64,000 nucleotides of DNA from Planctomycetaceae bacterium (GTDB taxonomy: Bacteria > Planctomycetota > Phycisphaerae > Phycisphaerales > UBA1924), in contig JAJTDF010000007.1 of NCBI GenBank assembly GCA_021294835.1, positions 6,341-70,340 of the forward strand, given 5' to 3'. The first letter of the stretch is position 1. Every line of letters starts with the position of its first letter. The notes under the pieces were generated by a model. It saw only the letters and a list, made by a program, of their open reading frames with translations, did not search any database and was not told the origin of the DNA. Shown here piece after piece: positions 1-64,000 of the stretch. The translations under genes and the position numbers were made by a program.

Positions 1-1176
1 GCTCCGGCGATGCAGGTGGCCGACGCCCATGAGGTGATCAACATGCTTGACGGGGAGGCGCTTGAGCGGGTGGTGCGGACGCACCGGCCCGACTTTGTGG
101 TGCCGGAGATCGAGGCTATCCGCACCGAGAGGCTGCTGAAACTGGAGAAGGATGGGGTGAGCGTGGTGCCGTCGGCACGGGCGGCGCACCTGACGATGAA
201 CCGCGACGCCATCCGGGCTTTGGCGGCCGAGACGCTGGGGCTGCCGACGGCCAAATACGCCTATGCCGAGAGCGCCGAGGAGCTTCGGGCGGCGGTGCTG
301 GGGGTCGACGGGGCTGGCGGGGCCGGCGGGGCCGGCGGGGGTGGAGGGGGTGGAGGGGGCAGGGCAGCTGCGAAGAACGGGGGCATCGGACTGCCGTGCG
401 TGGTCAAGCCGGTGATGTCGTCATCAGGCAAGGGGCAGTCGGTGGTGCGGACACGGGCGGAGATCGACCGGGCGTGGACGTATGCGACGGAGAACATGCG
501 GGGCGACACCCGCCGGGTGATCGTCGAGGAGTTCATTCGCTTTGACTACGAGATCACCGTGCTGACGGTGCGGCAGCGGCCGGTGGTGGGGGGCAAGCGG
601 CGTAGCGAGCGGGCGCGGACGCTGTTCGTGCGGCCGATCGGGCACCGGCAGGAGCGGGGCGACTATCAGGAATCGTGGATGCCGTGCCCGATGAAGCCGG
701 CGGCGCAGCGGGCCGCGGAGCGGATGGCTGCCAAGGTGGTGGCGGAGATTGCCGGGCCGACGGGGGCGGGGCTGTTCGGCGTCGAGTTCTTCGTCGCGGG
801 GGATCGGGTGATCTTCAGCGAGCTGTCTCCGCGGCCGCACGACACGGGAATGGTGACGATGGTCTCGCAGGACCTGTCGGAGTTCGACCTGCACGTGCGG
901 GCGATTCTGGGGCTGCCGATCCCGCGGATCCGCTACGCCAAGGCGGCGGCCAGCGCGGTGATTCTGGCGGATTCGGCCTCGCCGAATGAGCCGGCGTATG
1001 CGGGGCTGGAGAAGGCCTTGGCGATGCCGGATGTGCAGGTGCGGCTGTTCGGGAAGCCCAGCACGCGGAAGTACCGGCGGATGGGGGTGGCGCTGGCGGT
1101 GGCGGAGACGGCGCAGGCGGCGCGGAAGGCGGCGACGCGGGCGGCCAAGTGCGTGAAGGTGGTGCCGCAGGGCTGA
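1..1176 (+). CDS. purT: Formate-dependent phosphoribosylglycinamide formyltransferase (GAR transformylase 2, ATP-grasp); 5' end cut by window edge
   Basis: The frame of ORF 10..1176 stays open back to base 1. It is colinear with E. coli PurT from about residue 46 onward ([56 protein letters not shown]...RRMGVALA). It carries a Gly-rich insertion at about 300-385. Confidence 0.93.
311..360. repeat. Imperfect 9-nt tandem repeat (GGGGCYGGC / GGGGGTGGA units) encoding the poly-Gly insertion in PurT
   Basis: Direct reading: ggggctggc ggggccggc ggggccggc gggggtgga gggggtgga gggggc. Confidence 0.85.
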
Positions 1177-1218
1177 GGTGGGGCGAGGCCTGGGGGCCGA
1201 ATCAGACCTGGGGATGAA

Positions 1219-2004
1219 TCAGGCCTCGGGCTCGATGGCGTGGGCGTTGTAGACGTCGGATTCGACCAGGCCGTCGCGCAGGCGGATGACGCGGTGGGCC
1301 CGCCGGCCGATCTCGGGATCGTGGGTGACCATGATGATGGTCATGCCCTGGCGGTGCAGATTCTCGAAGAGTTCCAGCACGGCCTTGCCGGTGGTGGAAT
1401 CCAGGTTGCCGGTGGGCTCGTCGGCCATGAGCACGGCGGGCTGGGTGACCAAGGCCCGGGCGATGGCGGTGCGCTGCTGCTGGCCGCCGGAGAGTTCGCT
1501 GGGGCGGTGGCCGAGGCGGTCCCCCAGGCCGACGAGGCTGAGGGACTCGACAGCGCGGCGGTGGCGTTCTGACGGGGTCACGCCCTGATAGAACAGCGGG
1601 ACCTCGACGTTCTCGCGGATGTTCAGCTCGGGGATCAGGTTGAAGGCCTGGAAGACGAAGCCGATCTTGCGGCCCCGGTAGCGGGAGAGGTCCTCATCGT
1701 TCATCACGGCGCAGTCCTGGCCGTCGAGGAGATACTTGCCGGAGGTGGGGCGGTCCAGGCAGCCCAGCACGTTCATCATGGTGCTCTTGCCGGATCCGGA
1801 TGAGCCCATGATGGCGACATATTCACCCTTGCGGATGGCCACCGACACGCCCTTGAGGGCCTCAACGAGCACGGTTCCGTCGGGCTTGTAATAGACCCGC
1901 TTGACCTGCTGCAACTCAACCACCGGGGGCGCAGCCCCGGAGGCGGCGGCACGGGAGGCCAAGGCGGGGGCGGCGGCGGCGGAAGGGGAGGCAACGCGGG
2001 ACAC
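1219..2004 (-). CDS. ABC transporter ATP-binding protein, MacB/LolD-like
   Basis: The C-terminal 234 aa of the 822-aa ORF carry Walker A GSSGSGKST, ABC signature LSGGQQQR, Walker B VLMADEPTGNLD and H-loop VTHD. I chose the GTG start at 2004; TTG at 2010 is also possible. The upstream 560 aa of the ORF are a Pro/Arg-rich artefact antisense to the MFS gene. Confidence 0.85.
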   Translation of the reverse strand: MSRVASPSAAAAPALASRAAASGAAPPVVELQQVKRVYYKPDGTVLVEALKGVSVAIRKGEYVAIMGSSGSGKSTMMNVLGCLDRPTSGKYLLDGQDCAVMNDEDLSRYRGRKIGFVFQAFNLIPELNIRENVEVPLFYQGVTPSERHRRAVESLSLVGLGDRLGHRPSELSGGQQQRTAIARALVTQPAVLMADEPTGNLDSTTGKAVLELFENLHRQGMTIIMVTHDPEIGRRAHRVIRLRDGLVESDVYNAHAIEPEA

Positions 2005-2217
2005 GAGCAACGGTATGGACGCCGGTTGATGGGGTTGCACCCAAGCCTGGGGTGCGGGTGATGGCCGGGTGCGGGGCGGGTGGGGCGACGATGTTTCGGG
2101 GTTGGATCGGTCAGCGGAGGTGACGGGCGATGGTCGGGGGTGTATCTTGGGGGCACGTGAGACCGTTGGCCCCGCCGGCCCCTGCCAACCCGACAGTCCG
2201 GCCCGAGAGGGGGTCCT

Positions 2218-3579
2218 GTGGCGCGACATGATCCGTACGGGGCGTTGCGAGAGGCGAACTACCGACTGTTCCTGTCGGGGTTTGTGTGTTCGTCCACCGG
2301 CTTGCAGATGATGGCCGCGGCGGTGCTGTGGGAGATTTATCAGCGGACCAACAGCGCGTTGGCGGTGGGGCTGACGGGGCTGGTGCGGGCGTTGCCGGTG
2401 GTGTTGCTGGCGTTGCCGGCCGGACACGTGGTTGACAGCGTGGACCGCAAGCGGGTGCTGATGTGGACGCAGTTGGCGATGGGGTCGGCGGCGCTGGGGC
2501 TGGCGGTGGTGAGCTGGTCGGAGGCTCCGCTGTGGGTGATGTACGCCATGCTGCTGCTGACCGGGTGCGCGCGGAGCTTCAACGGGCCGGTTCGCAGTGC
2601 GCTGCTGCCGCAGCTGGTGGATCGGGCGCACTTTCAGAATGCGGTGACATGGAACGGGTCGGTGTTTCAGTTTTCGGCGATCTGCGGGCCGATTCTGGCC
2701 GGGGCGATGATGGGCTGGCTGGGGTTGGCCTGGCCGGTGTATGTGGTGACCGCGGCGGGGTGTCTGCTGCTGGCGTTCAACGCGGCCGCATTGCAGCCCC
2801 GGGCGGTGGAGAGCACAGCGCCCAAGGGTGTGAGTCTGTCTGGCATGCTGGCGGGGCTGGGGCACCTGTGGCGGGAAAAGGCGATCTTTGGGGCGCTCAG
2901 CCTGGACCTTTTCGCGGTGCTGCTGGGCGGGGCGACGGCGCTGCTGCCGGTGTACGCCAGTGAGATTCTGCACGTGGGGGAGTTTGAGTACGGGGTGCTC
3001 AAGGCCTCGCCATATGTGGGCGCGCTGGTGATGGCCCTGTTTCTGGCCCACAACCCCATCCGGCGGGCGGCCGGCAAGGCGATGCTCTGGTCGGTGGCGG
3101 GGTTCGGTGTCAGCATCATCGTGTTCGGCCTGTCGAGCAACTTCTGGCTGAGCCTGGCGGCGCTGGCGCTGGGCGGCGCGGCGGACATGGTCAGTGTGGT
3201 CATCCGGCATGTGCTGGTGCAGCACCGCACCCCGGAGAACCTGCGCGGCCGGGTGGCGGGGGTGAACAGCGTGTTCATCGAGTGCAGCAACGAACTGGGG
3301 GCGTTTGAGAGCGGGCTGGTGGCCAAGTTCTTCGGGCCGGTGTTCTCGGCGGTGTCGGGCGGGGTGGGCACGGTGCTGGTGGTGCTGGGGATCGCCTGGC
3401 TGGTGCCGGAACTGCGGAAACTGGACCGGCTGGATGAGGCTGAGGATGGCGGATCGGGGCCGGGCGGGGCGGGGCCTGGGGGGGCGGGATCCGATGGGGC
3501 GGGGCCCGGCGGCCCGGGGGCAGGCGCAACGGCGGGCGGCAGCGGGGCAGCGGGGGCGGGGCCGGGGGCAACCGGGTAA
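2218..3579 (+). CDS. MFS transporter (EntS/MFS_3-like)
   Basis: GTG start at 2218 preceded by GAGAGGGGG. Hydrophobic helices run throughout. The N-terminal pattern YRLFLSGF..S..G..M.....LW.IY..T.SAL.VGL.G....LP.VLLALPAGH.VD..DRKR is typical of this MFS subfamily. Gly/Ala/Pro low-complexity C-terminal tail at about 3430-3576. Confidence 0.8.
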   Translation: MARHDPYGALREANYRLFLSGFVCSSTGLQMMAAAVLWEIYQRTNSALAVGLTGLVRALPVVLLALPAGHVVDSVDRKRVLMWTQLAMGSAALGLAVVSWSEAPLWVMYAMLLLTGCARSFNGPVRSALLPQLVDRAHFQNAVTWNGSVFQFSAICGPILAGAMMGWLGLAWPVYVVTAAGCLLLAFNAAALQPRAVESTAPKGVSLSGMLAGLGHLWREKAIFGALSLDLFAVLLGGATALLPVYASEILHVGEFEYGVLKASPYVGALVMALFLAHNPIRRAAGKAMLWSVAGFGVSIIVFGLSSNFWLSLAALALGGAADMVSVVIRHVLVQHRTPENLRGRVAGVNSVFIECSNELGAFESGLVAKFFGPVFSAVSGGVGTVLVVLGIAWLVPELRKLDRLDEAEDGGSGPGGAGPGGAGSDGAGPGGPGAGATAGGSGAAGAGPGATG

Positions 3580-3705
3580 TGGGGCCCGGCGGGCCCGGGG
3601 GGTGTGGCGGTGGGCGGGGGAGTGGCGGGAGGCGGGGCGGTGGGCGGGGGGGCGACCTGCTAGGGGTTGGGGGCGGGGGCGGCCCAAGCCCTATGGTTGG
3701 TGGCT

Positions 3706-4194
3706 GTGCAGTGCCCGTTCTGCCAAGTTGACAACGACAAGGTGATCGACAGCCGCGCATCGGACGCGGGCAAGGTCATCCGTCGGCGGCGCGAGTGCCT
3801 GGGCTGCGGGCGGCGGTTTACCACCTACGAGCGGGTGGAGGAGCTGTCGCGGCTGACGGTGATCAAGCGGGACGGCTCGCGGGTGCCGTTTAACCGCGAG
3901 AACATCCTGCGGGGCATCCAGAACGCCTGCGGCAAGCGGCCGATCTCCGAGGACGCCAAGGTGCAGCTGGTGGCCGACATCGAGGAGCAGGTGAACCGGG
4001 AGTACGAGCGGGAGGTGCCTTCAGAACGGATCGGGCACCTGGTGTGCGAGCGGCTGAAGAACCTGGACGAGGTGGCGTACATCCGCTTTGCGTCGGTCTA
4101 CCGCAGGTTTGAGACCGCCGGGGAGCTGGTGGCGGAACTCAAGCAGCTCTCAGAGCGGGTGAAGGACGTGAAGGACCAGCAGCGGATGTTCTAG
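3706..4194 (+). CDS. nrdR: Transcriptional repressor NrdR (zinc ribbon + ATP-cone)
   Basis: I moved the start to the in-frame GTG at 3706 (VQCPFC...). Zinc ribbon CPFC...CLGC, followed by an ATP-cone (VIKRDGSRVPFNRENILRGI..., DEVAYIRFASVYRRF). Matches the NrdR layout end to end. Confidence 0.9.
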   Translation: MQCPFCQVDNDKVIDSRASDAGKVIRRRRECLGCGRRFTTYERVEELSRLTVIKRDGSRVPFNRENILRGIQNACGKRPISEDAKVQLVADIEEQVNREYEREVPSERIGHLVCERLKNLDEVAYIRFASVYRRFETAGELVAELKQLSERVKDVKDQQRMF

Positions 4195-4220
4195 CCGACG
4201 GGGAGCTATCCTCGGCGGCT

Positions 4221-5027
4221 ATGGCACAGAAAGTGTTCGCAAACGCGGCGGCGGCCTTTGCTGATCTGAAGTCCCTTGGGGTGGTCAAGGACGGCATGAC
4301 CGTGATGGTGGGCGGCTTCGGGCTGTGCGGGATTCCCGAGCAGCTCATCCTGGCGCTGTGCGACAGCGGCGTGAAGGGGCTGACATGCATCTCCAACAAC
4401 GCCGGCGTGGATGACTGGGGCCTGGGGCTGCTGCTGGCGACGCGGCAGATCCGCAAGATGATCTCCAGTTACGTCGGTGAGAACGCCAACTTCGAGCGGC
4501 AGTTCCTCTCCGGTGAACTGGAGGTGGAGTTCAACCCGCAGGGCACGCTGGCCGAGCGGATCCGCGCTGGCGGGGCGGGCATCCCGGCCTTCTACACCGC
4601 GACGGGCGCCGGCACGGTGGTGGCCGACGGCAAGCACACGCGGGAGTTCCTGCGGCCCAGCGAGGGGCTGTGCGGCTGCACGATCCCGGGCATGGGGTAC
4701 GCCGGTCGGCCGGCCAAGCCCGGCGAGAGCCTGCCCCAGCACGGCCAGCCCCGGCAGTATGTGCTGGAGACCGGGCTGTATGCGGACCTGAGTCTGGTGA
4801 AGGCGGATGTGGCCGATGAGTTCGGCAACCTGGTGTACCGCAAGACGGCGCGGAACTTCAACCCGATGATGGCGACGGCGGGGGCGTTTGTGATCGCCGA
4901 GGTGGAGAAGATCGTGCCCGCGGGGCAGTTGGACGCCGATCACATCCACACCCCGGGGAACTTCGTCAACCGCGTGATCGTCAGCACGCCGGAGAAGCGG
5001 ATCGAACAGCGGACGGTGCGGAAGTAA
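4221..5027 (+). CDS. 3-oxoacid CoA-transferase family, subunit A (ScoA/AtoD-like), with an internal insertion
   Basis: Motifs DGMTVMVGGFGLCGIPE, SNNAGVDDWGLG, SSYVGEN, GELEVEF.PQGTLAERIRAGGAGIPAF, GNLVYRKTARNFNP.MATA and IHTPG.FV.R fit the A subunit. About 35 aa between REF and QYVLE (4650-4754) have no counterpart in B. subtilis ScoA as I recall it. Confidence 0.85.
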   Translation: MAQKVFANAAAAFADLKSLGVVKDGMTVMVGGFGLCGIPEQLILALCDSGVKGLTCISNNAGVDDWGLGLLLATRQIRKMISSYVGENANFERQFLSGELEVEFNPQGTLAERIRAGGAGIPAFYTATGAGTVVADGKHTREFLRPSEGLCGCTIPGMGYAGRPAKPGESLPQHGQPRQYVLETGLYADLSLVKADVADEFGNLVYRKTARNFNPMMATAGAFVIAEVEKIVPAGQLDADHIHTPGNFVNRVIVSTPEKRIEQRTVRK

Positions 5028-5096
5028 GTCCGCTGCCGGGGTGAGGGAGGGGAGGGGCGGGGGGGGGCTGTGGAGGGGCGAGGGCGGAGTCTGCAC

Positions 5097-5741
5097 TCAG
5101 GCGGGCGTGAGCCGCGCCAGCACATGGCCGGTGGGGACCTCGTCGCCGACTTTGACGGTGATCTCGCTGATGGTGCCGGAGGCCAGCGCCCGCACGGTGC
5201 CGACCAGCGGGGTGGTGCTGCTGGCCAGCGTGCTGGAGACCTGCACGGTGGCGATGGGGTCAGCCATGCGGACCACCGATCCGGGGCTGACGAGCACCGC
5301 GGTGACGGTGCCGCCGAGCGGGCAGGGGATCTCATTGGGGTTGGCCGGGTGCACGTGGTGCATGTGCGGGTGCACGAGCAGTTCGTGCCCATCGGGCAGG
5401 GGCTCGGGGCGGGGCCCGGCGGCCGGGGCGGGCCCGCGTGGGGGCAACGGTGGCAACGCGGGCAGTGGGGCGGGCTGCGTGCCGGGGGGGTGCATCTGCC
5501 GCACCGGGTGGTGCGAGCGGGCGGCGGGGGCTGCAACGGGGGCGGCAGCCGGTTGGGGCGTTCCCGGCTCCCTGGCAACAGCGTGGGCCGCGGTGGCTGC
5601 CGGTGCGGCGGCGGGCTCGGCCGTCGCTGGTCCTTGGGCGCCGGTGCTCGCCGGCGGGGCGAGCACCGAGACGCCGCTCTTCGGTGCAACATCAACCAGC
5701 ACGTCGTAGGGGATGTGGTCGACGGTGATGCGGAGTTTCAT
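5097..5741 (-). CDS. Biotin/lipoyl-attachment-domain protein (1.3S / BCCP-like small subunit) lacking the canonical MKM lysine
   Basis: ATG at 5741. The N-terminus MKLRITVDHIPYDVLVDV resembles 1.3S transcarboxylase/decarboxylase biotin carriers. An Ala/Pro linker follows, then a C-terminal hammerhead-like domain (EIPCPLGGTVTAVLV...ITVKVGDEVPTGHVLARL). The hairpin position reads ATVQVSS instead of EAMKME. Confidence 0.7.
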   Translation of the reverse strand: MKLRITVDHIPYDVLVDVAPKSGVSVLAPPASTGAQGPATAEPAAAPAATAAHAVAREPGTPQPAAAPVAAPAARSHHPVRQMHPPGTQPAPLPALPPLPPRGPAPAAGPRPEPLPDGHELLVHPHMHHVHPANPNEIPCPLGGTVTAVLVSPGSVVRMADPIATVQVSSTLASSTTPLVGTVRALASGTISEITVKVGDEVPTGHVLARLTPA

Positions 5742-5827
5742 GCGTGGCTCCGGACGGGGGTTGCAGGGCGACGGGGGCAGGGCGGGGACAGTTGGTGGGC
5801 CGGGAGGGCTGGCGGACAGCGGACCGA

Positions 5828-6070
5828 TCACCACCCGGCGGGGGCGTGGGAGCCCATGGCGGCGCGGCGGCCGGCGATGACCCACGGGCTGGGTCGATCG
5901 CTGTGGTACGCCGGCGAGATCCGCAGCACGCGGGCCTGCTCGCCGAGCAGCTGGCGGACGGCGGTCTGGATGACGCGGACGTGGGCGTCGGGCACGCCGG
6001 GGGCGTGGGCGGTGTCGGTGGCAGCAGTCCGGGCGTCGGCTTCGATGACGATCTGGTGCTTGATGTTCAT
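5828..6070 (-). CDS. Small hypothetical protein (80 aa) between the carboxyltransferase and the BCCP-like gene; possible accessory subunit
   Basis: ATG at 6070 (MNIKHQIVIE...). Third-codon positions are almost all G/C, as in neighbouring real genes. Same strand and operon position. I recognised no family; the accessory-subunit role is positional inference only. Confidence 0.55.
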   Translation of the reverse strand: MNIKHQIVIEADARTAATDTAHAPGVPDAHVRVIQTAVRQLLGEQARVLRISPAYHSDRPSPWVIAGRRAAMGSHAPAGW

Positions 6071-6125
6071 GGGGGTTGGCTGCGGAGTGCGGAGGGTGAT
6101 CGGGTCGGTGCGGAGCATGGCGGCA

Positions 6126-7778
6126 TCACAGCGGCATCAGGCCGTGCTTCTTCTCAGGGCGAAGTTCGCGCTTGGTCTTCCACTGCTCCAGGGCGCAGGC
6201 GATGTAGCGACGGGTGTCAGCGGGGTCGATGATGTTGTCGACCATGCGGCGGCCGGCGGCCATGAAGGGGTTGGAGAAGGTGGCGCGGTACTGCTCGACC
6301 AGTTCCTTCTTCTTGGCGTCGCGGTTCTCGGCCTCGCCGAGTTCCTTGCGGAAGATGACCTCGGCGGCGGCCTCGGCGCCCATGACGGCGATCTCGGCGG
6401 TGGGCCAGGCGGCGACGGCGTCGGCGCCCAGGTCCTTGCTGGCCATGGCGACGTACGCACCGCCGTAGGCCTTGCGGATCACCACGGTGATCTTGGGCAC
6501 GGTGGCGGCGGAGTAGGAGAAGAGCAGTTTGGCGCCGTGCCGGATGATGCCGCCGTACTCCTGCTTGACCCCGGGGAAGTAACCGGGGGTGTCCACCAGC
6601 GTGACGATGGGGATGTTGAAGCCGTTGCAGAAGCGGACGAAGCGGGCGGCCTTGTCGGAGGAGTCGATGTCCAGGGAACCGGCCTTGACGGCGGGATTGT
6701 TGGCGACGATGCCCACGGTGCGGCCGGTGACGCGGCCGAAGCCGACGATCAGGTTGGGGGCGAAGGCGGCCTGCACTTCCAGGAAGTCGGCGTTGTCGAC
6801 CAGCCGCTCGATGATCTTGTGCATGTCGTAGGTGTACCGCTGGTCGGTGGGCAGGATGGCGCCGATCTTGTCATCCGGCGGGGTGCGACCGTCGTGCGGA
6901 AGCCGGGGCGGGTCTTCCATGTTGTTTGACGGCAGGAAGGAGAGCAGCTTGCGGCAGATGCGGGCGGCGTCGCGGTCGTCCTCGGCAATGAAGTGGATGT
7001 TGCCCGAGTAGTGCATGTGGGCCTCGGCCCCGCCCAGTTCGTCGGCGGAGACTTCCTCGCGGGTGACCTGCTTGATGACCGAGGGGCCGGTGATGAACAT
7101 CTGGGCCCGGCGGGTCTGGATGACAAAGTCGGTGAGCGCGGGGCTGTAGGCGGCTCCGCCGGCGCAGGGGCCGCAGATCAGGGAGATCTGGGGCACCACG
7201 CCGGAGAGCAGGGTGTTGTGGTAGAAGACGCGGCCGTAACTGGCCAGCGAGTCGATGCCCTCCTGGATGCGGGCACCGCCGGAGTCGTTGATGAAGACAA
7301 AGGGCGTGCCGGTCTTGAGGCTGGCCCGCATCATGTCGACGATCTTGTCGCCGTGCACCTCGCCGAGGGCTCCGCCGCCGACGGTGAAGTCCTGGCTGGC
7401 GGCGTGCACCAGTCGGCCATCAACGGTGCCCACGCCGGTGACCACGCCGTCGGCGGGCAGGTCTTTACCGGCCATGCCGAACCATGAGCAGCGGTGCTGG
7501 GCGAAGCCGTCGCGTTCCTGGAAGGAGCCCTCGTCGAGCACGGCGGCCAGCCGCTCGCGGGCGGTGAGGTTGCCGGCGGCGTGGTGCTTGGCGATGCGGT
7601 CGGCTCCGCCGCCCAGCTCAACCTTGGCCCGCTTGCGCTTGAGTTGCTCAACCCGCTCGGCCATGGTGGGGGGCGGTGCGGGCTTGGCGGGGGCGTCCGG
7701 CTTGGGGGCTGCTGCGGGGGCGGCGGCCGGGGTGGCGTCGATCTTGCCGTTGGTGGTGCTGTTGGTGCTGGCGGCCAT
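6126..7778 (-). CDS. Acyl-CoA carboxylase carboxyltransferase subunit (propionyl-CoA carboxylase beta / methylmalonyl-CoA carboxyltransferase 12S-like)
   Basis: Full-length match to the carboxyl_trans family (GKLTARERL-type NLTARERLAAVLDEGSF.E, VVTG.G.V.GR, DFTV.GG.LG, INDSGGARIQEG, GPCAGGAAYSPALTDF, FITGP.VIK.VT.EEV..E.LGGA..H, GVKQE.GGIIRHGAKLL). The Ala/Pro-rich 38-aa N-terminal extension makes the start uncertain; the alternative is ATG at 7664. Confidence 0.9.
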   Translation of the reverse strand: MAASTNSTTNGKIDATPAAAPAAAPKPDAPAKPAPPPTMAERVEQLKRKRAKVELGGGADRIAKHHAAGNLTARERLAAVLDEGSFQERDGFAQHRCSWFGMAGKDLPADGVVTGVGTVDGRLVHAASQDFTVGGGALGEVHGDKIVDMMRASLKTGTPFVFINDSGGARIQEGIDSLASYGRVFYHNTLLSGVVPQISLICGPCAGGAAYSPALTDFVIQTRRAQMFITGPSVIKQVTREEVSADELGGAEAHMHYSGNIHFIAEDDRDAARICRKLLSFLPSNNMEDPPRLPHDGRTPPDDKIGAILPTDQRYTYDMHKIIERLVDNADFLEVQAAFAPNLIVGFGRVTGRTVGIVANNPAVKAGSLDIDSSDKAARFVRFCNGFNIPIVTLVDTPGYFPGVKQEYGGIIRHGAKLLFSYSAATVPKITVVIRKAYGGAYVAMASKDLGADAVAAWPTAEIAVMGAEAAAEVIFRKELGEAENRDAKKKELVEQYRATFSNPFMAAGRRMVDNIIDPADTRRYIACALEQWKTKRELRPEKKHGLMPL

Positions 7779-7832
7779 GGTGGACTTTCGGTGAGATGGG
7801 CGTGTGGTGAGGGCCGGGGGATGGGCAGTCGC

Positions 7833-8270
7833 TCAGACCGATGCGGCCTGATGGGCCGGCTCGCACAGTTCGGTGAGCACGCCCATGGAGGCCTTGGGGT
7901 GGAGGAAGGCGATGCGGGTGTGGTGGGCGCCGTTGCGGGGCTGCTCGTCGATCAGCCGGACGCCGGCGGCTTTGAGTTCGGCCAGCCGGGCGGGCAGGTC
8001 GGCGACGGTATAGGCGACGTGGTGCAGCCCCTCGCCCCGCTTCTCGATGAAGCCGGCGATGGGGGAGGTGGGGGCGGTGGGTTCGAGCAGTTCCAGCCGC
8101 ACGGCGTGGTCACCCTCGCCCAAGGTGTAGAACGCGACCTTGACCTGCTGCTCGGGCACCTCCTCGATGCCCTCCAGCCGGGCGCCCAGCACGTCGGCAT
8201 AGAAGGCGTGCTGGTCGGCCAGCGAGCGGACGGCGATGCCCAGGTGGTTGATGGCGCGGGCGTTGATCAT
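7833..8270 (-). CDS. mce: Methylmalonyl-CoA epimerase (VOC/glyoxalase fold)
   Basis: ATG at 8270 (MINARAINHLGIAV...). Motifs HLGIAV, VAF...G....ELLEP....SPI..F.EKRGEGLHHVAY.V.D, G.RLID..PR.GA are typical of Mce. Adjacent to mutAB/meaB and the carboxyltransferase. Confidence 0.85.
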   Translation of the reverse strand: MINARAINHLGIAVRSLADQHAFYADVLGARLEGIEEVPEQQVKVAFYTLGEGDHAVRLELLEPTAPTSPIAGFIEKRGEGLHHVAYTVADLPARLAELKAAGVRLIDEQPRNGAHHTRIAFLHPKASMGVLTELCEPAHQAASV

Positions 8271-8472
8271 CCGGTCTCTCCTTTCGGGGCTCGCTCGGCG
8301 GGCTCGGTGGCACGCTCGGGGAACCCTTTGGGGGGTGCGGGTGTGTGCTGCCAGTAGTTTACGACCAAAGGACCCGATTGTCATCTATTGGGGACGATTC
8401 ACGCAAAATCCACCGTTTTCGAGGAGTTTGGGCGGGCATTGAGGAAGCAAATCACCTGATTGGGTGGGTGGG
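8271..8472 (-). promoter_or_regulatory. Putative promoter/leader region of the mce-carboxyltransferase operon
   Basis: A 202-nt gap between the meaB stop and the mce start, with a clear local drop in GC (e.g. 8345-8460). I could identify no confident -35/-10 pair. Confidence 0.3.
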
Positions 8473-9692
8473 TCACTTGCCCGGGTGTTCCGGTGAGGCC
8501 TCCCGCCAGGCGGCGAGCAACGCCTCCAGCACCTCGTCGGCACCTTCGGTGGGCAGCAGCCGGCCTTCGGCGACCGCCAGCCGCGCTGCGTCCCACGCCT
8601 GGGTGGCCTTGTCAGAGCGGCTGAGCAGGGCGTGCAGGCCCTGGCGAACCAGCCCGTCCAGCCAGGCGACGGCCTGTCGGCGGCGACGCTCGGCCAGAGC
8701 GCCGCTCGCGCGAGCGGTCTGCACGCGGGCGTCGACCGCCTGCCAGACGGTGTCGATGTGCTCGCCGTTGAGCGCGCTGCAGGTGAGCACGACGGGTGGC
8801 GGCGTGTCGGTGTTCTCGGCGGCGCCGGCGGCGGCGTGCATCATCCGCAGGGCGCTTTGGTACTCCGCGGCGGCGAGCTTGGCCCGAGTGGCCAGAACAC
8901 CGTCGGCCTTGTTCACGGCGATCACGTCGACCAGTTCAAGCAGCCCCCGCTTGATGCCCTGGAGTTCATCGCCGCCACCGGGGACGGCGAGCGCGAGCAG
9001 CACGTCGGTCATGTCGGCGACGGCGGTCTCGGACTGGCCCACGCCGACGGTTTCGATGAGGATGACGTCAAAGCCCGCGGCCTCGCACAGCAGCATGGTC
9101 TCGCGGGTGGTGCGGGCGACACCGCCGAGGTGGCCGGCGGTGGGGGAGGGGCGGATGAAGGCCTGCGGGCAGGCGGACAACTGCGTCATGCGGGTGCGGT
9201 CGCCCATGACCGAACCGCCGGAGACGGCGCTGGAGGGATCGACCGCGAGCACGGCGACGCGGTGACCCTGCTCGACCAGCAGCAGGCCAAGGCGCTCAAT
9301 GAAAGTGGACTTGCCGGCCCCGGGTACGCCGGTGATGCCCACGCGGGTGGTGGAGATGCCGTTGGCGGCGGTAGCGGCGAGGGTGCGGAGCAGGTCTCGT
9401 GCGGCGGCGCGGTGGGCGGGGAGCGTGGATTCCACCAGCGACACAGCGCGGCCAAGAGCCATGCGGTCGCCGACGCGGAGGCGGTCGGCGAGTTGCTGCG
9501 GGGCGAGGGCGGGCGGACGGGGGCGGGGGCGTGGCGATGGCGCCGACGGATCGGTCGGCGGGACGGCGCCATTTGCGGCCGGGGCGGCCGGCTGGGATGC
9601 GGGCGCGACAGAAAGCCCGAAGCCCATCGCGGGGGGCGAGGGGGGTGAGGGGGGCAAGGGGGGGTGGGCCGGCGGGTTGGTGCCCGGTGCGG

Positions 9693-9696
<4 letters not shown>
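8473..9696 (-). CDS. meaB: Methylmalonyl-CoA mutase-associated GTPase MeaB (ArgK family)
   Basis: G1 motif [49 protein letters not shown] and NKAD. The ATG at 9696 overlaps the mutB stop (ATGA). Pro-rich N-terminal extension of about 70 aa. Confidence 0.9.
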
Positions 9697-11956
<2,260 letters not shown>

Positions 11957-11960
<4 letters not shown>

Positions 11961-14119
11961 GAGAGGGCCCCTTGCTCGGTGAGCAGCGAGGAGAGAACGG
12001 CGACGACATCGCACTTGACGAAGATGAAGCGGTCAACCCCGGCCTGGCGGTAGAGCGTTTCTTTGTCACCCGGGTTGCCGGCCAGCAGCACGGTGCGGGC
12101 GCCGGCGGCGTGCAGCGCCGGGGCCAGTTTGGGCACCAGCTCGGGGTACTGGGCGTCGGAGGCGCAGATCACGGCGATGGCGGCACCGTCAGTGGCGAGT
12201 GCCGCGGCGGCGGCCTCCACGGAGGCGAAGCCGTCGTGCACTTCGGGGACAAAGCCGCCGGCCTGGAGCAGGTTGCGTGCGAAGTTCGTGCGGGCCAGGT
12301 GCTGGGCGGGGGTGCCCATGCTGGCCAGGAAGGCCCGCGGGCGGGCGCCGCACTGCTGGGCGTAGCGGTCGGCGGCCTCGCGGAGCCGCTCGAAAGGCTC
12401 GGCATACGGATGCACGGCGATGGGCGTGACCGAAGCGGGCACCGAGCGGCGGTCCAGGGCCGAGGCGATCTGGCCGAGGGTGGCGCCGGCGAGGGCGGCG
12501 TGGAAGGCGCGGTCGGTGAGCGTGCCGAAGCGTTCATCGCTGCGCGGGGCCAGGGCCGAAGCGACGGAGGCGGGTGGCACCGAGGCGCGGTGGGCCTGTG
12601 TCGCCTGGGCCGCGGTACGGGCCAGCGCGGCGCGGTCCACGGTGGGCGCGGTGGGCAGGGCCTCATCAATGTTGGGGAACTCGCTGACGCCCAGCACCGC
12701 GTCCTTGCGGACGGCGATGTTGCGCAGGCGGGGCTGCACCGCGGCGTCGATCTGCTGGGCGACCCAGCCGTCCTGCAGGGAGCGTGCCATGCCGCCCCGG
12801 GCCTCGATCTTCTGGAACAGGCCCCAGGCCAGTTCGGCGAGCGAATCGGTGAGCCACTCGATGTACCACGAGCCGCCGGCGGGGTCGTTCACGCGGTGCA
12901 GGTGGCTCTCTTCGGTGAGAATCAGCGGGGTGTTGCGGGCGATGCGGCGGCCCATCTCTGACGGATCGCCCAGCAACGCATCAAACGGCACGCTGCCGAC
13001 GGCTGAGGCCCCGGCAACGCCGGCGGCGAACACGCACGCGGTGTTGCGGAGGATGTTCACCCACGGGTCGCGGGTGGCCAGCACCCGCTTGCTGGGGCGA
13101 ACGTGCATGTCCATCCCGGCGTGCGAGGCGGGAACCGAGCAGGCCTCGGCAACGCGGGCCCACAGGCGGCGGGCGGCCCGCAGCTTGGCGATGGCCAGGA
13201 AGACGTGACAGCCGGTGGCGTAGGAGAAGGTCATCTGCCCGGCGGCGGCCGAGATGGGCAGGCCGGCGGCGGTCATGGCCCGCAGATACTCCACGGCGGT
13301 GGCCATGGAGAAGGCCAGGTCCTGCGTGGCGGTGGCGCCGGCGTGGTGGTACGCAGCGGTGCCCACGCGGACGGCCCGCACGGTGGCATGGTCGTTGGCC
13401 ACGTAGCGGCCGGCGGCCCAGATCGCCAGATCGGCCAGGCGACGCAGACCTTCGTCCACCGAGTACGGCAGGTGACCGTCGCGGGCCAGCACGGCCAGCG
13501 GATCAGCCCCGAAGCCGCCCTTGCACTTGGCCGGCTCAAGCCCGACACGCTGCCAATGGGCGGCGAGCTCGCCCGCGGATTCGATGAACGCGGCGCCGGG
13601 CTCAAGCCACACCCCGATGGCGCCCGGGTGCACGCCGGAGAGCACCTCGGCCCAGTCGGCCGGGCGGCTGAGTGAGATGCCGTCGCGGCCGACTGAAGGG
13701 CCGGCCCGCAGGTCGTCCGCGTCCAGACCGTTGCGGCCGGCGAGATCGAGCCGCAGCAAGGCCGAGGTGGCGCCGTGCAGCAGATCGGCCAGCAGGTGGC
13801 CGTTGGCGGTGGCGGGGCAGGGGTCGGTGATCTCCTGACGGATGTCCCAGCCGACGGTGCCCTCGGGGGATGCGACCGCGGCGCCGCCGGGCAGGCTGCC
13901 CCGCGTGAACGGTGGCTGGCCGGAGAAGCCGGATGGGTCGCCATCGGGTGGCCAGTCCGCCCGGGTGTACAGGGGCTTGATGTCCAGGCCTTCGTAGGTG
14001 TGGGTGATCAGTTTGCGTTCAAACGGGGCCCCGGCGAGGTCCTGATCCACCAGCCGACGCCAGTCCTGCAGGCTGGTTTGGGCAAAGGCCTTGGCTGAGG
14101 GGAGCGTCGTGGGCAGCAT
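11957..14119 (-). CDS. mutA: Methylmalonyl-CoA mutase small (beta) subunit
   Basis: ATG at 14119 preceded by GGAGAA. The N-terminus (W..L...DL.GAPFE.KL...TYEGL.IKPLYT..D) and overall mutase-fold similarity fit the small subunit, and it has no DxHxxG cobalamin motif. Translationally coupled to mutB. Confidence 0.85.
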
Positions 14120-14541
14120 CGTCGTTCTCCTTCGCATTCCCCGTGGGTATAGGGCCGGGGCAGGTGCTCCCACATGCGGGTCACCCGGCGGCACGGCCTG
14201 TGGGAGCCGGGGGCCCGCGGGTGGGGCGGTGGGTGGCGTGCTGGGCGGGCCAGCCGAACCCGATCAATGGTACCTCATCTTGGCCAATTGGCGACTTCAT
14301 GGTCATCAATTCACTAATCAGTGGGGCGTGAACCGGTGTCAAATCACCCTGAATGGGTGTATTCATCTGGGGTGCCTGGCCGGCGGATGGCAAAACAGCG
14401 GGCTTTGGGGGCCACACGGGACGGGCGAGGGCCTGGGGGGAGTGTGGCGGCGAACTGGTGGGCTAGCCTCGCGCGGTGTGGCTGACAACTGGCGGGCAGG
14501 GCACCCGGGCGTGGCTGGGGATCGGAGGTGTGGGCCGAGCA
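14120..14541. promoter_or_regulatory. Divergent intergenic region (mutA operon leftward, dinB rightward)
   Basis: A 422-nt gap between divergently transcribed genes. It contains the most AT-rich stretch of this neighbourhood (about 14265-14370). I recognised no defined operator or riboswitch motif. Confidence 0.3.
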
Positions 14542-15798
14542 ATGCAGCGGGTCATTCTTCATGTTGATATGGACGCGTTCTTCGCGTCAGTGGAGCAGCG
14601 GGACGACCCGGTGTTGCGGGGCAAGCCGGTGCTGGTGGGCGGCAGCGCCGGACGCGGGGTGGTGACGGCGGCGAGTTACGAAGCCCGGCGGTTTGGCTGC
14701 CGCAGCGCCATGCCGATGGCGCAGGCGCTGCGGCTGTGCCCGCAGGCGGTGTGCGTGAAGGGGCGGCACGGGGTATACGGCGAGGTGAGCCGGCAGGTGA
14801 TGGAGGTGCTGGCGGGGATCTCGCCGGATGTGCAGAAGGTGAGCGTGGACGAGGCGTATGTGGACTGCACCGGTGTGACGCGGCTGTGGGGGGACGGCCC
14901 GGCGATCGCGCAACTTGTCCGCAGCCGGGTGCGCGAGGCGGTGGACCTGCCGTGCTCGGTGGGCATCGGGCCCAACAAGTTCCTCGCCAAGGTGGCCAGC
15001 GATCTGGCCAAGCCCGACGGCTGGCGGGAGATCACGGCGCAGGCCGCAGCGGCAACGCTGGCCCCGCTGCCGGTGACGGTGCTTCGTGGGGTGGGCCCCG
15101 CGGCGGCGGAGCGGCTGGCCAAACTGCGGGTGCGGACGGTGGCGGACTATCTGGCGACGGACCTGGGCATGCTGCGTCGGGCGTTTGGCGAGCAGGCCGA
15201 GGTGTGGGCGCGGATGGCCGTGGGGCACGATGACCGGCCGGTGGCGGTGCGTGGGGAGGCCGCCAAGAGCATCGGCAAGGAGCAGACTTTCTCGGAAGAT
15301 GTGGGTGATCCGGAGCGGCTGCGGGCGACGCTGCTGGCCCAGTGCGAGGCGGTGGCGCGGCACCTGCGGGCGGACGGCCTGCGGGCCAGGACGGTGACGA
15401 TCAAGGTCCGGCTGGCCGACTTCAGCACGTTCACGCGGTCGCGGACGATGGACGAGCCTGCGGACACCACCGAGCGGATATGGCGGACGGCAGCGGAACT
15501 GCTGGAGGAGTGGGTGGCGGCCAACCCGGCGCCGGCGACGGACGCGACCGGGGCAAGGGGTGTTCGCGGGCATACGCGGGCGTTGCGGCTCTTGGGAGTG
15601 AGCCTGCACGAACTGACCGACCAGGCGCAGTTGGGGCTGTTTGACCAGCCGGACGCTGAGCGGCTGGAGAAGGTGGATCGGGTGGCTGATGCGATCGCGG
15701 AGCGGTTCGGGAAGGAGGCCATCGGGCGGGCGAGGGCCATCGGCGGGGGCCGCAAACACAAACGCCCAGGCGGGGGGCCGGGGCGGGTGGAGGGCTGA
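14542..15798 (+). CDS. dinB: DNA polymerase IV (Y-family)
   Basis: ATG at 14542 gives the canonical N-terminus MQRVILHVDMDAFFASVEQRDDP.LRGKPV.VGG....GVV.AASYEAR.FG..SAMP. SVDEAY.D motif present. A little-finger region follows, then a basic C-terminal extension. Confidence 0.9.
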   Translation: MQRVILHVDMDAFFASVEQRDDPVLRGKPVLVGGSAGRGVVTAASYEARRFGCRSAMPMAQALRLCPQAVCVKGRHGVYGEVSRQVMEVLAGISPDVQKVSVDEAYVDCTGVTRLWGDGPAIAQLVRSRVREAVDLPCSVGIGPNKFLAKVASDLAKPDGWREITAQAAAATLAPLPVTVLRGVGPAAAERLAKLRVRTVADYLATDLGMLRRAFGEQAEVWARMAVGHDDRPVAVRGEAAKSIGKEQTFSEDVGDPERLRATLLAQCEAVARHLRADGLRARTVTIKVRLADFSTFTRSRTMDEPADTTERIWRTAAELLEEWVAANPAPATDATGARGVRGHTRALRLLGVSLHELTDQAQLGLFDQPDAERLEKVDRVADAIAERFGKEAIGRARAIGGGRKHKRPGGGPGRVEG

Positions 15799-15843
15799 CG
15801 GGACTGACAGCGCCGCAGGCTCGCGGGCAGCCGGCCGGGTGGA

Positions 15844-18800
15844 TCAGGCGACCACCGGGACGCTAAGTGAACGGAGGGTGATGCCGCCTTGCAGGTCCAC
15901 GATGCGGGCGAAGAAGGTGATGTTCTGGCCGACGAAGGAGGTCGGCAGGATGGAGCCGACGAAGCCCAGTTCCCAGTTGGTGGCCCCGGGGTTGGAGCCG
16001 GACTGCCGGAACGCGTTGCCGATCAGGCGGTCGGTGGTCTGGAACTGGCCGTCGCCGACGGCGGTGCCGTTGCGGTCGAACCAGATCTCGACGCGGGAGA
16101 TGCCGCGGTTGTCGGGGTCGAGCGCACCGGCCAGGCGGAGGAAGTTGTTGCCGGAGCGGGAGAAGGTGGAGGGGCCGAGGGTGGTGAAGGAGGTGGAGGT
16201 GGGCAACGCGTTGACCGGCACGGCGGTGGTGGAGGCCCGGGCTGTCGAGGCGGTGGTGTCGTTGTCGGTGGCGACAGCGAAGAAGCGGTTGACGATGGTC
16301 GAGTCCAGGCCGATGGCCAGGCCCGAATCGGCGGCGGTGGAGATCTGCGAGCCGAGCACGGTGACCTTCCAGTTGCCCGCGGACGATGTGTCCTCGCCGA
16401 GGAGTTGGTCAGTTGCGTTGTCGAATACGCCGTTGCGATTGGTGTCAAAGTAGAAGCGGACGCGGGAGATCGTTCCGTCGCTGTCGCTCGGGGTGGCGGT
16501 GAGGGTGACCGAGCCATTGGTTCCCAGAGTGGCCAGGGTGGAAGAGACTGTCAGTGCGGAGACGGCGGGGGCGATGTTGGTGACGGTGATGGTGGCGACG
16601 GCGAGTTGATCGCCGAAGCCCAGGCCGCCGAGGTTGTCCACGGCGCGGGCGATGATGTCGTTGTCGCCAGTGGCGAAGCCGGCGGTGGGGATGTTGTTCA
16701 AGGTCCAGGTGGCCGAAGGGCCGGTGCCGGAGCGTACACCGTTGCCCAGCAGCTGGTCACTGGAGGTGATCAGGCCGTCATTGTTGACGTCGCGCCAGAA
16801 TTCCACGCGGGCGACGGTTTCGCCGGCATCAGCCGAGGTCGTGATGCCGGAGGCGGTCGCGTTGAATCGCTGCAGCCGTGCGATGGAGGCGACCGAGGTT
16901 GTCACCGCATCGACGGCGGGGGCGTTGTTCACGCGCAGCGGGACGGCCGTGAGCCGGGGGACGGACTGTGCGTTGTCGTTGTCGACGGCGACGGCGAGGA
17001 AGCGGTTGGGGGCGGTTGAGCCGAGGCCAACGCCCAGCCCCGAGGTGATGGCGGAGAGGTTGATCACGGCCTTCCATCCGCCGGAGGCGGAGGTGTCCTC
17101 GCCGAGGAGTTGGTCGCTGCCGCTGTCGAAGACGCCGTTGGCGTTGGTGTCGAAGTAGAAGCGGACGCGAGCGACGGTTCCATCGGCATCGGCCGGTGAG
17201 GCGGTGAGGGTGACGGATCCATCCACGCCGGTGTTCGCCTGGGTGGGCGACACGGTCAGGGATGTGAGGGTGGGAGCGAGGTTGGTGACGGCGAGGGTGG
17301 CCGAGCCGAGCTGGTCGCCGGCGCTGGAGGCGCCGGCGCTGTCGAAAGCCCGGGCGAGGATGGCGTTGTTGCCGGTGGCAAAGCCCGCGGTGCTCACGTT
17401 GTTGAGCGTCCAGACCGCCGTGGGGCCGGTGCCTGAGCGAACGCCGTTGCCGAGCAGGCGGTCGGCCGAGGTAATCTGGCCGTCGTTGTTGACATCCCGC
17501 CAGAACTCGACGCGGGTGATGTTCGCCGGGCCGGTGATGTCGGTGGCCGACACGCTGAAGTTCTGCAGGCGGGCCAGTGAGGTGGGGTTCACGGTGACAG
17601 TGCCGACGGCGGGCGCCGTGAGCACGCGAAGCTGCGCGGAGAGCAGGGCGTTGCTGGCGCCGAGCGCGGCCGGGCCGTCGTTGTCAATGGCGACGGCGAA
17701 GAAGCGGTTGGCGGCGGCGGGGATGCCGACCGTGCCGACGAACAGGCCGCTGCCGCCGGTGATGCCGTCCAGCGACTGAGCCCACGTGAAGCCGTTGGCG
17801 GGTGTGGCGTCTTCACCGAGGAACTGGTCGGCGTTCGGTCCACTGGTGGTCAGGACGCCGTCGCGGTTTGAATCGAAGTAAAAGCGGATACTGGCAATGG
17901 TCCCGTCGGCGTCGACGGCGCGGGCGGTCAGGGTGATGGTGGAGAAGGCCGACGGAGCGGTGGTGGGGGAGAAAGTGACGGCGGTAACCGACGGCGTGAG
18001 GTTGTTGACCGTGGCCGTGGTTGTGACGACCGAACTGAGGGCGTTATTGCTGTCGACGGCCCGCACGAAGAACGTGTTTACGCCGGCGGAGAAGCTGCTG
18101 GTGTTGGCGTTGAAGGTCCAGCCGCCGGCGGAGGAGGTGTCCGATCCAAGCAGCTTGTCGGTGCCGGCTTCGAAGGTGCCGTTGCCGTTGGTGTCGCGCC
18201 AGAACTCCACTCGGGCGATGCCGGCGTCATCGGTGACTCCGGTTGCGGTGATGGTCAGGGTGCTGCGGCGGAAGACGGTCGGGGCCGAGGCGGCGGCGAC
18301 GACGGGGGCCGCGTTGATCCGCAGGGTGGCGACGGCCGGTGTTGAGTCGGCGTTCTCCTGATCGCGGGCGATGGCGAAGATGGTGTAGGTGCCGGGAGTG
18401 AGCGATCCGTCGGCGAAGGCGGCGTTGGTGCTGGTGAGGCGGTAGGTGCTGGAGGTGCCGACGCGGGCGGCATCGCCCAGAAGCTTGTCGACGCCTTCGT
18501 TCCAGACGCCGTTGTTGTTGGTGTCGGCGAAGAAGGCCACCCCGCCGATGCCGTTGCCGCTGAGGGGGTCGCGGTCGGAAGCGGTGACCGAGAAGGTGAT
18601 CTGCTGGCTGTTGCTGGTGAGAACGGCGGTCGAGAGCGTGAAGTTGGAGACGGTCGGCGGGTTGTTGATGATCTGCACGATCACCGAACCGAGTTGCTCG
18701 GTCAGCGAGACAGTGCGGTTGCCCAGGCCGACGACGGTGTTGTTGCCGTCCGCGAATCGCGCGAAGGAGGAGGAGATGGTCAGCGTCCAGCGTCCGTTGA

Positions 18801-20721
18801 TCAGGCGAACGGTTCCGGGGAGCTGCTCGTCGATGCCGGGATCGGCCAGGCCGTTGTCATTGGTGTCGTAGAAGAAGCGGACGGACTGGAAGCCGCCGCC
18901 GGCGGTGGAGATGTTCTCCACTTCAACGGCGAAATTGGAGTTGCGGGTGACCGGGTTGGGCGTCGCGGTCATGGCCCGTACGGTCAATTCGAAGGTGCGG
19001 GCGACGGAGGTTCGCCCGGCGGAGTCGGTGGCGACGGCAAAGAGGCGGTTGACGCCCCGGGTGAAGTTGCCGGTGACGGCGGAGTTCAGATTGGCGGTGA
19101 AGGTGCCGCCAGTGCCGGTGGTGGTGGTGGCCAAAAGGGCGTCGGTGCCCTGGTCGAACTGGCCGTTGCTGTTGGTGTCGCGGAAGAAGCGAACTTCGGT
19201 GATGGTGCCGCCCGGGGTGAGGGTGGTGACGCCGCCGGCGGTGAGCGTGACCGGCTGGCCGGGTGCGCCCAGCGGCGACGGGTTGGCGGTGAAGGTGCCG
19301 ACCTCCACCGGCGTGGAGCGGACGACGTTGACCGTCACGGCGACGGGGTTGGACAGGTTGCCCGCCGAGTCGGTGGCCTGTGCGAACAGACGGTTGTTGC
19401 CGACGGTGAAGCTGTTGGTGACCGCATTGAGCGTCCAGCCGCCGTCGGCGGAAGTGTCCTCGCCGAGGTTGGCGTCGCCGTTATCCAGCAGGCCGTTGTT
19501 GTTGGTGTCGCGGAAGAAGGTGACGCGGGCGATGCTTCCGCCCCCGATGGTGGTGGCGGGGTTGTTGCCGGTGAGGGTCAGCGGGGCGCCGGCGTATTGC
19601 AGCGTCGCTGTTGAAGCCGTGACCGACTCCATCGACGCGGGGCTGACGGTGAACTCATCGGTCACCTCGGTGCCATCAGCGTCGGAGATCACACGGACGC
19701 TGACAACCGCGTCGGCGGTGCGATTGGCGCCGTAGGTGAGTTGCAACTGACCTTGTGCATTCACGGTGGCTTGCACCACTGAGGCGTCGGAACTGGTGAC
19801 GATGTAGCGGAGTTCGTTGACCTGCGTGATGTTGGTCACTGAGACGAAGCTCTCAGGCTGAATATTGACCGTGGGTGGCAGGGTGGCGGGCAGGCCGGTG
19901 AGCGGCAGTTCACCCAGAGCGTTGTTGCCGTAGAAGTTGGAGGCGTTGTACACCGGCACGCCCGCCATTTCGTCCACGATGGTCATGCCGTTGCCGACAA
20001 CGCGGCCGAAGACCGTGAAGCCGCCGTTCTGGTTGTTCAGGTTGGCGGCGTTGTTGCCGAGGTTGAAGAAGAACTGGTTGGAGGCGCTGTTCGGATCGCC
20101 CCCGAGCTTGGCCATGGCGATGGTGCCCCGGACGTTGGAGTTGCCCGGTTCGTTGAGGACGGTGGGGAGCGTGGTGATGGGCCCGGTCGGCTCGCCCTCC
20201 GGCCCGGCGACGTTGCTGGGCGCAGTGGGGCGTCGGAATCCGCCGCCCTGCAGCACGAAGGGGATTCCGCCCTGCAGGTTGGCCCGCCGATGGAAGATGG
20301 TGTTGGAGTATGTCCACGTGCCGTTGGATGGATTGGTGTACTGCAGGAAGTTGGCGACCGTCAGCGGGGTGGTGCGGGTGCGGTCCGGGCCCGTCTGGTC
20401 GAACAGTTCGACGTAGAAGGTGCGGTTGTTGTTGCCGAAGTTCACGTCCCAGCGGACGATGCTGCCGGTGAAGTTGGCGTTGTCGTAACGGGGACCGAGG
20501 TTGATGGTCTGGTTGGGCGTCGAGGGCGACAGTGTCACATCAGGCAGCGGGTTGAGGATGCTCACCGAAAGCAATTGCCGCGATTCGAGCCCTTCAAGCA
20601 TCGCTGGCTGAGTGTCGGCAGGTGCCGACGAGGCGACGCGGGCGGCGCCAGCGGCGCGGAGCATGGCCCGGAGACGAGAGGCGAAGGAGCGGGGAGTGCC
20701 GGCGGAGGAATCGGTGAACAT
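15844..20721 (-). CDS. Giant secreted protein (1625 aa): N-terminal cyclophilin-type peptidyl-prolyl isomerase domain followed by about eleven Ig-like/Ca-binding-loop repeat modules
   Basis: ATG at 20721 (MFTDSSAG...). N-terminal motif LEGLESRQLLS. Cyclophilin motifs (TV.NFL.Y, FHR....F.LQGGGF, GT.AMAK.G.DPNSA.NQFFFNL, FTVFGRV..GM..VD). Then repeated modules of the type V.F(F/W/Y).D.N.NG..D...D.LLG.D.S..GGW. Confidence 0.85.
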   Translation of the reverse strand: MFTDSSAGTPRSFASRLRAMLRAAGAARVASSAPADTQPAMLEGLESRQLLSVSILNPLPDVTLSPSTPNQTINLGPRYDNANFTGSIVRWDVNFGNNNRTFYVELFDQTGPDRTRTTPLTVANFLQYTNPSNGTWTYSNTIFHRRANLQGGIPFVLQGGGFRRPTAPSNVAGPEGEPTGPITTLPTVLNEPGNSNVRGTIAMAKLGGDPNSASNQFFFNLGNNAANLNNQNGGFTVFGRVVGNGMTIVDEMAGVPVYNASNFYGNNALGELPLTGLPATLPPTVNIQPESFVSVTNITQVNELRYIVTSSDASVVQATVNAQGQLQLTYGANRTADAVVSVRVISDADGTEVTDEFTVSPASMESVTASTATLQYAGAPLTLTGNNPATTIGGGSIARVTFFRDTNNNGLLDNGDANLGEDTSADGGWTLNAVTNSFTVGNNRLFAQATDSAGNLSNPVAVTVNVVRSTPVEVGTFTANPSPLGAPGQPVTLTAGGVTTLTPGGTITEVRFFRDTNSNGQFDQGTDALLATTTTGTGGTFTANLNSAVTGNFTRGVNRLFAVATDSAGRTSVARTFELTVRAMTATPNPVTRNSNFAVEVENISTAGGGFQSVRFFYDTNDNGLADPGIDEQLPGTVRLINGRWTLTISSSFARFADGNNTVVGLGNRTVSLTEQLGSVIVQIINNPPTVSNFTLSTAVLTSNSQQITFSVTASDRDPLSGNGIGGVAFFADTNNNGVWNEGVDKLLGDAARVGTSSTYRLTSTNAAFADGSLTPGTYTIFAIARDQENADSTPAVATLRINAAPVVAAASAPTVFRRSTLTITATGVTDDAGIARVEFWRDTNGNGTFEAGTDKLLGSDTSSAGGWTFNANTSSFSAGVNTFFVRAVDSNNALSSVVTTTATVNNLTPSVTAVTFSPTTAPSAFSTITLTARAVDADGTIASIRFYFDSNRDGVLTTSGPNADQFLGEDATPANGFTWAQSLDGITGGSGLFVGTVGIPAAANRFFAVAIDNDGPAALGASNALLSAQLRVLTAPAVGTVTVNPTSLARLQNFSVSATDITGPANITRVEFWRDVNNDGQITSADRLLGNGVRSGTGPTAVWTLNNVSTAGFATGNNAILARAFDSAGASSAGDQLGSATLAVTNLAPTLTSLTVSPTQANTGVDGSVTLTASPADADGTVARVRFYFDTNANGVFDSGSDQLLGEDTSASGGWKAVINLSAITSGLGVGLGSTAPNRFLAVAVDNDNAQSVPRLTAVPLRVNNAPAVDAVTTSVASIARLQRFNATASGITTSADAGETVARVEFWRDVNNDGLITSSDQLLGNGVRSGTGPSATWTLNNIPTAGFATGDNDIIARAVDNLGGLGFGDQLAVATITVTNIAPAVSALTVSSTLATLGTNGSVTLTATPSDSDGTISRVRFYFDTNRNGVFDNATDQLLGEDTSSAGNWKVTVLGSQISTAADSGLAIGLDSTIVNRFFAVATDNDTTASTARASTTAVPVNALPTSTSFTTLGPSTFSRSGNNFLRLAGALDPDNRGISRVEIWFDRNGTAVGDGQFQTTDRLIGNAFRQSGSNPGATNWELGFVGSILPTSFVGQNITFFARIVDLQGGITLRSLSVPVVA
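16213..17622 (-). repeat. Two tandem units of about 700 bp (each about 235 aa, two modules) inside the giant repeat protein
   Basis: Protein segments LTAPAVGTVTVNP...AVPLRV and NNAPAVDAVTT...AVPV are colinear and highly similar. Examples: RVEFWRDVNNDGQITSADRLLGNGVRSGTGPTAVWTLNN versus RVEFWRDVNNDGLITSSDQLLGNGVRSGTGPSATWTLNN, and RVRFYFDTNANGVFDSGSDQLLGEDTS versus RVRFYFDTNRNGVFDNATDQLLGEDTS. Confidence 0.8.
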
Positions 20722-21291
20722 GAAGACTCCAGAATCGAACGAAAGTGAAAGCGTGCTTGTTGGCGCGGATGGTGAGCGTGGTTTGGTCCACGCTGCCGGA
20801 CGGGAAGGGAACGCTATCGGTTCAGCGGCAGCGCCTGCCGTCGTGAAGCGCACCTCGTGCCCGAAAGCCAGATTCGCACCAGGAGGGACATCGGGTGCGA
20901 TGTTCGTAGAAAGGTTGGCATTTGTTCCGTGCCTGATGGTTGACCGGCCGGGAGAATAGGTAATCTGTCCACGCACACATCTTGCCTTGTCCTGCGTTTC
21001 GTGCCAAGTCTCGCCAAGCAAAAGCCGGCCCTGACAGTGGAAAGGTGCAGGGCTCGAAACGCGCAGGGTGGCCGGGATTGCCCGAAACCGGGAGGGGCGT
21101 GGAGACGCAGATGTAAACCCCCTCTTTGGGTTGTCCTGGCCAGCAGGGGTCGGGGATCGGCCCGGTCGAGATGGGCACGGCGGCGGCGGCTTCCCAGCGG
21201 CATCCCTGACTCGGGGTGAAGTTCAGGTCCGAACGCGGCCGGCGGTGTTTTTCGGACCATCGTTCGGCGGAGAGGCGGTAGACTGATCGAC

Positions 21292-22014
21292 ATGGCAGCA
21301 GCAAAGAAATTCAAGGGTTCTGCATCGTCCAAGAGGTTTGCTCCCGGCGTCGGGCGGTATCCGGACAATCCGTCGTTTCACTTAGTGAATTTGCGGAAGT
21401 GGATCAAGACCAACTCCAAGGACCTGCAGCCGCCGGTGAGCAACAAGCAGTTGTTCAGTGATGCCAAGGACGTGGTGCTGTTCGTGTCCGGCGGGCCGAA
21501 CACCCGCAACGACTACCACGTGAACCCGACCGAAGAGCTCTTCCTGCAACTCAAGGGCGACATCGCGGTGCGCATCCGACCCCTGGATGGCTCGCCGCCC
21601 CACGATGTGGTGATCAAGGAGGGCGAGTTGTATCTGCTGCCCCGCTGGGTGCCGCACCGGCCGCAGCGGCCCAAGGGCACGGTGGGGCTGGTGGTGGAGT
21701 TCCCGCGTCCTGAAGGCGAGTTGGACGGGCTTCGCTGGTATTGCCCGAAATGCGATGTGCTGGTGCACGAGGCCAAGTGGCGGCTGCGAAAGATCGACGA
21801 GGACCTCCGCATCATCATGAACAGTTTCTGGGACGGCCCGGAGGCGGACCGCACCTGCGGCGGGTGCGGGTATGTGATCCAGCGAGCCGGGGCCATCGAG
21901 GTCAAGGGCGGCAAGGTGCGGGCCGTCGGCGGCAAGGCCGGCAAGCGAGCGAAGGTGGGCAAGCCCGGCAAGGCGCCCGCTCGCAAGCGGGTGACTTCGC
22001 GGAAGGGGAGATGA
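21292..22014 (+). CDS. nbaC: 3-hydroxyanthranilate 3,4-dioxygenase (cupin) with Lys-rich C-terminal tail
   Basis: Colinear with bacterial HAAO (W......L.PPV.N.Q...D......V.GGPN.R.DYH..P.EE.F.QL.G, EG....LP..VPH.PQRP, G.V.E..RP.G..DG..WYC..C...VH, and a C-terminal CxxC in RTCGGCG). The extra tail KGGKVRAVGGKAGKRAKVGKPGKAPARKRVTSRKGR lies at 21898-22011. Confidence 0.85.
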   Translation: MAAAKKFKGSASSKRFAPGVGRYPDNPSFHLVNLRKWIKTNSKDLQPPVSNKQLFSDAKDVVLFVSGGPNTRNDYHVNPTEELFLQLKGDIAVRIRPLDGSPPHDVVIKEGELYLLPRWVPHRPQRPKGTVGLVVEFPRPEGELDGLRWYCPKCDVLVHEAKWRLRKIDEDLRIIMNSFWDGPEADRTCGGCGYVIQRAGAIEVKGGKVRAVGGKAGKRAKVGKPGKAPARKRVTSRKGR

Positions 22015-22277
22015 TGCGTTTTCGTGCGGCGGCCGTGCTGACGGTGGTGGGGACGACGATGTTCGGCATCGCGACCGGGCTGGTGTTTGTGGATGTGCGA
22101 CTGGCGCGGCTTCCCGCGCCGGACGATCCGGCGCCGAGCCTGCCGGATCCGTCTCTGGCCCGGGTGGTCGCGGCGATGGCGCTTGGGCCGCTGGGTGCAG
22201 GGCTGGCGCTGGTCGGAGTTGGGGGCATGGCGTTGTGCGTGGCACGGGCACGCAGGCAAAGCGGTCAAGACCGTTGA
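22011..22277 (+). CDS. Small membrane protein (88 aa, two hydrophobic helices)
   Basis: The ATG at 22011 overlaps the HAAO stop (ATGA) and is preceded by GGAAGGGGAG. Two hydrophobic segments (AAVLTVVGTTMFGIATGLVFV and VVAAMALGPLGAGLALVGVGGMALCV). GC-rich third positions. No recognised family. Confidence 0.5.
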   Translation: MMRFRAAAVLTVVGTTMFGIATGLVFVDVRLARLPAPDDPAPSLPDPSLARVVAAMALGPLGAGLALVGVGGMALCVARARRQSGQDR

Positions 22278-22396
22278 GCGGGCCGGCAAATGGTGGTTCT
22301 GGCAGTGCAAATGGGGAGGGAACTGGGTGAAGACGGCAGGGGAAAAATGGGTGGGCAGACCAATCGGCGGTGCTCCGCGCGATGGGGTGGATGGGT

Positions 22397-22423
22397 GCCG
22401 GAGTTGATCTCTGGCTTTTTTTT
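22397..22423 (+). terminator. Rho-independent terminator downstream of the HAAO/small-membrane-protein pair
   Basis: Stem GCCGGAG (22397-22403) pairs with CTCTGGC (22409-22415): 7 bp including one G-U. Loop TTGAT. Followed immediately by eight T (22416-22423). Confidence 0.7.
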
Positions 22424-22549
22424 ACATTTTGCGACCGATTTCCGCGCGGTTGTCGCTCTGTCTGGGCCGGCTGGTGCATCCGCCCTTGAAAGGGGGCGGC
22501 GGTGCATTTCTTGTCTGCCTTGCCCACAATGTGCTTTGGAGGATCGGTG

Positions 22550-25500
22550 ATGACCAAGAGCGTGATGTCGGTCGCGGCGCTGGTGTGCTGCTGCGGAACC
22601 CTGGCGGCGGTGACGGACGCGAGCGGGCCGGTGATGCTGGACGGCAAGCCGCTCTCGGAGCGTGACGCAGCCTTGGCCTTCCGGCCGGTGCCGCCGACGG
22701 CGGAGGAGATCGCCGAGCGGTTCACACTTCCGGGGTATGCCGAGAAGAAGGACGGCGCGCTGGTGCTGGCGAGCATCAACTGGAACGTGCCGTTCTCCGG
22801 CGACGCGGGGGCTCCGAACTTCTACATGTATCGGGGGCGCGGCGTGCCGCTGGCCCTGCGGCGTGACGTGGTGGCTGTTGCGATGCCGGCCGGGGTTCAG
22901 GTGGCCGATATGGTCAGGCTGCTGATCGCGGCGGGCGTGCCGGCGGTGAAGGCGGATGATCTGGGCAACGGCTACGCGCTGGTGACGCTGGCGCAGGCGG
23001 CCAAGGACAACACCGAGATGCGTGCGTTGATCGACCGCATGACCGTGGTTCCGGGCATCGCGTACGCGGCCCCGGTGTTTGACGGGCCGGTCAAGGCCCG
23101 GCTGTTTGTGTTCCCCACGCCGGACGTTCTGGCGCGGATGGCCGAGCGTGATCAGGGTGCTGCCGAGCGGCTGGCGCTGGCGGTCTCGGGCGCCCCGGCG
23201 GGCGCGACGGCCGAGGCCTTCTCGGCTGCTGAAGGCCGCGTGCGGGTTCGCACCGGCCTGAGGAACGGCTACGACGTGCTGGTGGCGGCGAACAAGGCGG
23301 CCAGTGATGGGCGATCAATGTGGGCCGAGCCGGACATGGTGACCGAGGGGTTGAGTGACATCACGCCCAACGACCCGTCGTTCAACACGCAGTGGTGGCT
23401 GTTCAACTCAACCACCTCGGGCGTTGACCTGGACGTGCGGGCGGCCTGGGAGGTGACCTTCGGACGCAGCAACCTGCGGGCGATGGTGTTCGATACCGGC
23501 GCCCAGGAGAATCACCCGGACATCAACTCCGCCCAAGGGCGGGATTTCACCAGCGGCACGGCGACCGGGACGGCGGGTGGCGGGCCTGTGTTCGCCTGCG
23601 AGCGGCACGGCACACCGTGTGCCGGCATCATCGCCGGTCGAACGGACAACGGGGTGAGCATGGCCGGCGTCGCCGGCGGCTCGTTCGTACTCGGCGCACG
23701 CTTCGCGACGCAGAACCAGGTCACCTGCTCCAACAGCTTCTCGGCCAACTACTCGCATCTGGCCAACGGCATCAACTGGACGCGCACCAACAGCATCCGC
23801 GTCACCAGCCACTCGTACTCGCTCGGCGGCACCTCCGCTGCGGTCGAGGATGCCTTCGAGAATGCGTACAACGACGGCATCATCCACTTTGCCTCCACAG
23901 GCAACGACTCGGACACCTCGATCAACTATCCGTCGTCGGTCGCGTTCGTGAACGCCGTGGGTGCCATGCAGAGCGACGGCACGCGGGCGGGCTTCTCCAA
24001 CACCGGCACGGGCATCCAGTTCGCCGCCCCCGGCGTGAACGTTCAGACCCTCGACCGCAGCGGCGCCGACGGCTACACCAGCGGCGACACCACCAGCTTC
24101 AGCGGCACCTCGGCCGCCTGCCCGGCCGCGGCCGGCACGGCTTTGCTGATCTTGGGCATCTTCCCGGATCTGTCGCCCGCATCGCTGGAGTTCCTGATGA
24201 GGACCGGCGCACGGGATCTCGGGGCCTCGGGCTACGACACATCGTTCGGCTGGGGCCTGCCCAGGGCGTACTCCACCATCAACCTGTTCGCCCCCGCGAA
24301 CGACAAGTGCAGCGCCGCGAAGGTGATCTCGACGAACGCCTACACCGACAACATGAACACGGCCCGCGCCTTCACCAACACCTACTACGAGCCGCGCCCG
24401 TCGTGCGTCAGTTCATCCTCCAACAGCGTGTTCTACAGCTTCAGTCCGCCGAGCTATGGCACCATGTCGGCAAACACGACCGGGTCCAGTTATGACACCG
24501 TGCTGAGCGTCTTCACCGGGTGTGGAACGAAGCTGTTCCTCTTCGGCCAGCCGAACGCCATCTACCTCACGCCGACCATGCTGGCCTGCAATGACGACTC
24601 CGGCGGCACGCTGCAGTCGTCGATCACCGGCCTGGGGCTGAGCCCTCGATCCTCGATCATCATCGAGGCGAGCAAGTTCGGCACCATCTCGTCGGGCGGC
24701 ACCCTGAACCTGAGCTTCAACTTCACGCCGACCTCGCCGCCCAACGACGCCTGGCCGAACGCGATCGCGATTCCGGCTGGCGGCGGGTCGGTCACCGGGG
24801 CGACAATCCTCGCGACACCCGACGGCGGCACCGGCAACTGCGGCAGCTCGGACAACACCGGCGACGTGTGGTACTCATATGTTCCATCGTGCACGGGAAC
24901 GCTTGGCCTGCGGACCCAGAACCACACCTATGACACCGTGCTTGCGGTGTTCTCAAGCGGCGCCAACAACAACCCGCAGACGCGGCTGGCGTGCAACGAC
25001 GACTGCAACCCGCCCCAGCGCGACAGTTGCGTGTCGCTCGACGTGACCGCCGGCACGCGGTACCTCATCCGGGTCAGCGGCTTCAACGGAGCGACCGGCG
25101 TGTTTGACCTGGTGCTCACCCCGCCCGGGGCCCCGTCCAACGACCTGTGCGAGAACGCGACCGCGGTGGTCGACGCCGGTGTGTACCTGTTCTCCAACGG
25201 TTGTGCCACCGCCAGCGCCGGTCTGGGCCTCACCGGGTGCGGGGCCGCGGCGGACGCAGGCCGCGACGTGTGGTACACCTTCACCGCCCCTGGCGACGGT
25301 GACCTCACCGTCAACACCTTCGGGTCCAACTTTGACACCGTGCTGGTCGCCTATGACGGCTGCCCGATCGCCGGGCAGGCGGCGATTGCGTGCAGCGACG
25401 ACGCGCAGGGCGTTCAGAGCCGCATCACCATCCCTGTTGTTTCCGGTCAGCAGTATCTGCTGCGTGCCGGGGGCTATGTGGGCTCCGGCGGCGGCGCCGG

Positions 25501-25768
25501 GGCTGCCGGGGACGGCGTGCTGAACGTCGACTTCGTGCCCGCCCTGCCCCCTGCGTGCTCGCTGGCCGACATCGTCAGCATCGGCGGCTCGCCGCCGCCG
25601 GACGGGCTGCTGACTGGCGACGACTTCAACGCCTTCATCGGCGCCTTCGCCCAGAACGATCTGCTCGCCGACATCGTGTCGATCGGCGGCACGCCCCCCG
25701 GCGACGGCCTGATCACCGGCGATGACTTCAACGCCTTCATCGCTGCCTTCGCCGCTGGTTGCCCGTAA
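22550..25768 (+). CDS. Secreted subtilisin-like serine protease (peptidase S8) with three Cys-containing C-terminal domains and a twin dockerin-like tail
   Basis: ATG at 22550 preceded by GGAGGA. Signal-like N-terminus MTKSVMSVAALVCCCGTLAAV. Catalytic triad contexts VFDTG (Asp), HGTPCAGIIAG (His) and SGTSAACPAAAG (Ser). Three domains of about 130 aa (24295-25535). Tail at 25551-25768. Confidence 0.88.
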   Translation: MTKSVMSVAALVCCCGTLAAVTDASGPVMLDGKPLSERDAALAFRPVPPTAEEIAERFTLPGYAEKKDGALVLASINWNVPFSGDAGAPNFYMYRGRGVPLALRRDVVAVAMPAGVQVADMVRLLIAAGVPAVKADDLGNGYALVTLAQAAKDNTEMRALIDRMTVVPGIAYAAPVFDGPVKARLFVFPTPDVLARMAERDQGAAERLALAVSGAPAGATAEAFSAAEGRVRVRTGLRNGYDVLVAANKAASDGRSMWAEPDMVTEGLSDITPNDPSFNTQWWLFNSTTSGVDLDVRAAWEVTFGRSNLRAMVFDTGAQENHPDINSAQGRDFTSGTATGTAGGGPVFACERHGTPCAGIIAGRTDNGVSMAGVAGGSFVLGARFATQNQVTCSNSFSANYSHLANGINWTRTNSIRVTSHSYSLGGTSAAVEDAFENAYNDGIIHFASTGNDSDTSINYPSSVAFVNAVGAMQSDGTRAGFSNTGTGIQFAAPGVNVQTLDRSGADGYTSGDTTSFSGTSAACPAAAGTALLILGIFPDLSPASLEFLMRTGARDLGASGYDTSFGWGLPRAYSTINLFAPANDKCSAAKVISTNAYTDNMNTARAFTNTYYEPRPSCVSSSSNSVFYSFSPPSYGTMSANTTGSSYDTVLSVFTGCGTKLFLFGQPNAIYLTPTMLACNDDSGGTLQSSITGLGLSPRSSIIIEASKFGTISSGGTLNLSFNFTPTSPPNDAWPNAIAIPAGGGSVTGATILATPDGGTGNCGSSDNTGDVWYSYVPSCTGTLGLRTQNHTYDTVLAVFSSGANNNPQTRLACNDDCNPPQRDSCVSLDVTAGTRYLIRVSGFNGATGVFDLVLTPPGAPSNDLCENATAVVDAGVYLFSNGCATASAGLGLTGCGAAADAGRDVWYTFTAPGDGDLTVNTFGSNFDTVLVAYDGCPIAGQAAIACSDDAQGVQSRITIPVVSGQQYLLRAGGYVGSGGGAGAAGDGVLNVDFVPALPPACSLADIVSIGGSPPPDGLLTGDDFNAFIGAFAQNDLLADIVSIGGTPPGDGLITGDDFNAFIAAFAAGCP
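25551..25768 (+). other. Twin dockerin-like C-terminal module (2 x ADIVSIGG.PP.DGL.TGDDFNAFI.AFA) ending in AAGCP-stop
   Basis: Two direct copies of about 30 aa within the S8 protease C-terminus. The same module occurs at 61122-61331. The DNA core GGCGA(C/T)GA(C/T)TTCAACGCCTTC is shared by all four copies. Confidence 0.8.
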
Positions 25769-25861
25769 CCGGCCGGATCGACGAGGAGACATCCCTCCGA
25801 CGCCACGCCGCCTGAGGGTGTGCCGTCGGCATGCGAAGTCCGCGGCCGGTTGAGCGAGAGT

Positions 25862-28177
25862 TCACCGGCCGCTTTGCTTGCCCTGGGGGCGATCCTGCGA
25901 GGCCGTCGGGTCGGCCAGCGCGGGTGTGGGGGCGCCGCCCGAGACCGACGCGGCCGCGGGCGCCACGGGCAGGAGGCGCAGGGCCGGATCGGCCCCGTGC
26001 AGTTCCGGGTGCAGGTAGCGGCCCCGGTTGGGGCCCTTGTCCTGCTCCACCGGGGCGCCGGCGACGCGCACGAAGGCGTCGTTCCGCACCGCTTCAATCC
26101 GCCAGGAGACCCGCTGGCCTGGCTGGCCGCCGGCGATCACGAACTGGTTGTCCTGCACCTCCTGGGCGATGTGCAGCAGCGGGGCGGGTGCGCCGATGGC
26201 CGTCAGCGTGTAGCGCGGATCGCGGTTGATGGCCTCGAACCACTCCGGCAGGCTGACCACCGCGTTGCCGGCCGCATCGAGCGTGACGTTGCCGGAGTAC
26301 ACGTTCATGGGCTCGGGCCCCTCGGCGCAGTAGTGGTTGAGCACCTTGTTGGCTGGGTCCAGTGGGTGATCGATCTGGAAGGCCTTTGTGCCGGTCGCGG
26401 TCAGCCGGCCCGATGCGTACACACCATGCCCGGTGATGATGGCGTTGGTGGCCCCCAGCACGCCGATGGGCTGCCCGGTGAACGCGGTGGCAAAGCCGAA
26501 CACCGCCGTGCCCTGGTTGCCGGCGGCCTGGATGTTCAGCGTGGTGCCGGCGGGGTCGGTGGTGGCGGCGTCCATCACGGTGACGATGTCCCGCGCTGTG
26601 ATGCGGGCGAGGCTGAGCGTGGTGTTCAGCAGCAACCGGCCGTCGGAGGTGATGCGGGCCCGCTCCGCCCCGTTGGTTGCGAAGATCATGGCGTTCTCGC
26701 TGGTGCGGTAGCCCACCTGCCCGAGCAGCGCGCCGGTGCGTGAGAGGAAGCTCACGGCCCCCAGAAACGTGCTGGTGGCGGCGTTGTTGCGGAGTTCAAG
26801 GATGGCGCCGGTGGCGTTGCTCTCGGTGGTGAAGCGGGCGATGGCCAGCGGCACCCGCATCTCCAGCGGCTGCGACGGCGTGCTGGTGCCGATGCCCACC
26901 GGACCGGCCAGAAACGCCCCCGCGTCCACCGTCAGCGTGCTGTCCATCTCCACCGCGCCGGTGAACCGGCCCCGCCCCTGGAACCAGCCCGCGAAGCCCA
27001 CGTCGCTGCGGCCGTACACGCCGATGGCCGACGTGCCGCTGCCCGACAGCCCCACCACGCCCTTGCCTCCGGCGACGGTGCCCTCGCCCCGCACGCCCAC
27101 GCCGCCGGTGCCCAGCAGGCCCGACGGCGCATCAAACAAAATGTCCGCCGAGCCGGTCTCGCCGATCACGCCGTAGCCGTTGGCCAGCCCGGCGCCATAC
27201 ACGCCCGCGGCGTTGATGTTCAGCCCGTCGGCCAGGCCGGTGAGGCCGGTGAACACGCCCACGCCCAGCACGCCGGTGCCGCTGGGGCTGGTGGAACTGC
27301 CGCGCACGCCGGCGTTGGCGCCGGTGCCGGTGTTGGTCACGTCCACCAGCGCTGCGTCCTGGCCGTCCAGCGCCAGGCTGGCGATCAGCGGCAAGGCCGC
27401 TTCCGGATAGCCCCAGCCGATGTTTTCGCCATCGAAGACCAGCCCGGCCCCGGCGAGGGCGCCGGTGGGGTCCAGGCTGAAGGTGTTGTTCTGCAGCAGC
27501 AGGCCGGTGCCGGCGAAGTACGCCGAGCCGGGCGGGCCAGCGGGACCGACCGGGCCCTGCAGCCCCTGCGGCCCCTGCGGGCCAATCGGGCCTTGCGGGC
27601 CGGTGGCGCCAGTGGGCCCAGCGGGGCCGGGTGCTCCGGCAGGGCCAGCAGGGCCAGCAGGGCCAGTGGGGCCGCTTGGGCCCGTCGGGCCGGCGGGGCC
27701 AGTCGGTCCGGTTGGCCCAGCCGGTCCCGCCGGGCCCGGCGTGCCGCTGAGCGCGAACAACGCCAGCGGCGCCGGGGTGATGGGCTGGCGGGGCAGCAGA
27801 TCGGTGAACTCGCCCGCCCCAGCCGGGCGAACGGCGACGGCCAGCCAGCGAGGCCCGCCCGAAAGCGCCTCAAGGCCAAAGTCCACACTCACCGCGAACC
27901 GCCCGGAGTCGATGCTCACGCCGCTGCGCTCCAGCGGACCGGCCACCGGCGTGCCGCCGCTGGCGTCGGCGAACAGCCACAAGCGAACGTCCACCGTGCC
28001 GCTGATGGGCACACCCGCCTGGCTGAGCGTGCCCTGATACGTCCACGCGGTGGGCGAGATGGGCTGGGCCAGCGACAGGCCGCTTGGCCAGGATGCAACG
28101 GCCGCGGCCAGCAGGGCGACGGCTAGGCGGCGAGAGTGGGGGAGGCGGCAAGCCGGGCGAAAGCGGGTGGGCGGCAT
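25862..28177 (-). CDS. Secreted collagen-like triple-helix-repeat protein with tail-fibre-like C-terminal domain
   Basis: ATG at 28177. Signal-like [23 protein letters not shown]. About 24 uninterrupted G-X-Y triplets. The C-terminal block [58 protein letters not shown] resembles the conserved C-terminal domain of bacterial tail-fibre-domain proteins. Confidence 0.8.
27527..27745 (-). repeat. Collagen-like G-X-Y repeat tract (about 24 triplets)
   Basis: Translation [73 protein letters not shown]. Gly sits at every third residue without interruption. Confidence 0.9.
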
Positions 28178-28344
28178 GCACCAAGGGTGCCCGACAGGCC
28201 GGGCGGAGCAAGGGCCGCGGCGGGAATCTGGCTTGCCGGAGGCGTCGGCGGGGCCGCGGTGGCTCAGCAGCCATTCCATCCGGCGGGTCTGAGGGCCGGT
28301 AACATCTGCCTGACGGGGGGACGCAGAAGGGACGGTGCGGGCGG

Positions 28345-30339
28345 ATGGGCGAGCACGATCATGGCACCAAGCGGGGATCGCAGCGGGGCGGTGCGCTGAT
28401 GCCGCAGCCGTATGCCCGCGAACACCGCTGGCGGCTGTGGCTTGCCGGCATTGCCATGGTGCTGGCGACCGTGCCGTGGGCGGCGTTCCTGGCGTGGGTG
28501 ATTTGGAGCATCTTGGAGGTGCAGCCGCCTCCGACGGTCCAAGCCGGTTGGCTGTTGCCGGCACAACTGGTAAGCAGTGCGGTGATCGTGGCGCTGGCAG
28601 GGTGGACCACCCTGCGGCTGTGGCGGGGGCTCATGGGCGCCGTGCGGCGGTCGATCAACTGGTGGGGCTGTCCGCGGTGTGGCTTCTCGCTGCGAGGACT
28701 GCGGGCGGAGCTGGCTGCAGACGGTGGCTGGCGGGTCACCTGCCCGGAGTGCGGCAGGTGGGGCACGGTGGCGGCGGTGGCCGTGTTGGGCGATGGGACG
28801 GTGGCGACGGAGGCGGATCGGGAGGTCAGTGCAGCGGCGGACATTGCGCTGAAAGCGGTTCGGCAAAGGGGCTGCCTTGGCGAGCTGGTGCGATTGGCGA
28901 TGAAGAGCTGTGGTCTGGTGTTCTTGGCTGTGGCGACCACCGCTCTGCTGGTCGGGGTTGATCTTTGGCGAACCCGGTCCAACGTCGTTGGTTCACTGCA
29001 GGATATTGAGCAGATGCACCAGTGGCGCAAGCCCATCTCGCCGTACGTGGAGAGGGCGTTGCGGCGAATGCACCGGATGGCCACTTCGAGCGATGTGACG
29101 TGGGCCATGAAGGCGGGCTTGCTGACTGATCGCCACCCGATCAATGTGGCGATTGAGGCGTGGCAGGTGTACGGCTTCTACCCCACATTCCTTGACGCCG
29201 CGATCTCCGCATCCAGCGTGCGGCACAGTGTCAGAGACGATCTCCGAGGAGGGAGTTGCCGAGAGGCGATCGTCGAGGTCCAGCGTTGGATCACCGAGGC
29301 CAAGGCCGTGCATCCCGGCAAGCCTCCCGACCCAAGGACTGGGTACGAGCTCTTCTCGGGGCTGGCCGCCGGCGTTCGGATGGCGGTGCTCGAGGCGCTC
29401 GCCCGTGCTGAGGAGGGCGACTGGCCAGGGGCGGCCGAGATGCTCATCGCGGCCGACCTTGTCGGTCGCGCCGTATCGGCTGCGGCACCAACCACGGAGA
29501 TGCTTCGAGCCAGCGAATCTCGCGACGTGATTCTCGCGACAGTGGCTCGGCTGGTCCGCGAGTGGCCGCCCGAGAGTTTCCTTGGGCCGATCATCGAGTC
29601 GGGCATGTTGTCCGACGATTGGCTGAGCGTCGCCGATGCCCGGCTTGCACTCCGTGGACTTGTGGCAGTGGGGGCCGAGCCGGGCTATCGATTCATGCAG
29701 AAGCGTCCGCTCTGGCCGTTGGACGAGTTGGTCGGCGATCGATGGCGATTGCCGCGATTGAAGTGGGTCGTGGAGAGGCGTCTCTTTTTCACATCCGGGC
29801 GCCTGGCCTCGTTTCTGCCCGATGAAGCAAAGACGGCCGAGTTGGTTGAGCGTGTGACCAGGGGTGATCAGTTCGCTTTCAGCGAGGCGAGGACATGGTG
29901 GGTGGGCGTCGGAGATGTAGTCGTTTGGCTTGACGTGTTCTGCATTCAACTTGCCGCCGGCCACACGCTGCTTGATTGCCGCGCCCGTGCCATCCTTCTG
30001 GCCATCGCCTGCCAGCGGCACATCCTCCAGACCGGCCAGACGCCCGGTACGCTGGATGACCTGCGTGCCTCCGGCCTGCTCCCCGACGGTTTGCACCCGC
30101 TGGTGCGCCCGGGCCGCGACATCCGGCTTGCGGTACGTCGCCTGCCCGGTCGCCCGCCCCTGGTGGTCGTCTCCAGCGGTAACCATCTGCAGGTGGCGAC
30201 GAGGTACGCCGATGAGGGCGGCGTCTGGTTCCCCTACGAGGGTTCCGATCTGGAGTTGCCCGTGGTGAAGCACCCCGGCGGTGTCGCCGCGGCCGAGGCC
30301 GAGCGGCCGAAGTTCCTCGGCACGCGGGCCCCGCCGTGA
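28345..30339 (+). CDS. Hypothetical membrane protein, zinc-ribbon paralog 1 of 4 (664 aa)
   Basis: Two hydrophobic helices, then CPRC-20 aa-CPEC (28669-28752), a third helix, and a large helical domain. That domain carries the blocks [21 protein letters not shown] and [12 protein letters not shown] shared with the next three genes. The start could also be the ATG at 28399. Confidence 0.7.
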
Positions 30340-30565
30340 GAATCGCCGCTTTCGCAGCGCTGCACGCAACCGGCGGCGGGTTATCGGCGAATCGACGCTG
30401 CCGGGGCATGCCCCTTTGGCCCCTGGTGCCGGGCGGCGGTCGGCCTGTGTGGGAGTGTGTCATGGGTGCGCATGCTGACGACCGCGAGCGTGTGGGCGAG
30501 CGTCTCTCCCGCGTGGGTGCCCCGCTGAGCGGCGGGCGCAGCGAAGCCCGCCGGAGCGCACAGCC

Positions 30566-32557
30566 ATGATGCCCCGTCCGCTGGCCACACTGCGACGGGC
30601 TTGGAATGGCCCGGCGGACCTGCCGACGGTCGCCGCCGCCGATGACCAACTGCTGCGAGGCAAGCCCGGGCCGTGGGTGTGGGCCGGTCGGGGGGCGTGT
30701 GTGCTGCTGGCTGTCGTGCTGGTGGGGCTCCCGTTGCCCCTGCTGCTGAGTCTGGTGGCGACGCGATGGGCGATCGTTGATCCGGCCTGGTGGCTGGCGG
30801 TCCGCGCGGTGTTCCCGCTGGCGGTGCTCGGCGTTGCCACGCTGGTGGCGTACCGTCTCGGCCACTTCATCATGGTGCATGCGTGGTGGAGCCAGGCGGG
30901 CGGCACGTGCAACCGCTGCGGGCATGGGCTTGAAGGCCTGCCGGTCGAGCAGGTCGGAGGCGATCCGACCGTCAGGTGTCCCGAGTGCGGCACGCTGATG
31001 ACCGTGAAGGCCGAGGACGTCGATCCGGCCTCGCCGCGGATCGCGGGCGATCACGGGCACAACCGCTTGGTGATCACCCTCGCCCAGCAGCGGCGGCTCG
31101 CCGCCATGTGGCCGGCCGCAAGGCGTCGGCTGCTTCGGCGGACCGTGCTGAGCGGCTCGGCGGTCGTTGTGTTGGTCCTGGCGCTGCCCATCGCCGTGTT
31201 CGGCGTGAGGCTCGGGTTCGCTGCCATCGATGCTCGGCAGGCGCGTGCCGATCTGGCGAGGTTCAACGCCACGCTTCGCCCGCTCGATGCAAGCGTGTCG
31301 GGCGTGGTGGCCCAGTTGCAACGGGCACGGGCCGAGGCGAGGGCCGGCGGTGCCGACCTGTACGCTGATGTGTGGCAGATGATGCCGGAGCGGCTTGGGC
31401 TGTGGCTGCCGGGCGGGGTGATCGCACGGTCGCCCACGACAGTCGACTGGGGCCGTCCGCTCCGCGTTCTGCTGGCCCGCCCCCTGCTGGCAGAGGCACT
31501 GGCCGCCCTTGAGCATGGCGCGCCCCCAGCCCCCGAGCGGCAACCGCCACCGCTGCAAAGCCTGCGAGAACTGGCGGCGAACCACTTCCTCGCGGATGAT
31601 CCTGCAGCCCTCTGGCTTGAGCACGGGATCTCGCTGGGGCTGGTGGAGGCATTGATCAGGGCCGAAGCCGGCCGGTGGCGCGAGGCGGCGGAGATGCTCG
31701 TGGCGACCGATCGATTCGGCCGCGCTTTTGCCCTCAGCCTGCCCATGTGGATGGTGTCGCAGAACCTGCGGCTGAATGACGCGGTGGTGGAACTTGTTGC
31801 TCGGCTGCTGCTCGAGCGACCGCCGGCGGAGTTCATCGACGCCATCGATGCTTCGGGCCTGCTGACCACGCCCTGGGTCGACCGCGATCTGCACAACGCG
31901 GCCGATGCCGCGGCCAGGCTGTTCCACGAGGCGTGGCTGTTCTCCGATCCGCTGAACCACGCTCTGATGCCCTGGTATGACCCGGGCGAATTCGCAGACA
32001 AGCGGCCCGAGACGGTGCCGGAGTTCATCGCGGCGTGTCTCAGTCTGCCGCGCGGGCGATATGCCCAACGTGTTGAGCCGTACCGGTCACTGGCAGAGAG
32101 GCTCCTGCGGGCGGAGGCAGTGGGGCGCCCGCAGCCGTTCGACCATCACGTGCTGGTGACATCCAGCAATCCTGCACAGGCCGGCATCAGTGACCGGTGG
32201 ACTGGGTTGGCACGATCAGCACTCGGCACTCAACTGGCGTTGGCGGCGCTCCGCTGCGAGCGGTGGATGGGAGGGCCGCCGGCAAATGCGGCCGAGTTGG
32301 CGGCCACCGGGTGCTGGCAGGCAGCGCCGGCCAGCGCTGCCCTCTGGCAGTCGGTCACCATCACGGTTCGAAAGGTGGTCGGCGGCGGGCGGAGCGTGCG
32401 ATGGCACGAGATCGTCACCGCCCCGCTGCACGAGCCGGACGGCATGAGCGACGAGCATCTGGTGTTCCCACATAGCAGGATGAGTTGGGAACTGGCCGCG
32501 CTGCTGCGCGACCCGCAGTGGCACGTGTGGTGGCCGGTGTTCAGATCCGCCCCCTGA
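30566..32557 (+). CDS. Hypothetical membrane protein, zinc-ribbon paralog 2 of 4 (663 aa)
   Basis: Same architecture: two helices, CNRC-19 aa-CPEC (30908-30988), third helix, then the blocks AEAGRWREAAEMLVATDRFGRA and LERPPAEFIDAI. Confidence 0.72.
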   Translation: MMPRPLATLRRAWNGPADLPTVAAADDQLLRGKPGPWVWAGRGACVLLAVVLVGLPLPLLLSLVATRWAIVDPAWWLAVRAVFPLAVLGVATLVAYRLGHFIMVHAWWSQAGGTCNRCGHGLEGLPVEQVGGDPTVRCPECGTLMTVKAEDVDPASPRIAGDHGHNRLVITLAQQRRLAAMWPAARRRLLRRTVLSGSAVVVLVLALPIAVFGVRLGFAAIDARQARADLARFNATLRPLDASVSGVVAQLQRARAEARAGGADLYADVWQMMPERLGLWLPGGVIARSPTTVDWGRPLRVLLARPLLAEALAALEHGAPPAPERQPPPLQSLRELAANHFLADDPAALWLEHGISLGLVEALIRAEAGRWREAAEMLVATDRFGRAFALSLPMWMVSQNLRLNDAVVELVARLLLERPPAEFIDAIDASGLLTTPWVDRDLHNAADAAARLFHEAWLFSDPLNHALMPWYDPGEFADKRPETVPEFIAACLSLPRGRYAQRVEPYRSLAERLLRAEAVGRPQPFDHHVLVTSSNPAQAGISDRWTGLARSALGTQLALAALRCERWMGGPPANAAELAATGCWQAAPASAALWQSVTITVRKVVGGGRSVRWHEIVTAPLHEPDGMSDEHLVFPHSRMSWELAALLRDPQWHVWWPVFRSAP

Positions 32558-32594
32558 AACCGGAGCGAGAGCGTTCCGTTCGGAGGAATCACCT

Positions 32595-34547
32595 ATGCGA
32601 TGGCTCGTCCGCCGCCTGTATCGCGCCTTCCCCGAGCTTGACCCGTTCAGCGACCAGGAGTGCCGCGCCTTTGTGCATCGGGCCCGGTGGTCCAAGCGGC
32701 ACGTGCTCGTGCACCCGGCGTTGTTGCTCGGGACGTGGACGGTGCTCGCGGCCTCGTACTGGGGGCTGGTGCTCTGGCTGCTCGATGCGCCGGTGACCAA
32801 GGATGGGCAATGGTGGTGGTGGGTCTGGCGGCTGGTGGTGGGGGTGCTGGCGGCTGCGGCGGTGTTGCTGGCGGGCCTCCGGGTCCGGCATGTGCTGCTC
32901 CGGCGGGCGGTGGCGGCCCTGCTTGCAGCCCGCGGGGCGTGCGATGGTTGCGGGCATGGCATGGTCGGTGTGCTGGTGGGCGAGCAGGGGGCGGTGTGCC
33001 CGGAGTGCGCGCTGGTCAAGCGGCTGGCGGAAGGGGAAGCCGTGATGGCCGAAGACGGGCGCGAGCGTTTCCTGCCCCGGCCGGAGGGTGCGGCGCTGGC
33101 GATCCCATGGACGGCGCGATTGAGGCCGGTGATGCGGAAGGTGGGGCTTGCCGCCACCGGTGTGGTTGTCATTGCAGCGGTGTACCTCGCGGTCAACGAA
33201 GTGCGCATCCAGATCGATACGCGCGGTTACGCGGAGATGCTGGCACGCGAAGCGGCACCCCGTGGTGTTCTTGACGCACGCCTCGCTCGGGCGATGGAGA
33301 GTCTCGGTCAAATCGTTCAAGGGCGAGAGGCCGCGTTTGTGCAGACGCTGGAGTTCAGGCTTCTGGAACATCCAGACCTCGCTCTCGCGCCATGGGGCCT
33401 TCGGTCGGACTGGTTGACTGTCGCTCCCGAGGAGTTCGCAGCCAATGCGGTGCGGGCCGTGGCGATCGGCCAGTTGCAAGAGGCCTCTGTGCGAAGGGTC
33501 CTCGAGGCGCTGATCTCAGAGACTCAGCCGGATAGCTCCGGAACTGCCGGCGCTGTGCCTGCAACCAGCCAGTTGACCAGCATGATCCACGGGGTGACTT
33601 GCTGGATGGTCCGGCAGGCATTGGTCAGCGCCGAAGTGGGTCGCTGGGCTGACGCAGCGAAGTGGTTGATTCGGGCCGATGAGATCGGTCGGCGGGTCGG
33701 CTCCGTGTCGGGGGCGTGGGTGATCGATCAATGTCTGTACTCTCAGTCTCTGCTCATGCAGGGCGTGTGTCGGTTGATGATGGAACGGCCCCCAGATGAG
33801 TTCATCAAGCCCATGCTGCGATCGGCAGTATTCTCGGGGCTTTGGGTGAGCGATCAACAGGTGTGGGAGGTGGTCCGAAATCGGCTCTTTGCAAGAGCGT
33901 TCTCGCGTTTTCGGGATGCCGAGGACATCAGATGGCTTCCTTGGCACGACCCACGTGGCATCTACGGGGGCTCTGGTCGCCCGTCATCGATGCTGAGTCG
34001 GCTGCAGCAGCCACTGGGGCGCTTGCAGGAGCATGTTGATGCGGCCGACAAACTGACCGCCGCCATGCGAGCCTGGGCGCCGACCCGTTGGATGACCTTC
34101 TCTACGCCGACATTTCCGCCTACAGGCGTGTGGGCGATCGATGCGGCGGTGGTGAAGGTCCCGCGAGCAGTCGATGATGTCTTGGACCAGCCGGTCCACC
34201 TTGCGGCATTGCATGTTGCCGTGGCTGCCGAAGGCTTTGCCCTGCGGACCGGCTCAGACCCATCCAGTCTTGCCGACTTGCTGGGCTCGCCCGAGTTGCC
34301 AGTTCTGCCGGCGGCGCTTGCCGGCACAGGGAGTGGCGTTGGCTTGGCGATGCACACGTTCGCCGATGGTCATGCTCGGCCGATCGTCTACCTGTTCGGC
34401 CCGGATGGCCAGGACAACGCGGGCGGCAGGGGCGACATTCTCCTGCACCCCTTGCCCAAACTCATCGGACCTTCCGGAGCCCCTTGGCACACAGTCGACC
34501 CTGACCGCCCTGTCTTCATCGGCAGCCGACTCCCCCAGCCGCCGTGA
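32595..34547 (+). CDS. Hypothetical membrane protein, zinc-ribbon paralog 3 of 4 (650 aa)
   Basis: ATG preceded by GGAGGA. N-terminal box RAFPELDPFSDQECR. Two helices, CDGC-15 aa-CPEC (32940-33008), RFLPRPEG, third helix, then the blocks AEVGRWADAAKWLIRADEIGRR and MERPPDEFIKPM. The C-terminal FGPDGQDNAGGRGDI motif is pseudopilin-like. Confidence 0.78.
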   Translation: MRWLVRRLYRAFPELDPFSDQECRAFVHRARWSKRHVLVHPALLLGTWTVLAASYWGLVLWLLDAPVTKDGQWWWWVWRLVVGVLAAAAVLLAGLRVRHVLLRRAVAALLAARGACDGCGHGMVGVLVGEQGAVCPECALVKRLAEGEAVMAEDGRERFLPRPEGAALAIPWTARLRPVMRKVGLAATGVVVIAAVYLAVNEVRIQIDTRGYAEMLAREAAPRGVLDARLARAMESLGQIVQGREAAFVQTLEFRLLEHPDLALAPWGLRSDWLTVAPEEFAANAVRAVAIGQLQEASVRRVLEALISETQPDSSGTAGAVPATSQLTSMIHGVTCWMVRQALVSAEVGRWADAAKWLIRADEIGRRVGSVSGAWVIDQCLYSQSLLMQGVCRLMMERPPDEFIKPMLRSAVFSGLWVSDQQVWEVVRNRLFARAFSRFRDAEDIRWLPWHDPRGIYGGSGRPSSMLSRLQQPLGRLQEHVDAADKLTAAMRAWAPTRWMTFSTPTFPPTGVWAIDAAVVKVPRAVDDVLDQPVHLAALHVAVAAEGFALRTGSDPSSLADLLGSPELPVLPAALAGTGSGVGLAMHTFADGHARPIVYLFGPDGQDNAGGRGDILLHPLPKLIGPSGAPWHTVDPDRPVFIGSRLPQPP

Positions 34548-34707
34548 TCACCCCCGCTGCACGATGAGCGTCGGCCTCCGGTCTGGATGCCGCACTCCGT
34601 ACTATGGGCCACGCGGCGGGCCATCGACCGACCGCATGGCTGGCGGGCGATGGGCGGGATTCGTGGGCAGATGCAAAGTTGAGCGGGCGGGTGGCAGGAG
34701 GTGGTCG

Positions 34708-36705
34708 ATGCGTGTGATCGTGCGGCAACTCTGGCGGGCGTTCCCTGAACTCGATCCATTCAGCGACCAGCAGTGCCGCCTGTTCCTGCGGAGCGCCCGC
34801 CGCACGCGCCGGCACATGCTGCGGGGCAACGGCTTACTGGCTTCCGCCTTTCTCCTCAGTCTGCTCATGGTCGGCGGGCTGACCTTCGCGCTCTTCTATC
34901 ACATGCGCGATGGTGAGGTGTCGTGGTGGCCTCAGACCTGGCGGGTGCTGGTCAGCGGCGGCGGGTTCGCCGTCGCCGCTTTCGGGTTGCTTCGCTTGCG
35001 CGACCGCACGCTTCGCCGCTCTGTGCTGCACCTGTTCGCCACCCGTGGTTCGTGCGAGGCCTGCGGCCATGCCATGAGCGGTCTGCCGATCCCGGAGGAT
35101 GGGCTGCGCTGCCCGGAGTGCGGGCACCGCAAGGCCCTGCTGGAGGTTGAACGGACGCTGGATGAATCAGGACGGGTGCGGTTCCTGCCCAGGCCCGAGG
35201 GGTTGGAGGTCCATGATCCCTGGCAGTTGGGGACGAAACTCCGCCGGCTGGCCAAGCGTGCCGCACTGGTTGTGATCGCCTGCGTCGTGCTTCTTGGGGC
35301 AGCGGTTGGTGTGGCTTTGCTGGTGAATGAAGCGGCCAATCAGGCTGATGCGAGGCTGGCGGTGGCGGATCTGGCGGCGCTGTCGGCACCAGAAGTGCCG
35401 CCTGAGCCGGAGGTGCTGCAACTGCTCAACGGGCTCGCAAGACTTGAGGACAGGTTCGGTCCGGGGGCCGAGGCCCGCAGCCCGGACCAGACTCTGGACG
35501 ATATCGCTCGCAGCCCGGATCTGGTTCTCAGTGCGTTCGGAGTCGGTACCGATGTGTCGTCGACCGTCCGACATCCTCCGGCCGACGTGCGTGAGATCGC
35601 CCGCGCTGCCCTGATCGGTCACCCGTCTTGGCGGCTGCTCGCCGACGTCGTGCTGGGGCGAACCGCTCCGCCGATTCACGCGACAGACGGTGAGAACCCA
35701 GCCTTTGGCTGGCGGGGGCCTCCCGCGGCGTCGGTGCTGTACCGGAGCCACTTGGCCGCCCTGTCGCTGTGCGTCCTGAATGCCGAGCGAGGCGAGTGGC
35801 TGCAGGCCGCGGAGTTGCTGGCCGGCGCCGATGCGCTGTGCCGCAGGTTGGGGGCCGGCCGCTCGGTGCGCGACCTGTTCTTGTCTCAGCGCATGCAGGC
35901 TGCGCAGTTGCGTGTACTTCACCGCTTGCTGGTCGAGCGACCGCCATCGGCATTCCTTGACCGCATCGCCTCGTCATCACTGCTTGATGCCGTCTGGGTG
36001 GATGACGAGGCCTTGACGGACAGCCTGAGCAGGTGGGTGCTTGGGTCCGCCGTCGCTCCGAACTACCAGCACCCCGAGGCTCTGCGCTGGTTGCCCTTTG
36101 CGGATCCCGAGCAGATCACCGCCGCGCCGTCCAGATCTCTTGAAGGTCTCCTGGCGAGGATGACGGTGGCCCGACTCGGACGGTACGAAGACCATCGGCA
36201 GGCCCTGCGGCGGAAGGTTGAGGGCATACAGGCCGCCCTGGCCGGACCGGCCGACCCGATCATTCCGGTGGTCCTTCCCGCCAGCGGCTCCCATCTTGTC
36301 GACTCGTTCACACCCATGCTCTCCCTCGCGGTCACTGAGGTGGTGCGACTGAAGCACGATCTGGCCCTCGCCCGCGTAACGCTCGCCGGTGAGCGATTCA
36401 CCGTTCGGGAGGGTCGCCGCCCGCGGGATCTTCAGGAACTGCTCGACTCGGGCTTGTGCCCACACGGTCTGGGCGCGCTGGCCGAGGTCACGCCGGCCAT
36501 CCGCCTCACTTCTCTGCCGACGGCCGATGGACGGCTGGTGACGGTGATCTACACCGCCGGTCCAAATGGTCAGGACGAGGGGGGTGCCGGTGACGACGCG
36601 ATGTTCTTCCCCACACACATGCTCCTGCAGGCCGGCGGTGTGACCATGCAAGGCGGCAAACCTGGGCCGGCCGATGTGGTCTTCAAAGGCGCTCGGCCCG
36701 AGTGA
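34708..36705 (+). CDS. Hypothetical membrane protein, zinc-ribbon paralog 4 of 4 (665 aa)
   Basis: ATG at 34708 preceded by AGGAGG; the longer ORF from 34174 overlaps paralog 3 and was rejected. N-terminal box RAFPELDPFSDQQCR. CEAC-15 aa-CPEC (35053-35121), RFLPRPEG, then the blocks AERGEWLQAAELLAGADALCRR and VERPPSAFLDRI. C-terminal AGPNGQDEGGAGDDA. Confidence 0.78.
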   Translation: MRVIVRQLWRAFPELDPFSDQQCRLFLRSARRTRRHMLRGNGLLASAFLLSLLMVGGLTFALFYHMRDGEVSWWPQTWRVLVSGGGFAVAAFGLLRLRDRTLRRSVLHLFATRGSCEACGHAMSGLPIPEDGLRCPECGHRKALLEVERTLDESGRVRFLPRPEGLEVHDPWQLGTKLRRLAKRAALVVIACVVLLGAAVGVALLVNEAANQADARLAVADLAALSAPEVPPEPEVLQLLNGLARLEDRFGPGAEARSPDQTLDDIARSPDLVLSAFGVGTDVSSTVRHPPADVREIARAALIGHPSWRLLADVVLGRTAPPIHATDGENPAFGWRGPPAASVLYRSHLAALSLCVLNAERGEWLQAAELLAGADALCRRLGAGRSVRDLFLSQRMQAAQLRVLHRLLVERPPSAFLDRIASSSLLDAVWVDDEALTDSLSRWVLGSAVAPNYQHPEALRWLPFADPEQITAAPSRSLEGLLARMTVARLGRYEDHRQALRRKVEGIQAALAGPADPIIPVVLPASGSHLVDSFTPMLSLAVTEVVRLKHDLALARVTLAGERFTVREGRRPRDLQELLDSGLCPHGLGALAEVTPAIRLTSLPTADGRLVTVIYTAGPNGQDEGGAGDDAMFFPTHMLLQAGGVTMQGGKPGPADVVFKGARPE

Positions 36706-36863
36706 ATCGCAGCGTGGACTGCCGGGATGGGATGCTTATCAATTGCCCGGGCACACGTTTCCAGAGGGCAGACGGTGGGGGTTGGGGGGGGCGGTCGGTC
36801 CCCGGTCGCCAGAGTTCACATTGGGCGGCCATGCTCGGACGCCGGTGCAAGGAACAATTGTGG

Positions 36864-38216
36864 ATGCAGACTTTCGTGAACAGGGCGGCTGGCTGTTGGC
36901 CGAAGGGCGGCACGCGGGCGGTGCGTGGAGCGGCATGGCGGCCCGGCCGCACCACCGTGATCGTTCTGCTTCTGGCGGTGTTGCTGCTGCTGGGCGGGGT
37001 GGTCACCTTCGTTGTGCTCCGCTATGGGTACTTCGGCCCGAATGTTCCGCGACGGAGTGACTGGCCGGAGGCGAGACGGGAGCATCTGCTCAAGGTGGTG
37101 GCGCGGCTGGGCGGTCGGCAGACGCTCGGCGAGGCCAGCGGTTGGGATTATCTACAGGCTGCGGTGACGGCCCATTTGGCCGCACACGGTGCCGCCGGGG
37201 TGGACGTTTCCAGAAGTGGGATGGTTTTCGACGGCCCGTTGGCACACTCCGAGGAGCAGATCGCGGCGTACATCTTGGGCTTTCGGGAGGCCGGGGGGAT
37301 GGCGAGTCTTGACCTGCTGGCTTCGGGTGGGCCCGGGGTCCAGCCGCTTTCAGGGTTTCTGGTGGATCCGTTTCGTCAGGCGGAATCGCCAACCCGTCGA
37401 CCGATCTTGTCGAGTGTGCGGGATCTTGCCCGGGCACTGGCCTACGACATCCGACGTGCGGGGACCAGCGGATCAGAGGTGGTGGCACATGCCCGCCGCT
37501 TGGCGGCTTTGTCCGCCTCGGCTGTGCAGGATGGCAATCTCCTCGATGGTCTCATGAGCATCGCTGTCGCAGATGCTCTGGACCGGGCCGTGATCGATCG
37601 CGCGCTGAGCGCCGCCCGATTGCAACCTTCCGAGTTGGCCGAGATCAGAAAGGTGCTCTCGCAGGCCGGGCACATGAGCTTGGGCGAAGCCCTTGAGGGG
37701 GAGCGGTTGGCCATTCGTCAACTGATCGACGACGTAGTGAGCGACAGTCCGCTGAAATCAAAGTCGCGTTCGGCGCAGATCTCGGCGGTCGAGGCCTTCT
37801 TCGCATGGGCGCAAAGCGTCATTGATCGTCCGCCCGCAGAGCGGCGGATGCTGGCCGCGGGCGGCTTTGTTTCTGGAGCGGAGCCTCGTTCGGTCGCCGC
37901 CATGGTGATCCCATCGACTCACAAGATGTTTCAGTCGAGCGAGCGGGTGGCCAGTTCACGTGCGGCAACCATCCTTGCTTTGGCGGCCCTGGAGTTCCAA
38001 GCTCGGCACGGCCGTTTGCCGCAAGCCCTTGCCGAACTTGTGCCTGAGTTTCTCCAAGCCATTCCGCTGGATCCGGTCAATGACGAGCCATTCGTGTATG
38101 CATTGGCAGATGCGCCGGCTGGGTTCACCATCGTGAGCCTTGGTGAAGATGGCAAGCCAAACGTCCGGCCCGGTGACGGAGACGATCTCGTGCTGGTCCC
38201 GCCCCGCAAGGACTGA
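36864..38216 (+). CDS. Hypothetical single-pass membrane protein related to the C-terminal part of the four paralogs; GspG-like C-terminus
   Basis: One hydrophobic helix (TTVIVLLLAVLLLLGGVVTFVVL). DRPPAE block. C-terminus LAALEFQARHGRLPQALAELVPEFLQAIPLDPVNDEPFVY...SLGEDGKPNVRPGDGDDL. Start uncertain: ATG 36864 has AAGGA upstream. Alternatives are ATG 36831, or GTG 36702, which overlaps the paralog-4 stop as GTGA. Confidence 0.62.
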   Translation: MQTFVNRAAGCWPKGGTRAVRGAAWRPGRTTVIVLLLAVLLLLGGVVTFVVLRYGYFGPNVPRRSDWPEARREHLLKVVARLGGRQTLGEASGWDYLQAAVTAHLAAHGAAGVDVSRSGMVFDGPLAHSEEQIAAYILGFREAGGMASLDLLASGGPGVQPLSGFLVDPFRQAESPTRRPILSSVRDLARALAYDIRRAGTSGSEVVAHARRLAALSASAVQDGNLLDGLMSIAVADALDRAVIDRALSAARLQPSELAEIRKVLSQAGHMSLGEALEGERLAIRQLIDDVVSDSPLKSKSRSAQISAVEAFFAWAQSVIDRPPAERRMLAAGGFVSGAEPRSVAAMVIPSTHKMFQSSERVASSRAATILALAALEFQARHGRLPQALAELVPEFLQAIPLDPVNDEPFVYALADAPAGFTIVSLGEDGKPNVRPGDGDDLVLVPPRKD

Positions 38217-38396
38217 GCCGCGTTCGGAACCCGTGGCCGCGGCCCGTCTCTGCCCCCTCGCCAGCGTTCTCCCCACCAACCGACAGCCCTGTTCGTCCGC
38301 CGCCTCACACGCTGGTCACACCCCTCACCCGGCTGCGACCCCGACCGACCACCCCCCGCCCGGACCCTCCCCGCGACTCACGATCTACACTGCCCC

Positions 38397-41300
38397 ATGC
38401 CCGCGCCGTCCGCCCCGTTTGACGCCCCCGCGTCGGTCCATCCCGTCCGCATTCACCGCTTCGAGGTCTCGGCCAAGCCCGGGACCGCCGACCCCATCGG
38501 CGACGCCGTCGTGCGCGAGGCCGCCGGTCTGGGCCTGATGCCTGCCGCGGTGCGGGCGACCCATGTCTACCTCATTCAGGGCGGCATTTCCGACCAGCAC
38601 GCGCGCCGGATCGCCGAGGAACTGCTGGCCGACCCCGTGGTGGAGCGGGCCTGCGTGGGGGCCTCGCCGGTCGCCCCCGGCTGGCAACTGGTGGAGGTGC
38701 ACCCGCTGCCGGGCGTGATGGACCCGGTGGCCCAGTCGGTGGAACTGGCCGTGCGCGATTTGGTGGGGGCCGAGGTCAAGGTCGCCAGCGGCTGGCGGTA
38801 CGACCTTCAGGGCCTCACCGCCGATCAGGCCGGCACCCTGGCCCGCCGCCTGCTGGCCAACCCGGTCATCCAGCGCGTCACCACCCAGCCCTATCACCCG
38901 GCGGATTTTCCGCACGGCCGCAGCCACGAGCACGCCGTGGTGCACGTGCCGCTCACCGGGCTGTCCGACGACGCCCTGACCAAACTCTCCCGCGACGCCC
39001 ACCTGTTCCTCTCACTTGAAGAGATGCGGGCCATCGCCGACCACTACCGCTCGCTGGGCCGCGAGCCGACGGACGTGGAGCTGGAAACCCTCGCCCAGAC
39101 CTGGAGCGAGCACTGCGTCCACAAGACCCTCAAGAGCAAGGTGCTGTACACCCAGGGCGAACTGCCCCGCGGGCACGCCCGGCTGAACTTCGCCGGCCGC
39201 CCCGGGCACACCGTGCTGGCCGACGGCTCGGTGCAGATTGACAACCTGCTCAAGTCCACCGTCGCCGCCGCAACGTTCGAGTTGATCGCCGAGGGCGTGG
39301 ACTGGACGCTCTCGGTGTTCAAGGACAACTCCGGCGTGGTGGCCTTCGACGACAAGCACGGCGTGTGCATCAAGGTCGAGACGCACAACCGGCCCTCGGC
39401 CATCGAGCCCTACGGCGGGGCCGCCACCGGCGTGGGCGGCTGCATCCGCGACGTGATGGGCACCGGCCTGGGCGCCCGGCCCATCGCCAACACCGATGTC
39501 TTCTGCGTCGCCTTCCCCGAGGGCTTTGCCATGGGCGAGGCGGGGGCCGCCGCTGCGGTCGAGGTCAAGCCGTGGCCGCTGGGCCACCACGCCCAGGCCC
39601 AGAAACTGCCCAAGGGCGTGCTGCACCCGCGTCGCATCCTCACCCAGGTGGTCGCCGGCGTGCGCGATTATGGCAACCGCATGGGCATCCCCACCGTCAA
39701 CGGCGCTGTGAGCTTCGATGACCGCTACATCGGCAACCCGCTGGTGTTCTGCGGCTGCGTGGGCGTCATCCCGCGTTCCTGCGTCAAGGGCGAGGCCCGG
39801 CCGGGCGACCTGATCGTCGCCGTCGGCGGCCGCACCGGGCGAGACGGCGTGCACGGGGCCACATTCAGCAGCGCCGGCCTTGAGAACACCTCCGCCGACG
39901 AGTTCGCCCACGCTGTGCAGATCGGCAACGCCATCGAAGAGAAGCGCGTGCTCGATGCGCTGCTTCGCTGCCGCGACGAGGCCGTCGAAGGCCCGCTGTA
40001 CACCGCCATGACCGACTGCGGCGCCGGCGGGTTCTCCTCGGCAGTGGGGGAGATGGGCGGCAAACTGGGCGCCACCGTCAAACTCGAGGCCGCGCCGCTG
40101 AAGTACGACGGCCTGTCGTACACCGAGATCTGGATCTCCGAAGCCCAGGAACGCATGGTGCTGGCGGTTCCGCCCGCCAACGTCGACCGTCTCAAGGCCA
40201 TCTGCACCGAAGAGTCCGTCGAGATCGCCGTCCTTGGCACCTTCGGCACACCCCAGCGCGACCTGGTGCTCACCCACCGGGGCGGCGAGGTTGGCCGGCT
40301 GGCGATGGACTTCATCCACGACGGCATCCCGCAGCCCGTCCGCCAGGCCAGTTGGCCGCCGACGCCCCCGCCGCCCGCTGCGGCCGGTCCGGCCACCGCC
40401 CCCGCGGCCGTCCGCGTGCTCAGCGAGCGTGTGCACCTCAAGGACGCCCTGCTCGGCCTGCTCAGCCATCCTGAGATCGCCAGCAAGCACTGGATCATCC
40501 GCCAGTACGACCACGAGGTCCGGGCCGACACCGTCGTCAAGCCCCTGGTCGGCCCGCGCGGGCAGGGGCCCGCCGACGCCTCCGTGCTCGCCCCGGTGGC
40601 CGGCAGCAACCGGGGCATCGCCATCGGCTGCGGTTTGGCGACGCCCATCGGCGATGCGGCCTTGGGCGGCGACCCGTACTTCATGGCTCTGGCAGCCATT
40701 GATGAGGCCGTCCGCAACCTGGTGTGCGTCGGGGCCGATCCGTCCCGCATCGCCATCCTGGACAACTTCTGCTGGCCCTCCTGCTCGCGCCCGGCCAACC
40801 TGGGGGCCCTGGTGCGGGCCTGCGCCGGGTGCTATGACGGCGCCAAGGCCTACCGCACCCCGTTTGTCAGCGGAAAGGACTCGCTGAACAACCAGTTCAC
40901 CGGAGAGGACGGCCGCGTGATCGAGATCCCCTACACGCTGCTGATCACCGGCCTGGGCATGGTGACCGACGTCAACGCCGCCGTCACCAGCGACGCCAAG
41001 AAGCCCGGCAACCGCCTGCTGCTGGTCGGCGGGCTGGCCAGCCACTTCGGCCGCCTCGGCGGCAGCCGGCTGCAGCAGCGCATCGGCCTGCCCACCGGCA
41101 GCGACGCGGCCATGCCCACGCTGGACCTGACCACCGGCCCGGCCGCCGCCCGCGCCGTCGCCGCCGCCATCGCCCGCGGCTGGGTGGCCTCGGCGCACGA
41201 CGTTTCCGACGGCGGACCGCTGACCGCCGTCGCGGAGATGCTCATCGGGGCCGTCGCCCCCCCCCCCGGCAAGCCGCTGGGTGCCAAGGTGAACCTGGCC

Positions 41301-41534
41301 GGCGTGAGCAGCGACCCGCTGGCCGCCGCCTTCGGCGAGGCGCCCAGCCGCTACGTGCTGGAAGTGTCGCCGACGCACGCCGCCGCCGCCGCTGCGCACT
41401 TCGCGGCCACCGGCATCGCCTGCATCGACATCGGCGTGCTGGATGGCAGCGGTCTGCTGGCGGACGATGCGGGAGAGCTTTCGGCGGCGGCGGGCGATCT
41501 GGTCTCGGTGTGGCGCAAGCCGCTGGACTGGTAA
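38397..41534 (+). CDS. purL: Phosphoribosylformylglycinamidine synthase subunit PurL with two N-terminal PurS-like domains (PurS-PurS-PurL fusion)
   Basis: PurL motifs (TDVELETLAQTWSEHCVHKT, VFKDNSGVV, ETHNRPSAIEPY.GAATGVGG.IRD, GNRMGIPTV.G, GR.GRDG.HGATFSS) and a second AIR-synthase-like half. The first 200 aa or so contain two PurS-like units ending in LLADPVVE and LLANPVIQ. No glutaminase domain. Confidence 0.93.
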   Translation: MPAPSAPFDAPASVHPVRIHRFEVSAKPGTADPIGDAVVREAAGLGLMPAAVRATHVYLIQGGISDQHARRIAEELLADPVVERACVGASPVAPGWQLVEVHPLPGVMDPVAQSVELAVRDLVGAEVKVASGWRYDLQGLTADQAGTLARRLLANPVIQRVTTQPYHPADFPHGRSHEHAVVHVPLTGLSDDALTKLSRDAHLFLSLEEMRAIADHYRSLGREPTDVELETLAQTWSEHCVHKTLKSKVLYTQGELPRGHARLNFAGRPGHTVLADGSVQIDNLLKSTVAAATFELIAEGVDWTLSVFKDNSGVVAFDDKHGVCIKVETHNRPSAIEPYGGAATGVGGCIRDVMGTGLGARPIANTDVFCVAFPEGFAMGEAGAAAAVEVKPWPLGHHAQAQKLPKGVLHPRRILTQVVAGVRDYGNRMGIPTVNGAVSFDDRYIGNPLVFCGCVGVIPRSCVKGEARPGDLIVAVGGRTGRDGVHGATFSSAGLENTSADEFAHAVQIGNAIEEKRVLDALLRCRDEAVEGPLYTAMTDCGAGGFSSAVGEMGGKLGATVKLEAAPLKYDGLSYTEIWISEAQERMVLAVPPANVDRLKAICTEESVEIAVLGTFGTPQRDLVLTHRGGEVGRLAMDFIHDGIPQPVRQASWPPTPPPPAAAGPATAPAAVRVLSERVHLKDALLGLLSHPEIASKHWIIRQYDHEVRADTVVKPLVGPRGQGPADASVLAPVAGSNRGIAIGCGLATPIGDAALGGDPYFMALAAIDEAVRNLVCVGADPSRIAILDNFCWPSCSRPANLGALVRACAGCYDGAKAYRTPFVSGKDSLNNQFTGEDGRVIEIPYTLLITGLGMVTDVNAAVTSDAKKPGNRLLLVGGLASHFGRLGGSRLQQRIGLPTGSDAAMPTLDLTTGPAAARAVAAAIARGWVASAHDVSDGGPLTAVAEMLIGAVAPPPGKPLGAKVNLAGVSSDPLAAAFGEAPSRYVLEVSPTHAAAAAAHFAATGIACIDIGVLDGSGLLADDAGELSAAAGDLVSVWRKPLDW

Positions 41535-41657
41535 GCCGGGGGCTCGCCTGCGGCAGGTTCGAGGATCGATCAGCAAGCAAGGGCACACGATGATTTCAGG
41601 GAATAGAGCACCATTCAGCCGCCGCCGGGCCCTCCGACGGCCACACCGGGGGCAGGC

Positions 41658-43559
41658 ATGAACGAGCACACCCCAAGTCCTGCCGGACCGCTGGCGATTC
41701 CCAGCCATGTGGCTCATGCAGCCGTGCCCACGCCGCCGCCGGGCCTGCTGGTGGAGGTGGCCTGGGAGGTGTGCAACCAGGTCGGCGGCATCTATCAGGT
41801 GCTCAAGAGCAAGGCCCCGCTGATGGTCGAGCGGTGGGGCGAGCGGTATTGCATGGTGGGCCCGTGGATGGGCCACGCCTCAGCGCTGGACTTTGAGGAG
41901 ACCACGCCCACCGGCTGGATCGGCCGGGCCGTGATGGCCCTGCGGGCCGAGGGCCTGCAGGTGCGGCACGGCCGCTGGATGATCTCCGGCAAGCCCCGCA
42001 CGCTGCTGATCGAGCACTGGCAGGGGCAGCCCGCGACCAACGCGGCCAAGTTCCGCCTCTTCGCCGATCATGCGCTCAGCGTGCCCTCAGGCGACGCCCT
42101 GGTCGACGGCGTGGTCAGCTTCGCCGACGCGGTCCGCCGTGTGTTCGAGAAGCTCGCCGAGCACGCCGGCACCGGCCCCACCGGCACCGACAAGGTCAAT
42201 GGCGTCACGCCGATCATTGGGCACTTCCATGAGTGGATGGGCGGCCTGGCCATCCCCATGATCCGCCGCCAGAACCTGCCGGTGGCCTGCGTCTTTCAGA
42301 CCCACGCGACGCTGCTGGGCCGCTATCTGGCCAGCAACGACGATGCGTTCTACGACCGCCTTGCCTGGGGCACGATCGATCATGCGGGCGAGGCCAAGCG
42401 GTTCAATATCGAGTTCCAGCATCTGGTCGAACGCGCCTGCACCCACGGCGCCCACGTGATGACCACCGTCAGTACCATCACCGGCGAGGAGTGCGACGGG
42501 TTGCTGGGCCGCGCCCCGGACGTGGTGCTGCCCAATGGACTGGACATCAACCGCTACAACGTCGGGCATGAGTTCCAGACGCTGCACGCCGGGTACAAGG
42601 AGCGGATCCACCGCTTCACCATGGGGCATTTCTTCCCCAGCTACGCCTTTGACCTTGACAAGACGCTCTACTTCTTCACCTCCGGCCGCTTTGAGCCCCG
42701 CAACAAGGGCTTTGATCTCTGCCTTGAGGCGATGGCCCGGCTGAACGCCGAGCTCAAAGCCGCCAATCTGGGCATCACCGTGGTGTTCTTCATCATCACG
42801 CGAAGGCCCACCCGCAGCCTGCACCCGCAGGCGCTCCACACGCGGGGCGTGCTCAACGAGTTCCACTGGGTCTGCAACGAGATCATGAAGAACATCGGCG
42901 AGCGCTTGTTCAAGATCGGGGCAGCCGGGGCCCGCGTGAACCTTGAGGACATGATCGACGAGTACTGGCGGCTCCGCTATCGCCGTACCCAGCAGGCCAT
43001 CAAGTCCTCCGGGCTGCCCCCGGTCACCACCCACGTGATCGAGGATGACGGCGAGGACCCTGTGCTGGAGCAGATTCGCAACGTCTGGCTGTTCAACCGG
43101 CACGACGATCCGGTCAAGGTCGTCTACCACCCCGACTTCATCAACCCCACCAACCCGCTCTGGGGCATGGAGTACGACGAGTTCGTGCGGGGCTGCCACC
43201 TGGGCGTGTTCCCCTCCGCGTATGAGCCGTGGGGCTACACCCCGCTGGAGAGCGTGGCCATGGGCGTGCCGGCGGTCACCAGCGATCTGGCCGGTTTCGG
43301 CAGCTACGTCGCCGCTCAGCACCGCAACCATGACAGCCCCGGCATGTGGGTGATCCGCCGCCGGGGTCGTGAATTTCATCAGTCCGCCGCGGATCTGTGC
43401 CGCTGCATGCTGGAGTACTGCCGGATGGACCGGCGGGGCCGCATCTCGCTGCGCAACCAGGTTGAGGCGCAGAGCTGGATGTTCGACTGGTCGGTGCTCG
43501 GACACGCCTATTTCAAGGCCCACGATCTCGCTTTGGAGCGGGGCTTCGGTTATCGCTGA
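41658..43559 (+). CDS. Glycogen synthase, eukaryote-like GT3 family
   Basis: The N-terminus VEVAWEVCNQVGGIYQVLKSKAP.....WGE.YC.VGPW parallels the animal/fungal glycogen synthase start (FEVAWEVANKVGGIYTV...). FHEW, HATLLGRYL, GR.EF.NKG.D, and the C-terminal CHLGVFPSYYEPWGYTP.E-type block (here CHLGVFPSAYEPWGYTPLES). Confidence 0.85.
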   Translation: MNEHTPSPAGPLAIPSHVAHAAVPTPPPGLLVEVAWEVCNQVGGIYQVLKSKAPLMVERWGERYCMVGPWMGHASALDFEETTPTGWIGRAVMALRAEGLQVRHGRWMISGKPRTLLIEHWQGQPATNAAKFRLFADHALSVPSGDALVDGVVSFADAVRRVFEKLAEHAGTGPTGTDKVNGVTPIIGHFHEWMGGLAIPMIRRQNLPVACVFQTHATLLGRYLASNDDAFYDRLAWGTIDHAGEAKRFNIEFQHLVERACTHGAHVMTTVSTITGEECDGLLGRAPDVVLPNGLDINRYNVGHEFQTLHAGYKERIHRFTMGHFFPSYAFDLDKTLYFFTSGRFEPRNKGFDLCLEAMARLNAELKAANLGITVVFFIITRRPTRSLHPQALHTRGVLNEFHWVCNEIMKNIGERLFKIGAAGARVNLEDMIDEYWRLRYRRTQQAIKSSGLPPVTTHVIEDDGEDPVLEQIRNVWLFNRHDDPVKVVYHPDFINPTNPLWGMEYDEFVRGCHLGVFPSAYEPWGYTPLESVAMGVPAVTSDLAGFGSYVAAQHRNHDSPGMWVIRRRGREFHQSAADLCRCMLEYCRMDRRGRISLRNQVEAQSWMFDWSVLGHAYFKAHDLALERGFGYR

Positions 43560-44237
43560 ACTGCCGCCCGGCCCTCACCTGCACGCACTGCCGGGGCTGT
43601 GTCGCTCACCGGCCGATGCGAATGGGCCGCCGGATGCGAGACAGGCCGCGGGTGCTGTCAACCGGATTCGCTGCGGGCAGGCGCCGGCGGGGATGTGCAC
43701 CCGCGTGATGATGCCCGCGACCAGACCGTGCCGCCGTGGCGAACACCCAACGATGGTCGCATGGCCCAATCGTTGGGGTTGCGGTCGTTGGATTGACAGC
43801 GGACGCCCATGGGTGAACATGGTGGTCGCAGTTCGAAGACAAGCCAAAGACAAGCGGCGGCGGACCAGTGCCTGTCGGCCATCAAGTGGGCGGCCGGTGC
43901 TCCGCAACTGCAGACAGTTCCGTGAGGCTGCCGTCGGTTGTGAGAGTCGACAGTTCACGCCTGGAGCGCAGACGCGTGTCACCGGGTTCTGCATGAACAT
44001 CAACGGGGCAGTCTGGAAGCGGGTCACGGGCGGCCGGCAGTCGATTGACAGGCGTCCGCAGTAACGCATTTCGTATCCGCTGGGCCTCCTCCAACGATTC
44101 GCAACGATCACCGGTACAGGCGGATGCCGCCGCCCAAGTGGGCAGCTGGCGACTCTTTGAACATGCGGTCCGCGGGCATCTCCCACGTGCGGTGTTCATC
44201 ATGTCGGCTACGTGAGGCGTCCGCCCGCAATCGGGCT

Positions 44238-45131
44238 CTATGACCGGCCCGCCACGCACACGATAAACCCATCGTCGTCCTCCAGGTCCCCCCCGTCGCG
44301 GAGCGGCATCGCCAGATACCGCCCGTCGCTGTCCTGAGCATCCGGAAGCGTGCCGTACACCGTCGGCGTCCGCAGCCCGGCCTCGTGCATGGCATCGGTC
44401 AGTTCCGGCACGCTCCACAGCCGCCAGCGATACACAAACGCGTCCGTCCGCTCCTGCACCACCTCGCCCCCGGTCTGCACGCGAAAGTGCAAGGCGCACA
44501 CCACCCTCCCGCTCAAGGGGTCCGCCGAACGCTGCTCCCAGGTGTAGCGGATGCGATCTCGTCCCGTCTCGTCCACCGGCACCACCCGCTGCACGCTGCC
44601 CGTCCGCCAGGCTGACGGCCCGCCATAGGTGTCGCACACCATCACGCCGCCGGGGGCCAGCCTCGCCGCACACCGCTTCAGATACGCAACCAGATCGGCC
44701 CGCTGGTGAATCTCACCGATGGAAAAGTTGCCCACAAACAGCACGTCCAGACGGGCGATTCCCGGCGGTTGCACCTGCTCTGTGGGCGTGCGCAACGCAT
44801 CGCCGTGCACGATCCGCAGCCGCTCGCCGGCCCAACCGCCCAGCGCAGCCAGACGCTCCAGCGGGGCCGGGTCCAGATCCAGCGCTGTCGCCGTCGAGCC
44901 CGGCACCATGTCCAGCCAGGCGCGGCTCAGCGCCCCCGAGCCGCAGAAGTCCTCGCCCAGGTGGTGTGGTTCGCCGCCGTGGATCCCCAGCAGCAGCTTG
45001 ACCGCAGCCTGCGGGTTCTGCACGCAGCGTTCGTACAGGTCCAGGTCGGTCAGGTCATACGCCGGCGCAGCGGTTCCGCCGGACGAACGCCCAGTGGCGA
45101 CCCTTGTCTTGGCAGCGGGCTTGCGGGCCAT
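44238..45131 (-). CDS. Class I SAM-dependent methyltransferase
   Basis: Motif I LGEDFCGSGALS, followed by acidic residue ALDLD and the post-I/II pattern (IVHGDAL, LDVLFVGNFS, LAPGGVMV). Lies 24 nt downstream of the ABC-2 permease on the same strand. Confidence 0.8.
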   Translation of the reverse strand: MARKPAAKTRVATGRSSGGTAAPAYDLTDLDLYERCVQNPQAAVKLLLGIHGGEPHHLGEDFCGSGALSRAWLDMVPGSTATALDLDPAPLERLAALGGWAGERLRIVHGDALRTPTEQVQPPGIARLDVLFVGNFSIGEIHQRADLVAYLKRCAARLAPGGVMVCDTYGGPSAWRTGSVQRVVPVDETGRDRIRYTWEQRSADPLSGRVVCALHFRVQTGGEVVQERTDAFVYRWRLWSVPELTDAMHEAGLRTPTVYGTLPDAQDSDGRYLAMPLRDGGDLEDDDGFIVCVAGRS

Positions 45132-45155
45132 GGAGCGAGTTCCAGATCACCGGCA

Positions 45156-46601
45156 TCAGGCCATCCGTACCCAGCGGATCAGCGTGCGGAAATCCGGCGG
45201 CTTGCCGTACATCAGCACGCCGATGCGGAAGATCTTCGCCGCCGCCCACGCGGCGAACACCGCCGTGGCCACGCCCAGCACCACCGTTGCCGGGTACTGC
45301 CAGGTGGGAATCGGATCCGACCCGCCCAGCCGGATGACCATCACAAACGGCGACAGCCCCGGGACGAAAGACAACGCCGTCGCGAGCCCGGAGTTGGGCG
45401 CCCGGCTGATGGGCATGACCAGCAGCCAGGGCAGCATCACGATGGCCATCACCGGGGTCTGCAGCGTCTGGGCCTCGCGCATCTCGTTCACCGCCGAGCC
45501 CACCGCCGCCATCATCGAGGCGATCACGAAGAACGCCAGGAAGAAGTAGACCACCAGCCACGCCAGCTTGTACAGCGGCACCAGATCAATCGCCGCCGCC
45601 GCCACCAGCCCGGCCACCCCCAGCCCGCCGAACACGCCCAGCATCAGCATGGCCACGCACATCTGACCGACGATCTTGCCCACCATGAGCTGCATCGGTG
45701 AGACCGCCGACAGCAGCACCTCCATGACGCGTGAGCCCTTTTCCTCCACCACAGCGGTCATCAGATACGCCCCGCCGGTCATCACGCTCATCATCAGCAG
45801 GATCATGAACGCGAAGGGGATCATCAACTGCAGGGGCCCGAGGCTGGTCTTCTCGCCGTCCTTGGACAGCGAGATCGGCCGGGGCGAGGGCGTGTCCATC
45901 AGGGCGCGGATGTCGTCGGCGGTCAGGCCGCCGGCCCGCAGCCGGCTGTCGCTGGCCAGCCGCGTGTCCACGATGCCCCGGCCGATCGACCGGCGGAGGG
46001 ACTCCTGGATTTCAAAGTCCAGTTGCGGGTGCACGAACAGTTCGAACTGGCCATAGGCCAGCCGGCCCTCGGGCGTACGCGCCGGGTCGCGAACGGCGCC
46101 GGCCGGAATCACCGCCAGGGCCAGCAGCGGGGTCGGGCCCTGCTGCTCGCCGGTGGCGCGGATCTGCGCCACGGTGATCTCTTTCTTGAGCGCCTCGATG
46201 TCCGCATCCGGGCCAAAGGCCTCAGGCGTCAGGCTGGTTCGCGAGGCCTGGGCCTGCTTGGCCTGCTGCTCAACCGCCTGGGCGATCTGCTTGCTCTGCG
46301 CCTCCGGCAGGTTTAGCCGCGAGGCCTGATCGGCCGCCAGCTTGCCCACCTGCTCGGCCACATCGCCCTCGCCGGCGTTGCCGGATGAAAGCCGCTTGAG
46401 CACCGCCTCGCTGGCCGTGCCCGACGCGTCCACCACGGCGATGCGCCCCTGCACCGCCGGTGGCTTGGCCCGGGCGGCCAGCGTGCCCCCCAGGATCGCC
46501 ACGCCGATCATCACCGGCACCAGCAGCACGCCGATCAGAAAGCCCTTGGTGAACACCACCGAACGGAACTCTCGCCACGCGACCAGCAGGGTGCGTCTCA
46601 T
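45156..46601 (-). CDS. ABC-2 type transporter permease (NatB-like)
   Basis: ATG at 46601, one nt after the ATPase stop. N-terminal helix (FLIGVLLVPVMIGVAILGG), a large soluble loop, then a cluster of C-terminal hydrophobic helices. This layout is typical of ABC-2/NatB-type permeases. Confidence 0.75.
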   Translation of the reverse strand: MRRTLLVAWREFRSVVFTKGFLIGVLLVPVMIGVAILGGTLAARAKPPAVQGRIAVVDASGTASEAVLKRLSSGNAGEGDVAEQVGKLAADQASRLNLPEAQSKQIAQAVEQQAKQAQASRTSLTPEAFGPDADIEALKKEITVAQIRATGEQQGPTPLLALAVIPAGAVRDPARTPEGRLAYGQFELFVHPQLDFEIQESLRRSIGRGIVDTRLASDSRLRAGGLTADDIRALMDTPSPRPISLSKDGEKTSLGPLQLMIPFAFMILLMMSVMTGGAYLMTAVVEEKGSRVMEVLLSAVSPMQLMVGKIVGQMCVAMLMLGVFGGLGVAGLVAAAAIDLVPLYKLAWLVVYFFLAFFVIASMMAAVGSAVNEMREAQTLQTPVMAIVMLPWLLVMPISRAPNSGLATALSFVPGLSPFVMVIRLGGSDPIPTWQYPATVVLGVATAVFAAWAAAKIFRIGVLMYGKPPDFRTLIRWVRMA

Positions 46602-46602
46602 A

Positions 46603-47598
46603 TCACTCGCCTCCTTCCGCGCCGCTGTCGGCCGCCACTCCGCCCGCCGCCAGCACCGAGCGGTCCAGCCGCTCGCCGCTGGTCCGCTCCACCAGTTCGA
46701 TGAACACTTCTTCCAGCGACACCCGCTTGATCTCAATCCGCCGCAACGCCACCCGGCCCAGCGCCGCCGCCATCGCCCCCTGAGCGTCGGCCCCGTCGGG
46801 CAGCAGCAGTTCCAGCACGCCGCGAGACGAGCCTGTGCCCGCCACCGCCTGCACCTGCCCCAGGTCCGCCAGGCGGGCGGCCGCCTCGCGGGTGTCGCCC
46901 ACCGGCTCAATCAGCAGGCTGCGATTATCGTATCTCGCGGTGATCTGCTGCAACGATCCGTCGAGCACCTTCCGCCCATTGTGGATCATGAAGATCTGGT
47001 CGCACAGGCTCTCGGCCTCGAACATCGCGTGGGTGGAGAAGATGATCGTCCGCCCCTCCCGGTGCTGCTCATCGATCAGCGACCGAAGCAACTTGCGGTT
47101 CACAGGGTCCAGCCCGCTGAAAGGCTCATCCAGGATCACCATGTCCGGCTTGTGGATCACCGCCGCGATGAACTGGATCTTCTGCTGCATGCCCTTGGAG
47201 AGTTCCTCGCACTTCTTGCGATACACCTCCGGCAGGCCGACCTTCTCCAGCCACCCCCGCACCAGGTTCTCCGTAGCCGAAGCGTGCACGCCCTTCAGCC
47301 GGGCGATGTAGGTCAGGAACTCCCCGACGCGCATCTTCTTGTACACCCCGCGTTCTTCGGGCAGGTAGCCGATGCGGTCCTTGCTCTCCAGGGCGCTCTC
47401 CCGCCCCAGCACGCGGATCTGCCCGGAGTCCGGGAAGATGATCGACATCACCATGCGGATGGTGGTCGTCTTGCCGGCGCCGTTGGGGCCGATGAAGCCG
47501 CACAGGCTGCCGGTGGGAATGGTCAGATCCAGCGCTTCAACGGCCACCTTGGGGCCGAAGCGCTTGTTGACCCCGCGAATATCAATGGCCGTGGTCAT
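46603..47598 (-). CDS. ABC transporter ATP-binding protein (ABC-2/NatA-like)
   Basis: Walker A GPNGAGKTT, Q-loop IGYLPEERG, signature LSKGMQQK, Walker B MVILDEPFSGLD, H-loop STH. A C-terminal accessory domain of about 100 aa follows. Confidence 0.9.
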   Translation of the reverse strand: MTTAIDIRGVNKRFGPKVAVEALDLTIPTGSLCGFIGPNGAGKTTTIRMVMSIIFPDSGQIRVLGRESALESKDRIGYLPEERGVYKKMRVGEFLTYIARLKGVHASATENLVRGWLEKVGLPEVYRKKCEELSKGMQQKIQFIAAVIHKPDMVILDEPFSGLDPVNRKLLRSLIDEQHREGRTIIFSTHAMFEAESLCDQIFMIHNGRKVLDGSLQQITARYDNRSLLIEPVGDTREAAARLADLGQVQAVAGTGSSRGVLELLLPDGADAQGAMAAALGRVALRRIEIKRVSLEEVFIELVERTSGERLDRSVLAAGGVAADSGAEGGE

Positions 47599-47844
47599 GG
47601 TGGGCAGTGGGCGTTGAGTGTGGCGGGCAGATTGGGGTGGGCGGGCGGGTGGGAGGGTGGGGGGGTGGGGGGATGAGGGGGGAATGGCGGGATGGGGGCG
47701 AGAGCCAATGGTGGCCGGAAGTCAGGGTGGGCGGGCAACAACGAACCGACACAAAGTCACAGGGGGTCAACGGGGGCGTACGCCGGGGCAATGGTTGGCC
47801 GGTGGACGGCCCGTGTACACCGTCAGTCAACCAGACCCGAAGCC

Positions 47845-49761
47845 TCAGCCGCCCGGAGCGGGAACCGGAGCGGGAACCAGAGCGGGAACCGGAGCGGGAA
47901 CCGGAGCAGCCGCCGGCGCCGGAGCCTCGCCCGCGTTGATCGGAACCGCAGGGCCCGGGTTGCGGGTTTCAGCTCCCGGAGCAGGAACCGGGGCCGGGGC
48001 CGCCGGTCCATCACTCATCGGCGCCCCCTCCGCTCGACCCATCCCCGGCAACCGCAGCAACTGGCCTTCACGGTCCACCCGCAGCTGCCCGGTGGCGACG
48101 AGGTAGTTGAGCACCGCGATTCGCAGGTTGGCCATAGCGCGGTCGCGGGCGTTGCGGGCCCGCAGCAATTGGTCCGCGGTTTCCACAAACTGCTGGCTGC
48201 TCACTTCTGATCGTTTGATCTCCTGCTCCTCCTGCCGGCGTTCGTTGATCTTCACGCCCTGCTCGGCCAGCACCAGATCAAACCTCGCCCGCTCCATGTC
48301 GCGGACCGCCCCCCGCACCTCCGACACCACCTGGTCGCGCACTTCCTCCAGCCGCCGCTGCGCCCGCTGCGCTGCGATCTGCCGCGACCGCAGCGTCAGC
48401 CGCTCGGTCTCCCGGTCCAGCGGCAGCCCGAAGGTCACGGCTCCGCCGTACAGCACATCACGGCTCTCATACACCAGCCCGCCCTCGGCCACCGAGGGGT
48501 CGGTCCTCGCTCGCACGTTGCCGGACACGTCCAGGTCCGGCAGCAACTGGTTCTGCGCCGTCAGGATGGCCCGGCGGGCGTCGTCGGCCCGGTCGCGCTC
48601 GTTCTGCAGGTCCAGCCGGTAGGTCAGGGCCAGTTCCGTCGCCGCGGCGGGCGTGGTGTCCGGCTCGGCCAGCGGCAGCACAAACGGCGCGATGGTCAGC
48701 GGCTGTGAAATCGGCAGCCCGAGCCTGATCTTGAAGCGATCCAGCGACTGGGCGTACGTCTCCTGCAGGGCCACCAAGGCGCTCTGGCCTTCTAGGAAGT
48801 TCGACTCGGCGATGCCCAGTTCAAACTCGCGGGCCCGGCCCGCGTCCACCAGCGCCTTGGTCCGCGTCCGCAGGTCGTCCAGCAGCCGCAGGCTGTTCTT
48901 CTGGTTGTCGATCTGCGCCTGCAACTGCAGCAGCCGGAAGTAGTCTGTGGCGATCTCCACCAGGTAGCGTCGGCGGAAGTCTTCAAAGTTCCGCGCCGCG
49001 TACACCAGGTCCCGCTCCGCCTGAATCAGGTCCTCCTGCGCTACCAGCCCCGCCCCCCGCAGCAGCGGCACGTTCGCCTGCAGCACCACCGCGCTGGACT
49101 GCTCGTACTGCCCGCTCACGCTGGTTCGCAACTGCTCGGTCGCGTCGAACAGAAATGCCGCCTCCACCTCCCCGCCGAACGGCAGCCGCTGAGTCGCCCG
49201 CAGTTCGTTGATGATCCGAAGCGGCGTGTTGAAGGCCGCGTCCCCGCGTCGGCTGGTCCGGTTGATGCCCACCGTCGTGTCGTTGAAGAACCTGGGCTCC
49301 CACAGGTGTCGTTCCACCAGCAGGCGGATCGCCGCCAGCGTGTACTCCTCCTCCTCGGTCAGAAACTCCCGTCCGGTCTGCTGGCTCACGCGCAACGCCC
49401 CCGGCAGATCCAGCGTCATCACCTCCTGCCCTGAATTCTGGTTCGACAGAAACTCCTGCAACCGTTTGTTGATGTCGCGGGCCTCGTCCGCCGGCGAATA
49501 GCGGAATTCCGCCGGCTCGGCGTTCGCGGTCACCGGGTTTTTCTCGTAGAGGGCACCGCGGCCCGGCGGGATCGATCCCGCCGGGAGGCGACGAGCTGGT
49601 ACCGCCCCGCCGCCAAGCCGCTCGGTCCGCTCCCGAATCAGCCGATCCGCCCGCGCATCGATATCCGTCAGGTCTGAGGAGCACCCCCCAAAGCCCAAAC
49701 CTGTTATCCCTGCCCATGCAGTGAACAAAAAAGATCGAAGCAGATGGGGGGCGGATCGCAT
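47845..49761 (-). CDS. TolC-family outer membrane efflux protein, probable lipoprotein
   Basis: ATG at 49761. Lipobox-like LGFGGCSS. Two tandem halves with the helical/beta pattern and heptad-rich segments typical of OEP/TolC (e.g. LIQAERDLVYAARNFEDFRRRYLVEIATDYFRLLQLQAQIDN..., RADDARRAILTAQNQLLPDLDVSG). Pro/Ala-rich C-terminal tail. Confidence 0.75.
   Translation of the reverse strand: MRSAPHLLRSFLFTAWAGITGLGFGGCSSDLTDIDARADRLIRERTERLGGGAVPARRLPAGSIPPGRGALYEKNPVTANAEPAEFRYSPADEARDINKRLQEFLSNQNSGQEVMTLDLPGALRVSQQTGREFLTEEEEYTLAAIRLLVERHLWEPRFFNDTTVGINRTSRRGDAAFNTPLRIINELRATQRLPFGGEVEAAFLFDATEQLRTSVSGQYEQSSAVVLQANVPLLRGAGLVAQEDLIQAERDLVYAARNFEDFRRRYLVEIATDYFRLLQLQAQIDNQKNSLRLLDDLRTRTKALVDAGRAREFELGIAESNFLEGQSALVALQETYAQSLDRFKIRLGLPISQPLTIAPFVLPLAEPDTTPAAATELALTYRLDLQNERDRADDARRAILTAQNQLLPDLDVSGNVRARTDPSVAEGGLVYESRDVLYGGAVTFGLPLDRETERLTLRSRQIAAQRAQRRLEEVRDQVVSEVRGAVRDMERARFDLVLAEQGVKINERRQEEQEIKRSEVSSQQFVETADQLLRARNARDRAMANLRIAVLNYLVATGQLRVDREGQLLRLPGMGRAEGAPMSDGPAAPAPVPAPGAETRNPGPAVPINAGEAPAPAAAPVPAPVPALVPAPVPAPGG
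47855..47907. repeat. 12-nt tandem repeat (GGAGCGGGAACC x4 plus a partial copy) encoding the (PAPV)n tail of the TolC-like protein
   Basis: Direct reading of 47855-47902: ggagcgggaacc, ggagcgggaacc, agagcgggaacc, ggagcgggaacc. On the minus strand it translates as ...APVPAPVPALVPAPVPAPGG. Confidence 0.9.
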
Positions 49762-50075
49762 CGGGTTGGTACCTGTCCGAGGGTTGTTCGGGCGATTGCG
49801 GTGGAAATCTGGGCCGAGTCTACCGGTCAGACCGTTGGTGCGTTGAGGGTTCTCGATTCTTTCCCTATCCTTGCGGCCCGAAGCGTGCGGATACCAACCC
49901 GCCCGATTGGGGGATAGCTGCACGGCCGGTCCATTCACCGGCCCCCGACGCCTTGCCAGCGTTCGGGTCCACCCGCCGGCCCGCAGCGGTCGGCCGCGGC
50001 CCTCGTCCACCCCGCCAAGCCCGGATGCTTGGCCGGCGAGTCGGGGGAGCCGCCAGAGAGGAGCGTTCCGCTTCG

Positions 50076-53000
50076 ATGGCATCGATCACTTACGACGGTC
50101 AGTCATTCCTTGTGGACGGTCGGCGCATCTGGCTGGCCGGAGGCACCATCCACTACGCCCGCTGCCCTCGGGAGCAGTGGTCTGACCGTATTCACTCAGC
50201 CAAACAGGCGGGGTTGAACGCCATCACGGTGCCGGTGGTGTGGTCGCGTCACGAGCCCCGCCCCGGTCAGTTCGACTTCGGCGGCGACAACGATCTTCGG
50301 TATTTCGTCGATCTCATCGGTCGTGCCGGGCTGTACGCCATTCTCCGCATCGGTCCGTACATCGGCAGCGGATATGACCTGGGCGGCCTGCCGCCGTGGA
50401 TTCTCTCTCTCCGCGACGTTGCCCTTCGCACCAACAACACGGCCTACCTCGAGGCCTGCTCCCGCTACATCGGCGCCGTCGCCCGCGAATTGCGCGACCT
50501 GCAGGCCATCGTCAAGCCCATTCCCGGTCTGGGAGGCGGGGCGGGTGTGGCCTCCGGCGCCGCCAACGCCACTCCGACCCTCGGCCCCATTTTGCTGGTG
50601 CAGAATGAGTCCGGCTGGATCAGCGGCGTTGATGAAATGGCCACGCCGTATCTCGGCGAACTCAACCGGTATCTGCGCGAGTCCGGCTTCGAAGTTCCAA
50701 TCATCAATTCCAACCAACTCTGGCAGGGCGTCGAAGGCGAGATCGACGGTTGGACGGGACGTGACAACCTTCTGGCCAATCTGCGTCAACTGGGCATGGT
50801 CCGCCCCACGCAGCCCCGCGTGCTGACCGAATACCCCGTCTGCACTCCCGGCGTCTGGGGCGGCCCCTCGGTCTCTGAATCGGTGGTTTCTCCGGCCCAG
50901 CTCAACCGCGATCTGGTCGAGGTGCTGTGCGCCGGCGGCCAGTTCAACATCGAGCCGTTCTTCGGCGGTCAGCACCTGGGCTTCTCCGGCGGCCGTCTGG
51001 CCCGGGGTGAGAACGCCTTCCCGGTCACCCAGTGCGATCACAGCGGCCCGCTGGATGAGGCCGGCCGCCCCGGCCCGCTGCTCGCCCCCCTCCGCGAAAT
51101 CGCGATGTTCGCCTCGCGATTCTCCCGCGTCCTGGCCCATCTGGATCCGCGTCGCCAGCCCGTTTCGCTCCTGCCGTCATCCGTTCTGCCCGCCGGCAAG
51201 GACCTGCTCAAGGCCGACGGCAAGAAGGCCAAAGCCGTTCCCGGCACCGCCCGCCACGCTCTGGTGCATTGCACCGGCACCCAGGGCGGCATCGTGTTTA
51301 TCTTCGGTGACGGCATGGCCCGCGACAAGCACGAGCCCGCCACGCTGTTGCTGGCCGACGGCTCCACGCTGCCGGTCTATGTCGGCGATCAGCCGGCCAC
51401 CTGGTGCCTGTTTGACGTCCGCCTCGCCGGGCGTTCGCATCTGGACTACACCAACCTCACGTCCTTTGCCGTCGTCGGCCGCGTTTATGTCTGTTTCGGC
51501 CTTCCCGGAACGCCGGCAATGCTGAGCATCAACGGCTCTCCGCTTGAGGCGGTCGTGCCCGAGCCCGACGACGAGCCGCTGCTGATCGACCACGAGGGCA
51601 TTCTTGTTGTCATCGCCTGCCGCGAACACCTGCCGCGCATTCAGATCGGCGACGACGCGGTCTACATCGGCTGCGACACCCTCACCTCCGCCGGCGAGCC
51701 TGTGCTTCACAGTGAGAAGGAATCCGTCCGACGCATCTCGGCCGAAGGAGAGCTGGTCGAGCTGAAGTACGAGCCGCCCGGCAAGCACAAGCCCGTGCCG
51801 CCGCCCCCGCCGCCGCCGCCCGCGCCCGTCAAGGGCAAGGGCAAGGATGCCAAGCCCGCCGGCAAGAAGGGCAAGCCCCTTCCGCCGCCCCCGCCCGAAC
51901 CCGAGCCGGTCAAGCTGCCCTCGGTGGTCGTTCAGCCCGTCGGCAAGGCGCCGGTCGCTCCCGCTGTCGCCCACTGGAGCACCGTGCCCGCTTCCGATTA
52001 CCTCGACGGAACCAGCGCCCGCTACGCGTCGATCAATGGGCCGGCTGATCTGGCCGCGCTCGGCGCCCCCTACGGCTACGGCTGGTACCGCCTTCGCCTC
52101 AAGGGTGAGGTCTCCGGCCGTGTTCGCATGGGCTGGCCTCTGGGCGGCGACCGCCTCCACCTGTTCCTCGACGGCTCCCCGGCCGGCATCCTCGGCGTCG
52201 GCCCCGGCGCGCACCACCATCTCAACGCATCGTTCCGCAAGGGCGAGCAGATGATGGTCATCCTTGCCGAGAATCTCGGCCGCTTTGACGGCGGCCACGC
52301 TCTGGGCGAGGGCAAGGGCGCCATCGGTCACGGCTGGGTCGTCGAGCCCCTCAAGCATGCCAAGGGCACGCTGGTCAAGTCCCAGCCGCTTGATGCCGGC
52401 GAGATCAAGGGGCTGAGTTTCGGCATCCACCGGGGCGATCTCACCGACCCGCAGCGCATCAGCTTCGATCTGCCCCACAAGCGAAAGACCGGCGTGGTCG
52501 TCCGCTTCAAGCCCACCGGCCATCGCGGACTGATCGTCCTGGATGACAAGCCGCTGCGGGTTTTCGACGGCGGCGGTCCCACGAGCTTCATGCTCGACGC
52601 CGACAGCCTCGGTCGCGGCAACCACAAACTCCAGCTCGCCGTCCTTGGCGACGCCGCCGCCGCTCTGCCCGCCCTCGCCGACTCGATCTCCTTCGAGGAG
52701 TGCATCGAGCCGGTCACCGCCAAGGCTGAATGGGCCTTTGCCAAGTGGGAGCCGCCCGGCGCCGAGGCCTTCCTCGGAGGCAAGGGCAAAGGCCCCAAGG
52801 CCGGCGTGCCCTGCTGGCATCGGGGTGAGTTCCTGGCCCAGCGCGGCGGGCGAATTCCGCTCTATCTCGACACCGCCGGTCTCTCCAAGGGGCAGATCTA
52901 CGTCAACGGCCGCCACCTCGGCCGCTACTTCACGGCCACCGCTGATCACGCCGCGGTCGGTCCGCAGAACACCGTGCTCATCCCCGAGCCCATGCTCTCG

Positions 53001-53084
53001 CCGGCCGGTTCGCCTACCGAGATCGTGATCTTCGACGAGCACGGCTTCTCGCCCGCCAAGAGCAAGTTCATCTACAAGGCCTGA
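50076..53084 (+). CDS. Glycoside hydrolase family 35 beta-galactosidase (1002 aa) with internal Pro/Lys-rich linker
   Basis: ATG at 50076 preceded by GAGAGGAG. GH35 N-terminal pattern ITYDGQSFLVDGRRIWLAGGTIHYARCPREQWSDRIHSAKQAGLNAITVPVVWSRHEPRPGQFDFGGDNDLRYFVDL....GLYAILRIGPYI.....LGGLPPW. The NE acid/base context reads VQNESG. Linker at 51771-51920. C-terminal beta-sandwich-like domains. Confidence 0.85.
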   Translation: MASITYDGQSFLVDGRRIWLAGGTIHYARCPREQWSDRIHSAKQAGLNAITVPVVWSRHEPRPGQFDFGGDNDLRYFVDLIGRAGLYAILRIGPYIGSGYDLGGLPPWILSLRDVALRTNNTAYLEACSRYIGAVARELRDLQAIVKPIPGLGGGAGVASGAANATPTLGPILLVQNESGWISGVDEMATPYLGELNRYLRESGFEVPIINSNQLWQGVEGEIDGWTGRDNLLANLRQLGMVRPTQPRVLTEYPVCTPGVWGGPSVSESVVSPAQLNRDLVEVLCAGGQFNIEPFFGGQHLGFSGGRLARGENAFPVTQCDHSGPLDEAGRPGPLLAPLREIAMFASRFSRVLAHLDPRRQPVSLLPSSVLPAGKDLLKADGKKAKAVPGTARHALVHCTGTQGGIVFIFGDGMARDKHEPATLLLADGSTLPVYVGDQPATWCLFDVRLAGRSHLDYTNLTSFAVVGRVYVCFGLPGTPAMLSINGSPLEAVVPEPDDEPLLIDHEGILVVIACREHLPRIQIGDDAVYIGCDTLTSAGEPVLHSEKESVRRISAEGELVELKYEPPGKHKPVPPPPPPPPAPVKGKGKDAKPAGKKGKPLPPPPPEPEPVKLPSVVVQPVGKAPVAPAVAHWSTVPASDYLDGTSARYASINGPADLAALGAPYGYGWYRLRLKGEVSGRVRMGWPLGGDRLHLFLDGSPAGILGVGPGAHHHLNASFRKGEQMMVILAENLGRFDGGHALGEGKGAIGHGWVVEPLKHAKGTLVKSQPLDAGEIKGLSFGIHRGDLTDPQRISFDLPHKRKTGVVVRFKPTGHRGLIVLDDKPLRVFDGGGPTSFMLDADSLGRGNHKLQLAVLGDAAAALPALADSISFEECIEPVTAKAEWAFAKWEPPGAEAFLGGKGKGPKAGVPCWHRGEFLAQRGGRIPLYLDTAGLSKGQIYVNGRHLGRYFTATADHAAVGPQNTVLIPEPMLSPAGSPTEIVIFDEHGFSPAKSKFIYKA

Positions 53085-53280
53085 GCTGCACCGCCCAAAC
53101 CGGCTGCTTCCCCGGCTCGCACGGCCCCGAGTCGTAGCCCTCCGCCCGCACCGATTCCCTCGGTGCAAGACGGAGAGCCTCGGGCTGCGCGGTCACGCGG
53201 GCCCGCATCGCGGGCGTTCGCGCTCACTCGCCGGATGAACATCTCAACCCCGTGCCGGGCGTCCGCCCGATGACGGTGGC

Positions 53281-54591
53281 TTACGGCCGAACCACGTCGG
53301 CGTTCGGTTGCGCCGGCTGCACCGGCTGGCCTGCCCGCGATACCGCCGCTTGCACCTGGATGATCTGCTCCTGCAGAGACGCCAGTTCGGCCTCCTGCTC
53401 GTCGTACATCATCTTGAGCATCTCGATGCTCTGCCTCTGCTCCTGCCCCATACCTGCCGGCAGGTTGCCCATCAGCGTCTGGATCGCGTTGATCTGGGTC
53501 TTGATCACCGTCATCTGGGCTTCGACGGTCCGTTGCTGCATCATCAGCGCCGCCAGCCGCTGACGCGCCGCCTCGGCAGCCGCCGCCTGGTTGTTGCGGG
53601 TCTGAGGCCGGTCCGCAGGCACCCAGTCGCCGTTCGGACCCAGCACAAAGACCTGCGCCGGGCCTTGGCCGTTTTGAATCACCATGCGCCCGTTGGCCCC
53701 GCCGTTGAACGTGATCCCCGTTCGTCCCGCTCGTCGGCTGGGCCATCCGTTGTTTGACAGTTCCGACGGCGCCGGCTCGCCTCCGGCCACCACCGAGCGA
53801 GACACCCCGTCAAAGCCGGCCTCATCAATGCTCCGAAGTCCGCTCCCCCAGTTCTGCGCCGTGTCCGGCCGAATCACCTCACCGGCCAGCTTGGTTGTCA
53901 TCCGTGCTTCGCGGTGCGTCCAGGCCGCGGCCAGGTCGTCCTCGGACAGTCCGGCGTTGTTGTTTCGCAGTTCGTCAAAGCTCCCCAAGGCCACGTCCAC
54001 CTCAATGGTGTCCGTAGGGCCGATGATCGGCGGCAGTGCCGCCCGGCCGTTGGCCTGATTGAGGTTGATCGCCGGCGCTTCCCTCGGCCGGATGATCGTC
54101 AGTCGCACCGTGTCCCCGGGGTCCCGGCTGATGACAAACGGCCGAATCGGCGAGTTGCCCGACCAGCCGAAGCCGCTGCTCGATGGAATGACCTCCCCGT
54201 CCACTGCGACGATCCGGTCCCCCGGACGCAGCACCTTCGCCGCCGGAAAGTTCGCCAGTGGAGCGCTGATCATCAGCCCGTCCGACCCCGGTCCGAAACC
54301 GAAGGACACGCCCAAGGCTCCCCGCGGAGTCTCGCGAAACCGCACCGACGCCAGATGCAAAAGCCGCAGCCGCTGCTCGGCAGACAGATCGGGACGCGTC
54401 AGCAGTCCCTCGATGGTCTTCAGGTCCGCATCCGCCCTGCCGGACAGTGCCCGGGCCGCCTCTTCTCGCACCGACAGGTCCGGGCTGGCCAGGCGTGCCA
54501 GCACCTCATCCATCGGCTCGCCCGCGGCCACACACACCGGAGCGAACGACAGCGTTGCATAAACAGCCGCGGTGCCAAGCATGCTGCGCAT
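53281..54591 (-). CDS. Secreted PDZ-domain protein with C-terminal coiled coil
   Basis: ATG at 54591 preceded by GGAGAA. Signal-like [27 protein letters not shown] core [43 protein letters not shown]. The C-terminal heptad-rich segment [34 protein letters not shown]...[20 protein letters not shown]. Confidence 0.65.
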
Positions 54592-54901
54592 GGGCTTCTC
54601 CGTTGACCGTGCCCCCGGACTCGGCGACCCACAGTTCGGACCAAAGCGGCCGAACGCGGGCACGAGCGGTACCGGTGTGGGCGGTTCCGTGTCGTCCAAG
54701 TGTAACCCGCCAGCCGCTCTCGCCTCGTCCGGGCGGTCAATCATCACAGCGACACCCCCGCAGCGACACTACGCTTGCCGCCTGATAACCCTTGGCCGGC
54801 GGGAACCCCTTTCCCTACCCGAGCCCGAACAAGGCCCGATGCGTGCGACTTTCCCCGGCGCAGTTGCTCCGGGGCCGTCGGCTGCCCCCCGGAGACTCTC
54901 G

Positions 54902-56283
54902 ATGGCGAACTTCCCCGTCCCCGCTGCTGATTCCGCTGATGTCGGCCTGGTGGGCCTGGCCGTCATGGGCCAGAACCTGGCGCTGAACATGGCGGACCAC
55001 GGCTTCAAGGTGGCGGTCTACAACCGCACCACCGCCACGACGGAGCAGTTCATCAAGGACAACCCGCCCGGCGTCTTCGGTGCCCTCGGCGGCGGCCTGG
55101 TCCCCGGAGCCGAACTCAAGGACTTCGTCAAGTCCATCAAGCGGCCCCGCCGCATCGTCATCCTCGTCAAGGCCGGCGGCCCGACCGACGCGGTCATCGA
55201 CGGCCTGGCCCCGCTGCTGGACAAGGGCGACGTGATCGTCGATGGCGGCAACGCCGAGTGGAACGACACCGTTCGCCGCGAGAAGGCCCTGACCGACAAG
55301 GGGCTGCTGTTCGTCGGCTCGGGCGTCTCCGGCGGCGAGGAGGGCGCCCGCTTCGGCCCCAGCCTGATGCCCGGCGGCAAGCCCGAGGCCTGGAAGCTCT
55401 TGGAGCCGGTGTGGACGGCCATCGCCGCCAAAGTTGACGCCAAGACCGGCAAGCCCATCCCCGGCGCGTCGCGGGGCAAGCCCGTCACCGGCGGAGTCGC
55501 CTGCACGACCTACATCGGCCCCGGCGGAGCCGGCCACTACGTCAAGATGGTGCACAACGGCATCGAGTACGGCGACATGCAGCTCATCTGCGAGTCGTAC
55601 CACTTCATGCGCGACGTGCTGGGCATGAGCAACCGCCAGATGTCCGACGTCCTCGCCGAGTGGAACGCGGGCGATCTGGACAGCTTCCTGGTTGAGATCA
55701 CCGCCGACATCCTCAAGCAGAAGGACCCCGTCAGCGACAAGGACTTCGTCGACATCGTGCTCGACGCCGCCGGCCAGAAGGGTACCGGCAAGTGGACCAT
55801 CGGCAGCGCGTTGGAACTGGGCGTCCCGGCCGCAACCCTCGCCGAGGCCGTCTTCGCCCGCAACATCAGCGCTATCAAAGAAGAGCGTGTCGCCGCCGCT
55901 CGCATCCTCAAGGCTCCGGAAAAACACCATCATGATCACGGCCAGACTCAGCGAAACTGGGTCGAATGCTTGAGGCCTATCAGCGCAACGCCGATCTGGC
56001 CAACCTCCTGCTTGATGAGTACTTTGCTGGCGTCATCCAGCGCAACCAGCACAACTGGCGAGCAGTCGTCGCTCGCGCCGCAGTCGACGGCGTGCCCGTG
56101 CCCGCCTTCGCCAGCGCCCTGAGCTACTACGACTCCTACCGCACCGCCCGGCTCCCCGCCAACCTCCTCCAGGCCCAGCGCGACTACTTCGGAGCCCACA
56201 CCTACGAGCGTGTGGATCAGCCCCGCGGCCAGTTCTTCCATGTCGACTGGCCGGACCCCGCTCGCCCGCAACTCAAGGCCTGA
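54902..56283 (+). pseudogene. gnd: 6-phosphogluconate dehydrogenase (decarboxylating), disrupted by an internal deletion plus frameshift near 55921-55951
   Basis: Residues up to ...[12 protein letters not shown] (ending 55921) match Gnd in one frame ([76 protein letters not shown]). The Gnd C-terminus ([25 protein letters not shown]...[16 protein letters not shown]...[22 protein letters not shown]) resumes at 55951 in a different frame. About 59 residues present in E. coli Gnd between these points are replaced by 29 nt. Total length 1382 nt, not a multiple of 3. Confidence 0.75.
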
Positions 56284-57078
56284 CCGCCACGCCTGGAAAC
56301 TCGCTCTAATCAGCAGTCGGGCGGCTCCCATGGCCCGCTCGATTCCGTTCTCTCCCGGCCGCTGCATTCGTGAACACCGCGTTACGCCGGGCAACCGCTG
56401 CAGTATCGTGGCTTCACCCCTCGCCCACTCGCCACACCAACAGTGGCGGTAGCGTGCGCCCGGCGTGGTGGTGCGGGCGGACGTGGCGCTGCGGGGGCTG
56501 GGGGCGGGGGGGGGCAGAGTGGGGGGGCAGACGCGGGTCGGGGGCAATCGCTCGGCCGAGGATGCCCCGGAGGCTGGTCGTTCGCGCGCGGCGTCCGATG
56601 TCCGAATGCCCCCGGACGCGGTGGCCGTTGCCAGGGCCGGCTCCCCAGCGGCGGGCCGACGGAAGCGCGTCCAGTCATGTGCAGTCACAGCCGACGCGTC
56701 CGGGTGCATGCTCCCGCCAGTTGTGTATCCGTTTGTCGGCCCCCAGGCACGCACTGCCGGCGGTCGATTCTGCCGGGAGTGCCAGCGCGGGCTGTGATGC
56801 CGCCCTGTGCTGATGCGACGCGCTGGGTTCCCTCGCGAGAGCGCTCTTGGCCGAACCTGCGCTGTCCGAGTTACACGGTCTTTGGGCATCGCGGTGTAGG
56901 GTGATCCTCTGGCATGATCGCGTTATTGTGCGGTGGAAGTCTGCGGTCAATGCCCCAATGGCCGCGGAAATCGAGAAGAAGTCGGTGTTGCGGTCCGAGT
57001 TACCGACACCTGATCCACTGCGCTGCATGTTGCTGCGGCGGCCGGGTTGTTCCCTGTCCCCTTTTCGCGAGACTTCTC

Positions 57079-58458
57079 ATGAACAAGATCCGTTTGACCA
57101 ACCTGCCTGTCGTCGCTCTGCTTGCCGCCTGCGGCGGCGCTGCCTGCTTCAACGGCCAGGCCGCTGCCCAGGATGTCGTCGGTGCCGCCGGCGCCAACAT
57201 GGAGTACCTCGGCCCCGTTCTGCCCGATCAGCCCGAGGCGCCTCGCTCGCGCACTGAGAACGCCAAGCCCGAGGCCGTCGCGGCTCCCGCGAACGCCGAG
57301 TCCCGTGACTGGTTCGGCGGCAAGCCCTGGACCCAGTGGGAGAAGGCCTTCGGCGACATCGGTGGCGTCCGCACCGAACTGGCCAAGGTCGGCCTCGCCT
57401 TCAACATGTCCTACACCATGGACTGGCAGGGCGTCTGGTCCGGCGGCGTGAACAACCGCGCCTCCACCCGCCACCTGCTCGACGTGAACCTCGACTGGGA
57501 CCTCAGCAAGGTCGGCCTGAACGGCGGCCGCGCCTTCGCCGCGTACAACTGGGCCGACGGTCGCGCCATGGTTGAGGACCTCGGCGGCGACGAGCATTTG
57601 CTCTCCGGCATCGAGGCCCGCAGCCTCAGCCAGTTGGCCCAGCTCTGGTACCAGCAGTCGTTCTTTGATGACCGCTTGCGGATCAAGCTCGGCAAGATCG
57701 ACGTCAACTCCGAGTTCGGCTTCGTCAACGCCGCGTCAGAGTTCTTGACCGGCGACAGCGGCCTCTCGCCCACGTTCTTCTTCTTCCCCACCTATCCCGA
57801 CGCCGCCATGGGCGCCGTCGCCTTCGTTTACCCCACCGACAACCTCTACGCCGGCTTCGGCTTCTTTGACGGATCGCTCTCCGCCGGCATCCGCACCGGC
57901 GGCTATGGCCCGGCCAGCCTCTGGCGGGGTGATGAGTACTTCTACGTGGGCGAAGCCGGTCTGACCTGGGAAACCCTCGGCGCACTCGGCGGCGGCCGCC
58001 TGGCCGCCGGAGCCTTCTACCACACCGGCTCGTTCGCGACCTTCGCCGGCGGATCCGACAACGGCACCGGCGGGTTCTACGCCATCCTCGAGCAGCAACT
58101 CATCGCGACCAATACCGATGACGCCTCCCGAGGCCTCTTCGCGTACATCCGCGGTGGCACCGCCGACGAGGACGTTTCACTGACCGCCTGGAGCGTCGGC
58201 GGCGGCCTGAGCCTCCGGGGCACCTTCCCCGGTCGCGACAGCGACTCCGTCTCCGGCTTGTTCTCCGTCGCCGGCACGTCAAATGTCGCAGGCTCGCCGG
58301 CGGACCGCGACGAGATGGTCTTTGAGGTCAACTACCGGGCGCAGCTCACGCCGTGGTTCTCCATCCGCCCCACTCTGCAGTACCTGATGAATCCCGGCGG
58401 CCGGTCCGCCATTGACGACGCGGTCGTCGGTGGCGCTCGCTTCGAAGTGCGGTTCTGA
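57079..58458 (+). CDS. Carbohydrate-selective porin, OprB family
   Basis: ATG at 57079. Signal peptide MNKIRLTNLPVVALLAACGGAACFNGQAAAQ. Family-typical blocks: GG.R..L...G..F...YT.D..GV.SGG, L.QLWYQQSFFDDRLRIKLGKIDVNSEF, and the C-terminal beta-strand ending ...GARFEVRF. Confidence 0.8.
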   Translation: MNKIRLTNLPVVALLAACGGAACFNGQAAAQDVVGAAGANMEYLGPVLPDQPEAPRSRTENAKPEAVAAPANAESRDWFGGKPWTQWEKAFGDIGGVRTELAKVGLAFNMSYTMDWQGVWSGGVNNRASTRHLLDVNLDWDLSKVGLNGGRAFAAYNWADGRAMVEDLGGDEHLLSGIEARSLSQLAQLWYQQSFFDDRLRIKLGKIDVNSEFGFVNAASEFLTGDSGLSPTFFFFPTYPDAAMGAVAFVYPTDNLYAGFGFFDGSLSAGIRTGGYGPASLWRGDEYFYVGEAGLTWETLGALGGGRLAAGAFYHTGSFATFAGGSDNGTGGFYAILEQQLIATNTDDASRGLFAYIRGGTADEDVSLTAWSVGGGLSLRGTFPGRDSDSVSGLFSVAGTSNVAGSPADRDEMVFEVNYRAQLTPWFSIRPTLQYLMNPGGRSAIDDAVVGGARFEVRF

Positions 58459-58545
58459 TCCGGGCCGCCGCGGGTCGGCCGTCGGCCCCGGGCCACTTGC
58501 CTGAGCCGTTCGGTTTGTCGATCCGGCGTGGTTACCCTGCCGCCG

Positions 58546-59157
58546 ATGAACCACCGCGACGCCGTCGTGGAACTGCTCAGCTGCCGCACCGAGTTTGAGG
58601 CGGAAGCAATCGCCGCTGCTCTTCGCGCCCGCGAGATCACCGCCCAGGCTATGGGCGGCATGCTCACCGGGTTTCGCGCGGAGGCTCCGGCGATTGCTCG
58701 CGTCATGGTGCTCGCCGGCCAGTTTGAGCAGGCCCGGGCCGCTCTGGCCGAACTGCGGGCGCAGTCGGCTCAGAATGAGGCCGAGCCATCGCCGATCGAG
58801 GCTGAAGGCGGTTCGGCATCGGCCGTTCAGCCCGATCCCGTTCTCTCTTCTGCAGACCAGCCCACTGCCGATCAGGACGGCGACGGCGGCGCCCAGGCCG
58901 CCGGTCGCCGCCTGCCAGCCGTCACCGCCGGCGTGCTTGCGGTCCTGTTGGTGGTCGCTTCCAGCCTCGGGGTGCCGCCCGCGGTGCAAATGGCCGTCGG
59001 CATCGCTCTGCTGGTCGCCGTCGCCCTGCTGGTGAAGGACGTGCTGGCCGCCCGGTCTGATGCACCGCCCTCCGGCCCGGTTGATCCGTTCGGCGGATCC
59101 TCCGGCGACCCCTCCCCAGGGCCGTACCGCTTTCCATCTGAGCGACGGGACCGCTGA
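58546..59157 (+). CDS. DUF2007-like (putative signal-transducing) domain protein with C-terminal membrane helices
   Basis: ATG at 58546 (MNHRDAVVELL...). An N-terminal beta-alpha-beta-like segment of about 70 aa (VVELLSCRTEFEAEAIAAALRAREI.A...........ARVMVLAGQFEQARAAL) fits my memory of the DUF2007 pattern. An acidic linker follows, then two hydrophobic helices. Confidence 0.55.
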   Translation: MNHRDAVVELLSCRTEFEAEAIAAALRAREITAQAMGGMLTGFRAEAPAIARVMVLAGQFEQARAALAELRAQSAQNEAEPSPIEAEGGSASAVQPDPVLSSADQPTADQDGDGGAQAAGRRLPAVTAGVLAVLLVVASSLGVPPAVQMAVGIALLVAVALLVKDVLAARSDAPPSGPVDPFGGSSGDPSPGPYRFPSERRDR

Positions 59158-59273
59158 AGCGTTCGTTGCGCTGGGCCCGGCCCGCCGAAAACGCTGGGCG
59201 ACCGGCCTTCTTGGAGGTACACTCTCGCTGCCGAGATTCCATCGGCACGGTTCGCCTGCAAGGAAGCCTTTCT

Positions 59274-61331
59274 ATGTCGTTGCGCCTTCGTGACCGCTCG
59301 GCGGTGCTGGCCGTCGCCTTGTTCGCCGGTCCGGCGATGTCCGACCCGGTCGCCGCCATCGCCCAGCCGTCGATTGCCGGCGATCCACCCTCGGTCACCA
59401 TCACCCCCGGCGTGGACGTCGTCCTTCCTCCCGGTCAGGGGTTGCTCTTTGCCACCACCGTCCGCGCCCCCGGAGCCCCCTGGATGCGTCTGGAACTCTC
59501 CGGCACGCGACTGAATGCAGGCGACGGAGCCCTCTCCGGCGTCACCCTCCTTCTGCGCAGCGAACGCGACGGCGCCGTGCAGCAGCTTGATGAGTTCACT
59601 CTGGATCACTGGCTCGCTGGCTCCGCCTTCTTCAACGGCGAGGCGGTACACATTGAAGTCTGGGCCGAGGTGCCCGGCGATCAACCTGTCCGCCTTGCCG
59701 TGCCCCGGGCCTGGGCCGGTGTGGACCCCGGCCCTCGCGTCACCCCTGCGGATCTCTGCGCTGTCGATGACCGCCTGCCGTCGACCGACAACCGCATCGG
59801 ACGGCTTTCCGTCGGTTGCACCGGCAACGTCATCGACGACCGCAACCGGATGATGCTCACCGCCGGCCACTGCATCTCCTCCTCCAGCACCGGCGTGCTG
59901 CTGCTGTTCAACGTGCCGCTCTCCACTGCCACCGGGGCCATCCAGTTCCCCCCGCCCGACGACCAATACGCCGTCGAGCCGGCCTCCATCCAGTCCCAGT
60001 CCGGGGGCGTCGGTTCTGACTGGGCCTACTTCGGCACCTTCCCCAACAGCAACCACGGTCAGACACCCGCGCAGCGCTACGGGGCTTGGCTCACCGCCCT
60101 CGCCGCCGCTCCGGCGCCGGCTGCCGGCAACGCCATCCGCATCACCGGTTACGGTACCGTTGCCAGCCCCATCAGCCCGACCCTCAACGCCACCCAGCAA
60201 ACCAGCACCGGACCATACAACACCCTCAGCGGCACCCGCCTGCGTTACACCGTCGACACCACCGGCGGCAACTCCGGCTCGGCCGTCCTCCTGCTCCCCG
60301 GCGAGCAGGTCATCGGCATCCACACCCACGCCGGTTGCAACAGCGGAGGCAACCAGGGCACCGCCATGCAGCAGGCCTCGCTCCGGGCCGCGCTGGCAGC
60401 GCCGCGGGCCGTCTGCGCCTCCGGCAACGGCCAGGTCACCGGTGACCTGTTCGCCCTTGGCGACAACGCCAACAACTTCGGCACCCTCGCCCCGCTTCCC
60501 GCCGGCTTCGGTCGTGTCGCCCAAATCGGCAGCCGCTGGATCGCCCTCGACGGCGATCCGGCAGGCGGCTTCCTCGCCGTCGACCGCGTCCGCGGGCTCT
60601 TCTCCATCTCCGCTTCCGGTGCCGCCACCCCGCTGGGCAATGTCTCCGGCGCCGCCGGCGTCCCCGGAGGCCTCACCGTTTCCCCCGACGGGCAGACGCT
60701 CTTCGTCACCGTTCCCGCCACCGGCCAGTTGCTGGCCATCAACCGCGCCACGCTGACGGCCGCGGCCCGAGGTCCCGCCCGGGGCTCCACCGCGTTGCTG
60801 CGTGCCATCCAGTTCGATCCTGGTCGCAATCTCATCTGGGCCTTCGCGATTGACCCCGCCACGCCTGGTGTCACCTCATCGCGAGCCCTGATCGCCATTG
60901 ATCCCGCCACCGGCTCCACACTCTTCAGCGTTCCCGTCAACCGTCCCGGTGCCAGTGTGGCCGACCTTGCTCTGGAACCCGGCGGCGCTGCCCTGCTCGC
61001 CTTCGAGCCCGCCACCGCCACGCTGGTTCGCATCTCCCTGCCCGGCGGCGGGGTGACCTCCATTCAGGTCTCCAGCGGCAGTTGGGGCGCCGCCATGGGC
61101 CTTGCCTACCGCCCGCGTGCCTGCCCCGCGGATGTCGTATCCGTCGGCGGCCAGCCGCCCGCCGACGGCCTGCTCACCGGCGACGACTTCAACGCCTTCG
61201 TGACCGGCTTCGCCGCCGGCGAGGCCATCGCCGATGTCGCCGGAATCGGTGGGGCGCCCGGGGCTGACGGCTTCATCACCGGCGACGATTTCAACGCCTT
61301 CATCTCGTCATTCGCCGCAGGTTGCCCCTAA
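59274..61331 (+). CDS. Secreted trypsin-like (S1, V8/Glu-endopeptidase-like) serine protease with beta-propeller-like middle region and twin dockerin-like tail
   Basis: ATG at 59274 preceded by AAGGAAG. Signal-like AVLAVALFAGPAMS. Triad contexts LTAGHCI (His), GSDWAYF (Asp) and TGGNSGSAVL (Ser). Repeated segments of the type SPDGQTLFVTVPATGQLLAI. Tail at 61122-61331. Confidence 0.85.
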   Translation: MSLRLRDRSAVLAVALFAGPAMSDPVAAIAQPSIAGDPPSVTITPGVDVVLPPGQGLLFATTVRAPGAPWMRLELSGTRLNAGDGALSGVTLLLRSERDGAVQQLDEFTLDHWLAGSAFFNGEAVHIEVWAEVPGDQPVRLAVPRAWAGVDPGPRVTPADLCAVDDRLPSTDNRIGRLSVGCTGNVIDDRNRMMLTAGHCISSSSTGVLLLFNVPLSTATGAIQFPPPDDQYAVEPASIQSQSGGVGSDWAYFGTFPNSNHGQTPAQRYGAWLTALAAAPAPAAGNAIRITGYGTVASPISPTLNATQQTSTGPYNTLSGTRLRYTVDTTGGNSGSAVLLLPGEQVIGIHTHAGCNSGGNQGTAMQQASLRAALAAPRAVCASGNGQVTGDLFALGDNANNFGTLAPLPAGFGRVAQIGSRWIALDGDPAGGFLAVDRVRGLFSISASGAATPLGNVSGAAGVPGGLTVSPDGQTLFVTVPATGQLLAINRATLTAAARGPARGSTALLRAIQFDPGRNLIWAFAIDPATPGVTSSRALIAIDPATGSTLFSVPVNRPGASVADLALEPGGAALLAFEPATATLVRISLPGGGVTSIQVSSGSWGAAMGLAYRPRACPADVVSVGGQPPADGLLTGDDFNAFVTGFAAGEAIADVAGIGGAPGADGFITGDDFNAFISSFAAGCP
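61122..61331 (+). other. Twin dockerin-like C-terminal module (ADVVSVGGQPPADGLLTGDDFNAFVTGFA / ADVAGIGGAPGADGFITGDDFNAFISSFA) ending in AAGCP-stop
   Basis: Same two-copy module and same terminal GCP as in the S8 protease (25551-25768). Confidence 0.8.
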
Positions 61332-61339
61332 ACTGCCGC

Positions 61340-62131
61340 ATGAGCACCTCCGCAAGCAAGCCCCGTTCGATCGTGGGCGGAAACTGGAAGATGAACACCG
61401 ACAAGTCCTCCGCCTTCGCCCTCGCCCGGGCGGTGGCCCAGGGCGTTTCGCAGGCCCACCTCCACAGCCGGGTTGATGTCGCCGTTTTCCCGCCCTTCCC
61501 CTACCTGCTCCCCGTCGCCGAGGCCCTCGCCGCCTTCCCCGGCGCTGTCATGCTCGGCGCTCAGGACTGCTACATCGCCGACAAGGGCGCCTTCACCGGC
61601 GAGGTTTCCGTCCCCATGCTCAAGGACTGCGGGGTTCAGGCCGTTCTCGTTGGCCACTCCGAACGCCGCCACGTCATCCACGAGGGCGACGATCTCATCG
61701 AGGCCAAGGTTCAGGCCGTGCTGAACGCCGGCCTCACCTGCGTGCTCTGCGTTGGCGAGAAGCTCGAGCAGCGCGAAACCGGCCAGACCAACACCATCAA
61801 CGAGCGCCAGGTCCGCAACGGCCTCAAGCACGTCTCCGCTGACCTGCTCAAGCGCGTCGTCATCGCCTACGAGCCCGTCTGGGCCATCGGCACCGGCAAG
61901 ACCGCCACCCCCGCCGACGCCCAGTCCGCCCAGCACGCCATCCGCAACGTCCTGGCCGACATGTTCGGCGATCAGCCTGCCGCCGCCGTCCGCATCCAGT
62001 ACGGCGGCTCGATGAACGCCGCCAACGCCGCGTCGCTCATGGCCGAGGTCGATGTCAACGGCGGCCTCATCGGCGGCGCCTCGCTCAAGCCCGAGGACTT
62101 CCTCGCCATCATCAAAGCCGCCGCCCACTAA
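61340..62131 (+). CDS. tpiA: Triosephosphate isomerase
   Basis: Motifs GGNWKMN, GAQD......GAFTGEVS..ML.D.G...VLVGHSERR, AYEPVWAIGTGKTATP and YGGS......A..L......V.G.LIGGASL. ATG at 61340; the TTG at 61322 in the ORF track is less likely. Confidence 0.93.
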   Translation: MSTSASKPRSIVGGNWKMNTDKSSAFALARAVAQGVSQAHLHSRVDVAVFPPFPYLLPVAEALAAFPGAVMLGAQDCYIADKGAFTGEVSVPMLKDCGVQAVLVGHSERRHVIHEGDDLIEAKVQAVLNAGLTCVLCVGEKLEQRETGQTNTINERQVRNGLKHVSADLLKRVVIAYEPVWAIGTGKTATPADAQSAQHAIRNVLADMFGDQPAAAVRIQYGGSMNAANAASLMAEVDVNGGLIGGASLKPEDFLAIIKAAAH

Positions 62132-62185
62132 ACCCGCCGCGCTGCCGCAAGGCGCGTCATTGCCCCGCAAGGTCAGCCCATCCCC

Positions 62186-62833
62186 ATGAGCACCGCCGAC
62201 CAGACCGCCGATCCGGTTCCCGCTGCCGTCGCCGGCAGCCCCAGCACCGGCATGCTGTTGATCATCTCCGGCCCATCGGGCGTCGGAAAGACCACCATCA
62301 CCCACGCCGTTGAACGCGCCTTCCCCGACGCCTGCTTCTCCGTCTCCGCCACCACCCGCACCCGCACCTCGCAGGACCGTGACGGCGTGGACTACCACTT
62401 CATCTCCGACGCCATGTTCGACGAGATGGTCCGCGACGGCGCCTTCCTCGAGCACGCCGGCGTCTTCGGCAAGCGGTACGGCACGCCCCGCAAGTGGGTG
62501 GAGGACCAGCTCGCCATCGGTCGCCTGGTCATCCTCGAGATCGACGTGCAGGGCGCTCAGTCGGTCAAGAAGCTCCGACCCGATGCCTATGGGCTCTTCG
62601 TCCTCCCGCCTTCTGAGCAGGAACTGCTCACCCGCCTCCGCTCCCGGGGCCGCGATGACGAGGGCGCCATCCAGCGGCGTTTCTCCGCCGCCCAGCAGGA
62701 GATCTGGGTCGCCCAGCAGTGCAACGCCTACGACTGCTTCCTGGTCAACCGCGATCTCAACGAGGCCATCGCCTCCGCCATCGCCCTGGTCCGCGCCGTC
62801 CGCCAGACCCGCAGCGTTGCCGCCCGCGTCTGA
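62186..62833 (+). CDS. gmk: Guanylate kinase
   Basis: P-loop ISGPSGVGKTT, SATTR..R..E.DGVDY.F, FLE.A.V.G..YGT, EIDVQGA and RL..R......I..R. Confidence 0.92.
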   Translation: MSTADQTADPVPAAVAGSPSTGMLLIISGPSGVGKTTITHAVERAFPDACFSVSATTRTRTSQDRDGVDYHFISDAMFDEMVRDGAFLEHAGVFGKRYGTPRKWVEDQLAIGRLVILEIDVQGAQSVKKLRPDAYGLFVLPPSEQELLTRLRSRGRDDEGAIQRRFSAAQQEIWVAQQCNAYDCFLVNRDLNEAIASAIALVRAVRQTRSVAARV

Positions 62834-62845
62834 CCTTCGGCAGCG

Positions 62846-64000
62846 TCACCCCTCCGCCACCACCCGGTCCGCCGCCCGCCGCACCGCATCCCACACCGCC
62901 TCCGCGTGCGCCCACGTCAGCCCCGTGGAGCCCAGCGCCAGCCTGATCACCGCCGCCGGTGTCCCCGCCTGCGGACCCTCGACCAGCGGCCATGGCGCAA
63001 CCGTCGTCCCCAGAAACGTCCGGCCTTCGGCGTTCGCCAGCGCCACCAGCCGCCGGTTCGCCTCATCCGATCCCTTCAGCCGCATGCACAGCAGGCTCAG
63101 CCCGCCGCCGGTCAGCCGCCGGTCCGCCAACTCAAACCGCCCGTCGGCCGCGATCAACGCCTCCAGCCGCTCGGCGATCTCCACGTGCCCGCGGATGTAC
63201 CGCCGCAGCCCCTCGGTCCCGAAGCACTGCAGCACCAGATACAACTTCAGCGCCCGGAATCGCCTTCCCAGCGGCACCTGCCAGTCCCGGTAGTCAAACA
63301 CCGCCCCCGCCTCCGCGGCACTCGTCTGCAGATACGCCGGATTGATCGACAACGACCCGGTCAGGCTTGCCCGGTCCTGCGTCCACATCACGTCGCAGTC
63401 AAACCCTGTCAGCAGCCACTTGTGCGGGTTGAAGCACAGGCTGTCCGCGTGCTCCGCGCCGCGCATCATCCACCGGTGCTCCGGACATACCCACGCCGCC
63501 CCGGCGAACGCCGCGTCCGCGTGCAGCCAGACGCGGCGTGACGGCCCGTCAAACGCCCGCAACACCGGCCCGATCGCCGCCAGATTGTCCACCGCGCACG
63601 TCGAGGTCGTCCCCAGCGTGGCGCACACCAGCGCCGGCCGCCGACCGGCCGCCACATCCTCCCGCATCGCTGCCAGCAACGCCCCCGCGTCCATCCGCAA
63701 GGCGCCGTCGGTGTCAATCAGCCGCACATGGCGCTGATCCTCCACCCCGTCGGCGATCCCCGTCACCACCGCCGCCTTGGTGATCGACGAGTGAGACTGA
63801 TGGCTGGCGTACACCACCAGCCGGCCCTCCCGCCCTCCGTCCAGCCGCCGCAGCCGGTGCCTCGCCGCCACCATCGCCACCACCGCCGCATCGCTCGCCG
63901 TGCTCTGGATCACCCCGCCCCCGTTGCCCTCAAACGGCTTCGCGTCCGCCCCCGCCTCCAGAGCCTGTCCGGTCTGGCCGAAGCAGAAGGCCTCCGGCAG
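62846..64000 (-). CDS. Pyridoxal-dependent (group II, aromatic-L-amino-acid/tyrosine-type) decarboxylase; N-terminus beyond window end
   Basis: The frame remains open from 63913 to base 64000 (…GGGVIQSTASDA, the family GGGVIQ.SASEA block; the track's first residue is a GTG Val). PLP-lysine motif SLCFNPHKWLL. HADAAFAG, DYRDWQ.PLGRRFRALKL and the C-terminal small domain are present. Confidence 0.88.
   Translation of the reverse strand: MPEAFCFGQTGQALEAGADAKPFEGNGGGVIQSTASDAAVVAMVAARHRLRRLDGGREGRLVVYASHQSHSSITKAAVVTGIADGVEDQRHVRLIDTDGALRMDAGALLAAMREDVAAGRRPALVCATLGTTSTCAVDNLAAIGPVLRAFDGPSRRVWLHADAAFAGAAWVCPEHRWMMRGAEHADSLCFNPHKWLLTGFDCDVMWTQDRASLTGSLSINPAYLQTSAAEAGAVFDYRDWQVPLGRRFRALKLYLVLQCFGTEGLRRYIRGHVEIAERLEALIAADGRFELADRRLTGGGLSLLCMRLKGSDEANRRLVALANAEGRTFLGTTVAPWPLVEGPQAGTPAAVIRLALGSTGLTWAHAEAVWDAVRRAADRVVAEG

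Follow-up and report, generated by a model that had tools for sequence, protein, structure and literature searches.

A reshuffled tandem array of predicted membrane zinc-ribbon proteins with a pseudopilin-like periplasmic subdomain in Phycisphaerales

Introduction

A tandem array of five genes in a Planctomycetaceae bacterium (GCA_021294835.1) raises the question of which protein family it represents and what such proteins might do in the cell envelope. The array (P1 to P5; Table 1) lies in a 64,000-nucleotide stretch of contig JAJTDF010000007.1, hereafter called the window, with an S8 protease, a collagen-like protein and PurL as its neighbors. A first-pass annotation made from the sequence alone had described four paralogs of 650 to 665 aa and a shorter fifth gene as an old, maintained expansion, and had proposed them as an undescribed envelope system. 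Five plus-strand open reading frames are indeed found there.

Table 1. Coordinates of array genes and their features in the window.
Feature	Position	Strand	Description and basis
P1	28345..30339	+	664 aa long form; ORF and family HMM E 1e-54
P2	30566..32557	+	663 aa long form; ORF and family HMM E 8e-73
P3	32595..34547	+	650 aa long form; ORF and family HMM E 3e-102
P4	34708..36705	+	665 aa long form; ORF and family HMM E 5e-115
P5	36864..38216	+	450 aa short form; family HMM E 1e-24
Replaceable cassette slot (P1+P2)	28354..32582	+	blastn breakpoints versus contig L001
P1 zinc-ribbon segment (CPRC...CPEC)	28669..28752	+	motif scan; family-invariant cysteines
P2 zinc-ribbon segment (CNRC...CPEC)	30908..30988	+	motif scan; family-invariant cysteines
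Conserved P3 5' coding end	32595..32666	+	paralog recombination substrate
P3 zinc-ribbon segment (CDGC...CPEC)	32940..33008	+	motif scan; family-invariant cysteines
Conserved P4 5' coding end	34708..34779	+	partner repeat; P3-deletion junction in contig L088
P4 zinc-ribbon segment (CEAC...CPEC)	35053..35121	+	motif scan; family-invariant cysteines; model
Hypervariable membrane-proximal P4 periplasmic part (codons 201-360)	35308..35787	+	L088 allele comparison
P4 GspG-pseudopilin-like C-terminal subdomain	36370..36627	+	long helix and small beta sheet, AGPNGQDEGGAGDD loop
P5 GspG-like C-terminal subdomain	37980..38165	+	weak TIGR01710/PF08334 matches, residues 373-434

Results and Discussion

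Gene content and relationships within the array

The starts of P4 and P5 are internal ATG codons of longer mechanical open reading frames and match both independent gene calls on related contigs, where a P5-equivalent 450-aa gene is called, and the N-termini of homologues. The called frames are backed by GC content by codon position, and the exact P2 protein is present on 22 metagenome contigs. Intergenic spacers from P1-P2 to P4-P5 measure 226, 37, 160 and 158 nt, with no terminator-like sites within them. The GC content at third codon positions (GC3) of the array genes is below that of their neighbors.

By BLASTP (E values computed at a database size of 1e8), P3 and P4 share 31% identity (E = 2e-67), with other pairs matching at 1e-16 (P2/P3), 1e-11 (P2/P4), 2e-9 (P1/P3) and 6e-9 (P1/P2). 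P5 gave no BLASTP match to P1-P4, and is picked up by the family HMM at E = 1e-24. As P1-P4 form one clade in the tree, are 20 to 31% identical and evolve under purifying selection, the expansion is indeed old. It is well supported that P1-P5, four long forms and one short form, arose by a monophyletic expansion specific to this lineage within a wider family. The two conserved sequence blocks noted in the first-pass annotation are specific to this clade, and other residues occupy those positions in the wider family. P5 is a true relative of P1-P4 as previously suggested, but its DRPPAE motif is not positionally homologous to their ERPP block (column 711 versus column 593 of the HMM alignment).

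Family-wide, information content reaches 3.2 bits in the N-terminal peptide and 2.7 to 2.8 bits in the zinc ribbon, the two highest values, and is lowest at periplasmic residues 221-340. Conservation of the N-terminal motif across the family is 90% or more, and P3 carries it in full (MRxxVRRLYRAFPELDPFSDQEC); P1 and P2 are without the N-terminal RAFPELD motif, and the C-terminal pilin-like motif is degenerate in both. Having lost the former and kept little of the latter, P1 and P2 may work differently or be decaying.

A large unannotated family in Planctomycetota

Searches of Pfam, NCBIfam, PADLOC, PHROGs, PDB sequences and Foldseek returned no family covering the whole proteins, in agreement with the first-pass annotation. 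An exhaustive HMM search, though, recovered 376 cluster representatives at E<1e-30, nearly all full length at 640 to 700 aa, and a genome scan confirmed 171 family loci. The array proteins thus belong to a family that is unannotated, as had been claimed, but they are not unique to this locus, being a divergent offshoot of that large family. Among the 80 of 171 loci that were listed, labels were almost all Phycisphaerales, Phycisphaerae or Planctomycetota, and the family appears limited to Phycisphaerales and related Planctomycetota.

The conserved neighbors of these genes elsewhere serve metabolism or housekeeping. Across 75 loci, the recurrent neighbors were 3-hydroxyacyl-CoA dehydrogenase (3HCDH), methylmalonyl-CoA mutase, MgtC, RecX, rhodanese, a TPR protein, an ABC ATPase and FAA hydrolase, and genes for type II secretion, type IV pili, sigma factors, kinases or regulators did not recur beside the family. 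A single syntenic family gene sat amid housekeeping genes at 41 loci. Short forms recur next to long ones in other genomes: a short form was present at 19 of the 75 loci and at least two long forms at 14. The term "system" is therefore not upheld, since linkage shows only paralogs of one family, long and short.

Membrane topology and the zinc ribbon

The architecture originally described, a basic N-terminus, two hydrophobic helices, a CxxC-x15-20-CPEC segment, a third helix and a mostly helical domain of about 450 aa, was recovered by hydrophobic segment analysis (three transmembrane helices, TM1 to TM3, listed in P1), motif scanning and the P4 structural model. In P4, a direct count found Arg and Lys enriched at the N-terminus and in the TM2-TM3 loop, and not in the TM1-TM2 loop or after TM3. 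Short forms across the family have only the domain they share with long forms, set behind a lipobox, a Sec-type signal peptide or one anchor helix, and these N-termini put the shared domain in the periplasm; P5 itself has a single N-terminal anchor helix followed by a periplasmic domain with a GspG-like end, and no zinc ribbon. Long forms are accordingly predicted to be N-in inner-membrane proteins with three helices, and two predicted cytoplasmic modules are well supported: an N-terminal peptide of about 30 residues (YRAFPELDxFSDxQC) and a C4 zinc ribbon between TM2 and TM3, accompanied by a basic juxtamembrane stretch. Residues C116, C119, C135, E137 and C138 are invariant, with the four cysteines confirmed in 86 family members as well as in all four paralogs, and the P4 ribbon is modeled as a small beta structure at pLDDT 83 to 92. 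The envelope character proposed at the outset is borne out by this combination of a predicted cytoplasmic ribbon and a large extracytoplasmic domain. A match of P4 residues 21-107 to Holin superfamily III (PF07332) scored 24.7 bits, short of the 28.4-bit cut-off, and covers only the TM1-TM2 hairpin of this 665-aa protein, and a holin identity was rejected.

In two membrane proteins, ZitP of Caulobacter and GltJ (AgmX) of Myxococcus, a four-cysteine zinc ribbon on the cytoplasmic side serves to dock partners or as a switch and recruits proteins of the cytoplasm, and the periplasmic parts serve pilus biogenesis (ZitP) or the gliding adhesions and machine (GltJ) (PMC5182063, PMC5182065, PMC11135422). 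The family resembles them in joining a predicted cytoplasmic C4 ribbon to a periplasmic part within one membrane protein. ZitP and GltJ, however, are single-pass proteins that begin with the ribbon, whereas here it sits between TM2 and TM3 and is joined by an additional conserved N-terminal peptide; neither the DUF3426 domain of ZitP nor the GYF domain of GltJ was matched in any family member scanned. A ribbon profile searched against the PDB aligned weakly over the whole ribbon to the AgmX zinc ribbon (7zok, E = 0.23) and over half of it to 2nb9 (E = 4e-4), while P1 matched Zn_ribbon_4 (PF13717) at E = 0.065 (13.6 bits, cut-off 30.3) and P2 matched TIGR02098 at E = 0.68. We regard the likeness to ZitP and GltJ as an analogy of mechanism and not as demonstrated homology. 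We know of no link to PopZ or MglA in Phycisphaerales.

Based on this architecture, we tentatively propose that the long forms are transmembrane adaptors or receptors and connect a ligand in the periplasm with a partner in the cytoplasm, although our confidence in this mechanism is low. The zinc ribbon and N-terminal peptide would dock a conserved cytoplasmic partner, in parallel to the way ZitP and GltJ couple envelope machines to cytoplasmic organizers. The pilin-like and helical head would bind a ligand of the periplasm or envelope, which might be pilin-like or some other envelope component, and short forms would pair or compete with long forms in the periplasm.

The same layout could suit anti-sigma-like or one-component signaling, with the periplasmic domain sensing and the zinc module sequestering a transcription factor. 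Transmembrane anti-sigma factors of the ZAS type also combine a zinc-binding cytoplasmic module, a membrane anchor and an extracytoplasmic domain, and a strongly conserved cytoplasmic part paired with a variable periplasmic part is typical of sensors. Yet the family has three transmembrane helices and a CxxC...CPEC ribbon instead of the HxxxCxxC motif within a helical anti-sigma domain, no zf-HC2 or anti-sigma match was found in Pfam or NCBIfam, and the best anti-sigma structure in Foldseek was insignificant (8rot, E = 1.3). The initial observation that sigma factor, kinase and ATPase genes do not adjoin the array held in the window, and no sigma factor, kinase or regulator is among the recurrent neighbors of the 75 other loci; an adjacent sigma factor gene was absent at all loci examined. 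Neither context nor motif backs the anti-sigma role floated earlier, and we consider signaling of this kind quite unlikely.

A GspG-like head at the end of a helical periplasmic domain

After TM3, a compact helical periplasmic domain of about 450 residues, ending in a subdomain homologous to the GspG head, is well supported. This C-terminal subdomain had been overlooked and emerged from a C-terminal profile and a Pfam scan. The family C-terminal profile, built from an alignment (A5) that included P5, retrieved GspG/EpsG as all of its top eight PDB matches (E = 7e-5 to 6e-3), and T2SSG (PF08334) was the only recurrent Pfam family, matching 9 of 42 members at E<0.01. Individual scores are low: P5 reached 13.5 bits against T2SSG (E = 0.077, cut-off 21) and 13.7 bits against TIGR01710 (cut-off 88.85), and another family member (P0004) reached 17.4 to 18.8 bits against T2SSG. 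On these profile comparisons, the last 100 or so residues are likely homologous to the globular head of GspG; membership in the GspG family proper (PF08334/TIGR01710) is not likely. Scores fall under the curated cut-offs. GspG, EpsG and XcpT (PF08334; PDB 2kep, 3g20, 1t92, 3gn9, 3fu1) are the closest known relatives of this region and share with it an amphipathic helix (LALERYRxxxGxYP), a DPWGxPxxY motif and an xLYSxGxDGxDDGG loop, the S-x-G-x-DG-x-DDGG part of which we take to be the counterpart of the GspG calcium-binding loop.

The full-length AF2 model of P4 (pLDDT 79, pTM 0.71) places C-terminal strands at residues 599-641, and the periplasmic domain of a canonical family member was modeled at pLDDT 91 and pTM 0.91. 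Foldseek searches with the P4 and canonical periplasmic-domain models gave no PDB or BFVD match, and the GspG similarity was not recovered from whole models.

A head of this kind raises the possibility that these proteins are dedicated accessories of type IV filaments (type II secretion systems or type IV pili), docking on pilins, pseudopilins or the assembly platform and thereby controlling filament assembly or localization. GspG-head homology, including the shared loop, is the only homology detectable in the periplasmic domain, and ZitP offers a precedent of a zinc-ribbon membrane protein required for pilus biogenesis. However, unlike GspG, the family has no class III prepilin leader, peptidase site or hydrophobic alpha1-N helix directly ahead of the head, and no G/FTLxE-type site occurs in the N-termini of long or short forms. 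The head is instead C-terminal, following a helical domain of about 350 aa on a three-helix protein or lipoprotein, and is packed within that larger domain (pTM 0.91) rather than exposed as in a pilin. Moreover, no gsp, pil or other type IV filament genes recur as neighbors across the 75 loci or adjoin the array in the window. We therefore think a dedicated filament role unlikely, and retain the broader adaptor or receptor proposal as our preferred reading.

Reshuffling and selection

Gene content of the array varies among contigs whose flanks are 94 to 98% identical. In contig L001, the 4.2-kb slot holding P1 and P2 is exchanged for 2.6 kb with one 669-aa paralog that shares 32% identity with P2 and 26% with P1, between flanks that match the window at 97 to 98% on both sides. 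The P3 gene of the same contig begins with a 5' end 90% identical over 72 nt to that of P4 in the window and then continues as P3; in the window, the 5' coding ends of P3 and P4 have 78% of bases in common by direct alignment count, compared with 31% identity of the whole proteins. Contig L088 lacks P3, its two alignments to the window overlapping by 75 nt at the P4 5' repeat, and carries mosaic alleles, and contig L003 has one extra paralog. These comparisons show that the conserved 5' ends of the paralogs, where the junctions lie, are the sites between which copies are duplicated, deleted and converted, and that divergent alleles replace whole cassettes and periplasmic segments. The idea of a maintained expansion understates turnover among such close relatives.

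Replacement also acts within genes. Relative to its L088 allele, P4 is 90 to 100% identical at residues 1-200 and mostly 93 to 97% at 361-665, but only 55 to 72% at residues 201-360, the least conserved region family-wide. Codons of this patch have dN 0.21 and dS 0.42, giving an omega of 0.51 against 0.12 and 0.23 in its flanks; as this is not above 1, diversifying selection is not demonstrated. Array genes as a whole have dN/dS of 0.16 to 0.38 (P3 versus L001, 0.22; P4, 0.16 to 0.32), which argues that they are genuinely coding, compared with 0.045 to 0.13 in their neighbors.

Such variability recalls pilin loci, which are classic polymorphic loci, and in which divergent pilin-fold alleles or cassettes lie between conserved flanks in close strains, as in the pilA allele groups of Pseudomonas aeruginosa. 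Unlike those loci, the array encodes no filament-forming pilins, and its copy number also shifts through recombination of tandem paralogs. Variable heads might keep out phages, or further agents making use of envelope or pilus structures, or mediate self/non-self recognition, with the resulting pressure driving turnover. The sharp differences in genes and alleles between closely related contigs, the mosaic divergence (dS 1.04 in P5 versus 0.13 in adjacent purL), the hypervariable P4 patch and a GC3 under that of the neighbors are all consistent with an exclusion or immunity locus. But omega is below 1 everywhere tested, the frequent occurrence of one syntenic gene amid housekeeping genes is at odds with such a role, PHROGs gave no match, PADLOC-DB 2.0 defense models gave only a trivial zinc-ribbon match to Cas12f (E = 0.047), and viral contigs contained no family members, leaving this explanation rather improbable.

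Alternatively, the extra copies could be redundant or decaying, with variability reflecting relaxed constraint only. Motif loss in P1 and P2, dN/dS above that of neighboring genes, lower GC3 and the gain and loss of copies between strains would fit such decay, but five intact reading frames, 100% identity of the array on five contigs from five different samples, dN/dS far under 1 even at dS near 1 (P5), and retention of the ribbon cysteines in P1-P4 make it very improbable.

Conclusions

The long forms of this Phycisphaerales-centered family may thus be transmembrane adaptors or receptors, their cytoplasmic ribbon and N-terminal peptide facing a conserved partner and their helical, pseudopilin-like heads facing the envelope. 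Because cassettes and periplasmic segments are replaced, closely related strains keep a conserved cytoplasmic module while differing in their repertoires of periplasmic heads.

Array genes and their sequence features

All five open reading frames that the first-pass annotation had placed on the forward strand, the four long-form paralogs P1 to P4 and the short form P5, are present, and their coordinates are collected in the table together with those of related and neighbouring features. The internal starts adopted for P4 and P5 are backed by homologue N-termini and by independent gene calls on related contigs, and the called frames of the array genes agree with GC content by codon position. 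GC at third codon positions (GC3) is 0.71 to 0.82 in the array compared with 0.87 to 0.92 in all neighbouring genes, which indicates atypical codon usage through low expression, relaxed selection or recombinational import. Paralogy of P1 to P4 was borne out by BLASTP, with P3 and P4 31% identical (E 2e-67) and the remaining pairs matching at 1e-16 to 6e-9; P5 was missed by BLASTP against P1 to P4 and was matched by the family HMM at E 1e-24. Hydropathy recovered the two N-terminal helices and the third after the CxxC...CPEC segment, a motif that a scan of the whole window found in these four genes only. Two details of the earlier description are corrected: E.G.W..AAE and ERPP, described as conserved blocks, are confined to the array's own clade, and the DRPPAE of P5, taken as its link to P1 to P4, does not lie at the homologous position in the HMM alignment.

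A promoter scan of the region yielded no promoter-like sites, a terminator scan yielded three terminator-like sites, each inside coding sequence and fewer than expected by chance, and no tRNA or Rfam element was found within the window. The four spacers separating the five genes measure 226, 37, 160 and 158 nt. In the 226-nt spacer between P1 and P2 (window ~30462-30569), a 35-aa ORF predicted on three related contigs overlaps the P2 start by 4 nt and could be a leader peptide or an artefact.

Coordinates of the array genes, related small proteins and neighbouring features
Feature	Sequence	Position	Strand	Product or extent	Basis
P1	window	28345-30339	+	664 aa	ORF
P2	window	30566-32557	+	663 aa	ORF
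P3	window	32595-34547	+	650 aa	ORF
P4	window	34708-36705	+	665 aa; start is internal ATG of longer mechanical ORF	ORF
P5	window	36864-38216	+	450 aa; start is internal ATG of longer mechanical ORF	ORF
Spacer ORF	L088	1749-1856		35 aa	gene callers
Spacer ORF	L091	4770-4877		35 aa	gene callers
Spacer ORF	L093	4751-4858		35 aa	gene callers
Small ribbon-type protein	L004	549-1091	-		family HMM
Small ribbon-type protein	L005	3772-4314	-		family HMM
Small ribbon-type protein	L008	6437-6979	-		family HMM
Small ribbon-type protein	L008	1035-1793	-		family HMM
Small ribbon-type protein	L010	14332-15363	-		family HMM
Propionate/methylmalonyl-CoA operon	window	6126-14194	-	carboxyltransferase, epimerase-like glyoxalase, MeaB, two mutase subunits	
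Cyclophilin/Big_7 protein	window	15844-21021	-	1725 aa	
Dockerin-like repeat, S8 protease	window	25561-25753			
Collagen-like gene	window	25862-28168	-	Gly-Pro-X repeats	Pfam Collagen
Large gene with second dockerin-like copy	window	59166-61331			
Dockerin-like repeat, second copy	window	61127-61341			

A protein family of the Phycisphaerales

Searches of Pfam and NCBIfam gave for P1 to P5 only sub-threshold zinc-ribbon matches and a weak T2SSG/GspG match at the P5 C-terminus, PADLOC and PHROGs searched with the array proteins gave no real matches, a PDB sequence search gave no match to the whole proteins, and literature searches found nothing relevant to the family or its motif. The orphan status suggested by a word-indexed homologue search, which found six relatives only, was overturned by an exhaustive HMM search of 1.84 billion representatives, in which 376 clusters matched at E<1e-30, nearly all of them full length at 640-700 aa. 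The finding is real, and no description of the family exists in Pfam, NCBIfam, PADLOC, PHROGs and PDB or in searchable papers. Scanning one genome per species confirmed 171 loci, and among the 80 listed almost all taxonomic labels are Phycisphaerales, Phycisphaerae or Planctomycetota; a scan of viral contigs found no family members, and sources that give the protein a name list it as hypothetical. The family occurs across Phycisphaerales, usually at one conserved chromosomal position. In a neighbour-joining tree, P1 to P4, a replacement paralog from the related contig L001 and the extra paralog P0003 from contig L003 form one clade inside the family, and the array is a lineage-specific expansion with long branches. 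Near canonical family genes lie small proteins of 180-343 aa with weak family-HMM matches (E 2e-10 to 4e-7) to the transmembrane and zinc-ribbon region only; the ribbon module of the cytoplasmic side may also occur by itself, in a small membrane protein.

Conservation, predicted topology and structure

None of the four ribbon cysteines, nor the Glu of CPEC, varies among 86 family members, and conservation of the N-terminal motif MRxxxxxxYRAFPELDRFSDEQCxRFV is 90% or more. Information content peaks in this N-terminal peptide and in the ribbon together with the basic juxtamembrane stretch; the C-terminal ~100 residues are intermediate, and residues ~221-340 carry the least. A direct count in P4 showed Arg and Lys to be abundant in the N-terminus and the TM2-TM3 loop, not in the TM1-TM2 loop or after TM3, and because of this distribution we predict an N-in topology that places the ribbon in the cytoplasm and the C-terminal domain in the periplasm. 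Independent support for this placement comes from other genomes, where short relatives consist of this C-terminal domain preceded by a lipobox, a Sec-type signal peptide or a single anchor helix.

In the AlphaFold2 model of full-length P4 (pLDDT 79, pTM 0.71) the modular architecture runs from a TM1/TM2 hairpin through a small beta zinc ribbon and a long TM3 helix to an all-helical domain and a terminal small beta sheet, and the periplasmic domain of P0004, a canonical member (residues 208-667), was modelled at pLDDT 90.9 and pTM 0.91. Foldseek returned nothing significant: the best E was 0.28 for the full P4 model against the PDB, and 0.1, with TM below 0.2, for the P0004 periplasmic model against PDB and BFVD. 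Since the periplasmic model had no significant match, its identity as an enzyme-like toroid, a TPR domain or a pore-forming toxin is not supported, and we regard the PaxB/XaxB and chondroitin lyase matches as noise.

When the family profile of the C-terminal ~120 residues was compared with the PDB, the eight best matches were all pseudopilin chains of type II secretion, among them GspG and EpsG (E 7e-5 to 6e-3), with the alignment spanning an amphipathic helix, a DPWGxPxxY segment and an LYSxGxDG loop, and T2SSG was the sole recurring Pfam family among members (9/42, always sub-threshold). From these profile matches and the T2SSG recurrence we conclude that the C-terminal subdomain is a probable homologue of the GspG head. 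The proteins are nevertheless not pseudopilins, since they have neither a prepilin leader nor an alpha1-N helix and lack a gsp context. The family is built in part from known modules, a zinc ribbon and a pseudopilin head, that are newly arranged, and we do not regard it as a demonstrated new system.

Genomic neighbourhood

Of the 75 genome loci compared, 41 have a single long form and 29 at least two members in tandem; a short form is present at 19, and at least two long forms at 14. Long and short forms co-occur, and the window array of four long forms and a short one is the largest among these loci. A 3-hydroxyacyl-CoA dehydrogenase lies directly upstream on the same strand in 26 of the 41 members of that gene cluster, and methylmalonyl-CoA mutase, MgtC/DUF4010, RecX, rhodanese, a small TPR protein and FAA hydrolase also recur; these neighbours are housekeeping genes. 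The first-pass annotation had seen no sigma factor, kinase or ATPase beside the array, and we found likewise that no sigma factor, kinase or ATPase motor recurs at the 75 loci, which speaks against a rival explanation of the array proteins as anti-sigma-like sensors. A second rival, that they are dedicated type IV filament accessory proteins, can point to the GspG-like head; no secretin or pilus genes are recurrent neighbours at these loci.

The window array is bordered by a collagen-like gene with an S8 protease at one end and by purL at the other, with nbaC, dinB and a methylmalonyl-CoA mutase operon further upstream. In many other Phycisphaerales a single-copy family gene is flanked by 3-hydroxyacyl-CoA dehydrogenase on one side and methylmalonyl-CoA mutase on the other; here no family member adjoins the mutase, and the array is 14 kb from the propionate/methylmalonyl-CoA operon. 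The collagen-like gene is transcribed away from P1, with 176 nt between starts; its mechanical ORF extends to 28564, overlapping P1, but related contigs call a 768-771 aa gene, and in contrast to the variable array its flank is conserved. At its C-terminus the S8 protease has a tandem dockerin-like repeat (LADIVSIGG..PPDGLLTGDDFNAFI), and a copy with 75-83% nucleotide identity stands at the 3' end of another large gene, so that unrelated secreted proteins share an anchoring tail. A further, very large and presumably secreted, protein has an unusual make-up, with bacterial Ig (Big_7) repeats beside a cyclophilin-type peptidyl-prolyl isomerase domain.

GC skew is +0.12 to +0.27 over window 1 to ~23 kb, regardless of gene strand, and -0.08 to -0.23 past ~44 kb, with the cumulative maximum at ~38 kb, exactly the array 3' end. 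This switch would fit converging replication forks, i.e., a terminus region, and such regions are hot spots for variable genes; no dif-like CATAA-N6-TTATG site was found near it.

Polymorphism and recombination of the array

The most interesting concrete result is a cassette-like polymorphism with mapped junctions. The window array is 100% identical on contigs from several metagenomes, JGI 3300027806 and SRR7182500 among the samples, with the exact P2 protein on 22 contigs. Contig L001 is 97-98% identical to window 23040-28354 and 32582-38374, and between these the 4.2 kb of P1 and P2 are swapped for 2.6 kb encoding one 669-aa paralog (32% identical to P2, 26% to P1). On contig L088 the P1 allele shows 52% aa identity over most of its length and 93-97% at the C-terminal end, P2, P4 and P5 are 96%, 88% and 58% identical, P3 is absent, and purL has 94% nucleotide identity to the window. 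On contig L003, P0003 (40% identical to P4) lies between P3-like and P4-like genes. The L088 deletion junction falls within the first ~72 nt of coding sequence common to P3 and P4, and the L001 P3 gene switches from P4-type sequence at its 5' end to P3 sequence, which argues for gene conversion. The array thus turns over by recombination, and a rival explanation would take it for a diversifying exclusion or immunity locus.

Divergence from L088 is a mosaic, with dS of 0.05 for P2, 0.22 for P4, 1.04 for P5 and 0.13 for purL. Within P4, residues 1-200 have 90-100% aa identity (dN 0.021, dS 0.167, omega 0.12), residues 201-360 have 55-72% (dN 0.214, dS 0.419, omega 0.51) and residues 361-665 have 78-97%, mostly 93-97% (dN 0.035, dS 0.156, omega 0.23), a pattern that fits divergent segments imported by recombination. 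No positive selection on the variable patch was shown by this crude test, in which omega of 0.51 comes with raised dS and is not above 1. Overall dN/dS is 0.16-0.38 in the array, higher than in purL (0.11), the collagen-like gene (0.13) and the protease (0.045); the array genes are under purifying selection, constrained yet evolving faster than their neighbours, and it is against this constraint that the last rival, a set of decaying duplicates, has to be weighed. The array is a natural experiment, in which close strains carry different sets of periplasmic heads on one cytoplasmic module with the recombination junctions visible, and varied heads on a constant module are the pattern expected of proteins that meet a variable external or periplasmic partner.

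A tentative adaptor or receptor role and its significance

With low confidence, we favour a generic adaptor or receptor reading of the long forms, in which the cytoplasmic module (N-terminal peptide and ribbon, residues 1-35 and 100-175) would dock a conserved intracellular partner, the more variable periplasmic domain would bind an envelope or periplasmic ligand, and short forms would act as periplasmic partners or competitors. None of the four rivals has contextual support enough to displace this adaptor/receptor reading. The nearest functional precedents, by analogy and not by family membership, are ZitP and GltJ/AgmX, membrane proteins in which a cytoplasmic C4 zinc ribbon recruits PopZ or participates in an MglA/MglB switch, while the periplasmic parts serve pilus or gliding machines (PMC5182063, PMC5182065, PMC11135422). 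Their ribbons have marginal sequence likeness to that of the family (7zok, E 0.23) and a different arrangement. If a cytoplasmic partner exists, the idea of zinc-ribbon membrane adaptors drawn from ZitP/GltJ would reach a further phylum.

The Phycisphaerales, planctomycetes that are abundant and for the most part uncultured, form an FtsZ-less lineage whose envelope and division biology are poorly understood. Here, one membrane protein joins a pilin-derived domain, a helical fold without match in the searched solved and viral structure libraries, and a cytoplasmic zinc-ribbon module. It is conceivable, though we think it improbable, that the family is a core component of an unrecognised Phycisphaerales-specific trans-envelope apparatus and that its arrays shuffle periplasmic specificities. 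If so, a pilin-derived head fused to a new helical fold would be wired across the membrane to a zinc-ribbon switch, specificities would be shuffled by recombination between the conserved 5' ends of tandem paralogs, and this programmed-looking diversification would serve envelope recognition of phages, kin or substrates, or have a role in the envelope and division biology of the lineage. The profile, models and conserved residues provide a handle on a lineage-specific envelope function.
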